Origin: Macrostomum lignano
Taxonomy: Eukaryota
Length of the DNA: 64,000 nucleotides
Direction of reading: 5' to 3'
Assembly (NCBI GenBank): GCA_002269645.1
Contig: NIVC01000901.1
Location: 76,173-140,172, forward strand
Both the position numbers and the translations under genes were made by a program. Each line of letters opens with the position of its first letter. Positions within the stretch are counted from its first letter, which is position 1. Shown piece after piece: positions 1-64,000 of the stretch. The notes under the pieces are model-generated. The model did no database searches, had not been told where the DNA came from, and saw only the letters and a program-made list of their open reading frames with translations.

Positions 1-490
<490 letters not shown>

Positions 491-849
491 AAATAAACAC
501 ATACATACACAGAGCTATCCCAGCGAGCTAATCAGATTTGGTGGCCACTCGATCAGCCCCTCTCCCTTTTCCCTCACTCTCAAAGCCGCAGCAAGCCCGG
601 AGCAGCTCCAGCCCCCAGCCCATACATCAAGCCCAGAGCATAATACTCAGGTTTGACGCACCGCAGTATGACTCACTTCGGCAGGCTGAGCTGCTTGGCA
701 ACACAGCCACTTCCTGGCGCAATTTATTTATTGTGCAAAGGGGGCTCTGGGGTAGCGGTATAGGTGAAGGAATGCGATCTGTGCCACCACTTCAAGCCCA
801 ACTTCACCCCGCACTTGTTGCAGCAATTTATAACTTGAGTGAGTAGCGA

Positions 850-1047
850 ATCTCACCCTTCCTCTCACAATCTCTCCTAGATCTCACCCTTCCTCTCACA
901 ATCTCTCCTAGATCTCACCCTTCCTCTCACAATCTCTCCTAGATCTCACCCTTCCTCTCACAATCTCTCCTAGATCTCACCCTTCCTCTCACAATCTCTC
1001 CTAGATCTCACCCTTCCTCTCACAATCTCTCCTAGATCTCACCCTTC
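850..1047. repeat. 31-bp tandem repeat (~6.5 copies)
   Basis: Unit TCTCACCCTTCCTCTCACAATCTCTCCTAGA repeated head to tail. Confidence 0.95.
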
Positions 1048-1266
1048 CTACCGCAGTCTCTTGTAGATCGTAAATAAAGATTTTTTCTAGCAAATAATGT
1101 CCATATATAATCAAAGCAAAGTGCACAATCTTACCGGTAATATTGTCTGTCCTTTGCGAGAAATTCGATATCTTTATCAACTATAGAAAATTACTTTCTT
1201 TCATAAATATATTGAACTGGAGTCCTCTTTGAAGTTGTTACACAGCATGTGTGTAACCCTTCCGGC

Positions 1267-1299
<33 letters not shown>

Positions 1300-1330
1300 T
1301 AGTGTCTGCCTATCTGTCTGTCTGTCTGAG

Positions 1331-1410
<80 letters not shown>

Positions 1411-1414
1411 AGAG

Positions 1415-1483
<69 letters not shown>
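1267..1483. repeat. (TGTC)n microsatellite
   Basis: TGTC array with a few interruptions; explains the LSVC/QTDR ORFs. Confidence 0.95.
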
Positions 1484-1486
<3 letters not shown>

Positions 1487-2208
1487 AAGAGCTGTTCAAA
1501 GAGCTGCACAGAACTGCTTACTGGGCACGTGAACTCTTTATCTATATATAGCGCGACTTGGGTCCACTTTTACGATCTGTTGGGTGCCGGGAGTGATTCG
1601 GTCGAGCGTTCAATGCGACTGACTTTCTGGGCGACTTTTAGACACCCCTGCCGCTAATCCTACGCGTGCGCCGCGCTAACTGGTTGGTTCGGTTTCAACC
1701 AATCAGAATTCAGCTGCCAGTCGTGCGACTGGACTCAGCTTTAGTCCAGAAGCAGCGTGGGATTTTGCATATCTAGAAAGCGCACGACCCGCATGCGCTG
1801 CTACCCAGGGGCAGAAATTTCGGAGCAGTCGGAGACACGCAGTAGCTGAGTTGGGGGTTCGGGGAAGAGTGGCGAGCTTTGCTGAGATACAGGTGGGGGT
1901 GGGGGGAGGGGTCGAAAATAGATGAGTAAACAAATCGACAGGATTAAGAGCCGGGGGCAGCCCCCGGTAGGAAGATTATGGGCGCTCAAGAATTGTAGCG
2001 CCCACCCAGCCTACACCCGCATTAAGAAGATTGCTTGGAGGCGAAAAAGCGCGAGAGCAGCGGAGGTGGTAGAACCCGATGCTCTGTCAGATTCTTCTTC
2101 AACTTGCCCTGATCTACAGGTGAAAGAGAAAGCGTTACTCTTAACAATTACTGACAAATTGGGATGAATATCAGAGGAGCATAGCAATTGACTGCCAACT
2201 ATTTTGAG

Positions 2209-2889
2209 TTGGGTTTAGGATTGGGTTTAGGATTGGGTTTAGGATTGGGTTTAGGATTGGGTTTAGGATTGGGTTTAGGATTGGGTTTAGGATTGGGTTT
2301 AGGATTGGGTTTAGGATTGGGTTTAGGATTGGGTTTAGGATTGGGTTTAGGATTGGGTTTAGGATTGGGTTTAGGATTGGGTTTAGGATTGGGTTTAGGA
2401 TTGGGTTTAGGATTGGGTTTAGGATTGGGTTTAAGATTGGGTTTAGGATATGGTTTAGGATTGGGTTTGGGATTGGGTTTAGGATTGGGTTTAGGATTGG
2501 GTTTAGGATTGGATTTAGGATTGGGTTTAGGATTGGGTTTAGGATTGGGTTTAGGATTGGGTTTAGGATTGGGTTTAGGATTGGTTTAGGATTGGGTTTG
2601 GGATTTGGTTTAGGATTGGGTTTAGGATTTGGTTTAGGATTGGGTTTAGGATTGGGTTTAGGATTGGGTTTAGGATTGGGTTTAGGATTGGGTTTAGGAT
2701 TGGGTTTAGGATTGGGTTTAAGATTGGGTTTAGGATATGGTTTAGGATTGGTTTGGGATTGGGTTTAGGATTGGGTTTAGGATTTGGTTTAGGATTGGGT
2801 TTAGGATTGGGTTTAGGAATGGGTTTAGGATTGGGTTTAGGATTGGGTTTAAGATTGGGTTTAGGAATGGGTTTAGGATTTGGTTTAGG
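2209..2889. repeat. 12-bp telomere-like tandem repeat (GGGTTTAGGATT)n
   Basis: Alternating TTAGGA/TTGGGT hexamers, ~56 units. Confidence 0.93.
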
Positions 2890-2890
2890 A

Positions 2891-3189
2891 AGACAATAAG
2901 AGAGAGAGGTAGACAGTAAGAGAGGGATAGACAGTAAGAGAGAGAGATGGACAGTAAGAGAGAGAGGTAGACAGTAAGAGAGAGAGATAGACAGTAAGAG
3001 AGAGAGGTAGACAGTAAGAGAGAGAGGTAGACAGTAAGAGAGAAAGGTAGACAGTAAGAGAGAGAGGTAGACAGTAAGAGAGAGGTAGACAGTAAGAGAG
3101 AGGTAGACAGTAAGAGAGAGAGGTAGACAGTAAGAGAGAGGTAGACAGTAAGAGAGAGAGGTAGACAGTAAGAAAGAGAGGTAGACAGC
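2891..3189. repeat. 20-bp tandem repeat (GACAGTAAGAGAGAGAGGTA)n
   Basis: ~15 copies with variable GA run, directly abutting the 12-bp array. Confidence 0.93.
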
Positions 3190-3685
3190 AATTCGAGTGT
3201 AAAACACATTTGACTATGTTGACGACTCATTGATCTGTAAGTCAAAGCATGCGCAGGTTAGGGTCACAGGAAGTGTCGCAGAAACCCTCCTTGCGATACA
3301 TGACGCAAAAGCTGCAACCACCCTCTACCGCACCCCATTGTAAAAAATCTCTTTTAGTAGAATTAAGAATCAAGCGAACTTCCCATTGCGACAATATAAC
3401 TGTGGGCTGTGTGGTTGCCGCAAACGGTCAAAGTTGACAGGCATAAGCCGAGCACTATTGGAGTTTGCTTACAGGCAGTCAATAGTCAGGGTTATAAAGA
3501 CCGCGAAGAATGAAAGAGGTGCAGCGGTGTGTGTAGACCATTCCCAAGTGGAAACACCTGGCATGGCCCTTTAGTTCCCGTAGAACAGCGCTAAAATGTT
3601 TTGTTTTGCAAAAGGCAACGTTTTCTCTGTGAAATTTATGTGCAAGCAGAACAGAATAACAATCAACTCACTGACTTGTGCAGAA

Positions 3686-5198
3686 ATATAGACCAGGTTG
3701 CAAATCTGCTTCCGGTTGATTCTAAAATTGCAGTATAGATCAGGTTGCAAATCTGCTTCCGGTTGATTCTAAGATTGCAATTATAGATCAGGTTGCAAAT
3801 CTGCTTCCGGTTGATTCTAAGATTGCAATTATAGATCAGGTTGAAAATCTACTTCCAGTTGATTCTAAAATTGCAGTATAGATCAGGTTGCAAATCTAAT
3901 TCCGGTTGATTCTAAGATTGCAATTATAGATCAGGTTTCAAATCTACTTCCGGTTGATTCTAAGATTGCAATTATAGATCAGGTTTCAAATCTGCTTCCG
4001 GTTGATTCTAAGATTGCAATTATAGATCAGGTTGCAAATCTGCTTCCGGTTGATTCTAAGATTGCAATTATAGATCAGGTTGCAAATGTGCTTCCGGTTG
4101 ATTCTAAGATTGCAATTATAGATCAGGTTTCAAATCTGCTTCCGGTTGATTCTAAGATTGCAATTATAGATCAGGTTGCAAATCTGCTTCCGGTTGATTC
4201 TAAGATTGCAATTATAGATCAGGTTGCAAATCTGCTTCCGGTTGATTCTAAGATTGCAGTTATAGATCAGGTTGCAAATCTGCTTCCGGTTGATTCTAAG
4301 ATTGCAATTATAGATCAGGTTGCAAATCTGTTTCCGGTTGATTCTAAGATTGCAATTATAGATCAGGTTGCAAATCTGCTTCCGGTTGATTCTAAGATTG
4401 CAATTATAGATCAGGTTGCAAATCTGCTTCCGGTTGATTCTAAGATTGCAATCATAGATCAGGTTGCAAATCTGCTTCCGGTTGATTCTAAGATTGCAAT
4501 TATAGATCAGGTTGCAAATGTGCTTCCGGTTGATTCTAAGATTGCAATCATAGATCAGGTTGCAAATCTGCTTCCGGTTGATTCTAAGATTGCAATTATA
4601 GATCAGGTTGCAAATCTGCTTCCGGTTGATTCTAAGATTGCAATCATAGATCAGGTTGCAAATGTGCTTCCGGTTGATTCTAAGATTGCAATCATAGATC
4701 AGGTTGCAAATGTGCTTCCGGTTGATTCTAAGATTGCAATCATAGATCAGGTTGCAAATCTGCTTCCGGTTGATTCTAAGATTACAATTATAGATCAGGT
4801 TGCAAATCTGCTTCCGGTTGATTCTAAGATTGCAATTATAAATCAGTTTGCAAATCTGCTTCCGGTTGATTCTAAGATTGCAATTATAGATCAGGTTTCA
4901 AATCTACTTCCGGTTGATTCTAAGATTGCAATTATAGATCAGGTTTCAAATCTACTTCCGGTTGATTCTAAGATTGCAATTATAGATCAGGTTTCAAATC
5001 TACTTCCGGTTGATTCTAAGATTGCAATTATAGATCAGGTTGCAAATGTGCTTCTGGTTGATTCTAAGATTGCAATTATAGATCAGGTTTCAAATCTGCT
5101 TCCGGTTGATTCTAAGATTGCAATTATAGATCAGGTTTCAAATCTACTTCCGGTTGATTCTAAGATTGCAATCATAGATCAGGTTGCAAATCTGCTTA
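3686..5198. repeat. 48-bp minisatellite (~31 copies)
   Basis: Unit TATAGATCAGGTTGCAAATCTGCTTCCGGTTGATTCTAAGATTGCAAT; gives the LLPVDSKIAIIDQVAN ORF. Confidence 0.96.
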
Positions 5199-5974
5199 CT
5201 GCAAAAATTCCGCATAATTTGTGATTGAACCTAATACATAAACATAATTTCGTTCGCAGGGATGTCGTAAATGTTTAACAGTCTGTTTCCAGTTGGATTT
5301 GGCGGCAAGATCAAACGCGCGAATTAGGTTGACTAATTTATAGAAAGGGAACTAATAAGCTTACGCACCCTGATCTGCTAGATTGCACTCTCATTATACG
5401 ACCACGGCGACACGGAAGTAAACCAGGTGAGCATAAGGATATAATAACATTTATGTATTTATGTATAAAATTCATGCTGCTCTGCCAAGAGACTAAACTG
5501 ACGATAGTGTAGATACTGCAATGCAGGTTGAAGTGAGTTTATGGCGTGACCTTGACTGAACTCACCGGTGTTATGGTTTAGAATCTTCGGAGCTCAGGCT
5601 AGTTTTGGATCGCCAACCGGAGACTTTAAAGGGTTTAAGATCACTTTCGGAGACTACAAACGGCTATGGGTCTCCGAGATCCCGAGATCCTAAACCCGAT
5701 CTGTTGTCGCCTCGGAGATCTCCGTCACTAGTGCAAAAACCAAGTTTTAATTTTGTTTTATTAAGTTGAAAATTATTATCTTTTTATTGTGTATAGTTAA
5801 CTTCTCCTAACAATTTAACAATGTTCATTGAAGCATACATGTAAATGGTTGGTAAAAATCGCTAAAAACGTCAATAACTTTGTTCATTTGAATTGACATT
5901 TTCCACATGAGAAAATAAAGTTCTTCACTGTAGCTGGTACATTTCGCGGCCGTCATGCATCAGATCAGGGAAAA

Positions 5975-6265
5975 ATAACTCGATCGTACAGGGCCTCGGT
6001 CCCGACGCTCTCGTCAGGTCGAAAGGCCGCACGGAGCAACCCTGAGTCCAACTGCCGCTCCAGCACAGCCGTCAGCGTCCACGTCTCGGCGTTGTAGAGC
6101 AGGACGGTTTCGACCACCGCCTGCCACAGCCGAGCCCTCTGGCGGGGCAGCGCTTCGGACTGGAGGACGGCCCGGATCGAATGGAAGGCCGCCCAGTCAA
6201 GTCCTCTGCGCGACGCCGGAGGCCCTCCTCCATACGGGGCACCAGACCGCCGAGGTAGGTGAACC
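5975..6265 (-). mobile_element. RTE-like non-LTR retrotransposon fragment (post-RT region)
   Basis: QAVVETVLLYNAETWTLT resembles the RTE-clade LLYGxETWTL motif; a second copy lies at ~57.7-58.0 kb. Confidence 0.7.
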
Positions 6266-6769
6266 GTTGTCAATCCATAATTCCGCATACAGTTCCAATA
6301 AAAAACTGGAGATTCCCTCCAATTCCAAGTAAGAAAATCGCAAATTGACTTGACTGTCGCGTGCAAATCATTCGACTTGTGTACAGAGAGACGAAAAATG
6401 ATGCACAAGTCTGACCATGCAACCCTAAATTTAGCCCTACTTGATTGATGGCTGTATGAGCATACAAGGCATGGGAATGTACTATGTACTATTAGATAGA
6501 TAAGCTTTTAAGCTGCGCTAGAAGTAAGCTTCTAAGATAAAACACTCCGAAGAGTCTAGGATGCGGCGATCTCTAACCTTATCTTATTTCGTGGTTGCTG
6601 ATATCCGTGCAGGCGATCGTAAAATCCCGTAATTTTCCGTGTTGGATCTCCGGGCCGGAGATCTTGACTCCAGAGAACAGAAACCCTAACACAGAGATCT
6701 GTGCCCCCGCCCGCTCTCCTGGTGCAGAATCTCCGGGTGTCCAGACATGTCCAGACGGGGGGGCAGGTT

Positions 6770-7290
6770 CAAGCGGTTGAAAGGTGCGCGAGCGAGGGGC
6801 CAGGGTTCCCGGGAGCGACGGCAGAAACTTGTAAGCGCGGAGTGACGCCAGCTAGAACGCACAATGCGATGAGGCGTGGTTCCTAGGGCGGCCAGACTCG
6901 CCGGGTGGATGACCGGCTGGCGAAGGGCGCGCGCTCGAGGCTGGTGACGATCGGGCGGTTGCTGGTGGTGCGGTATAGGTAGAGAAGCCCACTTCCGCGT
7001 GCACGGAGGAGCATGCGATTGCGGCCTAGAACCCGGCGGGTGACCTCCGTCGTCACATGTCTGGAGAAAGACAGGACGCGGTCCAGACAGATTAGCGTTG
7101 AAGGGCATTCGGCAATTATCTATGACAACAGACGGTTGCAAGGCAGCTTCCTGACTCGCGATGGAGAAGAAGCCACTTCGATTGTTAGCAGCATCTTGCG
7201 GGAGTTTCTCTAGTCGGCGACCGCCGACACGGCGTTTTGAAGCTTGCGGGCAGCGTTGGCCTTGTCCGTGTGCTGTGCCAAGAGGGCAAC
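6770..7290 (-). mobile_element. Degenerate I-group (Ingi/Nimb-like) LINE RT C-terminal fragment
   Basis: Manual translation across stops and shifts: DEVALLAQHTDKANAARKLQNAVSAVAD ... LDRVLSFSRHVTTEVTRRVLGRNRMLLRA. This resembles the region after YADD in non-LTR RTs. Confidence 0.6.
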
Positions 7291-7734
7291 CTCGTCTCAA
7301 TTACTATATTCATGTTGTTGATGTCATTGATGTCGAGTAGGAAGAGGATCTGGGGCCAGGACGCGCACCCTGGCGCAGCTACTGTACACAGTCCGATTTT
7401 ACAATAAGTTTCACTTACTAAGATAGAATTCTAATAATTATACGAGCGTATTTAGTGGGCATCTCGTCAAATGACCCAATCTCTGGGGTTCATAGTGAAG
7501 TCGAGCATCGTTTCCACTTTTGAATGCCTTTCATCTGTTCTCATTTGCTTTAAAACGCATATCGTCTCTGATTTCGAACAAGTGCAAAGCTTCAATATTA
7601 GATTTGTTTTCTTTTAAAAAACTCGATATTAACCGATATTAAATTGGGAGTCCTTTATACTCTCCGATTATTAGGCGTGCACTGAACGTGGCTCTGGAAA
7701 CTCAAGCACTTCTTTGTAAGACATGACTGCCACT

Positions 7735-8245
7735 GCAAGCCTCCCAGATCCTCAGTTGCTGGGCCAGCCTCCCACATCCTCAGTTGCTGGGCCAGCCTCC
7801 CAGATCCTCAGTTGCTGGGCCAGCCTCCCACATCCTCAGTTGCTGGGCCAGCCTCCCAGATCCTCAGTTGCTGGTCAGCCGCCTCCCAGATCCTCAGCTG
7901 CTGGGTCAGCCTCCCAGATCCTCCTTTGCTGGGCCAGCCTCCTAGATCCTCAGTTGCTGGGTCAGCCGCCTCCCAGATCCTCATTTGCTGGGCCAGCCTC
8001 CCAGATTCTCAGTTTCTGGGCCAGCCTCCCAGATCCTCAGTTGCTGGGCCAGCCTCCCAAATCCTCAGTTGCTGCTCCAGCCTACCAGATCCTCAGTTGC
8101 TGGGCCAGCCTCCCAGATCTTCAGTTGCTGCTTCAGCCTACCAGATCCTCAGTTGCTGGGCCAGCCTCCCAAATCCTCAATTGCTGGGCCAGCCTCTCAG
8201 ATCCTCAATTGCTGGGCCAGCCTCAGCTCCTCAGTTGCTGGGCCA
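7735..8245 (+). repeat. 28-bp satellite array 1 (GCCTCCCAGATCCTCAGTTGCTGGGCCA)n
   Basis: ~17 degenerate copies; same unit as arrays 2 and 3 but opposite orientation. Confidence 0.95.
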
Positions 8246-9039
8246 CCAGATGCAGGTAAGCTGCATGCAAGGCCTAATAACCACAGCCAATTAAAAAGCG
8301 AATTGAACCCATTTGGCCTTTCTGCAGTAAGCTGGAAACTGAGGGGCCAACGCTGCAGCAGACAGACATGCAGTTTCCCTGCTGTCCTGTCTACTTTGCA
8401 TCGCATTCATCTCCAAGTTACATCAACGCGCGTTTGCAATCATCTTAGCGACTATTTCTGTCACGTAAGGCGGCGAGGCCACGGTGGCAGACAGCTGATC
8501 ATTTTCGCTAATTCGACCGGCTTAGCTCGATCTTTCAAGGAAACACCGACTGGATGTTTTTTATTTTTTGTTTCAGAACCTCTTCTTTTTTTAACAAACA
8601 GTTGCTTCAATTCATTATTTTTTATCTTGCAAGCTTAGTTTTCTGAATTGCGCATGCACTGCATTCTGTCTGCGCGACCTTGCAGAGACATTTTCCTTTC
8701 TTTTTAAATGTCGAATTTATTTTTTCCAGAAGCCGAAGAGACGCAAACGACCGGTAGATTGTCAAAACTAAATCTAAAATAAAAGTACACCATCAATACC
8801 ATGCTCTGGTTCACTATATGGCCACCGCAGTAATCGAGACAGATCGTGACTAAATCGTTGTTTTACGTGCATTATTCTGAGAACTGCTGAAAATGGCGCC
8901 AACTCTAACCCTTAGAAAATTAACTTCATTTTTATCGCTCCGTGCAGCCTTTGCAGTCATACAGCTGTGCACTGTACGAGAATCTGCTTTTGACACTATA
9001 TTCATTTACGTATATTCAAGGCGCCAAAACAAGACCTGA

Positions 9040-10110
9040 TGGCGAAAAATTGAGATCGAATGGCGCCAAAGACACGACGGCGACAAAGTAAAATCCAATT
9101 GAGCCAGACAAAATGGCGACAAAGTAAGATCCAATGGCGCTAAAGACACAATGGCGACAAAGATCTAATGGCGCCAAAGACACAATGGCGAAAAAGTAAG
9201 ATCCAATGGCGCCAAAGACACAATGGCGAAAAAGTAAGATCCAATGGCGCCAAAGACACAATGGCGACAAAGTAAGATCCAATGGCGCCAAAGACCCAAT
9301 GGCGACAAAGTAAGATCCAATGGTGCCAAAGACACAACGGCGACAAAGACACAATGGCGCCAAAGACACAATGGCGACAAAGTAAGACCCAATGGCGCCA
9401 AAGACACAACGGCGACAAAGTAAGATTCAATGGCGCCAAAGACCCAATGGCGACAAAGTAAGATCCAATGGCGCCAAAGACACAATGGCGACAAAGTAAG
9501 ACCCAATGGCGCCAAAGACACAATGGCGACAAAGTAAGATCCAATGGCGCCAAAGACACAATGGCGACAAAGTAAGACCCAATGGCGCCAAAGACACAAT
9601 GACGACAAAGTAAGATCCAATGGCGCCAAAGACACAATGGCGACAAAGTAAGATCCAATGGCGCCAAAGACACAATGACGACAAAGTAAGATCCAATGGC
9701 GCCAAAGACCCAATGGCGACAAAGTAAGATCCAATGGCGCCAAAGACACAACGACGACAAAGACACAATGGCGCCAAAGACACAATGGCGCCAAAGACAC
9801 AATGGCGACAAAGTAAGATCCAATGGCACCAAAGACCCAATGGCGACAAAGTAAGATCCAATGGCGCCAAAGACACAATGGCGACAAAGTAAGATCCAAT
9901 GGCGCCAAAGACACAATGGCGCCAAAGTAAGATCGAATGGCGCCAAAGACACAAAGGCGACAAAGTAAGATCCAATGGCGCCAAAGACACAATGGCGACA
10001 AAGTAAGATCCAATGGCGCCAAGGACCCAACGGCGACAAAGTAAGATCCAATGGCGCCAAAGACCCAATGGCGCCAAAGACACAATGACGACAAAGTAAG
10101 ATGCCAAAGA
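9040..10110. repeat. 38-bp bipartite minisatellite (CAATGGCGCCAAAGACAC+AATGGCGACAAAGTAAGATC)
   Basis: Alternating 18- and 20-bp related subunits, ~28 units. Confidence 0.95.
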
Positions 10111-10769
10111 CCCGATGGTGACAAACTAGGATGTCCATGCAGTACTTATAACATAAAAGTACACAATGTACCACACGCTGATGATGAGGTGATAACGTCG
10201 AAAATTCAAGCCAGAAGAGGTGGCGAAATTGTTCTAAAAAAGGTTAAAAGCCATCCCCAGGACCCGATTCAACTAGCAACCCATGCGACTGGAATCTCTT
10301 TGAGGAAAATCCAATTGGCCCAAGCAACTGGGCACGGCTCTACGCCTGATTGCAGCCCTGATGGGGGATTAGGAAGCATATATCCCATCGCTCCACTAGA
10401 ATCCAGATGGGAAAACCCGGGACCGACCCGATGAGCCGAGCTAGAAATCGCGCGGGGAGAAGCCGAGACAGAGGAAGATCGGGGATCAAAGCCTGGTAGT
10501 ATTAACTAATATATGATGGCAAATAGTTCACTGTATAATAATAAAATAATGCATATGAACTACGAGCGTATAACTAGCAATATTCAATCTTCCGGTTCTA
10601 TAGTCGAAAGTCTTTTATTATGGCGGCAAATACGGAACCCACACTGCACTTGACTGCACCCCGAATACTCGCTAGAATTGATGAAGAATAGATGCGTGCG
10701 AGTGAGACAGTAGAGATGCCAAAGAGAGGAAAAGGTCAAAGATGAGATTGAGGACCTAGTAGGGTGGCA

Positions 10770-12345
10770 TTGGCCCAGCAACTGAGGATCTGGGAGGCTG
10801 GCCCAGCAACTGAGGATCTGGGAGGCTGGCCCAGCAACTGAGGATCTGGGAGGCTGGCACAGCAATTGAGGATCTGGGAGGCTGGCACAGCAATTGAGGA
10901 TCTGGGAGGCTGGCACAGCAATTGAGGATCTGGGAGGCTGGCACAGCAATTGAGGATCTGGGAGGCTGGCACAGCAATTGAGGATCTGGGAGGCTGGCAC
11001 AGCAATTGAGGATCTGGGAGGCTGGCTTAGCAACTGAGAATCTGGGAGGCTGGCTTAGCAACTGAGGATCTGGGAGGCTGGCCCAGCAACTGAGGATCTG
11101 GGAGGCTGGCTTAGCAACTGAGGATCTGGGAGGCTGGCTTAGCAACTGAGGATCTGGGAGGCTGGCCCAGCAACTGAGGATCTGGGAGGCTGGCATAGCA
11201 ACTGAGGATCTGGGAGGCTGGCCCAGCAACTGAGGATCTGGGAGGCTGGCCCAGAAACTGAGGATCTGGGAGGCTGGCCCAGCAACTGAGGATCTGGGAG
11301 GCTGGCACAGCAATTGAGGATCTGGGAGGCTGGCACAGCAATTGAGGATCTGGGAGGCTGGCTTAGCAACTGAGGATCTGGGAGGCTGGCTTAGCAACTG
11401 AGGATCTGGGAGGCTGGCTTAGCAACTGAGGATCTGGGAGGCTGGCCCAGCAACTGAGGATCTGGGAGGCTGGCTTAGCAACTGAGGATCTGGGAGGCTG
11501 GCTTAGCAACTGACACTCTGGGAGGCTGGCCCAGCAACTGAGGATCTGGGAGGCTGGCCCAGCAACTGAGGATCTGGGAGGCTGGCCCAGCAACTGAGGA
11601 TCTGGGAGGCTGGCCCAGCAACTGAGGATCTGGGAGGCTGGCTTAGCAACTGAGGATCTGGGAGGCTGGCCCAGCAACTGAGGATCTGGGAGGCTGGCCC
11701 AGCAACTGAGGATCTGGGAGGCTGGCCCAGCAACTGAGGATCTGGGAGGCTGGCACAGCAATTGAGGATCTGGGAGGCTGGCACAGCAATTGAGGATCTG
11801 GGAGGCTGGCACAGCAATTGAGGATCTGGGAGGCTGGCACAGCAATTGAGGATCTGGGAGGCTGGCACAGCAATTGAGGATCTGGGAGGCTGGCACAGCA
11901 ATTGAGGATCTGGGAGGCTGGCCTGCAACTGAGAATCTGGGAGGCTGGCTTAGCAACTGAGGATCTGGGAGGCTGGCCCAGCAACTGAGGATCTGGGAGG
12001 CTGGCTTAGCAACTGAGGATCTGGGAGGCTGGCTTAGCAACTGACACTCTGGGAGGCTGGCCCAGCAACTGAGGATCTGGGAGGCTGGCCCAGCAACTGA
12101 GGATCTGGGAGGCTGGCCCAGCAACTGAGGATCTGGGAGGCTGGCCCAGAAACTGAGGATCTGGGAGGCTGGCCCAGCAACTGAGGATCTGGGAGGCTGG
12201 CACAGCAATTGAGGATCTGGGAGGCTGGCACAGCAATTGAGGATCTGGGAGGCTGGCACAGCAATTGAGGATCTGGGAGGCTGGCCTGCAACTGAGAATC
12301 TGGGAGGCTGGCCCAGCAACTGCATGAGGATCTGGGAGGATGGCA
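10770..12345 (-). repeat. 28-bp satellite array 2
   Basis: ~56 copies of the reverse complement of the array-1 unit. Confidence 0.97.
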
Positions 12346-13644
12346 CAGCAACTGGGGGTGTATACAGAGTGCTGATGGAGTTACGGAAATTATTCTGCAC
12401 TCTATGGAACACACAATCGCTCAGATAAAAGAAATCAGACCAGAAGATTAAAGGCAGCTTCACAAAAATCAATTACAGAATTTCATGTTTACAAAACACA
12501 CCTGCATTTTTATTCTAACAAAACCCGCTGGCCGAGCTGAACAAAGTCAGGCATAACTGTCCACTAAGAAAGAGTAGCAGACAATATTACGATTCATAGC
12601 AAACATAATAGAGTAAAATGTTACAATAAAAATGACACACAAAGTTATGAAAACATGCAGGTATTTAAAAAACTGCTACATATCGTGATTGATTTTATTA
12701 CAATAGAAAACTCATGCTTATTAAACAGTGCTTAAAGACATACAAGGCAAATGCAGCAGAATTATTAGAACAAGAAATTCCCCCCTCCCAGTCAATTGAA
12801 GCGCTCGAGTGTGCGCTTCAGGAAATTGAAGGCAATTTGTTGGAACTTTTACTCTTCCAGAATCCTTCCTTCTTCTTCATCATTATTAGCGGGAGTACCT
12901 GGATTTGCGCACAGACTGGGCTGCGCTGGCAATTACCGTGGAAAAAAATTTCCTCTGGTAAAAATCTCTTCTCAATCTTCTCCAAAAAAGCAGATCGGCT
13001 CGGCCTTGAAGCCAGTTCTCCAGTCTTTCAATCTAGACTAGAAAATTGCGACAAATTGCCAGAGACAGAGAAATTCGAGTGGCCAGCAGAAGCGACAAGA
13101 CAAGACTTGAAGCACTTTTGCATTTCTAAAGACGAGAGAGCACAAGATTTTCTACGCAGTTAAGCGCGAGAAGAGAAATTTAAACAACAAAGCAAATCAT
13201 ACTACTTGTAGCAGCAGAAATTGAATTTTATAATATTTTTCTGCAAGGGATTTTAAGACTAAGACGAGATGTTGTCAATCGAAAAAATCCTATTTTAGAG
13301 AACAAGCGTGCAGTGGACAGAAGTCAAGCCTAAGAGCGACTGGCGATTTCCTTCTTTCTCTGATCTTTACAACATCGAAAACCTACATGTATAGAATGCT
13401 TTTCTCAGGATGTGTTGCTCGATTTCAAGACATTGCATCGGCATGAACACTTGTCGGACTTACAGGACTAAACATTTCGTTCCTTTGCAGTCTTACCTAA
13501 AAAGCTAACTAGCAAAAATATTTTTTTTCTCTTACGAGTATACACTGTTAACTACTCTTAGTAGAACCACATAGAAATAAAGAGAGCGAATGAAGCAACA
13601 CAGGAAAACTGATGCGTGTCTTTTTAAAAAAAACAATAGTTGCA

Positions 13645-14470
13645 GCGGCCCAGCAACTGAGGAGCTGGGACGCTGGCCCAGCAACTGAGGATCTGGGAGG
13701 CTGGCCTAGCAACTGAGGATCTGGGAGGCTGGCCTAGCAACTGAGGATCTGGGACGCTGGCCCAGCAACTGAGGATCTGGGAGGCTGGCCTAGCAACTGA
13801 GGATCTGGGAGGCTGGCCCAGCAACTGAGGATCTGGGAGGCTGGCCCCAGCAACTGAGGATCTGGGAGGCTGGGCCAGCAACTGAGGATCTGGTAGGCTG
13901 GCCCAGCAACTGAGGATCTGGGAGGCTGGCCCAGCAACTGAGGATCTGGGAGGCTGGCCCAGCAACTGAGGATCTGGGAGGCTGGCCCAGCAACTGAGGA
14001 TCTGGGAGGCTGGCCCAGCAACTGAGGATCTGGGAGGCTGGCCCAGCAACTGAGGATCTGGGAGGCTGGCCCAGAACTGGGGATCTGGGAGGCTGGCTCA
14101 GCAACTGAGGATCTGGGAGGCTGGCCCAGCAACTGAGGATCTGGTAGGCTGGCCCAGCAACTGAGGATCTGGGAGGCTGGCCCAGCAACTGAGGATCTGG
14201 AAGGCTGGCCCAGCAACTGAGGATCTGGGAGGCTGGCCCAGCAACTGAGGATCTGGGAGGCTGGCCCAGAACTGGGGATCTGGGAGGCTGGCTTAGCAAC
14301 TGAGGATCTGGGAGGCTGGCCCAGCAACTGAGGATCTGGTAGGCTGGCCCAGCAACTGAGGATCTGGGAGGCTGGCCCAGCAACTGAGGATCTGGGAGGC
14401 TGGCACAGGAACTGCGCGAGGATTTTGGAGGCTGGCCCAGCAACTGAGGATTTGGGAGGCTGGCCCAGCC
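13645..14470 (-). repeat. 28-bp satellite array 3
   Basis: ~29 copies, starting ~110 bp downstream of the ALKBH3-like stop codon. Confidence 0.96.
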
Positions 14471-14578
14471 GCTCGCTGTCATTTTGATAGAATCACGCCT
14501 GTCAGCAACACCCCCACCCACTCTATCATCGCGCCAGCTCTCTCGCTTTGCATCCCAGACAGACAACAATCGGCCAGT

Positions 14579-14942
14579 TCATTTCCCAGTCCGTTTCGAA
14601 CCGCCCGACCCGGTCACAATGGTGCGGAAAGTGAGATTAATCCTGGGTCCGCAACTGGCGGACTGCCGGCCGATCCTGTGCTGCCAGTCCTTCTGGATGG
14701 AGCCGCAGGTGTACAGCAGAGAGCCGGCAGACAGGGGCACGTGGACGGAGCGGAATCCTTGAATCTGTTGGCCGAAGACCACTCCGCCGATGCCGCCGCC
14801 ACCGCCGAAGCCCTGCTGAGCGACGTCAAATCGGCGCAACTCAAAGAGTCGACTGGCGCCGAAACTGACGCTGGCGATGGCCGGATTCGAACCCATCTCG
14901 CGTTCGTTGTCGGAGTGCCACGGCATCGAGTCGTTGTGGTCT
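14579..14942 (-). CDS. ALKBH3: ZnF-ALKBH3-like dioxygenase, exon 3 (catalytic DSBH core)
   Basis: Acceptor cctcag|A; joins exon 2 to read LYR-DHNDSMPWHSD. HxD (WHSD), WQHRI and RINLTFR motifs match ALKBH3; TGA at 14579-14581. Confidence 0.92.
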
Positions 14943-14945
14943 CTG

Positions 14946-15895
14946 AGGTGTGTTTATCAGGGTGTTTATCAGAGACTAGCGAGTTTTGGGGTGTTTATCA
15001 GAGACTAGCTAGTTTTGGGGTGTTTATCAGGGATTATCGAGTCAGGTGTTTATCTGGGATTATCGAGTTTTGGAGTGTTTATTGGGGATTAATGAATTTT
15101 GAGGTGTTAATCTGGGATTAGCGAGTTTTGGAGGTGTTTTTCTGGGATTAGCGAGTTTTGGGGGGTGTTTATCTGGGATTAGCGAGTTTTGGAGTGTTTA
15201 TTGGGGATTAATGAGCTTTGAGGTGTTTATCTAGGATTAGCGAGTTTGGAGGTGTTTATCTAGGACTAGCGAGTTTTGGAGGGTGTTTATCTGGGATTAG
15301 CGAGTTTTGGGGTGTTTTTCTGGGATTAGCGAGTTTTGGAGAGTTTATTGGGGATTAATGAGTTTTGAGGTGTTTATTGGGAATTAATGAGTTTTGAGGT
15401 GTTTATCTGGGATTAGCGAGTTTTGGAGGTGTTTATCTAGGACTAGCGAGTTTTGGGGGGTGTTTATCTGGGATTAGCGAGTTTTGGAGTGTTTATTGGG
15501 GATTAATGAGTTTTGAGGTGTTTATTGGGAATTAATGAGCTTTGAGGTGTTTATCTAGGATTAGCGAGTTTGGAGGTGTTTATCTAGGACTAGCGAGTTT
15601 TGGAGGGTGTTTATCTGGGATTAGCGAGTTTTGGGGTGTTTTTCTGGGATTAGCGAGTTTTGGAGAGTTTATTGGGGATTAATGAGTTTTGAGGTGTTTA
15701 TTGGGAATTAATGAGTTTTGAGGTGTTTATCTGGGATTAGCGAGTTTTGGAGGTGTTTATCTAGGACTAGCGAGTTTTGGGGGGTGTTTATCTGGGATTA
15801 GCGAGTTTTGGGGTGTTTTTCTGGGATAAGCGAGTTTTGGGGGTGTTTATCTGGGATTAGCGAGTTTTGGGGGGTGTTTATCTGGGATTATCAGC
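14946..15895. repeat. 29-31-bp minisatellite filling ALKBH3-like intron 2
   Basis: Unit GGTGTTTATCTGGGATTAGCGAGTTTTGG; intron is 14943-15943 (1001 bp). Confidence 0.93.
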
Positions 15896-15943
15896 GCTGT
15901 TTGAGGAACGATGTAGTTAGCCACCCTGTCTCCTCATACTCAC

Positions 15944-16788
15944 CTGTACAGAATTGCCAAGCAGGCGTTAAACGTCACTTTATCCTCAAGCGCCCGTTCA
16001 ACATCCTGTTTAATCTGCATCAGCGCTGGATGCCAATTAGAATTCTCGGGCAGGTGCACCGAGCCGTAGGAATATTTCGGCCCAACCCAGTACGTCATCC
16101 TTGGCTCAGTGGATTCGCCTTTGCCACCTGGCTTGGGCCGAGTTTTCAGCTGCTCCCACGCCAGTTCAGTGGCCAGAGTATTAAAAGTTTGGCTGGCAGC
16201 TTCAGACGAATAGAATGCCGGATCGAACCGAAGCCGAGCCTCTAAGCCGCCTCGGCTAACGCTGATGACGTAATCGCCCTTATCTCGGACAACCAGATCC
16301 GGCTGCATCACGCCGCCAAACTGCTGTTGCCGAACTCCTTGACCTTGGCTCCAGTTCGGCCGCAATCGTTTCTGCATCAAATGCACCGGCTGCATCGGGC
16401 CACCGATTGGGCGACGGTTGAACCCCGGCTGCATCAGCGAGACTGCTGACGATTGGCCACCGGCTCCGAATTGGCGTTTGCGACTGAACTGCTGCTGGTG
16501 ATGCTTCATCTGCTGGTTATTGGTGTTCTTCTCGCTAGCCCAGGCTCGCTTCCCACCGCCGACAGAGCCGGCGTTAGTTGTCCACTTTGTTGAGAATTCC
16601 TCATCTCTGCTGTAGTCAGTGCCATCGGCGCCTGTTGCAGCCTCCTCTTCATCAATGTCAGCTTCCTCTTGCTTTTGTTGCTGCTCTTCATCATCGCCAT
16701 TGTCGCTGTCTGTTCGGCAGTTCAGAAATAATTCTTCCACTTTTTGAATGACCACAGTCTTGTCCGGGTGGTGAACTTCGCTGTGCTC
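15944..16788 (-). CDS. ALKBH3: ZnF-ALKBH3-like dioxygenase, exon 2
   Basis: Acceptor ctcaccgcgcag|GAG; donor TACAG|gtgagt. Encodes EHSEVHH (end of ZnF2), an acidic/Q-rich linker and EPRMTYWVG..NWHPALMQIK..FNACLAILYR. Confidence 0.9.
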
Positions 16789-16879
16789 CTGCGCGGTGAG
16801 GAGGGAGCGGGGCCCGAATAGTGTCCTGAGTTCGATTCCTAGTCTACTCACTTTTGTAAGATTCTGAGGGACCATTACT

Positions 16880-17710
16880 TTGAGTCTGAGAGTCCACTAT
16901 TGTGAGTCTGAAAGTCCTCCATTGAGAGATTCTTAGTCCACTATTGAGATGCTGAGTCCACTATTGTCAGATTTAGAGAGTCCAATATTGTGACATTTTA
17001 AGAGTCCACTATTGAGATTCTGAGAGTCCATTGTGAGATTCTGAGAGTCTACTGTTGTGAGATTCTGAGAGTCCATTCTCGAGATTCTGAGAGTCCACTA
17101 TTGTGCGATGCTGAGTGTACGCTATTGAGATGCTAAGAGTCCACTATTGAGATGCTGAGAGTTCACTATTGAGAAGCTGAGAGTCTACCATGGAGATACT
17201 GGGAGTCCACTATTGAGATACTGGGAGTCTACTATTGAGATGCTGAGAGGCTACTATTGATATGCTGGGAGTCTACTATTGAGATGCTGAGAGGCTACTA
17301 TTGAGATGCTGAGAGGCTACTATTGAGATGCTGGGAGGCTACTATTGAGATGCTGAGAGGCTACTATTGAGATGCTGGGAGTCTACTATTGAGATGCTGA
17401 GAGGCTACTATTGAGATGCTGAGAGGCTACTATTGAGATGCTGAGAGGCTACTATTGAGATGCTGAGAGGCTACTATTGAGATGCTGAGAGGCTACTATT
17501 GAGATGCTGAGAGGCTACTATTGAGATGCTGGGAGTCCACTATTGTGGGATTCTCAGTGTCCAATGTTGTTACATTCTGAAAATCCGCTATTGAGATGCT
17601 GATGATCTACTATTGAGATTCTGAGTGTCCGCTATTGCTGAGAGTCGACTATTGTAACATTCTCAGAGTCCACTGTTGTGAGATTCCGAGAGTCCACTGT
17701 AGAGATATCT
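16880..17710. repeat. 22-bp minisatellite filling ALKBH3-like intron 1
   Basis: Unit GAGAGGCTACTATTGAGATGCT, homogeneous centre and degenerate edges; intron is 16789-17834 (1046 bp). Confidence 0.93.
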
Positions 17711-17834
17711 TGAGTCCTAATTCTAACTCTATTAAATTTGAAATATTACAGTAAAGCAACCAGTATTCAGCGACCCACAAAAAGCAACAATACGGCTACG
17801 AGCAAAAAAGCAGAAAAGTACACAGAGCACTAAC

Positions 17835-18029
17835 TTGAAGCAGATACTCGCTAGAGCAGAGCAGCTCGCACTCGCTGCATTTGTACACTACAAACTCGAT
17901 GTCCCGCTCGGGATGGCCTATGGCATGCTCGGATAGGCGTGAGAAATAAGTAGTAAAAAATTTGCACAAAGGACAATCGAATAGCAGAACTCGCTCTGGC
18001 TCGAAATTGATGTCGCTCTCAGCTTCCAT
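17835..18029 (-). CDS. ALKBH3: ZnF-ALKBH3-like dioxygenase, exon 1 (C2H2 zinc fingers)
   Basis: ATG 18029; CPLC-x12-HAIGH and CSEC...LLQ; donor CAA|gttagt in phase 0. Exons total 195+845+364=1404 nt, an exact 467 aa + stop. Confidence 0.85.
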
Positions 18030-18141
18030 GATGAAGACGGCGTAATGCGCTGATGAATCTCGAACTTAATAGTTGAAAAGTGAGTTGTTTCGAGAGAAAG
18101 CAAAATTTCGGGATTTCGCTGTGAGCTGAAGATGAAACAAA

Positions 18142-18420
18142 TTTGAATTGGCGCCAGAATGTTATTTCTGTATTTGTTTAACCGGTTTGTTACGGATTGA
18201 AGCCGGAGAGATTCTTACTGGGGGGGGGGGCGCGCACTTCACTTTCTATTTTAGTCTAAGCAATAACAATTTGAATTGGCGCCAAAATTCTCAATTCGAT
18301 AGTTTGTTAAAATAGTTAACTAATTTGTTTAAACCCGGAGAAATTCCCTATTTGAAAATAGTTTGACCCGGGGCCCTTGAGTGTGTCTTGTTATAATGAT
18401 AAGTTTGAATTGATGCTAAA
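18142..18420. promoter_or_regulatory. Repeated TTTGAATTGGCGCCA motif (CHR-like + E2F-like) upstream of the ZnF-ALKBH3 ATG
   Basis: Exact copies at 18142-18156 and 18270-18284; degenerate copy at ~18404. Confidence 0.3.
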
Positions 18421-19135
18421 TATTGCTATTTTGTTTAACCGACTGACTAAAAAAACCCAGAGAAAAATTCTATAGAGTTGTGAGCACTTGGCTTTATTAA
18501 AGTGGAGCTATTATTCATGTTAAAGTTTTCTTAATGACTTTTGCTATAGGCTGGCTAACTAAAATTATAACAAAATATTCTAACAAATTTCCTACCAAAA
18601 CATGCATTTCTTACTACTCAGTGAAAGTCTACTAAGTAGTAGGACGCTGGACATTCCGTGCTATTTAGCCATATTTAATTGGGTTATCATCGTTTTCAGT
18701 GGGAGTTTTTTTATGTTGTCCATCATTTTTGCTCACAATTAGGCACACACACACAGACAGACAGATAGGTTAATGTAACAATTGCAAACTTTGCGCTAGT
18801 CAAGCAGTTGTTGTTTGTTTCTAACAAAAAAACTAAATTAAAAACACAAAGAAACCCTAGTAGACATTGGGGACAAAAACTGACCTGGGCAGTTTCTTAA
18901 CTGACAAAGCCAATATGATAAGATCATAGATGGATCAGAATTGCAAGCAATAAATCCACACAAACTTATTCAATGGAAACCAATAGGAATGCGACTACAT
19001 TATATAACAATAAAAAATAGTGACGATATAACACTTAGTAATTAAATTTAATAATATAGAATTAATAGAAGGGGATGGAACACACACAGACACATTTATA
19101 ATATGGAGATTGCAGCAGCACAAAGAGTCAAAAAT

Positions 19136-19919
19136 TCAAACTGGTCTCCAACGGTTCATTGCGGGCTGGCCTGATTCAAACATTGTCGGCCTTGGCGGAG
19201 GCGGCTGCTGCTGCTGATGATGCTGCATGGGTCCTTGAGGAGGCGGCGGAGCAGCATGACGATAGGGTGAGAACACTTGCTGCTGTTGCATAAACTGCTG
19301 CTGCTGCTGCTGCTGCTGCCGGAAGGCCGGGAAAAACGGAGGCGGAGGCGGCAACGGAGGAGGCGGTCGAACCCCGCCACCTGTTGGCGACGTAGCCGCT
19401 GGCTGACTACTACTAACACTACTGTTAGTATTACTATGATTACTACTCATACTCATAATAGATGCATTGTTGCCGCTATTATTCAGCGAGTTCATTGACG
19501 GCATCGGCAGTGGCGGTGGCGGCAGAGGCGGAGGCTGCAGTCGAGGCCGCCAGACCGGCAGGTGCTGCGGCATCCAGCTGTCGATGGAGCTGGCCGTGAT
19601 TGGCAGCTGGTGGCCGGGCGCCGAGACGGCGGCAGTGGTGACGGCGGTGGCAGCGGTGGCCCCGCCAATGCGCTCATCGAGAGTTGGAGTGGCGCTCCGG
19701 CCGGATTGCTGCTTTTGCTGCTTCTGCGGCTGCTGATGCTGGTGAGCAGCAGACCGAGGCGGCGGCGGACTGTCGGAGCCGATGGCGATCTCGTGGCGAT
19801 GGTGCTGCTGATGATGATGATGATGATGCTGGTGCTGGTGATGCTGAGTTGATGAAGAGTGCCGATGAGCGCTGCCTTCTCGGCCGCTGCTGATGGAACG
19901 TGACGGACTGCGAGAGGAT
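19136..19919 (-). CDS. RPRD2: RPRD2 orthologue, exon 6 (His/Pro/Gln low-complexity tail)
   Basis: Acceptor ccccacgcag|A completes AG|A=Arg; open to the stop at 19136. Confidence 0.85.
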
Positions 19920-19984
19920 CTGCGTGGGGATTTCAGATGCGAATGATTTGATGTCTTTTGCTCCGCTTTTTGACACGGCATGGA

Positions 19985-20830
19985 TATAGGGAGGGTAGTG
20001 CAATAAAAACACCCTGGGAAACAGGGTGGTCCAAAAACTCCTTGAGCTTTGGTGGTCCAGTAAAAATATAATGGAAAGTAGGGTAGGGTGGTACAAAAAC
20101 ACACCTTCTAGGAAATAGGGTGGACAAAAATAATACGAGCGTAAAAAAAACGATAGAAAACAGGTTGGTCCAATAAAAGCACCCTCGGAAAAGGGTGGTC
20201 CATAAAAAACCCTGGGAAAAAGGATGGCCCAATAAAAACACCCTGGGAAGCAGGGTAGTCCAATAAAAACACCCTGGGAAGCACGGTGGTCCAAAAACTC
20301 CTTGAGCTTTGATGGTCCAGTAAAAATATAATGGAAAGTAGGGTAGGGTGGTACAAACACATACCTTCTAGGAAATAGGGTGGACAAAAATAATAAAAAT
20401 AACCGATAGAAAACAGGGTGGTCCAATAAAAACACCCGGGGAAACAGGGTGGTCCAATAAAAACACCCGGGGAAAAAGGGTGGTCCAATAAAAACACCCG
20501 GGGAAACAGGATGGTCCGATAAAAAACCCAGGGAAAAAGTATGGTCTAATAAAAACACTATGGGAAAAGGGTGGTCCAATAAAAACACCCTGGGAAGTAG
20601 GGTGGTCCAATAAAAACACCCTGGGAAGCAGGGTGTTCCAATAAAAACACCCTGGGAAGTAGGGTGGTCCAATAAAAACACCCTGGGAAGCAGGGTGGTC
20701 CAATAAAAACACCCTGGGAAACAGGGTGGTTCAATAAAAACACCCTGGGAAGCAGGGTGGTCCAATAAAAACACCCTGGGAAGTAGGGTGGTCCAATAAA
20801 AACACCCTGGGAAGTAGGTAACAAATAAAA
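19985..20830. repeat. 31-bp minisatellite in RPRD2 intron 5
   Basis: Unit GGGTGGTCCAATAAAAACACCCTGGGAAGCA; intron is 19920-20960 (1041 bp). Confidence 0.92.
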
Positions 20831-20960
20831 ACACCATGAAATGGGTGGCGTGAAGCACAGTATGATTAAGAAGAGGGTGGCCCAATAAAAAAGACAGCAG
20901 ACAAAGAAACTGTGTTTTGTTTAACACTCGTTTAGTTTTTTTTTCAATTTCAGAACCCAC

Positions 20961-21607
20961 CTAGAAGATCGCTTTCGACTGTTGCCGCTCTTGCCGCTAA
21001 CCGGTGCCCGATCACGATGCCCGACGCTGCCGGCGCCTCCGCTACTTCCGCTGTGTCGCCTGTGCTTCCGGTGCCTGCGTTTGCTGCTCTGCTGCTGCTG
21101 GTGGTGCACGGCAGCCCCCTGGCCGTTCTCATCTCCGCTATCGATCTCCATCTCATCCTCGCGTCGGCTTAGAACGGCTACTTCTGCGCCAAAATCGTCG
21201 GCCGTGTCAGCTGGCGGCGACGGCGCCTCGGGCGAGTCAACAAGTCGATCTTCAACTCGTCGACGCATAAAAGCGACCATCTCGCCGTATTTTTTATAGG
21301 CTGTCACGACAACATTAACGTCGGAATATTGAGCGGCAAAGAACATGTGAGCTTTTTCTAGTAGCGACAGTAGCGCCTCTCTACGCTCTTCCAGGCGTTC
21401 TAAATCGCGGACAAGATCTTCGAGTCGTTGGCAGGATTCTTCAAGCTGCTGACGATAGGCCTCGCCGTGGGAGCGATCTTTGATCTGGCGTACAGCAGCT
21501 GGACTGTGAATCTCTGAGGAGATCATGCAGCCTAGCTGGCGCTCCTTTGACGCCGTGTCAGTCTCCATGATGAGGAACTCTTTTAGGGCGGAGATGACCG
21601 AGTCAGG
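20961..21607 (-). CDS. RPRD2: RPRD2 orthologue, exon 5 (coiled-coil region)
   Basis: AHMFFAAQYSDVNVVVTAYKKYG resembles RPRD2 AGIFYEAQYKEVKVVANAYKTFA; acceptor ccacag|CCT, donor AG|gtgggt. Confidence 0.9.
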
Positions 21608-21699
21608 CTGTGGATTAAATATGGCGGTGAAAGATCAGAATCTTGCCTGCTTATGTCTGACTTTGACCCCTCTTCTAACTGCTTTCTCATTGGCTAAGC

Positions 21700-22010
21700 T
21701 AAATTGGGCCTGCCCCCTAGGCTGAGTTTTGTCCGTCTCTCCTTGCTGCTCTCTTATTGGCTGAGCTAGATTGGGCCTTACCCCCTAGACTGAGTTTTGT
21801 CCGTCTCTCCTTGCTGCTCTCTCATTGGCTGAGCTAGATGGGCCTGATCCCCTAGACTGAGTGAGTAATGTCCGTCTCTCCTTGCTGCTCTCTAATTGGC
21901 TGAGCTAGATTAGGCCAGACCTCTAAGCTGAGTTTTGTCCGTCTCTCCTTACTGCTGTCTCATTGGCTGAGATAGATTGGACCTGCCCATGGGCTAAATT
22001 TCGTCCGTCT
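21700..22010. repeat. ~64-68-bp tandem repeat (~5 copies) in RPRD2 intron 4
   Basis: Unit CTGAGTTTTGTCCGTCTCTCCTTGCTGCTCTCTCATTGGCTGAGCTAGATTGGGCC... Confidence 0.85.
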
Positions 22011-22332
22011 TGCGTTAACTTGTGTACACATACTTAAATGTCAACAGTTTTTTCTTAACCTCATTTGCTCCTGAGGCCGCAAACCCCAAGGAAAGGACAT
22101 TTTAGCTGATACAATAAATTTAGGTGACACTGGGCAGACAATCTACGGGAAAAAGTAGACACACTACTCACTTTTACAACTTTGAATTGCGAATAAGCAT
22201 ATCTTGTTACTGTAGTATTTGTTGGTAAAAATCAAGTCAACAAGTTCACTGATTTAAAATTTAGGATAGATAGAATTCTCGTTACCTTCGACTTACTATT
22301 ATTACCAGACATATTCTAAATAATTTACTCAC

Positions 22333-22394
22333 CGAAAAGTTCTTAATCAATTCTGGATCAATTTTGGCGTCCTCAATTGCGCCTGACGATGAGC
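22333..22394 (-). CDS. RPRD2: RPRD2 orthologue, exon 4
   Basis: tttatctag|GC...TCG|gtgagt; SSSGAIEDAKIDPELIKNFS; phases 1 to 0 consistent. Confidence 0.82.
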
Positions 22395-22494
22395 CTAGAT
22401 AAAGAAAAAACAAACACAATATATTTTAAATACTACTGATAAACAGTAGCATGCATGAAAAATTAAACTAAAGTACAAAAGGAAATTTACTTAC

Positions 22495-22595
22495 TTATGC
22501 CGGCAATTAGACCGCTACACACGGCACTATCCAGGAGTTTCCTGTCTGACCAGAGTTCCAAAACGCGAACAACCTTGTCCACAATATTCGTGCCT
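22495..22595 (-). CDS. RPRD2: RPRD2 orthologue, exon 3 (CID C-terminal helices)
   Basis: ttttttatag|A...A|gtaagt; GTNIVDKVVRVLELWSDRKLL. Confidence 0.88.
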
Positions 22596-22801
22596 CTATA
22601 AAAAAGAAATTTCACTTATTCTTACTAATAATTTTATTTTTTTGGGCATCAAATTATGAAATTAAAACCATGAATGCCAAATTTCTGCTATTCATATATT
22701 ATTTAGAAGTATTATTATTTCATAATTCTTAGTAGACCATAGTATTATTGTTAAAATTTTAAGACAGACCATATTAAATGATTTAAACAAATGCAACTTA
22801 C

Positions 22802-22931
22802 TTAAGCTGAGACAGTGCATTTGGTAAGACTTTTTTGAACTCATCCTTGTAGACTGAAGCATCTTTGCGTTTGCAATTGTGCAATATTTCATTAGCCAGG
22901 TAGATGAGAGCGAGACGGAAATCAATGTTAC
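22802..22931 (-). CDS. RPRD2: RPRD2 orthologue, exon 2 (CID core)
   Basis: cattttag|GT...AA|gtaagt; RLALIYLANEILHNCKRKDASVYKDEFKKVLPNA matches the CID motif YLANDVIQNCKRK. Confidence 0.92.
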
Positions 22932-23181
22932 CTAAAATGTGTATTATAGAAATATTAATGATTGCTAATATAGATCAAGATATAAATATTATTGCCAAGA
23001 TGAAACTTCATAATTTGCAAAAAATCCAATGAAAATCAAATACTTTTCCCTGATATTTGGGCCAATTAAACATTTATATTGATGCAGTTATATAACCAAA
23101 TTATAGTATTCTTGTTAATTAAAATCAAACTTTATATATTAATTGGTAGCACTGTATAGATTTTAAACTTAAGGTTATAAT

Positions 23182-23773
23182 CCCTATTGGAATAAATGTT
23201 AAAAACCCGCGAACGCGCGCTTTAGAAAAGAGTCAAACTATTTTACCGCGCTTTAGGATTATTAGAGATGTTCCGAAGGATCTGCAGTTTTGTCGAAATC
23301 AAAATTCGCTAACTTTCCAAAATCAAAATTGAAATTTCCCGAAATCATAATTCAGAAAAACAAAGTTTAGTATGATCAACACTCACTTTTTTACTTTCAA
23401 TTTACTGCTTAAGCAAAAAGTAATACATGTATATTTAGTAGAAAGTAGTTTATTTTTAGCAACTTTTTAGACACTGCCAAAATTTTCACTTTTAAATTTT
23501 ATTTCGAAATTGAAATTCGCTCTAAAAAATTTCAAATTTTGGAAAATTGAAATTGAATTTTCGGAACATCTCTAAGCTTAATAAATTACGAGTGTATAAG
23601 CCCCTTCAACAGAGGTATTATACCCATTTCCATGTATATGTGTTTGCTAGAGCAGCAGCCAGTAAGAAAGGGCAGCGCGCGCAGGCGCTGCGCCTGTGCG
23701 CGTGCTGCGCTTTAGAAAAATTTCAAAAGTGCACCGGACACCGTCCGCGGTTTTACAACTTTTTCCTATAGGG
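23182..23773. mobile_element. Non-autonomous DNA transposon, CCCTAT..ATAGGG ends, 8-bp TSD (copy 1)
   Basis: Imperfect ~30-bp TIRs; TSD GTTATAAT at 23174-23181 and 23774-23781. Confidence 0.88.
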
Positions 23774-24921
23774 GTTATAATCTTAAATTATAAAGAATAT
23801 GCTCCTACCTTAAAAAAACATTTTTAGTCCTGGCATATAAACATGGTTTTATACTTTTTCCCTGTAGTAGATAACTAAAACTATTTTTGTACTTGCAGAT
23901 TAAAATAGAATTGAAAAGTGATTCTTGCTAATACTATTGCTGTACTAGACCTAGGGTATATTAATATAGATCTAAATTATGTTATTTAACCTATTTCTAA
24001 CATAATATCCCTTTTAATAAATACTTGGTTATAATACTATCAATAGTCAATACTTCTAACATTTTATGTTAAAATTTATTTAACTAGCCCTATGTGTTAG
24101 TGAAAAATTACCTCAATGATACTTTTCAAGACTTCATTTACACTATACTTATAGTCAGGAAAGTGGTATATGTATGCCATAATTAAATTCAAGAAAAGTC
24201 CCTATGTATGCCAAGTATGTTAAAAATTGTAAATGTGACTGTTATATATGCCAAAATTTTAAAATTATGGAACTTTGTCTTTACTTTTGCATTAAAAAAA
24301 TAATGGACTTTTTTCTATTGTTATGTTTGATATTTATAGATACATTATAATAAAATAAGTTGTGTCTATTTCTTTTTTATAAATAACTTGCAATAATGCA
24401 AAGTTCTATTATTTAAATTCTTTAAAATAGCAATGTTATTATATCCAAATAATAATATTTTTTTATTTGCACTCCCATAATCCATCATCTTTTAACTCTA
24501 AAAGTTTTTTTTGAAATGCTTTTCTTTGTTATAGAAACTTGCACTTAACCTATTGCAATAAAGCTATGATTCTATAATATAGGTTTTTTTTAAATAAACT
24601 AGATTTCTATCTAACTAAAAATATTTGTATTGTATTAGTTATCTAAAGTATAATTACTAGCAATCTAGTGCCCCCCTTTGGGGTGCCAAATAAGTAAGGA
24701 GCAAAAATTATTCATGCAAATCTATTAAAGAAGCATATTTTTTAGAACCAATTTTTTTTTCAGTTTATAGATAACCTCATTCGAGTAAAATTGTAAAATG
24801 TGAAAATTGTAAAATGAACAAAGATGTTTGCTATGAATATCTTTTGTCTAAAAAACAAAGTATACAATATTTAACATAAAGCCCTCATATAGATAATAGG
24901 CATTCCCCAGATGGCAAGCAT

Positions 24922-25367
24922 CCCTATTGGAATAAATGTTAAAAACCCGCGGACGCGCGCTTTAGAAAAGAGTCAAACTATTTTACCGCGCTTTAGGATT
25001 ATTAGAGATGTTCCGAAAGATCTGCAGTTTCGTTGAAATCAAAATTTGCTAACTTTCCAAAATTTTAGCGACTTTTTAGACACTACCAAAATTTTCACTT
25101 CTAAATTTTATTTCGAAATTGAAATTTGCTCTAAAAAATTTCAAATTTTGGAAAATTGAAATTGAATTTTCGGAACATCTCTAAGCTTAATAAGCCCCTT
25201 CAACAGAGGTATTATACCCATTTCCATGTATATGTATTTGCTAGAGCAGCAGCCAATAAGAAAGGGCAGCACGCGCAGGCACTGCGCCTGTGCACGCGTT
25301 GCGCTTTAGAAAAATTTCAAAAGTGCGCCGGACACCGTCCGCGGTTTTACAACTTTTTCCTATAGGG
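24922..25367. mobile_element. Same DNA transposon family, copy 2 (internally deleted)
   Basis: Same ends; TSD GCAAGCAT at 24914-24921 and 25368-25375. Confidence 0.88.
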
Positions 25368-25789
25368 GCAAGCATTGCTCCTCTCCCCCCCCCCCCAAGA
25401 TAGCAAGCATCTCTCAATAGCAAGCAACCCCAGATAGCAAGTATCTAGTTCAACAACTTTTTCAGCTTTAAATAGGCTCCTTTATGTTTGGCATGACACT
25501 TATTTTATATATGAAATAATGTCTCTTTTATGTTTCACACAAGCTGTTGAAACCTGCAGATTTTGAACCTGGGGAATTCCAATCCCTGAAACTACTTTTG
25601 CATACATTCTGAAATCTAAGGCCATATATAAACAAAAACTTGTTAATAGTTTGTAGGATAGAGGTAGACATAAAATGGAGCACATTTGTGTAAAATTAGG
25701 GTTTGAGGCAAACATTGATATTGTTGGCTGGGGTACTCTGAAGAAAGTCAGGCAATGTCTGTCAGACTCTAAAACATGTATTGGCAAAC

Positions 25790-26195
25790 TCTGGCCTCTC
25801 CCTGACTCTCCCTACATCTCTCAGATCCTTTAAAATTTCTATCGTCTCTTCTGTTTCCTTTCTTCTCTCTCGTCCCTTGTCTCTCCTCTCTCTTCTCTCC
25901 TCTCTCCTCTCTACTCTTCGTTTTTTCTCTTCTCTCCTCTCTACTTTTCGTTTTCTCTCTCCTCTCCTCTCTCCTCTCTTCTCTCATATCTTCCCTCATC
26001 TCTCTTCTCTTTCATCTCTCTTATCTCATCTCTTGTCTCTTCTCTCTACTCTTTCCTTCCTCTCTCCTCTCTACTTTTCGTTTTCTTTCTTCTCTCCTTT
26101 CTCCTCTCTACTTTTCGTTTTCCCTCTCTTCTCCTCTCTCCCCCTCTTCTTTCGTCTCTTCTTTCTCCTCTCTATTCTTTTCTCTCTTCTCTTAA

Positions 26196-26274
<79 letters not shown>

Positions 26275-26830
26275 TCTCCTCTCCCATCTCTCTTCTCCTC
26301 TCTCCCCTCTTCATTCTCCTATTTCCTCTTCTCTCTACCTGTCTTTCCACTCTCCTCTAGTCTCTGTAATCTCTTCTCTCTTATCTCTCCTCTGTTCTCT
26401 CTACTCTCCCATCTCTCGTCTGTTCACCCTCATCTCTGCTCTCTTATCTGTCATCTTTACTCTCTTATACGTTCTCTCACTTATCTCCTGAGTACTCTTT
26501 TCTTTCACCTCTTCTGACTCCTCTCTTTCCGTACTCCTCTCTTCTTTTCTCTTCCCTCTTCTATACTCTCTCTCCTCTATTATCTTCTCTCGTCTCTCTG
26601 CACTCTCCTCTCACCTTTTTCATCTCTCATCTTTACTCTCTAATCTCTCATTTCATTTGTCTCATCTCTACAATCTCATCTCTCCTTTCTCCCCTCTTCT
26701 TACACCCCTCTCTTTTCTGCTCTCTTCTCACCACTTGTCGAGAGACAATCTTCCATATTTTCTCTAATGCCCCTCTCGCCTCTCCTCTCTTCTAATAGTC
26801 TATTCCTTCTCCTTTCCACTCTCATCTGGC
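25790..26830. repeat. ~1-kb CT-rich polypyrimidine tract with (CT)n core
   Basis: Almost purely C/T on the plus strand; (CT)n at ~26196-26270. Confidence 0.9.
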
Positions 26831-27179
26831 CCGCACATAAGCTGGATTCTTTATCTGGCTTTTGAAGTAAAAGTCTGCCAATCCCTACTTCGAAAGCCAG
26901 TAGCCTCTCCACGGGGGTGCAGAGAAGGCTATAAAAAGTTATTCCAAAACACTGTACATTGCCATGTACATTCAGTCCTATCGCCTGACCCTTCGTCTGG
27001 CTCTGGGGGAATGAGTGAGTGAGTGGCACAAACAACAGAAAAAGCAGACAAATTTCACATGCTTACAGTTTCTGTTCTGATTGAGTTAGAGAGTTGAAAC
27101 TTTTGGGGTGGCTGTCTTGCTTAAAAAAGCAGCCCAACTTTAAAAGTGCATAGCGCTGTTCAGGATTAACTTTGAGATT

Positions 27180-27485
27180 CGAAATTTTACACGATTGTGT
27201 CAAAATAGTTGAAGATTGTGTGTCAAATTTGAAGAGGATTGGTAAAACTGGAGCGGCGCTATGTAGGATTTAGTGAAAAAATCGCACATTTTAAGCAGTT
27301 TTTTGCACTTTTAGGTAGGAAGACTTGAGTCTAGGAAATTTTTAGGTAGCCTAAGACATTCTCCATAGTAAGTTTAGGGTGGGTGTAAAGTTTGGTGTAA
27401 TTTGGTTGAGTGGTTTGGGAGTCCATAGCGATCAAAATTGTCCACAGACAGACAGACAGAGTTTTGATTTTTATAGTTAGAGATG
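27180..27485 (+). mobile_element. Possible Helitron/Helentron-like non-autonomous element 3' end
   Basis: Ends with (CAGA)n followed by TTTTATAGTTAGAGAT. A similar architecture (CATACAAAC...TTTTAGTATATAAGAAGAT) occurs at ~32360-32507. Pattern-level evidence only. Confidence 0.3.
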
Positions 27486-27489
27486 ATGC

Positions 27490-27800
27490 TTCTATTGTGT
27501 TTGACCTGAAGCTTCTTTTATGTTGTGCATGGTGCCTCTTTCCTGTTTTATGTGGTGCCTCTATTATACTTGACATGGTGGCTCTTTTATGTTTGAAGTT
27601 GTGTATTTTTTATGTTTGACATGGTTGCTCTTTTATGTTTGACATGGTGGCTCTTTTATGTTTGAAATAGTGGTTCCTTATGTTTGGCAGGCATGAGGCT
27701 TATTTTATGTTTGAAATGGTGTCATTTTTATGTTGGAGATGGTGCCTATTTTATGTTTAACATGGTGGCTCTTTTATGTTTGACATGGTGACTCTTTCAT
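27490..27800. repeat. Degenerate ~23-bp tandem repeat
   Basis: TTTTATGTTTGACATGGTGGCTC-like units. Confidence 0.75.
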
Positions 27801-29203
27801 GCTTTACATGGTGCTACTGTTATATCAAACATTGCACTTCTTTTATGGTTATCATTTTTGTGTTTAAGTTATAAAAAAAATTTTGCACTACTACTAAGAT
27901 TCGAACTGAGGTTAGTACATTAGCAGTTTAGTCTATTTGCATCTAGGCTATCTTTTGTCAATTGGAAAACATGAATTGTGGCCCTTATAATTTAATACTT
28001 ACAGCAAATTGGTTAGAGTAAAAGTCATGAAATAATTAATTTCTCAATTAGCCAGTATTAGTTTCAATTTAAGTTAGCAATATAGTTACACAATTTCAAT
28101 CAAGTCATGCGCTATGTTTTGACACTATATTTTTAACACAGCAAGGCAATAAAAGTCAGTAAATTTAGCCAATACAAACATACATGCGCAACCTCCAAAA
28201 TTTGGTCGGCTGTGCGACTTAGTTTTAACAAAATGCGACATAGTTTTTGGCTAAAAATGCAACTTACATGTAAAAAAAGCCCAAAAGCAAAATTAATGCA
28301 ACTTTGGGTAAACAGCAGGAGTAACTATGACTGTCTTATAAAGCCAAAATGCCTCGTCAGCTACTTAGTACTACCACTGGGTTTTTGGGTGGGCATTTTT
28401 TGCAACTTCCTTGGTTGGCCGACAAATCAGTCAGCTGGATTGGCTGACTTGGCTGCATGTATGAATACAAAGACAATAAATAAATACAATATGGCTACAC
28501 AATCTCAATCAATTCTTATATGCTTTTTTGATATTATTTTCAACTTGTTGTAACGCAATCTTTATCAAAATCTGAATTCAATTAGGCAGTTTTTCTTTAG
28601 TATTTTTACAATGAATTTCAAGTCAAAAAGTCTGTTTAACCTTTGCAAAAAAGCATATTTTTCAAATATTTAATCCCTTTAGAATTGAGCCATTTTAGCC
28701 CCGATGCATGCCAGTATGTGGATCATGTACCCATTTATGCTGGAAAAAATTCAGGCATCAAGGACTTTGTATGCCAGTATACGCCAAAAACAAAAAGTTG
28801 CACTAAAATGTATACGAAAAAATCCTAGAGTTTTCTAAGTAAGGCTTTTGTATGAAAAGTGTTTTTAAAATATTACAAATATTTTCAATTTGAAAAAACT
28901 TAAATTATACCTATAAAAATGATGCAAAATTTATACTCTTAGCAAAAATTTACACTAATTTTATTTATTATTAATTTAAAAGAAGCAAAAAGTTTATCAC
29001 TGACAATATAAATTTTCCTTCACTTTACATAAAAACATTACTTTACATTATAATTTTCATGCATGGCATGAATTTATTCACCAAAATTTGTATGCCAAAA
29101 AGTATGCGTGGCTGTGTTACTTGTGTACGCCAATAGTGTATGCCAACAAAGCATGCCAGGGGTTGTGTATGCCAATTGTGAACACCAAGGACTTAGGGTG
29201 GCC

Positions 29204-30076
29204 TAGAGATGTTCCAAAATTTTGATTTTGATTTTGATTTTCCGAAATTCGGATTTTTTTAGAGCAACTTTCGATTTATCGGTGATATTATACAATTTTT
29301 ACATGTAAAACTGTTTGAATTTGTTAAAACTGTTCCATGCATGTAGGACATGTAACATGGTAGTTTGTACATGTGGAACTGTAAATTTTCGTAAATTTTG
29401 TTGCACTTTAAAGCTGCAAAAGCATCTGCTGATATATTGCATATTTTTTGCATTTTACAGTATATATGTGTACATTTACCATACATGTACATGCATTATT
29501 GTTTACACGATCTCAGTTATTGCTAGTCATGCAGTACTAATACATATACATTTTAACTGTACATTTTATACATGTACAACTCAGTATACACCCTATACCC
29601 TACCGCCTAGATGGATAAAGGCAGAGAAATTTGTTTTGTCTAGCAGGGAAAAGGCGCACTTTGCTGCCATGCTTTAATACTGTCTAGGCCTAGTAATGCA
29701 ATATACGCGCCTTAGTATTTCTTTTAAAGGCACTAGTTCAAATAAATTACTTAACTAAATAATATCTCGCAAATAATATCTCATACTTACAGTATATGTA
29801 GTTTTCGCATCGAAAAATTTTTTTGTATTTAAATGTGGCAATGAGGGATTCTACTTATTTAGTGGCCAAAAAAAACGAACTTCTGCTAAACATACATGTA
29901 TTTTGTTTTGCATGAGCAGTAAATCAAAAGTAGAAAAGTGAGTGTCAGTTGTACTAAACATTGTTTTTCTAAATTACAATTTTGGAAAATTTCAATTTCG
30001 ATTTTGATTTTGGTAAGTAGCGAATTTTGATTTTGATTTTGATTTTGACAGAAAATTTGCTTTTGGAACATCTCTA
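29204..30076. mobile_element. hAT-like non-autonomous element (TIR TAGAGATGTTCC, 8-bp TSD)
   Basis: TAGAGATGTTCCAAAA ... TTTTGGAACATCTCTA; TSD GGGTGGCC at 29196-29203 and 30077-30084. Confidence 0.88.
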
Positions 30077-30720
30077 GGGTGGCCGTTTTGTATGCCGGAA
30101 AAGTTCCGGCGTATATGGCGAAATCCAAAAATGTGGGATAAAATGGTAAAACAAATCTGCGGACATTTGATGGAAAGTAATGTATCTAAAAAAGGTTTTT
30201 GAAAGATAGATAGGTCTTTAGAAAATAGTTCTGGATAAAAAGTATTGTTTTCATGTTTTATATTGTTGAATAAATAAGATAAAACCACAAAAAAGCATTT
30301 TGAAAGTTTGAGTTGACTGATTTGCTATTTTTTTCTTCACTTTTTTCATTATTAAACAATTAATTTTAAGACTTGTAGGCCTTAGAGAAGGCTAATTTTT
30401 TTACTACTTACAAAACAGAAAGTAATCTGTGTTTTACTTTTTATTCAATTCAAAAAAATGAAGTATTTCTAAGGATTTCAAAGTTTTTCTAAAACCATAT
30501 AAACTTGCAAAAATTCATACTAATAGAAAGTGCAAAGTTTGCCAGCAAACATCTTTCTCTAAAAGTAAATATGTCGCTAATTCCTTGTTGCAAAATAATC
30601 TTTATGTTGTTCTTTTCATTTAAATATCAATTTGCATAGTATTAGTATTTGTAATATGCCTATATTTAGACAAAAATTTTGGGTAAAAAATGGTACCACA
30701 AAATGTGAACCCGGCATATA

Positions 30721-31230
30721 AATCAGATGCTTACTATATGCTCATTAAGCGACGAAGAACAATGAAATTACACTAAAACATGTATCATCGCGGCATGTAT
30801 GCAGGAAAAAAAATTTTCTAAATTGCTTTAGTAGAAGCTGAGTAAAATGCAATTTTTCAATCCTTATGGGAATTCCAATGTGTTACCCAGCTTCCAAATC
30901 AGATGCTTACTGTATGCTCATTAAGCGACAAAAAACAATGAAATTACACTAAAACATGTATCATCGCAGCATGTATGCAGGAAAAAAAGAATTTTCCAAA
31001 TCGCTTTAGTAGAAGCTGAGTAAAATGCAATTTTCCAATCCTTATGGGAATTCCAATGTGTTACCTGGCTTCCAAATCAGATGCTTACTGTATGCTAATT
31101 AAGCGACAAAGAACAATGAAATTATACTAAAACATGTATCATTGCGGCGTGTATGCAGGAAAAAAGAATTTTCCAAATCACTTTAATAGAAGCTGAGTAA
31201 AATGCAATTTTCCAATCCTTACGGGAATTT
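30721..31230. repeat. ~177-bp tandem repeat, 3 copies
   Basis: AAATCAGATGCTTACT starts at 30721, 30896 and 31074. Confidence 0.9.
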
Positions 31231-31645
31231 ATATGTTTAAATAATAAACTTATGTTGAATACAATTTATTGCAAACAAACTCTACAAAATACACGTTGTC
31301 AAGAGTAACGAAAGTGATAAACAAATAAACCCTTGAAAATAATGTTAAATATGTTGTAGAATTATAGAGTGTAACATTATAAGATAGTTAAAGTTAATAA
31401 AATATATTATTATAGCTTTTCTATCATTTTCATTAGACTCATTTTAGGTCATAATTAAACTCACCATTTTAACAAATCATTTTATTAAAAATAAAGCTAT
31501 ATGAACATAATTTGTGCTTTAATAGACTTTTTTACCTTTTAAAAACTTGAATAAATTTATTTTATAGCTTTATTGCTTTCAAATTGCCAAAAAACGAATT
31601 TTCATAAAACTTGCCCCCAATTTTTGGATTTCACCATATGCATAC

Positions 31646-32344
31646 CAAGGACGACTTAAGTAGAAGGACGGGAAACCTCGTTTCTTAGAAAATTTTTGAA
31701 GGCACTTTTTCCTGAAAAAAATACACTACGGAGATAGGAAATTTTCATTTTTTCAGCACAAAAATTGCTATTACTTTTGATAGGAGGCAGATCCAGTGCT
31801 CATCTTTTGCTATGTTGTGCCTTTTTTATTGCTCTATCGATATTTATAAAGCTTTTAGTTCAGAAAATTAGGATTCTATGTAAATTTTTTATTCTCAGTA
31901 TATTTTCACGTGTCTTGTGATTGAAATACATTAGAATGCCACAGCTCGGCTCTTTGGTTTTAGAAGTCTATTTTATCATTCTTAACTGACTGTTTAGCAA
32001 ATATTCGTAACAGAGATGATAAAACAGGTTCATAAAAGCAAACATTGGAGCTGTGTCATGCATTTTTGTGATTTTCAGATATAGGAAATGTATGTAGAAT
32101 AAAAAATTGACATATAATCCTAATTTTCTGAACGAAAAGCTTTATAAATATCAATAGAGCAATGAAAAAGGCACAACATATCAAAAGATGAGCACTGGAT
32201 CTGCCTCCTATCAAAAGTAATAGCAATTTTTGTGCTGAAAAAATGAAAATTTCCTATCTCCGTAGTGTATTTTTTCGGGAAAAAGTGCCTTCAAAAATTT
32301 TCTAAGAAACGAGGTTTCCCGTCCTTCTACTTAAGTCGTCCTTG
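31646..32344. mobile_element. P-element-like foldback MITE (CAAGG ends, ~250-bp TIRs, 8-bp TSD)
   Basis: CAAGGACGACTTAAGTAG ... CTACTTAAGTCGTCCTTG; TSD ATGCATAC at 31638-31645 and 32345-32352. Confidence 0.88.
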
Positions 32345-32650
32345 ATGCATACCATCTACAACCTAGGATGCATGTACTGTCAAGAAAATTTTTGATCAAA
32401 TGGTGCAAGTTTGAAAAAAATTGGTTCAGCTTTTTTTTTCTAATCAATAGCATACCCATATACATACAAACAACTCATTTTTAGTATATAAGAAGATAAA
32501 TATAAGATTTATCTAGTGTCTAGTGACAGGGTCTAGATTGCAAATAGTGCATGTTAGAATGCAAATCCCATCTTAGCAAAAATGACTCCTAAAAAGTCAT
32601 TCATACCATCAACTTTGCAAGTTTCCTAAGAAAAAAATGAAATGCCTCAC

Positions 32651-32813
32651 CACTTTCAAAAGCACTGATCCATATTTTTACAGTCTGCTGTGCATAATCT
32701 TTGTGGTTGAAAAATGCAGTTGTCAGTCCATAAATGCTATCTTTATCATTGACGAGTGTTAGCAACTTCTGTTGAAACTTTTTTGGATCAAATTTAATAG
32801 AGCCTTTGCCCAT
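32651..32813 (-). CDS. RPRD2: RPRD2 orthologue, exon 1 (CID N-terminus)
   Basis: MGKGSIKFDPKKFQQKLLTLVNDKDSIYGLTTAFFNHKDYAQQTVKIWISAFES G|gtgagg; phase 1 matches exon 2. Six exons total 1887 nt = 628 aa + stop. Confidence 0.8.
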
Positions 32814-33899
32814 GACAAAGTCAAGACTCAAGAATTCGAATTTTTTCAACTACCACAAATAAATACTGCTAATTGTTTAACACAAATTTAATTTTAAGTC
32901 AAGGGTCGATACAGACGACACTTAATAAGAAACAGAACAGTGGCAAAACTACACAAGTGATGTCCGTCGCGATCACTGCAATCAATTAGGTTTGACACGA
33001 CGATGATCTCAGCGTTTATAAGTAATAAAAAAACACAACAGACTTTAAATGTTTTCACTAGTATTAACAAATCTTTAAGTTTTGCTAGTGCTCAAAATGT
33101 TTCTCTTAATCCTAAGGCTAAATTGTGCAGCAAAAACAAATTTAAAGCTAATATGAAAGTTAAACCTTAAATATGTTTTTTTCCGAAGTTTTTTTGAGTT
33201 TTTTTGATTTTTGAGTTATGTTTAATCTGGGCCTGTACGTGCATTTAGGTACATTACGTACATTTACTTAAGTTATTGACTCTTAAGTCTTATGCAGGCT
33301 ACACCTGAAACGGCGACACATGAAATTATTATTACTTTAGTGCTTTCAATTTTTACTACTATACATATATTAAAAACACTAACACGTTACGCGTTATGTA
33401 GTTATGTAGTTACGCGTATCCACCTTTCTAGAAATTTCCGTATAAAAGACATTTTAAATTAGGCAATGTAAACTCCGCGCACATGCTTTCCGAATACTCC
33501 CGAACTCTAGAATTTTCTATGAAATTATTATAAAAAGCATGTATAGCAGCTAGCGCATCCCCGACATTGTACTCGTAATTGATCAGTAGCTTTTCCATGC
33601 GTAAAGCTGTTGAACAAACACTAACCCGAAGAACAACCGCCTCTATATCTCATTCATTTCAGCTCACTACAATAGTACAGCCTCGAGCTGCTGAAGGTAA
33701 ATTCTTCCTCGGACTTTTGAGTAAACCATATGCAAGAGGGCCGGGTCATCGAGAGGTAACGGCAAACCGGCCATACTGTACATGCATGGCAGGCAGTGCA
33801 GTCCTCAGGTAATGTAATAATGAGTCGATGAAACGCTGAAAAACTTTTGCGTCATTTCGGAGCCCAAGGGCATATCGAGTCTATCAGATACATTTACTT

Positions 33900-34450
33900 T
33901 AAAAAGACCGAAAGGTGTGTTGATTGCTGTCCTTGGAAATTGTGATTACATGTAGATGCTCGCACTAGGAATTTAGACCAGTTTCCTTGAGGTCGCGTTG
34001 AGCAGTGCGAATATAGCAAGTGAAGCTCTGAATTTTCAGTACTGCATGGGTAGTGTAGCTATCTTGTTAAGGGCGCGGTAGTCGCCACATGGTCGCGCCA
34101 TTTTCCCGTTGTGTCTGCCGTCCGACTTTTTTGGTTACCATGTGGAGTGGTACATGATGCCCACGAGTTCTTGGATAGTCAAATATAGCCGGCGTCGATC
34201 AGCTATTGGAATTCTTCTCCAGCTGCAGCTGCTGGTGGGGTCTGGCGTGTAGGCCGGTTGTTGGTTGCTGGTGTCGATTCGATGCACTGTGCGATCGTGC
34301 TAAACCATATATCGGCAGGCGGGAGTCGGCTTCCCTCCACGTAGGCGAAGGTGTCCAGAAAGCGGTAGATCAACTGCCTGATTATTGTGCCGCAGTCTGC
34401 CGGGATAGACTGGTGTGACGGTCGGTAAAAGATGGAATGCTGCCGAGGAT
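33900..34450 (-). mobile_element. Decayed Ty3/Gypsy reverse transcriptase fragment
   Basis: Manual translation across stops and shifts: LIDAGYI, PLHMVTKK, RPCGDYRALNKI, TPFG. Confidence 0.7.
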
Positions 34451-35094
34451 GGTCACAATTCTGGCGTATGGAGTTACGTCACAGCCCGCGGACACTTTCT
34501 ACTTAAACAAATTACTAATTAATTAAGTGATGATCAAACAATTTAGTAGCTACAGATTCCATACAATTAGAAGAGCGCACCTGTATTTCGGTACAATTGC
34601 ATGTATGACTTACTTAAAAAATTAACACACTATAGCTACTATAATGATCTTTCCCCGTGAATTGATTATGCATGGTTATGCAACCATGCTAATTAACCTA
34701 CATGTTTGAACCGTTAGATTGACGCATGAGTGCTGAACATTGTACTGAGAACCTATAGCGAAAGTCAAGCAATTTATGAAAAATTGATGCACTGTTTCAG
34801 CAGTGGAAATTCTTTAGAAAATTTTGAGCGGGTCTCTTCAAATGTTAAATAAAGTAGTGATTCCTTGCAAATACTGTAGCTGCAGCTAACCAGTGTTTAG
34901 ACAGCTGTGCAACAGGTTTTCAGTTCTCTTGTTTACCAAAGGTAAACTGAAAGGAAGTTTCTTAGTCAAGTGCTCGAAGTATTTACCTAGTAAACAAGGA
35001 TATAGGAGCCTACATACACTTAAAACTAGGAGGAGATGTAAATTCTGAAGAATTCTGAAAAAACTTTGTAATGTACATGTATGCGATGCATCTG

Positions 35095-35460
35095 CTAAAG
35101 CCCCTTGGTGCTAAAGCCCCTTGGTGCTAAAGCCCCTTGGTGCTAAAGCCCCTTGGTGCTAAAGCCCCTTGGTGCTAAAGGCCCTTGGTGCTAAAGCCCC
35201 TTGGTGCTAAAGCCCCTTGGTGCTAAAGCCCCTTGGTGCTAAAGCCCCTTGGTGCTAAAACCCCTTGGTGCTAAAGCCCCTTGGTGCTAAAGCCCCTTGG
35301 TGCTAAAGCCCCTTGGTGCTAAAGCCCCTTGGTGCTAAAGCCCCTTGGTGCTAAAGCCCCTTGGTGCTAAAGCCCCTTGGTGCTAAAGCCCCTTGGTGCT
35401 AAAGCCCCTTGGTGCTAAAGCCCCTTGGTGTTAAAGCCCCTTGGTGCTAAAACCCCTTGG
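35095..35460 (+). repeat. 16-bp tandem repeat (AAAGCCCCTTGGTGCT)n
   Basis: ~22 near-identical copies. Confidence 0.95.
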
Positions 35461-35771
35461 CCCTCTCAATATCCGTTATAATCTTTGTTCAGAATGAAAA
35501 GCCTGCGCACAGAAATACGAGCGTATGTTGTCATGCAGAGCGTTCTAACAAATAGATCGATGCTGCAATTCTAACAAAGTATACTTTTGTTAGAACGTTG
35601 AACTCCCAATTTGATTGGCTGAGACGGAACAGGCCCCTATTTTCAGTTTTAGAGTGGGTATATATCTCCAGTCCATGTAAAGTTAACATCCTGCTCAAGC
35701 TGAACGGGAACAATTAATTATAGCCATCCTCCGATTTTTGAGCACACACCACACAAAATCGTTATTGAGTT

Positions 35772-37025
35772 ATGTCGCACAGCCGATTTTGGTTAATGCT
35801 TTCTGTTACCATGGTAATACTCAATCAATCTGTTCATTCCAAGAGAGATTATCAAATAGAATTGATGAAGTATCTGAAGAACAACATCACGGACTACAGT
35901 CCGATAGTTCGGCCAGTGTTGGACCCGGACCAGGTGATGCTATTCAATTTCACCTTTCTGCTCAGCCAAATTGTAGCTGTGGACAGCGCTAAGCAGACTG
36001 TCAAGATATCCGCTTACCTTCAGGCTGGCTGGACCGAGGAGCGGCTGGTCTGGGATCCGGCCGATTTTGGAAACGTGACTGTCATGGACTGGGACTCCAG
36101 TCAAATCTGGTTCCCCGTGATTCTCATTTACAATGGCGTAGGCGACAACCAGCTGCTCAAGCCGCAGTTTCCCATAATCCTCACTTCCAGTTCGCCCAGG
36201 GCAACAGTTGCAGAGACAACCTGAGAGCAGGAATGGGAGTTCTCCTGCAAATTCGACATGAGCCTATTTCCATTCGACAAGCACGTCTGCGACATGGAAC
36301 TGTTCTGCAGCGACCAAGGTCGGGGTCACCATCTTCTCCAGCCTGCCATTGGCAACCCAATGAACAATGAGCTGGCGATTTACGTCGTTAATAGCGAGTG
36401 GAGACTATTGAATCTGAGCACATTCGTGCATCTGAGGTACTACGAGATGCTCAAGGGCCAGCCAAAGTTGCCGCTGCCAAGCTACGTTATTCGCATGACT
36501 GTCGAGCGCGTGTCCAACTACTATCTGCTGAACGTGGTGGCTCCCCTGCTGCTGCTAACGCTGCTCCAGTTGCTGATTTTCATCGTGCCAGTCGAGTCCG
36601 GAGAGAAGCTGGGCTTCGGCATCACCATCATGCTGAGCTACACGGTGTTCCTGCTGCTGCTGGACGGCCTGCTGCCCAAGTCGCAGTCAATGCCGGCCGT
36701 GGCGTCCTTCATCACGGCGGCCATGGTGCTGTCGTCGCTGTCCCTGCTGCTCACGTCCGTCGTGATTCGATTCCACTTCGCTGCGGACACCCAGTCGATG
36801 CCGCCGTGTCTCCGTCTCGTGTTCGTGACCTGCCTGGGACGCCTGCTGTGCACCTCCACCAGCGACTCGAAGGTGGACGTCGGTGTCGAGGGCGCTCATC
36901 GACCGAGCCGCTCCGACTGGGTGGTGGCGGCGCTGGCCCTGGAGAGGCTGATGGCTTTGGTTGGCAGCGTTGCCATCGTTGTCATCTTTCTTGGGTATCT
37001 GCTGGCTCCGTTCGCAACTCACTGA
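35772..37025 (+). CDS. Intronless Cys-loop ligand-gated ion channel (nAChR-like, non-alpha) with one in-frame TGA at 36222-36224; readthrough gene or recent pseudogene
   Basis: ORFs 35772-36224 and 36258-37025 are in the same frame. Signal peptide, RPV, WxExRLxWDP, WFPVILIYN, Cys-loop CKFDMSLFPFDKHVC, four TM helices, GEK before M2. Confidence 0.9.
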
Positions 37026-38139
37026 GCTGCACCTCCAAGCGCAGCTTTGGGCAGAACTTCACTATTCAAAATTAAATTTAACTTCGCACCAAGTCGTTAA
37101 TTGGTCGCAAACTTTAAATTGTCAATTTAGCAATACGTATTTTCAATTCGAAACCTAATATGCAGACCCTGGGAAGTACTTTCCCCGATCAAGAAGTTTA
37201 TTAGAATTGAAAAAAAGTTTCTCTAAAATTTTGAGCTTATATTTGTTAATTGTTCGACACATTTTTAGCCACTAGCTGCTATTGTGGTGAATCACTCTTA
37301 TGCCTACATTATACCTAATGTTTCTTTTTATCTTATAAACATTTTATAACAATTTGCTATATCCTGTTCTTACTTTTACTGAATCATTTCTGCAGGCTAT
37401 TTTAGTTTTTTATGTTGTTCAGTAATTTATTCTTGGTCACATGGACACCTCAGTAATTTTATGACGAATCGAAGCTACTATAGTGAGTTGCAGTAAGTTG
37501 TAAGTTGCTGCGATCGTGCGGAATAGACAATAATCTCTGCGAATAGAAAAAATAAGCACATTTTGAAGGAATTGATTTAACAAAATTAATAATTGCCAAC
37601 CGGCGAAGGTCGAATTACTGCATGCCCATTCCGCCGACTCCCCTGAGCAGGCACACAAGCGTGCGGATACGTACGCAGCCATAGCTACGCACAGGCACAC
37701 ACTCACACAGGAGTTATAGCGGCTTATTGCACGAGCAGAGCCAAGCCGAGATTCCAATTTAGCCACAAATGTAAGTGACTGCAGTTGGAATCGAACCTGG
37801 GCCACTGGCCGCTTGATTATTCGAATTCAAACAAACAATCTTTTAGTTTAAATTCACGTTCAAATTTTCCCGGCCACAGGTAAATTAATTAATCCTTTCA
37901 CTTTTCGCAAGGCTGCTAGAGGCTGCTAAGGAAATGGGGTTCCGTCCAATAGAAAGTCTGTGCCAGAAAAATACAATTTCTCGAGTACTCTAGATAGTAG
38001 CTATGCAGAGACTTCTATAGCTATCTAGAGCTGCTAAAAATTGAGTCAGGAATTCTTTGATGCTGGTCACTGTAAGCCAGTCGTTAGAAGGTTTAATTCA
38101 GCCTTTACCATGCGTCACAGTCAGAGACAAGAACAGGAG

Positions 38140-38690
38140 CTTTAGCACCAGGGGCCTCAGCACCAGGGGCTTTAACACCAGGGGCTTTAGCACCAGGGGC
38201 CTCAGCACCAGGGGCTTTAGCACCAGGGGCTTTAGCACCAGGGGCTTTAGCACCAGGGGCCTCAGCACCAGGGGCTTTAGCACCAGGGGCTTTAGCACCA
38301 GGGGCCTCAGCACCAGGGGCTTTAACACCAGGGCTTTAGCACCAGGGGCCTCAGCACCAGGGGCTTTAGCACCAGGGGCTTTAGCACCAGGGACCTCAGC
38401 ACCAGGGGCTTTAACACCAGGGGCTTTAGCACCAGGGGCCTCAGCACCAGGGACTTTAACACCAGGGGCTTTAGCACCAGGGGCCTCAGCACCAGGGGCT
38501 TTAGCACCAGGGGCTTTAGCACCAGGGGCCTCAGCACCAGGGGCTTTAACACCAGGGGCTTTAGCAGCAGGGGCTTTAGCACCAGGGGCTTTAGCACCAG
38601 GAGGCTTTAGCATCAGGGCCGCCAGCACCAAGGGGGCGCCCAACACCAGGGGCGCCAGAGCACCAGGGGCGCCAGCACCACGGGTGTCAG
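38140..38690 (-). repeat. 15-bp tandem repeat (AGCACCAGGGGCTTT)n
   Basis: Its reverse complement AAAGCCCCTGGTGCT differs from the 35.1-kb unit by one T. Confidence 0.95.
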
Positions 38691-39663
38691 CTTCAACCAT
38701 TGATTTTGTTTGTGTCAGCCGTGTGAACCAAATCGAGAAGCTCTGCTAGATAATAACTTAAAAGAATTTTAGCATCCAAAGTCTCAAAGTTTTACCCGAA
38801 CACAAAGCGCACTGAAGGCCATGGTTAAAAATAATCTTATTATAGCAAAAGCGAAGACGATAAGCAGTGCCATATCGTATATTGATGAGTAAGAGGTGCA
38901 AAAAGCATTTACACTAAGACGCTGTAATCTGCAAGCTGTTATTCCTATTTTAAATACAGGCCCACAGCTTCCTGACTAGACTAGACTGGACGAGGAAGTC
39001 AGTTAAATTGAAGAATAGCGGAATTTACGGCGACAGCCAGAGGATCTAAAGTATAAAAAATTGTTGGAGATGTTTGAATTTGTCAAAATTACCAAAGTAG
39101 ATGAAGCATTATAGTTATCATCATAGGAAGCAATATTTTATAGTAATTAATTTGTAATAAATTCATGGAAATTACCATTATAAAGAAAGTCGCAAGCGCT
39201 CTACTAAAAGTAGTCAAAACAGGATATGCGAGAATTTTACTACATTGAACCCTATATACTGATCATAAGTCTGTTGAAGTAGCTATTTTTTCACAAACTG
39301 CAGCCTTTTGAATGATTGACAAAAACTTTTTTAGAGAATGAATAAAACTTCTAGAGATGCTTCTGTCTGGTGATTAGATATCAACTATAAGCACTGAAAG
39401 CATTCATTGCAATAGCTTGCAAAAAGCAAAATAAATCAAGGCATTCTTGTGCACTTAAACTGCAGCTTCTAAACAATCGTCAAGAAAGAACCGCTAGAAG
39501 CTACCGTTGTGGTCAGGATGCAACGCTCAATATAAAGTACTTGGCAGCACAGAAGGTGAGATTTTGACAGATTAAGAGCGAGAGTCGTACACGTCCTCAT
39601 AAAACCGGTAACTTCTGGCGGTTGCTATCGTCAAATTAGTTCAGACAAATACCACCGTTATAG

Positions 39664-41635
39664 TTACGAACTCTGCTGAAATGGCACCAAGCAGAACAGC
39701 ATGTCGGAGTTCAACAGACGAAACCCGGACCCAGGATTGGTGATGACCACTCGCTTAGTAGTCTGCAGCTCAACGGTGCTGTAGCTGTCGCGATACCGGT
39801 ACACCCCCAGCGGGAGGATGCCGTGCGACTTGAACACGCCGGTGAACAGGTCGCCGAATGTGCCCTGCTCGTGCGGCCTCAGTCGCGGATCCAGCATGGA
39901 CAATTGCATCGCTCGACATCGATGCCGATTAGCTTGAATCTCCGGCGTCTCCTCCGTGCCATCCAGGTTGAGCCCCTCGGCCATGAGCACCTCCATCTCG
40001 GGCGTGGCGCCGCCAGTCACCAGTGTGCGAATCAGCGTCATGGCGTTCATGTTGTGAAACACGGTTGACATCAGCGAGTCCAACACCCCGGCCGTGAACG
40101 CGTTGCCGCAGGCGTACGGCTGCGAGTTGTATATCTCCTCTTCATCGGCATCATCGTCCTCCTGATCGAGGAATTGAATATTCTTACCGACGAAGATCTC
40201 GGTAAGAATGGGCACCGCCACCTTGGCCAGTAGGGACTTCGATTTGGCGTCTTTGCTCTGAAAGGCTTGCAATTGAGCCTGCACACTGGTGTCGAGACCT
40301 TCGGCAAATGACATTGCTTTGATGTTGAGCGTGCACAACACCACTTCCTTGTCCATTAAGTAGGGATCCACCTGGTCCTTCCACCTCGACTTGGCGCTCA
40401 GTATGACGCACATGTCGCACAGGTTGATCTTGGCGCTCCGCAGGATCACGCGGTTCATTGGCGAACCGGGAAACATGTAGATTTTTGGGAAGTTCTTCAA
40501 CGAACCCCATTCGCGTTGAAGGAAGTCGAGATTGCCAATAAAAACGATTGGCCTTAGCTCGTTCAGACGGAAGTTGCTGGCCCGCAGAGGCATCACGAAG
40601 CTGCGCAGTCCGATTAAAGGCGAGTCGCTATCGGCGAACACGATGACAACGTAGTGCTGCCTGAGGTCAAGTCTTGCAACGCTATTAGGCGTCAGCATAA
40701 CGTCCTCAAAGTTCTTGTCCGGACACCAGTGGAACATGCCAGTGAGATCAAAGTACTCCACGGACTCTTTTCTCGGTTCGACAAATTCGCCAAAATTGTC
40801 CTCTGAGCCGAACTCGGCCTCCTTCAGTGTGGCGAGCGCCTTGTTAGACACGACTTGAATCTCTGGCCGACGAACGTTGGCACTGTTGCCGCGAAGTCTG
40901 GTCAACTCGTGCGTCTCCCCGCAGCAGTGCCCGGAATCGACTCCGGGAGCACCTGCCGAATCCTCAGCGCGTGTACAGCTGCACGCCTTGATCTGCTTCG
41001 GCTCGGTAACGTCGCTGTGACACTTCCGACAGTACAGGTAGGCTCGTCGCACCCCCTCCTGCGAGTCGGCGATGAAAAATCCGTGGCAGCCGTGATAGAT
41101 GACGGTGTCCCTGCCGCTGGGGTTGATTGACAGAAATCTGTCGCCGTCATCGCTTTTGTCCTCCATCGCAAAGAGGAGAATCCCCAGTTTGTTGAAGCTG
41201 ACTTCCACTGCGTCCTGGAATGGCATGCCGACAAATGAGTCGCTGAAGTACTCGGAGTAGATCTCCATTGCGCTGCCAATCTGGTAGTCCTTCTCCCAGG
41301 TGTTGGCGCGAACTGATTTGCACATGGCTCTGGTAGAGAACAGGTTCGCCATCAGAGTAGAAAAGCCAGGCGCCAGGCAGCTCTGCGCCAGGAAGCCCTG
41401 CTTGAGCTCGGCGAGGCAAACGCATTCGTCACCGAATCGCCAATCCCAGTTCGGTATGTTCAGCAAGTAGCCTTTGTTGTGATACTGCAGCAGCTGGATG
41501 ATGCAGCGAGTTGTTGGCGAGGCATTTTTTATCGAAATGACACGCATGATGTTTGAAGCGTCCTCTGCGTCCGGGTCCTCGGTGTGCTTGTTGCCGAGGA
41601 CGATCACGGCTGAGGCTGACTCAAGATCGACTCGT
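39664..41635 (-). CDS. KCNMA1: Slo1/BK Ca2+-activated K+ channel, exon 3 (most of RCK1 + RCK2, Ca bowl)
   Basis: Acceptor cccttaacag|A reads Q-RVDLESASAVIVLGNK; LAELKQGFLAQSC, CRKCH, Ca bowl QFLDQEDDDADEEEIY..QPYACG. Confidence 0.95.
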
Positions 41636-42715
41636 CTGTTAAGGGGGGGGGGGTTTCATTGGTGGATGTGAATTTCTTAGTGCTGAGATTAAAATCTATC
41701 GACTTTGATAAAGACAAACAAAGAAATATTCAAACAAAAGGATAGTTCTCAGGATTCCTGTTTCGAAAATATGCTGTACTTTTTCTTGACTTGATCCGTC
41801 TCCAATAACTACATCTTTTCCCATTCTACGAGCGTGGACCTGAAAAATCGTTAAATGTGTCGCTTTAGAAGGCGTGGTTCCCGGAACTGAATGCACATTG
41901 TACGAAACGCTACCACCATAACCGTCTGAACCGAATTAAAATATTTCAACTATGACGGATAACATAACAAAGTAGACTGGAAAAGATGTGCAGTACTTTT
42001 AAAAAACTTTAAATCGGTACACCTTCAATCAACAAGGTTAATTAATAATTCAAGACATTATTAATTTTGTATACCAGCGTATTTTTGCTTACAACCAGTT
42101 TTGCAACTATCTAATGCATTGACAGTAGCAGTTCAGTCTGCATAGCTTGTATAGCGATGGAACAGGATTCCAGCAGTGTAATTAGGCCCACGTAAACCAT
42201 GGGTTTAGAATCCACAGCAGCCAATTCAAGGAAAAAGTACAATTGGAAATATTCCCCTATTAGAAGCAAAAATCGGTCAGACGCAGGTTTGAATGATATG
42301 CCTTTTGGATTGATTTCCCCCCTCCGAGGGAGTAGTTTGAAGCTTACATCCTCCACTATGCGTCGTTTTTCATTTGCTCTGACTAGAAGCAATTCTAAAC
42401 CCAAGACGCTCTATGGGGGCGGCGGCTTCCAAACCAGGTAAGCGCCCATTAGTATCCGCGTGGTAACTGCAGCTGTCGCTTGTAATTGGAGCTACATGTA
42501 TTGTAGAACTACGAGTACCTAGAATTAGGCATGCCATTTGCGCATACCAACAAGCTATAAGTTCCGGTAAGGTTTGCCTTTCTTTAACTTCAAAGCATAA
42601 TTTATTCTTCTTTCACATTCTGTGCACTCATAGATCAATATATTGATTACTACGTGCGCTTGCTTTTCTAGCTCTTGATGTCCTGCTTTGATAATTTAGG
42701 TAGAATTGGGTTGAC

Positions 42716-43450
42716 TTAGGTGAGGAGTGGGGTGAGGAGTGGGGTGAGGAATAAGGTGATGAGTAGGGTGAGGAGTGGGGTGAGGAGTGGGGTGAGGAAT
42801 GGGGTGATAAGTAGGGTGAGGAGGGGGTGAGGAGTGGGGTGAGGAATGGGGTGATGAGTGGGGTGAGGAGTGGGGTGAGGAGTGGGGTGAGGAATGGGGT
42901 GATGAGTAGGGTGAGGAGTGGGGTGAGGAGTGGGGTGAGGAATGGGGTGAGGAATGGGGTGATAAGTAGGGTGAGGAGGGGGTGAGGAGTGGGGTGAGGA
43001 ATGGGGTGATGAGTGGGGTGAGGAGTGGGGTGAGGAGTGGGGTGAGGAATGGGGTGATGAGTAGGGTGAGGAGTGGGGTGAGGAGTGGGGTGAGGAATGG
43101 GGTGATGAGTGGGGTGAGGAATGGGGTGATGAGTGGGGTGAGGAATGGGGTGATGAGTAGGGTGAGGAGGGGGTGAGGAGGGGGTGAGGAGTGGGGTGAG
43201 GAATGGGGTGATGAGTGGGGTGAGGAGTCGGGTGAGGAGTCGGGTGAGGAGTCGGGTGAGGAGTGGGGTGAGGAGTGGGGTGAGGAGTGGGGTGATGAGT
43301 GGGGTGAGGAGTGGGGTGAGGAGTCGGGTGAGGAGTGGGGTGAGGAATGGAGTGAGGAGTGGGGTGAGGAGTGGGGTGAGGAGTCGAGTGAGGAGTGGGG
43401 TGAGGAGTGCGGTGAGAAGTGAAGTGAGAAGTGAGGTGAGGAGTGGGGTG
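42716..43450. repeat. 12-bp G-rich tandem repeat (GGGGTGAGGAGT)n in Slo intron 2
   Basis: ~60 units. Confidence 0.95.
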
Positions 43451-43643
43451 TGAGATAGGGTATGGAGTACTTAGGCCTGAAAGTATTAATCGTGAAGTGG
43501 ATGATGGTTGGGGATAGAAAGGTTGACTTCGACTTGGACTATGCGGTTGTTTAGATGGCTCAGAGAGAAATGGAATTTCCAAGCAAATGCTTGCAGTTTG
43601 TGAATCTCAAAGTACTCAAAGCAAGGTTTGCCCAGTCACTCAC

Positions 43644-44068
43644 TGGCAATCAGCCGGACTCAGCACCGTCCCGGTAAAGTACACAACTCGACCGAAGTTT
43701 CTCTTCAGCAATCCTTGAAACTCCAAGTTCGGCTCCTTCTTGTTGATGCAAACCACTTCAACGTCAGTCTCCTGCCGGTCCTCGTGCAGAAAGTCGCTGA
43801 GGAAGCTCTCAATTGAGTCGAATGTCACGGCGCCGCAGACGATGACGTGCTTCCTGCCGTGCTCTTTCTTGTAGCTGCCGGCGTACGGGCTCCTGCTGGT
43901 GATGATCTCAGCAATCTCCGGGATGAAGGAGGCGAAAATACCCAAGGCGAACATGATGTAGATTGAGATAAAGAACTTGCCCCAGCTGGTCTTGGGCGAG
44001 ATATCGCCAAAACCAACTGTGCTCATTGTCACGATGGTGAAATACAGACAGTCTCCGAAGCTTATCGG
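43644..44068 (-). CDS. KCNMA1: Slo1/BK channel, exon 2 (pore, S6, start of RCK1)
   Basis: aatttgcag|CCG...CA|gtgagt; YFTIVTMSTVGFGD, FIPEIAEII, KHVIVCG, DFLHEDR. Confidence 0.95.
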
Positions 44069-44209
44069 CTGCAAATTAGATTGGTATCACGTGACGTCAG
44101 CATTATTATGTCTCGACTGTGTTATGGAGTAGAGCCTTACTATGAAAGTGCGTGGATTAGCACCTGCACTCTACATGTAGCTTGAGGGGTTCCATTCAAG
44201 GTTTAATAA

Positions 44210-45055
44210 GCACCCCTCTAGATGTAATAAGCGTCTCTATAGTGTAATAAGCACCTGTCCAGGAGTAATAAGCGTCTCTATAGTGTAATAATCACCCGTA
44301 CCCCTCTAGGTGTAATAAGCGTCTCTATAGTGTAATAAGCACCTCTCTAGGTGTAATAAGCGTCTCTATAGTGTAATAAGCACCTGTCCAGGTGTAATAA
44401 GCGTCTCTATAGTGTAATAAGCACCTGTCCAGGTGTAATAAGCGTCTCTATAGTGTAATAAGCGCCACTCTAGGTGTAATAAGCGTCTCTATAGTGTAAT
44501 AAGCGTCTCTATAGTGTAATAAGCGTCTCTATAGTGTAATAAGCGTCTCTATAGTGTAATAAGCACCTGTCCAGGTGTAATAAGCGTCTCTATAGTGTAA
44601 TAAGCGTCTCTATAGTGTAATAAGCGTCTCTATAGTGTAATAAGCACCTGTCCAGGTGTAATAAGCGTCTCTATAGTGTAATAAGCGCCACTCTAGGTGT
44701 AATAAGCGTCTCTATAGTGTAATAAGCGTCTCTATAGTGTAATAAGCGTCTCTATAGTGTAATAAGCGTCTCTATAGTGTAATAAGCACCTGTCCAGGTG
44801 TAATAAGCGTCTCTTTAGTGTAATAAGCGCCACTCTAGGTGTAATAATCGTCTCTATAGTGTAATAAGCGCCACTCTAGGTGTAATAAGCGTCTCTATAG
44901 TGCAATAAGCACCTGTCCAGGTGTAATAAGCGTCTCTATAGTGTAATAAGCGCCACTCTAGGTGTAATAAGCGTCTCTATAGTGTAATAAGCACCTCTCT
45001 AGGTGTTGTAAGTGTCCCTCTAGGTGTAGTTAGCGCCACTTCAGGTGTAATAAGT
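44210..45055. repeat. 20-bp minisatellite (TATAGTGTAATAAGCGTCTC)n in Slo intron 1
   Basis: ~40 units with interspersed variants (GCACCTGTCCAGG, GCGCCACTCTAGG). Confidence 0.94.
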
Positions 45056-45715
45056 ATCAGTTAGCTCGTGACTGATTAGGTAATATACAGTGTAATATGC
45101 AGCTAGTGTATTATACACTGCATAGTGAGTTACTGCCCTGCAAAGTCAATCCTTCTTCAACCGCGACAATCAACGGTTTACACATGATTAAAGGGTTTGG
45201 GCGACGGATGGAAAGGAGGTTCTAAGAAAGTACGCTTCTTTCTATTCATTTTTTCGCTAGTTTTTTTCTCACTCTCCTCACTCTCTCGTCTCGAGCGCTC
45301 TATCAAGTTCAACTCTTAGTAAGACAGCGCATCTTTGCCTTCCCTCCTCCCCATGTTTTATTAGTTTCCACGAGCTATTTGAAAAGGCATCCATTACTCT
45401 CCTGCAAAATTGTCCGGTAACCAGTGCGGCAGAGAGGGGCTTGGTAACTGGGACAATTTATATTGCACCGGCGGCTAAATAACATCAGAAGCTGCGCTTA
45501 AGGTTTGCACTTTTTTTCGTTCAACTGGCTGCCGATAAGTCGCTTGCAGATTAGGAAAAAAACTTTTTTTACTTGGCGGCGGTCTGGAAGCAATAAATCA
45601 TGTGCATTTTTTCCCCTGGCTAATACCTGCAGGTAAACTTATCCACTGAGGACAGAAATGGCCCAATAAAGACCGTCTGGGTTCCGCTGCTGGATGCAAT
45701 GAGTATTGGCTATGT

Positions 45716-45897
<182 letters not shown>

Positions 45898-46346
45898 AAG
45901 TCAGAAGGATGCTTCAGTAAGCAGAATGTTGATTGGAGCAATGAAGAATTTTTTCATTAGCTAAGTGAAAGCTGCTTGAGGCCCAAGGCGGCGTCAGGGC
46001 AGGAGAGTCCATCGTAAAGAAAATCCAATCATTTTCCAAGCTGCATTTTCAGCTGTTTGCTTCCACAAGCTCACCATGGCTGCCCCAGAGCATCTTTGCG
46101 CATAATTGGATTTTCTGGCAACCCAGCCTCTAAAAAGTGCACCTCCTTCTTCACTTCCTCTGCCTTGGGAGTAAACAGAAGCAGAAATGCAAGTAGATCA
46201 TTTGTACGACGTCCTACCATTTGGAATATTTAAGTTCTGTTTTCCTTTTTTACCCATCGCGGTTTGCGTAGCGTTGGTTTTTATGCAAATCGGGGTGTCA
46301 GCGTCCTCCAACGATAATAAATTACGCACAAAACTTTGCAACTCAC

Positions 46347-47312
46347 ATTCGGATTGCTGTAGTCACTCTGCGGATCTCCCGTGTTCTCAAACAGGTGCGT
46401 GACCCCGGCTCCGATAAGCCAGACGCTCAGGAAGATTGTGATCATCTGCAGGGAGCGGATGATGGCTCCAGACTTGACGGCGCTGACGCTCTGCAGCACG
46501 TCTGGCAGCGTCATGACTCTCAGGCTGCGCATGAACCGGAGTCCCAGCCAGGACTGGCTGAGGCACAGGCTCACGAAGGCTGGCGGTACAGTGCAGTAGT
46601 CCACCACCGAGTAGAGCTCCAGCCAGAACCAGAACTTGTCCTGCGCAGCCAGAAACCTGATGCAGAAAAACAACAAGAAGACGGTATTGAAAGCCAGGTC
46701 AGCCTGACTGAGTGGATTCCGCGACCAGGGCGTGCAGTTCTCAGTGGACCCGATTAGCTGGTTGGCCTCAATGATGTAGATTCCTGCCGACGAGATGCTC
46801 AGAACAAAGACTAGCACGGCTAGGATTCGACCGCTGACGCTTTGTGCGCTGATCAAATCGCTGGCCCAGTCGCGAATGGCTGAACTGCCGCTCGCTACGG
46901 AGCTGCCAGTTCGAGTGGCGTTGGGCGCGATTGCGACGCCGTCTTGTTGCTGCTGCTGCTGCTGCGAGCTTGTTGCTGCGGCTCCTGGCGCGATAAGCGC
47001 GCCCCCGCTGCTAGCGCTTCCGCTTCTCAGTGACTTCTGCTGCTCGTGCACCTCGTACTGATGATGATGGTTGCCGCCAGTCCCGGGGCGACCGCGCTGA
47101 CGCCGTTGAAAGAGTTTGATCAGCCGGTTAACTACTCGGTAGAGCACGAGAAAGAGCAGTCCGCCCAGGAAGGCCAGGGCTGTCGAGGCCAGATGGTAAT
47201 GCCATCGGCGCTCCGTGCAGGCTTGGACGCTGCCAGGGGCTGTCGGCAGGACGGGAGCGGACCTGGTTGCAACGTTTGACGTATCGTTGAAAGCGGCAAT
47301 TGTTGCGACCAT
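46347..47312 (-). CDS. KCNMA1: Slo1/BK channel, exon 1 (S0-S5)
   Basis: First in-frame ATG 47312 (the ORF-track start at 47357 is TTG); DWASDLISAQS..GRIL, S4 LRFMRSLR; donor AAT|gtgagt. Total 3363 nt = 1120 aa + stop. Confidence 0.92.
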
Positions 47313-49165
47313 GTCGGCTCCAGTTGGCAGAAATGATTTCGGCTGCAGCTCCAGCAACGCGTGGCCTGTTGCGCGCTCTGTTGCGATGCGAATCTCCCTT
47401 GGATTTTTTGAATTAAGACCGGGCCCCTCTTCTATAGTTGGGAGGCTTGCAGTGCGCGCCCAACCAACCTTCGTAATGCCCTGCTAGCTCTCTGTCTCTC
47501 TGCCTCTCTTACCCTTTTCCAGTATTTTCTCCTCCTCCTCCTAGAAGCCTTGAAGCAGACAGCAAATGAAAGATCAGAAGGAGAGAGAAAGAGGGTTGGG
47601 AGCCGAGAGGGAGAGGGAGCGCAAGGAGTACGCAACACGTTCAAATAGCTACACACGCACACACTATACGATGCCCTCCCGAACTATACCATAGCAAGCT
47701 GACACTTCCTGGTTGAAGGCTACCTGGAATTGTAATATTTCTTTCCTAGATTTTTCAGTAACATATTTCCAGCAATATATTTATTTAATCAGCTTGGTTG
47801 GCAACGCTAAAATATACAATGGTCAATGGGGACACTAAATGCGTCCACTTCCTTATGGTTAGTGCGTTAATGCTCAGAACGTGTTGTTTAAAACTTTACC
47901 TATCCAAAAATGACGGATGTAGCTAGGGCCAGCTATGGGTTCTACCTTCCCATTATCAGTGCTACATTTCCCCAGCGCGTGCATTCTCGTATCTGCATCG
48001 GTCGCCACACACCAAACATCCCTTGGGCAGATTCAAATCCGCACACACTCCAACGAAGCCATTATTGCATTCCGATGTTAAATATCAATAGAGCCAGTAG
48101 AGCGCCCACAAGAACTACCGCATGTTTGAAATTGGAAAGGTTATTCAACATGTACGAGTTAAGTACCAAGTACGCGCAGGGCCATCCAAGAGCCCAAGCT
48201 TGAATGCAATGCAGATTACTATCCGAAGGAAAAAACTTTCACGGACGGACGGAAGATGTTAACTGAGATCAGGAAATTACAGCTCACTAAATAACTTTCG
48301 GATCAACAGTGAATAAATGCGGGGTGCTACTCACCTATATGAAGCGACATTGTTCAGGATATTAAATCATTTTGCGATCACCTGTTTCCTGAAGATATTT
48401 ATTGAGTAATACACTGTACACTTCTCTATTAAGGCGCTGCGAACCATGGTGGTCAGGAGGAACAAGACCGTGCTCCATGTCAGGTGGAATGTTTTTCCAC
48501 TGTAAACCACAATTGGAGAAAATATTCGCAAAAGAGTTGCAGACACCCTGGCGCAACGCCTTCTGGATAGCTCTGCCCACTCAGCGGACTCCTGTGCTCA
48601 CCAGCGCGCCAGCACGCAGATAGTGTTTGCCAGCACGTCTGCGAAAGTCGGACTCGTTTACGTCTGAGCTCAGAATCAAGCGTTAACAAACAAACGTTTA
48701 ATGGATTACGTTTATGCGCGGGATATGAGTAGATTTTCTACTGTTACTAACCATGCCCTTCATTAATTATTCCCTCAACGCAAAAACCCCAGAAATGTAA
48801 ATTCCGCGCATACATCAAGACGATTGCATGGTGGGAAAACTGCACTTCAATGCCAGAAGTTGTAAACAGTGCAGTTCCACTTCACCTTATCCGCGTTCCT
48901 TGTTTGCAAATACAAGCGGAGCACCCTCAGCGCTTTCGGGCTGTCTTTCTATGATAAGAGCAAAAAACTGTGGATCGGTTCCTTGTCAACACGAGAAATT
49001 CATATTTACCTGGTGCGCCAGAATCTTGAGGGCTTAGAACCACCGATGTTTTTATCGGCAAGCTATGTTGAATACATTATGCAAATACATATTTAGGAGT
49101 AAATTAAATGAAAAGTTATGGTCTTAGAAAAAATGTGTTTCCATAGCGACCATGAAAAGCTAGGA

Positions 49166-49400
49166 GGGGGGCATTTGTAGCCTAGTGGTGAGAGCGTCAG
49201 ACTCACGACGAAAGGTCGGGGGTTCGATTCTCAAGCAAACTCGGAAAAATTTGTCCTTGAGCAATACACTTAACTCTGCATTGCTTCAGATCACCCAGCT
49301 GTAAAATGGGTGCCAGCATTAATTGGGGCAATTGAGGGTGCGTGTGGCGACCCCCAGTCCTTGGACTGAACAGCCGTACGCAGCCTTTAGATATGCGCGC
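49166..49400 (+). mobile_element. tRNA-derived CORE-type SINE, copy 1
   Basis: A box TAGCCTAGTGG, B box GGTTCGATTC, then TGTCCTTGAGCAA..CACTTAAC...CTGTAAAATGGG resembling the MIR CORE domain. Confidence 0.8.
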
Positions 49401-49755
49401 AACAGATAGCTGCGCTCCTGTTTAAAAAACGTATCAACAAAAAACGCACTGGAAAACAAAAGAACACAAACAGACGAAGCATCAGATTGATGGAAAGGAT
49501 GCAAAGTAAGCAACTTACAAGAACAACAAATAGTTACAGAAAAAGTACTTATTTCGTTTTGTTTGCGCAATGGAACAAATATTACTGAGAATTTTACAAC
49601 TGTGTATGTGAAAAAATACGAGAAAACTTGTAATACTTTAGCGATTGCTGCATGGTTTACAAGCGGTCTGTGCCGACAACTGTAACAAATATTAAATAAA
49701 CTAAAGCATTTTTGACGATCATCTTATCGAGACAGTTTTCACTGCTTGTTAAACG

Positions 49756-49814
49756 ATGTCCAACAAAATCGTTGAAACCGACGCCAACGGCCGCGTGATT
49801 GTAACGCGCGTTAC
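49756..49814 (+). CDS. Uncharacterised small gene, exon 1
   Basis: ATG 49756, MSNKIVETDANGRVIVTRV, donor AC|gtaagt (phase 2). Confidence 0.65.
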
Positions 49815-49917
49815 GTAAGTGATAGTACACATGCAGTTTACTCGTAGTCAGCACACGCTGTTTTGGTTGTGTGCACAACAAAACACTCGCTGTACCTTTG
49901 TTTGTCCATATTTTCAG

Positions 49918-50130
49918 ATACTACCACAATATGGTCGGCCTGTACGGGCACATACCGACTGATCACATTCGCATCGGCGAAATCGCGATCGAGTCGGCGC
50001 TACATGAGGCAGCTGCCTGGTGCAGTCGCTTCCTTGCCGCCAGAGCCGCCGCCCCGGGTCAAATCCAAGTGACCTGGGGATCGGATTTCGAAGACGGCGG
50101 ACTCAATCGGCAGCCTGTGCCGCCTGCAAC
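49918..50130 (+). CDS. Uncharacterised small gene, exon 2 (symmetric, 213 nt)
   Basis: catattttcag|A TAC TAC ... AC|gtaggt; YYHNMVGLYGHIPTDHIRIGEIAIESALHEAAAWCSRF. Confidence 0.7.
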
Positions 50131-50246
50131 GTAGGTGATATAGTATTATTTGACTGTGTGTAATGTCTTACACCTCAATATCTCATTAATCAGACTGTTC
50201 TACTAGCATTTAACGGGGCATCGACGCGCTCGTTATCTGCTTGCAG

Positions 50247-50451
50247 ATATTATCTGAGAATGTGGCTGGTCGAAGAGAAAAGGATTGCAGCCGGTCGATA
50301 CGGTCGCGTACCGATCGAGCACTATCGCGCTGGCCGGAGGGCGATAGCGGCTGCACAGCTGAAGGTGAGGGCCTGCACAGCATCGCCGATTCGTTGCCGC
50401 CGCTTCTACAGACGAATAACATCAGTTTGCATAGCTAAAGTAACAACGTAG
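50247..50451 (+). CDS. Uncharacterised small gene, exon 3
   Basis: ctgcttgcag|A TAT TAT; YYLRMWLVEEKRIAAGRYGRVPIEHYRAGRRAI. Stop at 50449-50451 gives 158 aa; an alternative donor AAG|gtgagg at 50364 cannot be excluded. Confidence 0.6.
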
Positions 50452-50474
50452 TTCATTTCAAAATAATATGTTAA

Positions 50475-50720
50475 GGAGGGTGTAGCCTAGTGCATGGTGA
50501 GAGTGTCGGACTCACGACTTGAAGGTCGGGGGTTCGATTCTCGACCCTCTGGAACAATTTGTGTCCTTGAGCAAGACACTTAACTCTGCATTGCTTCAGT
50601 TCACCCAGCTGTAAAATGGGTGCCAGCATTAGCTGGGGCAATTGAGGGTGTGTGTGACGACCCCCCAGTCCTTGGACTGAACAGCCGTACGCAGCCTTCA
50701 GATGCGCCGCGCAATAGCTG
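50475..50720 (+). mobile_element. tRNA-derived CORE-type SINE, copy 2
   Basis: Colinear with copy 1: TAGCCTAG..GGTTCGATTC..TGTGTCCTTGAGCAAGACACTTAAC..CTGTAAAATGGGTGCC. Confidence 0.8.
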
Positions 50721-52171
50721 CGGCTGAGCTGTCGGTTGCACATCTGGCCATTAGGGCAGGTGTAACAAATAAATTGTTGTTAGCTATTATTAATCGCTTC
50801 GCGTGTCGTTCTATATTCACAAGCAGAGGCACCTCTTAATAAAATATGAAATAATAAATTTTAAAATATGCGATATAACTTTGCTATACTTGACTTTCTC
50901 AGTGACTTCGCGAGTTCCGCATATAGTGCTCCACATGACATAAATGATAAAGTCATAGGCTCGTATAAACATGTCATTATAATTCTGCAATGTGCTTGCA
51001 GGCATTAATAATGCAGCATTACCTAAATAAATAATTAGTGTAAGTTAAATATATTGCTGACACTTGAAACAATAATTTTACACATACAGACCAAAAGTTA
51101 AAAATACAATTATATAACAAGATGGTCAAATTACTTACGAAAATTACAATATAATCTAAATGTAGAGTAACATTGCTACACGTATATTGAGTCAATTGAC
51201 TCAAAAAAGTGCTTGAAATATTTCACTACGGTAGATTGGCTTTTTTACATTTCTTTAAAATACACAGTTTGAATAGGATCAGCTGGACTTTCTTATTGGA
51301 TCTATAACTTTTTTTTTACAGTCTGAGTCTCTTTAGACGTTGAAAGTAATGACGGCACAGAGCTGCTGTATACCCTGTGTGAGCGGGTGTATGAGTGCGT
51401 CCTGTGTACAGTATAGGCGCTCTTGCATGTGCAAATAATAATATGAGTGAGCTCACTAGGATGCTCAGGCTTGGGCGCCGTGACTGCATGCCCCTCTCGC
51501 TAGTTGCGGGTCTTAACCTGATCGAAGGAATATGACCTGGTAAAGGCCAATACATTCCCCAAAAATCATTAATCACTGCCGGCCTACATATAACATACTA
51601 TAAGCCAGAATCCCCACCTATGCATAATCGATATCGCCATTCAAAGCGATTTTATTCGCCCGATGCAAAAGAATGAAAAGAAATTTCGTATGAAAGCTTT
51701 TGTGTGCTCTGCACTAGGAGGTTGGGACATGGCATGATGTGGCTTTAATAAAAATTGATTAACTTTGTATTTTTAAGCATATAATTCACGGTTGCACAGA
51801 AATATTAATGCTAGAGGACACTCCAACACAGACTTTGACTACGACTCGTGTACAGTCCCCAAGGGTTACAGTGAAGAACTTTCGTCTACATTTTTGAGAT
51901 CGGATAACTGCAAGCTGATTAATTCCCTGGCACAAGTTCTGCATATGCTAATATAACCAGTACAGAGAATCACTTTGGTTAAATCTCTTGAGTCCCCGGG
52001 TGGTTCCTCGAGTAATCAACGTCCTTGTTAGCTAGTTGTTTACTTTTATCCTTCTGCCTGGTGAGTCACATAGAGAGCCACATGTAAATGTGATAAATTC
52101 ATTTTAGCTGCGAATTTGTAATGCAAATCGACTGCATGCGCGATAGAATGTAGGGAACCCCAGCGTGGGCC

Positions 52172-52470
52172 CCTGACAGTCCCAGAATGTCAGTCCTGAC
52201 AGCCCCAGAATGTCAGCCCTGACAGTCCCAGAATGTCAGCCCCGACAGTCCCAGAATGTCAGCCCTGACAGTCCCAGAATGTCAGCCCCGAGAGAGCCCC
52301 AGAATGTCAGCCCTGACAGTCCCAGAATGTCAGCCCCGACAGTCCCAGAATGTCAGCCCTGACAGTCCCAGAATGTCAGCCCCGAGAGAGCCCCAGAATG
52401 TCAGTCCTGACAGTCCCAGAATGGCAACCCCCGAGAGCCCCAGAATGACAGCCCTGACAGCCCCAGAATG
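52172..52470. repeat. 23-bp tandem repeat (CAGTCCCAGAATGTCAGCCCTGA)n
   Basis: ~13 copies. Confidence 0.9.
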
Positions 52471-52489
52471 GTAGCCGTGACGTGTCTAT

Positions 52490-52655
52490 GAAATTTGCTT
52501 GCGAGAAGTTTGCTTGCCGAAGTTTGCTTGCGGGACTTGCTTGCGGAAATTTGCTTGCCGAAGTCTGCTTGCCGAATTTTGCTTGCGGAATTTTGCTTGC
52601 CGAAGTTTGCTTGCGGAATCTTGCTTGCCGAAGCAAACTTCCCGCAAGCAAACTT
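52490..52655. repeat. ~14-bp degenerate repeat (AAGTTTGCTTGCCG)
   Basis: ~10 copies, ending in inverted GCAAGCAAACTT units. Confidence 0.8.
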
Positions 52656-53345
52656 CGTACTCCCGCCCTGACAGCGCCGAAATGGCATCCTAAAAAATCT
52701 CAGAAAAAGAAAATCGGCCCAGAATGCTGCTTTTGACAGCTTCCTGACAGTCTCAAAATGGTACCTATTCTTTTTAAAAAATCTTGAAGAAGTAACTTTC
52801 CTGACAAACTAAAACTGGCGCTCCTGACAGTTTAATAGCTTTGGTGTCATGCTTTTCCCGTGATTTCTGGAGCTCCGTACACCAGCAAAGATTAATAAGT
52901 TGTCAATGAGCAAAATTTACTGCAGATTAAAAATCATACAAAAAACATTTTCAGGAATATTGACTCTAAATATTTCATGCTGATTTGACTCCAGCCACTG
53001 TCTTTTGGAAGCAGGTAGGTCTGAGATCGCTGAGTTTGCTACGGTAAATTGTATTAAAATAAACAAAAAATTAGGAAGTTCACAGTTCGAGTATACTGAG
53101 CGATTAAGAAACATATTGATGATAAATTTGATTTCAAATTTTGCACTTTAAACTTTGGAAATTGCACGAGAAAGAAAGCTACAAAATCTCAACACAATAT
53201 TGATCATGCGTATAGCTTCCCTCAATACGAGCGTAGATACATCTAATTCAACAGAAGAACGCCATTTCAAAGACTCTACTGACAAGTAGTATGTACTAGA
53301 CGTGCTATAAGATTACTTAAATATTAATCCAATATTCAATATCTA

Positions 53346-54213
<868 letters not shown>

Positions 54214-54222
54214 GACTCGCAG

Positions 54223-56837
54223 CTAGAGTCGAAGAGTCGCAAACTCTGCGGCAAGGTGATTCTCCACAGGTTCGGTACCCGCAGAACCGCTGTCACCGTC
54301 CAGCCGTTGCGGCCCCAGAATCAGCCACGTCTCCTCGGCGAACTCGGCGGCCAAGTTCGCCAGCTCGTAGGCGGTGCGGCAGCCGTCCCAGCCGGACCAG
54401 TCGGCTGCCAGATGTTGCTCGATATCGCCAACCCGCAGTTCTACCTTGTGCTTCTCCATGTTCACTCCGTAGATCCAGCGAATGAGCCAGCGGTTTTCCT
54501 CCTCCAGAATTCGTCGCTCGCGATTCGCCATGAAGTCGAACTTCCAGCTGGTGGCTTTGGCATTGCAAAAGTTGGCGCTCATTTTTTTAATTCCGGCGTG
54601 CAGAAATTCGCGAATTTTTTCCGCAGTTCGCAGACTTCGATTTCTGCGAATCGCCTTCATCAGTGCTTCTGCTTCAAGCGCTTTTTTATCCGCTTTGGAC
54701 TGCATCTCCCTCAGCTCCCGGTTGTACTCTGGATCCGACTTTAACCTCTGCTTCATCTGACTGAAAGCGTGGATGTAGGAGAACTCTTCGGATGTCTCGC
54801 TTTGGAACTGATGAGCAAAGGACCGGTCGAGCAGCTCCTTGGCTTCCTTCAGAGTGAGCACGATCGAGTTGCAGCACTCCTCTGTGGACCCTCTGCCTCG
54901 GCAGTGCAGCTTGACTGCTTCGAACCTCGCCTGTCGCATCAAGTTGCCGCGATCGCTGCCTGCTGCTGCAGCCGGAGCTGCGGCCGCTGTGCTGACGGAG
55001 CCGAGCTCCAGCAGGTCCCTCACTCGTTTGCGCACCGCGTCAGCCACATTTGACTGATCAGCCGCATTGCTGACGTAGTCATCAGCCAGGTTTTGAGCTC
55101 GGGCGCACAGCTCGTAAACGCGACGGCTGAAAAACATCAGACTGGAGTCCCTGGCCCTTTGCGAGTCACCCCCGTTCGCCATTTCCAACACCCGTTTTAC
55201 AAGGTCAGTTTTGCAGTCGTTTAAGAAGTCGAACACTCTTAGTGCAGCTTCGTGACGACCAAGTTGTAAGCAGAGCTCAATGTCTTCCAGGCTGGCTTGT
55301 GGGTTCTGTAGAAGGGCTTCAGTCAGCAAATCGTCTCTACGTGTACCGTCTGGCAGGTCCGAGTCGCCCGGTAACTGACTGAAACAGTCGAAAGCCAGTT
55401 GGTACTTGTGTTCCTTTAAATAGAACCTCCCCAGGTGCTCCCAGGCGAAATGGTTGCGCTTATTTCTCAACAACCCTCTGTGAAACTGATCCTCGATGTG
55501 AATGCTGTCTTGGCGCTGAATGCAGGACATGATATTAGTGCGAAACCAGGCCTCATATTCTTCATGATCCGGCCAGTTTTGTAATGCTTGCAGAATTTCC
55601 TCATATTGATAGTCCTGAAAGTTCTCCACAGCATCCGGACACGTCTTGAATGCTAGCAGGTATTCCTCGAAGCCTTCTTCGTTTCGGCTGCATTTAAACA
55701 AATAGTGCGCCTTTCTGAAGCGAATGCATGCAATGACCCGGTCATATACGCGATAGTTTGACGCCAGCAGGGAGTCAAAGGATTGGAGCGTATTTTCTAT
55801 TCCAACATCCTCAGCTTCCAGCTCAATGAGTTCAAGGTCGACCCAGTGGTTACCAGGGTGCATTGCAGCATTTTTACCAATTCTGAGTGCCTCCAGAGCC
55901 TTCTGTTTATCGCCATTTCTCATATGCAGTCTAGAAATCTCCACTAAGTTGGAACTTTTGCATCGGTCGACTGTTTGTGCTAGATCAAGGAGCTTATAAT
56001 ACTTTCCAATTTTTTTAAACCTTTTGTAAACTTTTATACCAATAAGAAAAGCTACCGGGTGCTTGGCCTTCTCGTCTCTTCCCAGCCGTTCCAACAGTTC
56101 AACTGCTTCATCCATCAAACTTTCGCACCACGCGGTCAGAGCTCGGTCGCTAAGCACCGCCTCGGAGAAGTTGGCACAAAAAGTCGGGTTTCGGATTCCA
56201 TCCCTGGTGGAAATCTCGTAGGCTCGAGTCCATAGGTTCAGCTGACTCTCGGGGATCTCACCGGGTCTGCCCTGTCTAGTTTGCCGGGCCAGCAGGTACG
56301 CTTTCCCCAAAGCCATCTGAAGTTGTCTGGCTGCAGCTCCAAGGCCAAGCCGTAAGCCTCAGCTCCTTCTTCGTACTTCAGCGGCCCAAAGAATCTTAGA
56401 GACGCGCCTTTGATGCCATAGACGGTCGCTCTGACGTCGGCGCTGCCCTTCCATTGGCTGGTGAGCTCGGCCAGCTCGTCGCCGATCTCGTGATGCATCA
56501 GCGGCCGACCCCGCCGGATCTGGCGGATGCACAGCCGCATGGAGGACAGGATGAAGCCGCTGTGCCGCCAGAAATCGTCCGTGTCGCGCACTTGTTCAGC
56601 TTCATCAAGGAATTGCTGCGCCTTGGCGAAGTTCGGAAACGGTGGCAGAGTTGATAGGTAGCTAAGGGTGGTCAGGTAGACAACTGACATCTCAGAGTCT
56701 GACAGCCTGTACTCCAGCAATCGTTCAATCACCTGGTCGATGTTGGTTTTTGTGCTCGACTTCTCTGGTTGCCATAGAAAGTGGCATTCCAGACTCGGCA
56801 GATTAAATGGAGCAGTCCTTTGAAGTGAAGCGTCCAT
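54223..56837 (-). CDS. Intronless IFIT-like TPR protein (~871 aa if the -1 frameshift at 56301-56307 is bridged) with a putative HEPN-like C-terminus
   Basis: LECHFLW (recalled IFIT5: LECHFTW); KGASLRFFGPLKYEEGAEAYGLALELQPDN (recalled IFIT5: KGWALLKFGGKYYQKAKAAFEKALEVEPDN); TPR-like AWEHLGRFYLKEHKYQLAFDCF. Two overlapping ORFs of 199 and 697 aa. Confidence 0.75.
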
Positions 56838-57599
56838 GTGAAATTAGATTCTATATGGAATCACTGATTTGATGCGGCTGGAACAAAAACTGTCGCTGCT
56901 GCTTTTGGTGCAATTGAATCCAGAGCTTTAACTTTTACTCAACTTTAATGTACGTACGTAGTGGATAAATTTGTTTATGCGTCTGCAGCTAAAAATAGAC
57001 GTACGCTCGTACTTGTGAGTGAACAACGGCGGTGGGCCATTCTTGTTGGTGTTTCGTCTGGCAGGGCAGAAATTGTCTGTGTACTGTGCTCGCAGCTTTC
57101 TTTCTGCATTTACTGAGAAAGTCGATGCGCACTGTGCAGTGAGCTTTTGTTGGCGCCAGCCTTTCTTATCCAAACCTGTACTTCACTAACTCATTTTTCC
57201 AACTGTTCTGTGTACGTTTCCCACTGTAATTTTCCTGGAAATGTAGCTGAAGCTCTGAAGATTAATTTTAATGGTAACGCTTCTTATCATTTATCTCTCT
57301 GAAATTTAAGCTACATTTTAAGCGATATCAAATCTTTTACAGGCAATGTTGTCTATTGTTAGTATCGTTGTTTAGAATACGCTCGTAAAAGTACGTCAAA
57401 AAGCACCATTGCGATGACTCACAATTCCGATATTATTCACAAGGACTTTATTACTTAAGGAGTAAATGAATAGTGAAACCTCATTTCCTAAAAACTTTCA
57501 CTAGAAACATTTTGTTGAAAAGAAGTCGCCTAATTTTTAAATAATTTTGGTGATGGGGCTCAAGGGCTTGGTCCTTTCGTGCCCCTTTCCCAGACCCGG

Positions 57600-58010
57600 G
57601 TTTGCGTACTGACCCTGGCTGCGGTCCTCCACTGACACGCGTACAACGCGGTGTCCGTCGGGACTAGGCTGCTCGAGCGTACGACGCACGACAGCCTACA
57701 GACTCGCGTATAGATAGAAGTGCCACGTTGGTCCATCGCTCGTAGCCGATCTTGAATATTTCGCGCAGCAGACCAGCTGTGCCGCGTCTACTTGTTGGTC
57801 GAGTGAGTCCGTCAACGTCCAGGTCTCAGCGTTGTACAGCAGGACGGTCTCGATCACTGCTTGAAACAGTGCCAGGGCAGTCAGACAGGGCCTCAGACTG
57901 CAGGGCTTCCCCTCACAGAACGAAAGGCAGCCAAGACACGCCCACGGCGACGCTAAAGATCCACGCGTAAGCCAGAAACCAGACCGCTGAGGTAGATGAA
58001 CTGCTGGCAA
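57600..58010 (-). mobile_element. RTE-like non-LTR retrotransposon fragment, second copy
   Basis: LFQAVIETVLLYNAETWTLTDSLDQQVDAA, homologous to the 6-kb fragment. Confidence 0.7.
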
Positions 58011-58275
58011 CGCAGAATCTCCGTCGACTGCCTCCGCACTAAATTTCAGCCTCGATGTGCTCTAGCAGGCAGTGCACGGCTGGTGCAACGCTAAAATTAA
58101 TTTTCCTCTTCCGACAACGGCGTCTCTGGCGGAAGTATGGGATTGTCTGGCAGCGGGGTGGTGGCGCGTTAACAGTGGCGGTGTAGAGATCTTCGAAATA
58201 CAGTGCAAGCAGACTACTAGAAGCAGTAAGATAAAAATTTGCACAACCAAAATTTTTAATGTCACGCGATCAAAA

Positions 58276-58809
58276 CAAGGACGAAAAGACGGGAAACCTT
58301 GTTTCTTAGAAAAATTTAGAAGGCGGCTTTTCCCGGAAAAATACACTACGGAGATAGGAAGTTTTCATTTTTTCAGCACAAAAATTGTTATTGCCATTGA
58401 TAGGAGGCAGATCCAAGGCTCATCTTTTGATATGTTGTGCCTTACTTATTGCTCTATCGATATTTGTAAAACTTATCGTTCAAAAAATTAGGATTCAAAT
58501 TTAATTTTTTATTTTACGTACGTTTCCTGTACCTAAAAAAATAATAATGCATTGTACAGCTCCAAATCTTTGGTTTTATGAATCCATTTTATCATTTTTG
58601 CTACGCATATTTGTTACACAGTCAGCTAAGAATGATGAAATAGACTCATAAAATCAAAGAGCCAAGCTGTGCCATTTTAATGGTTTTTAGGCACTAGACG
58701 TGCACAAATATACGTAGAATAAAAAATTAACATGGAATCCTAATTTTCTGAACAAAAAGCTTTATGAATATCGATAGAACAATAAGAAAGGCACAACATA
58801 TCAAAAGAT
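58276..58809. mobile_element. Truncated, diverged copy of the P-like foldback element
   Basis: Shares AAAAATACACTACGGAGATAGGAA, GATAGGAGGCAGATCCA and the internal/right-arm sequence with 31646-32344; right TIR cut at ~58809. Confidence 0.85.
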
Positions 58810-58819
58810 ATGTTGTGCC

Positions 58820-61800
58820 TAAGCGGTTGAGCTGCCCGATACAGTCGAGGACTGTACGCGAGCAGGTGGTGCTGCGCTCAAGGGCGTGAATCGCCGCTTG
58901 GCTGTCTGATTGGAGGGTTATTTCCTTCCCCCAGACGCGCTGATTGTACAGCTCCATGGCGCAGGAGCTAATGGCGAGAACTTCGTTCTGGAAGACGGTG
59001 GAGCAGGTGCCGGTGTGTTGGGAGAAGGTCGCCATAGTTCTCCCTCCAGACACGATGCAGTAGCCGTATCCAGAGGCGGAGTTGATTTGGGACCCGTCAG
59101 TGAAGCAGTGGATTTCATGGGGTTTCCAGTTGTCTCTCGCTTCATGGCGTGGTGGAATGCCTCTCGCTGCTTCCAGGTCTCGCAGGCTGAGGTCGCCATG
59201 CGGCCGGAGGTTCCGCTTTCTGAAGGCAAACTGCTTCTGGATTTGGACACCCGCGTCAAGCAAACGTCGGGTGGTCTTCATTGCCTCCCCTCTGACATAA
59301 AGGTCGAGGGGGGATGTCCAAGAAGGAGTTCATGCCAGCGAAGGGCGTTGAGGGAGCTGCGCTCATGATAGCTCGACAAGCGCGGCCTTGCACCCTATTT
59401 AGAACCTCAAGAACCCCTTTCACCTCTAGGGCACTGTTCCAAATGAAGCCGGCGAAGGAGATGGCCGGTCTAACAATGGCAGTGTAAATCCACCAGAGGC
59501 GGCGGGGGGTGAGGCCCCAGGTAGCGCCGAAAGCTCTGCGGATCTGCGCGAGAGTCGCGAGAGCTTTGCGGGCTTTGGTTTGGACGTGCGGGGTCCAGCT
59601 TAGCTGTGGTCGAGGGTGACGCCCAGACATCTGGTTTGTTTCTCCATGGCAACAGGTTTGCCATAGAGGGAGAGCGGTTCGATCCTCCAGTTTCGGCGGC
59701 TGGTGAACATGATAGCCACGGTTTTAGACTCAGAGAACCTGAGACCGCAGCTGTGTGCCCAGCGTTCGGCACGGTGGATGAAGGCTTGAAGGAGTCCCTG
59801 AGGACCGCGGGTGATGGTCCAGCCACAGTGGCGGTAACATCATCCGCATAGCCGACCTTCTAAACTGGGTCCGGATGCGGGCTGCAAAGCAGCTCGTCCA
59901 TGACTATATTCCAGAGGATCGGGCTTAGGAGAGGATCGGGCTTCGGGCTTAGGACTTGCGGTCCGCCTTTCTGGACTTCCACGGAGCGCGAGTGTCCCAG
60001 GAGGCGCGAGGTGGCAGTACGATGGGAGACCATGTACATGATCCAGCGAGTGAGGTGCTCGTGCGTGCCCCGGGATTCCAGGGCCCGCTTAAAGACTTCA
60101 AAGAGCACATTATTGAAAGCATCATCAATGTCGAGGAAAAGCGAGAGCGCGTATCCATTGCCAAGCACGGCGTGCTCCAGCTTGTCGACAATGGCGTGCA
60201 GCGCACTTTCGATGGAGCGTCCAGAACGAAAGGCGTGCTGGTTAGGGGAGAGCGGGGAGTTCCTCAGCTCTACGAGGAGAAGGCGCCAGAGCACCAGCCG
60301 TTCCATCAGTCTCCCTTCCCTGGCTTGGGTATGAAGACTACCGTAGCCTCTTGCCAGGCTTTTGGCACGTACCCAAGGGTAATGCTGGCCTTGAAGAGGT
60401 TGCAGAGGAGGCCGAGAAACCTGTCATTTATAACTGCCTCATGGAGGAAGGCAGGATAAATGTTGTCAGATCCTGGTGACTTGAAAGGAGAGAAGTATTT
60501 TGCGGCGCGAGCCGTCCTCTCTCTAGTAATGATGGTCGAAGCCAGGATCTGTCCGCCCGGAGAGTGGTCCGGTGGGCCTAGCTGCTGTGCGGCACGTGGG
60601 AAAGAGCTGGTGAGCATGATGTCCAGCGATTCCCCAGGGTTCTCAGCGAGCCGGCCGTCCGGTCTTTTAATAACTGAGAGCTTTTACATTTTGTCAAGAG
60701 TGAGAGCCTTAACTACGCGCGAAGTGGGGCGGGTGCCTTCTAACTCCGCGCAGTATTGGCGCCATTTGTCGGACTTGGCTTTCCTGGTTTCACGCTTAAA
60801 GTCGCGGATCGCTTCTTGGTAGGCGGCCAGGTCAGCTGGGTCCTTGCTCTTGCGAGCTTACGGTTGGAAGCACTTTACCTTGCGCCGGAGGGATCCAAGC
60901 GCCGGGTGCAAACAGGGGGCGGATATTGTGCCTTTGTAGGCTTTAAGAGGACAGGAAGCCTCATGGGCTGTCAGGACGGTCTTGCTGAGCAAGTCTGCAA
61001 GGTCATCCACTTCCTGACAGATGGTTGGAGCGGCGGTAAACAGCTGATCTGTCTGGCGTTTCAGGGTTTCCGTGAAAGCCGTCCAGTCAGTGTTCCGGAC
61101 GTTCCTTTTCCACAGGATGTGAGGCTTGGGGCAAGAGGATTGCAATCGGAAACGAACGAAGCGATGGTCAGACAGAGATTCCTATTCGTCCCAAACCTCC
61201 CAGTCCTTGACTAAAGGAGTCAAGCCATGGGAGACGAGGGTAACGTCGAGGGCCTCCGTCCATCGCCCGTTGTCAAAGGTGGGGGTTCCACCAATGTTGC
61301 AAAACTCAGTATTGGTGGTGCAGATGTAAGCAAGGAGTTCCTCGCCTCTGCTGTTGGAAGTATTATTGCCCCAGTGGGTGTGGTGAGCGTTGACGTCGCC
61401 CGCCACCAGCAGCTCGAACCTACAGTTAGAGCAGTAGTCCACGAGGGAGATGAGGTTGGGTGGAACCGCGGGGCCATCGCCAGGGATATAGATCGAGGCG
61501 ATGATGACCGTGCGGTTGGTGATAATATGGTTGAATTGAATCACACAGAGATCTCTGTCAGAGAGGTCCGGTCTGTGCCAAGCTTTGAGATGGGTAGACA
61601 CGAACATGGCTGCTCTGGGGTTTTGGTGGTCTTGAAAACAGTCAAAACCAGCAGGAATATTCAGAATCTTACCTTTCTTTGTCCAGGGCTCCTGGAGTAG
61701 GATGATGCCCGGTTTCGCAAAGTTTGCCACCCGCATCAGGTTGGTCGAGGCCGCGATGCAGTGGTGTAGGTTTAGCTGCAGGATGTCCACTCCGGGGAAT

Positions 61801-62640
61801 CCACGAGTGGTCCGCGCAGCTTCCTGCCGGCTCAGGGCGAGTTGTGCAGGAGAGCCACCTCTTCTGCCTCGCCGATAGCTCCAGGCTCCAGTTCCATGGG
61901 CTCCTTCCGGATGGTCTCCATGGTCGAGGGCGATGCCTCCACCTGGGCGGCATTCTCGCTCTCAGCCCGGTTTTCTGGGGGGCCGCAGTGGTGACATTGG
62001 GCTGGGGGTTGCTGCGGTTGTGGGCCCTGGCGGTGTCCAGCAGCTGCTTCGCGCGCTGAGTCAGACCAGAGCGGATAGTGTTCCGGGTGGGTTTCCGGCC
62101 CTTTCCACGTCCGCCTGTTGCTGCAGCTTTCGCGGCTTTCCCTCTGACAGGGTCCACGTCCTCGGAGGGGTCGTGACGACCGGGAGCTTCTTTTCCTGGG
62201 CGTTTCCGCCCGCAGAGCCCCCGCTCGCTCGCTTACGCTTCTCCGCGGGCGGTGCCCGCTCGCTCGCTTACGCTTCTCCGCGGGCGGTGCCCGCTCGCCC
62301 GCTTACGCTTCTCCGGGGGCGGTGGACGGGTGGCGTCAGACTCAAAGCTAAAGAGCTGAATCTGCATCAGCCCGACAGAGATGAGGGACATGTCCGGATA
62401 GCGGAGCATCCAGCTATCCGACAGTCCTAGAATAGCCGTGAAACCATCTCCGTCCGGCTTGGAGATGGTCTTGTGAACTACGACACCGTTTGCCGGTAGC
62501 GCCGGGTTGGTAGCCACTAGCAGGTGACGCAGCTCGTCGGCCTTGGTGATGCAGCTGCGAGCCGAAATCCAGGCACGGTGCCGGTGTGTCTGGGGTCGCT
62601 CGTCCTCCATGTAGATAAACAGGTTTTTCAGCACCGTACA
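58820..62640 (-). mobile_element. Degenerate LOA/R1-like non-LTR retrotransposon (ORF1 remnant, APE endonuclease, RT, RNase H)
   Basis: APE: ILQLNLHH, LLQEPW, AGDVNAHH..WG, LDVTL, SDH. RT: VFIPKPGK, QHAFR, FLDI..AF, GYADDVT. RNase H: FTDGS..TVFQNE..SDSQAA. Premature TAG at ~61182, several frameshifts, 3' end missing. Confidence 0.92.
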
Positions 62641-64000
62641 TATTCCTGCACCAGAATATAGGGGGTGCAGGTGTGTAGGATCGCAGACCTGGTCTGTCTC
62701 ATGCTACACAGGCGTGCTGAACCCACCTTGCATGCGTTAGTATTATCACGAAAACAGTGAATTACAATTTCATTATGCGAAAAACCGGTTCGCAACATTT
62801 AATTTTAGAACTCGCAAAAAATGTAAACGTTAACCTTAAATTGACCTAAGTTTCACTGCTTCTTTTCGAAAATCTCATCTGTCAAATAAAGTCCTTTCGT
62901 AAACTCATCAAAAAAACGGTTTGAGCTCAAGGTCGACTCAAAACGGGTATAAATATAAGCGAAAAATCTGAGCTGAAATCCATACTCGTAGCAGCCTCGA
63001 AGCAGCCTCAAGAGAACTCGAGACAAACTAACATGAACCGAGAGGCTAAATCTCTGAGAGAAGCTTATATCGATCGGTAAGCCTTGGTCAAAGTCTTTGT
63101 TATTCGATTATTGAGAGCTGTGTTATTGCCGGCTGCTATTATACAGTATATTTCTATCGAGTTATTGAATTTGAGGCCTCCCGAGGAGACGAGGAGTCAG
63201 CGGCGTGATGGACCGGCAGTTAACGGCGCGGCGGCGCTCCCAAAAGCGCACAAGCACATGTTTGAGTTCTTTTTGCCTCTGTGTTGCTTTTCGGCCACGC
63301 GCATTCTTGCCGTCTTCGCTTGCAGCACACATAGGTTGAAAGTCCTCCCGGTGGCTTGCGAAAACGGGTGTTGACCGACACCATGTCCTGCCTCTTCAGG
63401 AGAGTCTGGAGAGGTCCATGAGAAGTCCTCCAGGAAGTTTCCGTTCTTATGCGGCGTCTCGAACAGAGACCGCTCAAACCTACGCAGGACAGTGTTCAGG
63501 TCTACGACGACATATGCACACTCTACGCGCATCGAGGGATGCTCAACGAAGTCTTGAGCCTTATCAGGCATGGACGCGCAGAACGCACAGAACAGGCGAA
63601 AGCAAGCTTTCCTGCGTGCTTTGATTCTGAGAACATGTACTTTAGATCAGCTCTTAGAAAACAATGATTAATATTGTATGCGGTTGGAGTGTTTGCGCTT
63701 GCTGTCGCCTGTCACTGTAACAGTCCCTGTAAATTTATGTACACAAACACTAAAATTGCTCTGAACCACATAAGCAAGCAGAGAGTACACAACAAATTGA
63801 ACTCAAACAATGCATAGGGCAGCACTGTAAAACCGACACAGCTTTTAAGATGCATTTTGTGCGCACTATCTGCCCCATAAGTGTTCAACTAGCTCGTATT
63901 CTTCATCTTTTTTGCTTAAAAGACGCAGTTAGAGAAAGGCCTTGGAGTAAAGAGAAGCGAGACACTCGCATTGCATATGCTGACTCTCCTCGTACTACGC

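Follow-up and report, generated by a model that had tools for sequence, protein, structure and literature searches.

A frame-broken Macrostomum gene from a flatworm family of helical-repeat proteins with an IFIT-like N-terminal module

The gene described here lies on the minus strand of the 64-kb stretch of DNA that was analysed (the window). It is best explained as a member of a flatworm-restricted, fast-evolving family of probably cytosolic, all-helical proteins of ∼ 870–1100 amino acids, which would combine an N-terminus homologous to that of the IFITs, a TPR array and a family-specific C-terminal domain. We put the probability of this reading, taken as a whole, at roughly 0.6. The IFIT-like module is real but remote, and the family is not a bona fide IFIT. 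An earlier note on this DNA had proposed an IFIT-like protein; the likeness holds specifically for the N-terminal ∼ 175 residues, but the protein is ∼ 870 aa long, frame-broken and extended by a C-terminal domain, and is not an intact coding sequence of IFIT size.

Gene structure and the frame break

The whole gene spans 54223–56837 (minus strand; ∼ 870 codons in a single exon), with its ATG at 56837, its stop codon at 54223–54225, one frame break and zero in-frame stops. It is read from two ORFs. ORF1 (56238–56837, minus strand; 199 aa) supplies the N-terminal piece, its final ∼ 20 residues being out-of-frame read-through, and ORF2 (54223–56316, minus strand; 697 aa) supplies the remainder of the protein, its own ATG being incidental and not the true start. 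In homology searches residues 13–179 of ORF1 corresponded to residues 7–180 of the intact relative P0001, and residues 4–667 of ORF2 to its residues 179–885. Because both ORFs match the same M. lignano hypothetical proteins end to end, they make up one single-exon gene of ∼ 870 aa that is interrupted by one single-base frame break. The earlier note had read 55300–56837 as one ORF; the coding sequence instead occupies two ORFs in different frames and runs 1.1 kb further, to 54223. Throughout this work each ORF was studied on its own or replaced by an intact relative; the frames were never joined into one protein.

The ATG is joined directly to the coding exon, with an in-frame stop three codons upstream of it. 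IFIT genes are mostly split into two exons, with the ATG and two further bases in exon 1 (PMC3688568), a layout that is absent at the window gene. The description of the gene as intronless in the manner of IFITs is therefore loose, although the gene itself, like its relatives, has a single exon. Single-exon IFITs also exist among vertebrates. IFIT genes are inducible by interferon or virus and have ISRE elements in their promoters; no ISRE (GAAANNGAAAS) was found upstream of the window gene, the sole occurrence in the window being at 2122, and neither paralogues of the gene nor an IFIT-type gene cluster were found elsewhere in the 64-kb window. The flanking DNA includes a decayed LINE and a long microsatellite.

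When 1.84 billion representatives were searched exhaustively with phmmer, only 16 matches came back, and those with names are all hypothetical proteins of M. lignano. To date the family has been found only in Macrostomum lignano and in eukaryotic contigs of two ENA assemblies. Repeats in the window are common to M. lignano loci only; both these shared repeats and the closest relatives bear out the assignment to an invertebrate genome and point to Macrostomum lignano. Two of the hypothetical proteins, PAA92423.1 (BOX15_Mlig030191g2; 1062 aa) and PAA75149.1 (BOX15_Mlig006963g3; 877 aa), share the architecture of the window gene end to end, from an N-terminus with LECHFTW through a TPR array to a C-terminal domain with AAEFAEETW (E 9.5e-91 and 1.5e-121). 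They are intact, whereas the window copy is broken once, and PAA92423.1, unlike the window gene, carries an extra low-complexity tail. Because identity is only 34–39%, the window gene is either a separate paralogue or the orthologue of a different Macrostomum species. In M. lignano the relatives read continuously, each within a single coding exon, and these intronless genes include a tandem pair. The window protein has the family architecture throughout its length, opening with the N-terminal LECHFxW module, continuing as the TPR array and finishing in a C-terminal domain whose last residues are AYDVAHLAAEFAE. A literature search found no papers mentioning these M. lignano gene ids.

The frame of ORF1 hands over to that of ORF2 within 56243–56358 (minus strand), the only stretch (116 bases) in which both frames are open together; it contains the single-base break and is rich in short G/A runs. 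Homology to the intact relatives switches frames in this zone with no gap, which leaves no room for an intron at the junction. An intron was considered there and rejected: the right-phase GT..AG intervals are only 14 and 20 bases long, and homology is gapless across them. It is extremely improbable that the frames are joined naturally, whether through the splicing of a very short intron or through programmed ribosomal frameshifting. The 116-base overlap and the right-phase 20-base interval are compatible with such an event, but excising the 20 bases would remove conserved residues from a junction that aligns gaplessly, the frame used upstream of the interval would mismatch the relatives, no evidence of a slippery site was found, and the M. 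lignano relatives require nothing of the kind.

The window copy is about equally likely to be a very recent pseudogene or an intact gene mis-assembled by one base. If the break is real, the copy is dead, a recently pseudogenised paralogue whose function would be carried by intact paralogues elsewhere in the genome; we place this slightly below even odds. The break separating ORF1 from ORF2 is the direct sign of it, and neither ORF has an identical gene product on record. The nearest annotated proteins are just 36–39% identical, the flanks consist of decayed and repetitive DNA, and Macrostomum genomes are rich in duplicated copies (PMC10468722). Set against this, the break is the only one, with zero stops in ∼ 2.6 kb, and the gene keeps its natural N- and C-termini and the conserved residues of the family; moreover, it sits among short homopolymer runs, where one-base assembly errors are common. 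Three overlapping minus-strand ORFs at 19136–21568 were examined as a candidate for another gene with a broken frame, a finding that would have tipped the balance towards assembly error; this candidate was rejected because the region is a low-complexity repeat, open in several frames.

The IFIT-like N-terminal module

Human IFIT5 (PDB 3ZGQ/4HOR) and IFIT1 (5W5H/5UDI) are interferon-induced TPR proteins that clamp 5′-PPP or cap-0 RNA ends. IFITs are ∼ 460–490 aa long, with ∼ 24 helices in three subdomains that form a closed clamp, with no further domain. In the window protein the region homologous to IFIT subdomain I comprises ORF1 residues 13–178 (56304–56801, minus strand), as delimited by profile searches, hhalign and a reverse HMM. 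Near its start is LECHFLW, encoded exactly where the earlier note had placed it (56772–56792, minus strand), the counterpart of the CHFTW loop motif of IFITs. Its Cys is residue 18, as in IFIT5, and family members retain the motif, as CHFTW, CHFNW or CHFKW in relatives and CPFSW in one. The CHFTW pentapeptide is invariant in IFITs and lies in loop L1, at about residues 18–23 (PMC11462223); CHFLW occupies residues 18–22 of the window protein, the same numbers as CHFxW in IFIT5 and IFIT1. A six-frame translation of the window contains CHF.W once, against 0.055 expected from shuffles. Further along, KGASLRFFGPLKYEEGAEAYGLALELQPDN (56322–56411, minus strand) aligns with IFIT5 144–173 in the KG..L..FG...Y..A...ALE..PDN pattern that the earlier note had described, with the KG pair at residues 143/144, and it is followed, as claimed, by further TPR-like helices.

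Searched by itself against the PDB, ORF1 gave IFIT5 as its top match, weakly (E 0.011). We also searched the PDB with a profile covering the first 186 positions of the family. The best six matches were all IFITs, namely IFIT5 (E 4.5e-8) followed by five chains of IFIT1 (E 1.3e-5 to 9e-5), and they were colinear (profile positions 5–172 against IFIT residues 13–179). Non-IFIT TPR proteins appeared from E 0.0017, covering just the last ∼ 25 positions. An hhalign comparison of the family N-terminus with IFIT gave a probability of 96.8% (E 2.5e-10, 157 columns), and in the reverse direction a search of 478 window segments with an IFIT5–IFIT1 HMM matched ORF1 alone. The module is colinear with that of IFIT5 and IFIT1 over ∼ 165–175 residues, KG..FG..Y..AL..P.N included. 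Identity to IFITs is just 15–22%, and past residue ∼ 186 the sequence similarity falls below threshold. When the family profile was lengthened, the IFIT alignment stopped at residue 175, because most members carry an insertion there; one intact relative reached 186. As far as sequence comparison reaches, these data support a remote homology of the N-terminal ∼ 175–180 residues to vertebrate IFIT subdomain I, beyond mere TPR likeness.

The helical array and the C-terminal domain

The first ∼ 550 residues are best explained as a TPR-type helical array, a prediction that draws on modelling. Beyond the N-terminal module, the array would continue through ORF2 residues 4–380 (55177–56307, minus strand), identified from sub-threshold TPR matches, the model and Foldseek; this part holds the Arg aligned with IFIT5 R186. 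The TPR matches in ORF2, at residues 125–166 and 290–314, are below the Pfam cut-off (TPR_2, 18.1 bits versus 27), and TPR_2 is above it in the relative P0001 (38.6 bits). Canonical TPR units lie mid-array, at family profile positions 436–496. The AlphaFold model of P0001 has a pLDDT of 80–94 over residues 1–555 and ∼ 30 helices in the array. When this model was submitted to Foldseek the top three matches were IFIT5 (E 2.3e-8, TM 0.45–0.47, with the IFIT5 chain aligned along its full length); for IFIT1 the TM was 0.48–0.49. All these TM values are below 0.5, with an rmsd of ∼ 10 Å, and OGT is close behind at E 8.9e-7. In the structural comparison of the intact relative IFIT5 comes first, with a narrow lead over generic TPR superhelices.

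The protein might instead be a generic TPR scaffold whose IFIT likeness reflects only convergence or shared TPR ancestry, and the family would therefore be uninformative on IFIT origins. Consistent with this, Pfam sees TPR families only, sub-threshold in the window copy, the OGT, Ski3 and Ctr9 arrays fall within ∼ 1–2 orders of magnitude of IFIT5 in Foldseek, and in a published survey the ‘closest BLAST hits’ of IFITs among invertebrates were regarded as TPR proteins with no relationship to them (PMC3688568). We nevertheless consider a generic scaffold quite unlikely. The similarity resides in the non-canonical N-terminal module, outside the canonical TPR units, with CHFxW at the same residue number and an alignment that is colinear over 160–170 residues. 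The OGT TPR domain (1W3B), Ski3, Ctr9 and CTPR proteins share the helical-repeat fold but leave the N-terminal module unmatched save for one 25-residue helix at its tail, whereas the top six PDB matches to the module are all IFITs. The hhalign probability and the specificity of the reverse IFIT HMM for ORF1 likewise argue for a particular relationship to IFITs. A literature search found no papers linking TTC22 with IFIT evolution.

IFIT5 and IFIT1 share with the window family an all-helical TPR array, coding in essentially one exon, and the residues R186 and Y156. The window protein is larger (∼ 870 aa versus ∼ 480 for an IFIT), its array has ∼ 30 helices versus 24, judged from the relative's model, and the family adds a domain of ∼ 340 aa that IFIT5 and IFIT1 lack. 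These C-terminal ∼ 340 residues are best explained as a separate, predicted helical domain peculiar to this family. The domain is assigned to ORF2 residues ∼ 381–670 (54307–55176, minus strand) and carries the motifs FFSR..YE.CA, DRGNLMR, LDRS, W...W and AAEFAEETW. It folds confidently in prediction (AF2 pTM 0.81), and no relatives of it were found in Pfam, PDB sequences, PDB folds or viral folds (Foldseek against PDB and BFVD).

Putative ligand, role and origin

The channel that holds the RNA 5′ end in IFIT5 involves E33, T37, Q41, K150, Y156, R186, Y250, R253, Y254, R260 and Q288, and K150 makes the strongest RNA contact (PMC9677429). Equivalents of R186 and Y156 are kept in the window family, the R186-aligned Arg being encoded at 56284–56286 (minus strand). 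Unlike in IFIT5, neither K150 nor the helix-2 phosphate contacts are conserved: the K150 equivalent is Phe in the window protein and Cys in most relatives, and the equivalents of E33, T37 and Q41, which are register-dependent and vary between alignments, include no conserved residue. In the Y250/R253/R260/Q288 region, where the alignment is non-significant, acidic or hydrophobic residues are found. Some nine basic columns of the array are conserved (R98, K137, K144, R186, R189, K260, K272, K377 and K386 in P0001 numbering), and the pI of the TPR part is 5.4–7.2, that is, acidic to neutral.

The ligand may be an RNA 5′ end, as for IFIT1 and IFIT5, but we hold this to be rather doubtful, because no more than two of the RNA-contact residues that could be mapped are retained. 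A protein–protein adaptor or oligomeric scaffold that binds no RNA ends, like most TPR proteins and in part IFIT2 and IFIT3, is a reasonable possibility, somewhat short of an even chance. Such a role would fit the lack of conservation at K150 and in helix 2, the acidic to neutral TPR part with its few conserved basic columns, and the large extra helical domain, which has conserved hydrophobic/aromatic motifs and no catalytic-looking invariant residues. It is less easily reconciled with the conserved R186 and Y156 equivalents, the roughly nine basic columns and the fact that the nearest structural relatives are RNA-bound IFIT5 and IFIT1. The older, interferon-independent RNA-sensing role suggested in the earlier note keeps the standing of a proposal, because the channel residues are mostly not kept and no ISRE lies upstream.

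We envisage that the protein would act as an IFIT-type clamp, in which the groove of the TPR array holds a linear ligand and the C-terminal domain links this binding either to partners or to self-association. The most likely setting is a role of the defence type, since the paralogues are lineage-specific, include a tandem pair and are intronless; we advance it tentatively, at close to an even chance.

IFITs are textbook interferon-stimulated genes, and flatworms are not known to have an interferon system. The origin of IFITs has been placed in jawed vertebrates, and invertebrate TPR matches have been dismissed as unrelated (PMC3688568). A precedent is offered by the Mx dynamin-like GTPases, an unrelated protein family of effectors long tied to vertebrate interferon that has been kept and expanded in M. 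lignano, within the same flatworm genus; its orthology there has been shown by phylogeny (PMC11789081). The practical value of the window locus is lowered because the copy is frame-broken and because intact relatives are already present, without names, in the public M. lignano annotation. The orphan helical domain of ∼ 340 aa is significant as a confidently predicted fold that has no relative in PDB or BFVD.

In its most far-reaching form, which we regard as unlikely, the proposal would be that the IFIT module (CHFTW loop, subdomain I and TPR clamp) is older than vertebrates and interferon, and that macrostomid flatworms have kept it, in expanded form, to sense non-self RNA 5′ ends independently of interferon, with the clamp joined to a helical domain not seen before that would serve as effector or in oligomerisation. 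If the homology is true, the origin of the IFIT N-terminal module would move back to at least the bilaterian ancestor, the alternative being a striking convergence. An older IFIT module would parallel Mx, recently found to be older than interferon and to have expanded in this flatworm (PMC11789081).

Gene structure and frame break

The gene lies on the minus strand in two reading frames, ORF1 (56238-56837, 199 aa, with an ATG start and beginning MDASLQRTAPFNLPSLECHFLW) and ORF2 (54223-56316, 697 aa). The two frames differ, and 56243-56358 is the sole stretch open in both. The earlier note had read 55300-56837 as a single ORF; there are two frames instead, and coding extends to 54223. Its LECHFLW motif is present exactly, at 56772-56792 on the minus strand within ORF1, and the stretch it compared with IFIT5 is KGASLRFFGPLKYEEGAEAYGLALELQPDN at 56322-56411, whose counterpart in IFIT5 is residues 144-173. 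The six-frame translation of the whole window contains CHF.W a single time, against 0.055 expected from shuffles.

ORF1 and ORF2 were studied as separate pieces, or replaced by an intact relative; the frames were not fused. ORF1 residues 13-179 correspond to residues 7-180 of the intact M. lignano relative PAA92423.1 (1062 aa) and ORF2 residues 4-667 to its residues 179-885; a second intact relative, PAA75149.1, is likewise matched by ORF1 and ORF2 in adjacent parts. At the PAA92423.1 locus both parts are in one frame and one exon, and PAA75149.1 is one exon of 877 codons. An intron joining ORF1 and ORF2 was ruled out, because the relatives are single-exon, the junction shows no gap in alignment to them and the only right-phase GT..AG intervals there are 14 and 20 bases long. 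We therefore read ORF1 and ORF2 as one gene with a single-base frame break, located among short G and A runs. The ~2.6 kb coding region contains no further stops, an in-frame stop lies three codons upstream of the ORF1 start, and the C-terminus coincides with that of the relatives. The frame break either arose very recently or reflects an error in the assembly.

The description of the gene as intronless, as in IFITs, is a loose one: a two-exon structure is typical of IFIT genes (PMC3688568), whereas in the LECHFxW family the ATG is contiguous with the single coding exon. A motif scan of the window found no ISRE-like site upstream of the gene.

N-terminal module, TPR array and C-terminal domain

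The N-terminal ~175 residues are, with a probability of about 80%, homologous to IFIT subdomain I. For ORF1 by itself the top PDB match is IFIT5 (E 0.011), residues 13-178 being colinear with IFIT5 13-179. A family N-terminal profile of 186 positions matched IFIT5 (E 4.5e-8) and five IFIT1 chains (1.3e-5 to 9e-5) in the PDB, with weaker matches to IFIT2 and IFIT3, all colinear over positions 5-172 and IFIT residues 13-179. Non-IFIT TPR proteins followed from E 0.0017 onward and spanned just the last ~25 positions. Using IFIT5 13-175 and IFIT1 13-179, taken from the output of the profile search, hhalign aligned 157 columns of the family profile at 96.8% probability (E 2.5e-10). A reverse HMM of the same two segments had ORF1 as its sole match among 478 stop-to-stop window segments (E 0.001; next 3.3), and it also detects the intact relatives. 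The CHFxW loop, described as invariant in IFITs (PMC11462223), is kept throughout the family, both of the main groups in M. lignano having CHFTW, and its Cys is residue 18 in the window protein and in IFIT5 alike.

Pfam TPR units score above threshold in PAA92423.1 and only below it in the window copy. A 13-row family alignment was the input for an AlphaFold2 model of PAA92423.1, which shows ~30 helices and has good confidence across residues 1-555 (pLDDT 80-94 for the most part). In a Foldseek search of the PDB with this intact relative, three IFIT5 entries lead (E 2.3e-8, ~550 columns; TM 0.45-0.47 normalised to IFIT5) and IFIT1 entries reach TM 0.48-0.49. IFIT5 thus ranks first, but at an rmsd of ~10 Å, and the generic TPR arrays of OGT, Ski3 and Ctr9 are only 1-2 orders of magnitude behind. 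The predicted whole-array similarity favours IFIT without being decisive.

Mutational studies place the IFIT5 RNA contacts at E33, T37, Q41, K150, Y156, R186, Y250, R253, Y254, R260 and Q288, with K150, R253 and R186 the strongest (PMC9677429). In sequence alignments the K150 equivalent is Phe in the window and Cys in most relatives, and that of Y156 is a conserved Tyr. R186 falls in a conserved Arg/Lys column (R186 in PAA92423.1; R11 of ORF2, 56284-56286), one of about nine conserved basic columns in the array. The equivalents of E33, T37 and Q41 differ among three alignments and are conserved in none; those of Y250, R253, R260 and Q288 are acidic or hydrophobic in an alignment that is itself non-significant. 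On these alignments, IFIT-style RNA-end binding by the family is possible.

ORF2 residues 328-697 are predicted to form an all-helical domain (pTM 0.81, mean pLDDT 77.8). It has no Pfam family, and fold searches gave nothing significant, the best E being 0.47 in the PDB and 0.26 among predicted viral structures. Most of its conserved columns are hydrophobic or aromatic or consist of charged pairs, and no catalytic set is obvious among them. The last ~130-180 residues recur outside an IFIT-like context, once in the M. lignano protein PAA78669.1 (residues 357-496 of 1001 aa) and twice in P0014, a 570 aa protein (104-276 and 378-555), which suggests an independently mobile module.

Distribution and genomic surroundings

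An exhaustive phmmer search of 1.84 billion representative proteins returned only 16 relatives of ORF2, the best being PAA92423.1 (E 9.5e-91). The named ones are all M. lignano hypothetical proteins, and the rest lie on eukaryote-like contigs of ENA assemblies ERZ25074608 and ERZ26859043 as single ORFs, with one tandem pair ~4 kb apart on an ERZ25074608 contig (10001-12610 and 16666-18762), whose second member lacks the CHFxW N-terminus. Identity between the window protein and its nearest relatives reaches only 34-39%, and the 64-kb window holds no paralogue elsewhere. M. lignano paralogues are 25-54% identical to one another, and the family is therefore fast-evolving. Repeats of the window (71-96% identity) are common only to M. 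lignano loci among those compared, and ordinary animal genes are also present. The window is accordingly assigned to M. lignano or a congener.

Eight bases past the stop codon begins a perfect (ATAG)n microsatellite (~215 units, 53355-54215), which produces a spurious 317 aa minus-strand ORF. Two minisatellite arrays adjoin each other at 52171-52481 (23/94-base unit) and 52490-52633 (14/28/42-base unit). Directly upstream of the gene is a decayed minus-strand non-LTR retrotransposon (~57696-61790) with endonuclease-like (61182-61790), reverse-transcriptase-like (59860-60306), RNase H-like (58727-59281) and C-terminal (57696-58010) pieces. These are spread over three frames, so that at least three frame changes, besides stops, disrupt the pol-type gene. 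The M. lignano relative on NIVC01000052.1 also has a member of this repeat family upstream, but in the opposite relative orientation, which rules out synteny. A short repeat at 49164-49414 and 50520-50786 is 81-90% identical to a repeat of that locus (14623-15099) and gives the clearest pointer to the source genus.

Further away, a Slo/BK-type calcium-activated potassium channel occupies two large minus-strand exons ~4.7 kb apart (39664-41607 and 46281-47357), with BK_channel_a, RCK and Slowpoke_C domains on one and the Ion_trans pore on the other. A plus-strand ORF (36258-37025) encodes a Cys-loop ligand-gated ion channel transmembrane region (Neur_chan_memb, E 1.8e-16). The minus-strand ORF at 20921-21568 has a CREPT/RPRD1-like C-terminal coiled coil, followed within 19136-21568 by tandem peptide repeats and a Q/P/H-rich low-complexity stretch; this minus-strand interval was rejected as a frame-broken gene, being repeat and low-complexity sequence open in several frames. 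A 311 aa minus-strand ORF (15940-16875) has a weak 2OG-Fe(II) oxygenase (AlkB-like) match under the Pfam cut-off (E 2.5e-4).

Relation to IFITs

Automatic annotation has attached the label 'IFIT-like' to some invertebrate proteins, so the notion is not wholly new. A survey of IFIT evolution found none beyond jawed vertebrates and regarded invertebrate candidates as unrelated TPR proteins (PMC3688568). No publication dealing with these flatworm genes or with flatworm IFIT-like proteins came up in our literature search. The earlier note's observation is confirmed in part, and its interpretation likewise has partial support. We do not class the family as IFIT, because it differs in size, extra domain, gene structure, absence of an ISRE and loss of K150. 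It is best described as a lineage-restricted, fast-evolving family in which an orphan domain is fused to a TPR array and to an N-terminal module homologous to that of IFITs. The favoured working model is an IFIT-type ligand clamp within a defence-like family; an RNA 5' end is an unlikely ligand for such a clamp. Mx, which is older than interferon and expanded in M. lignano (PMC11789081), offers a relevant precedent.
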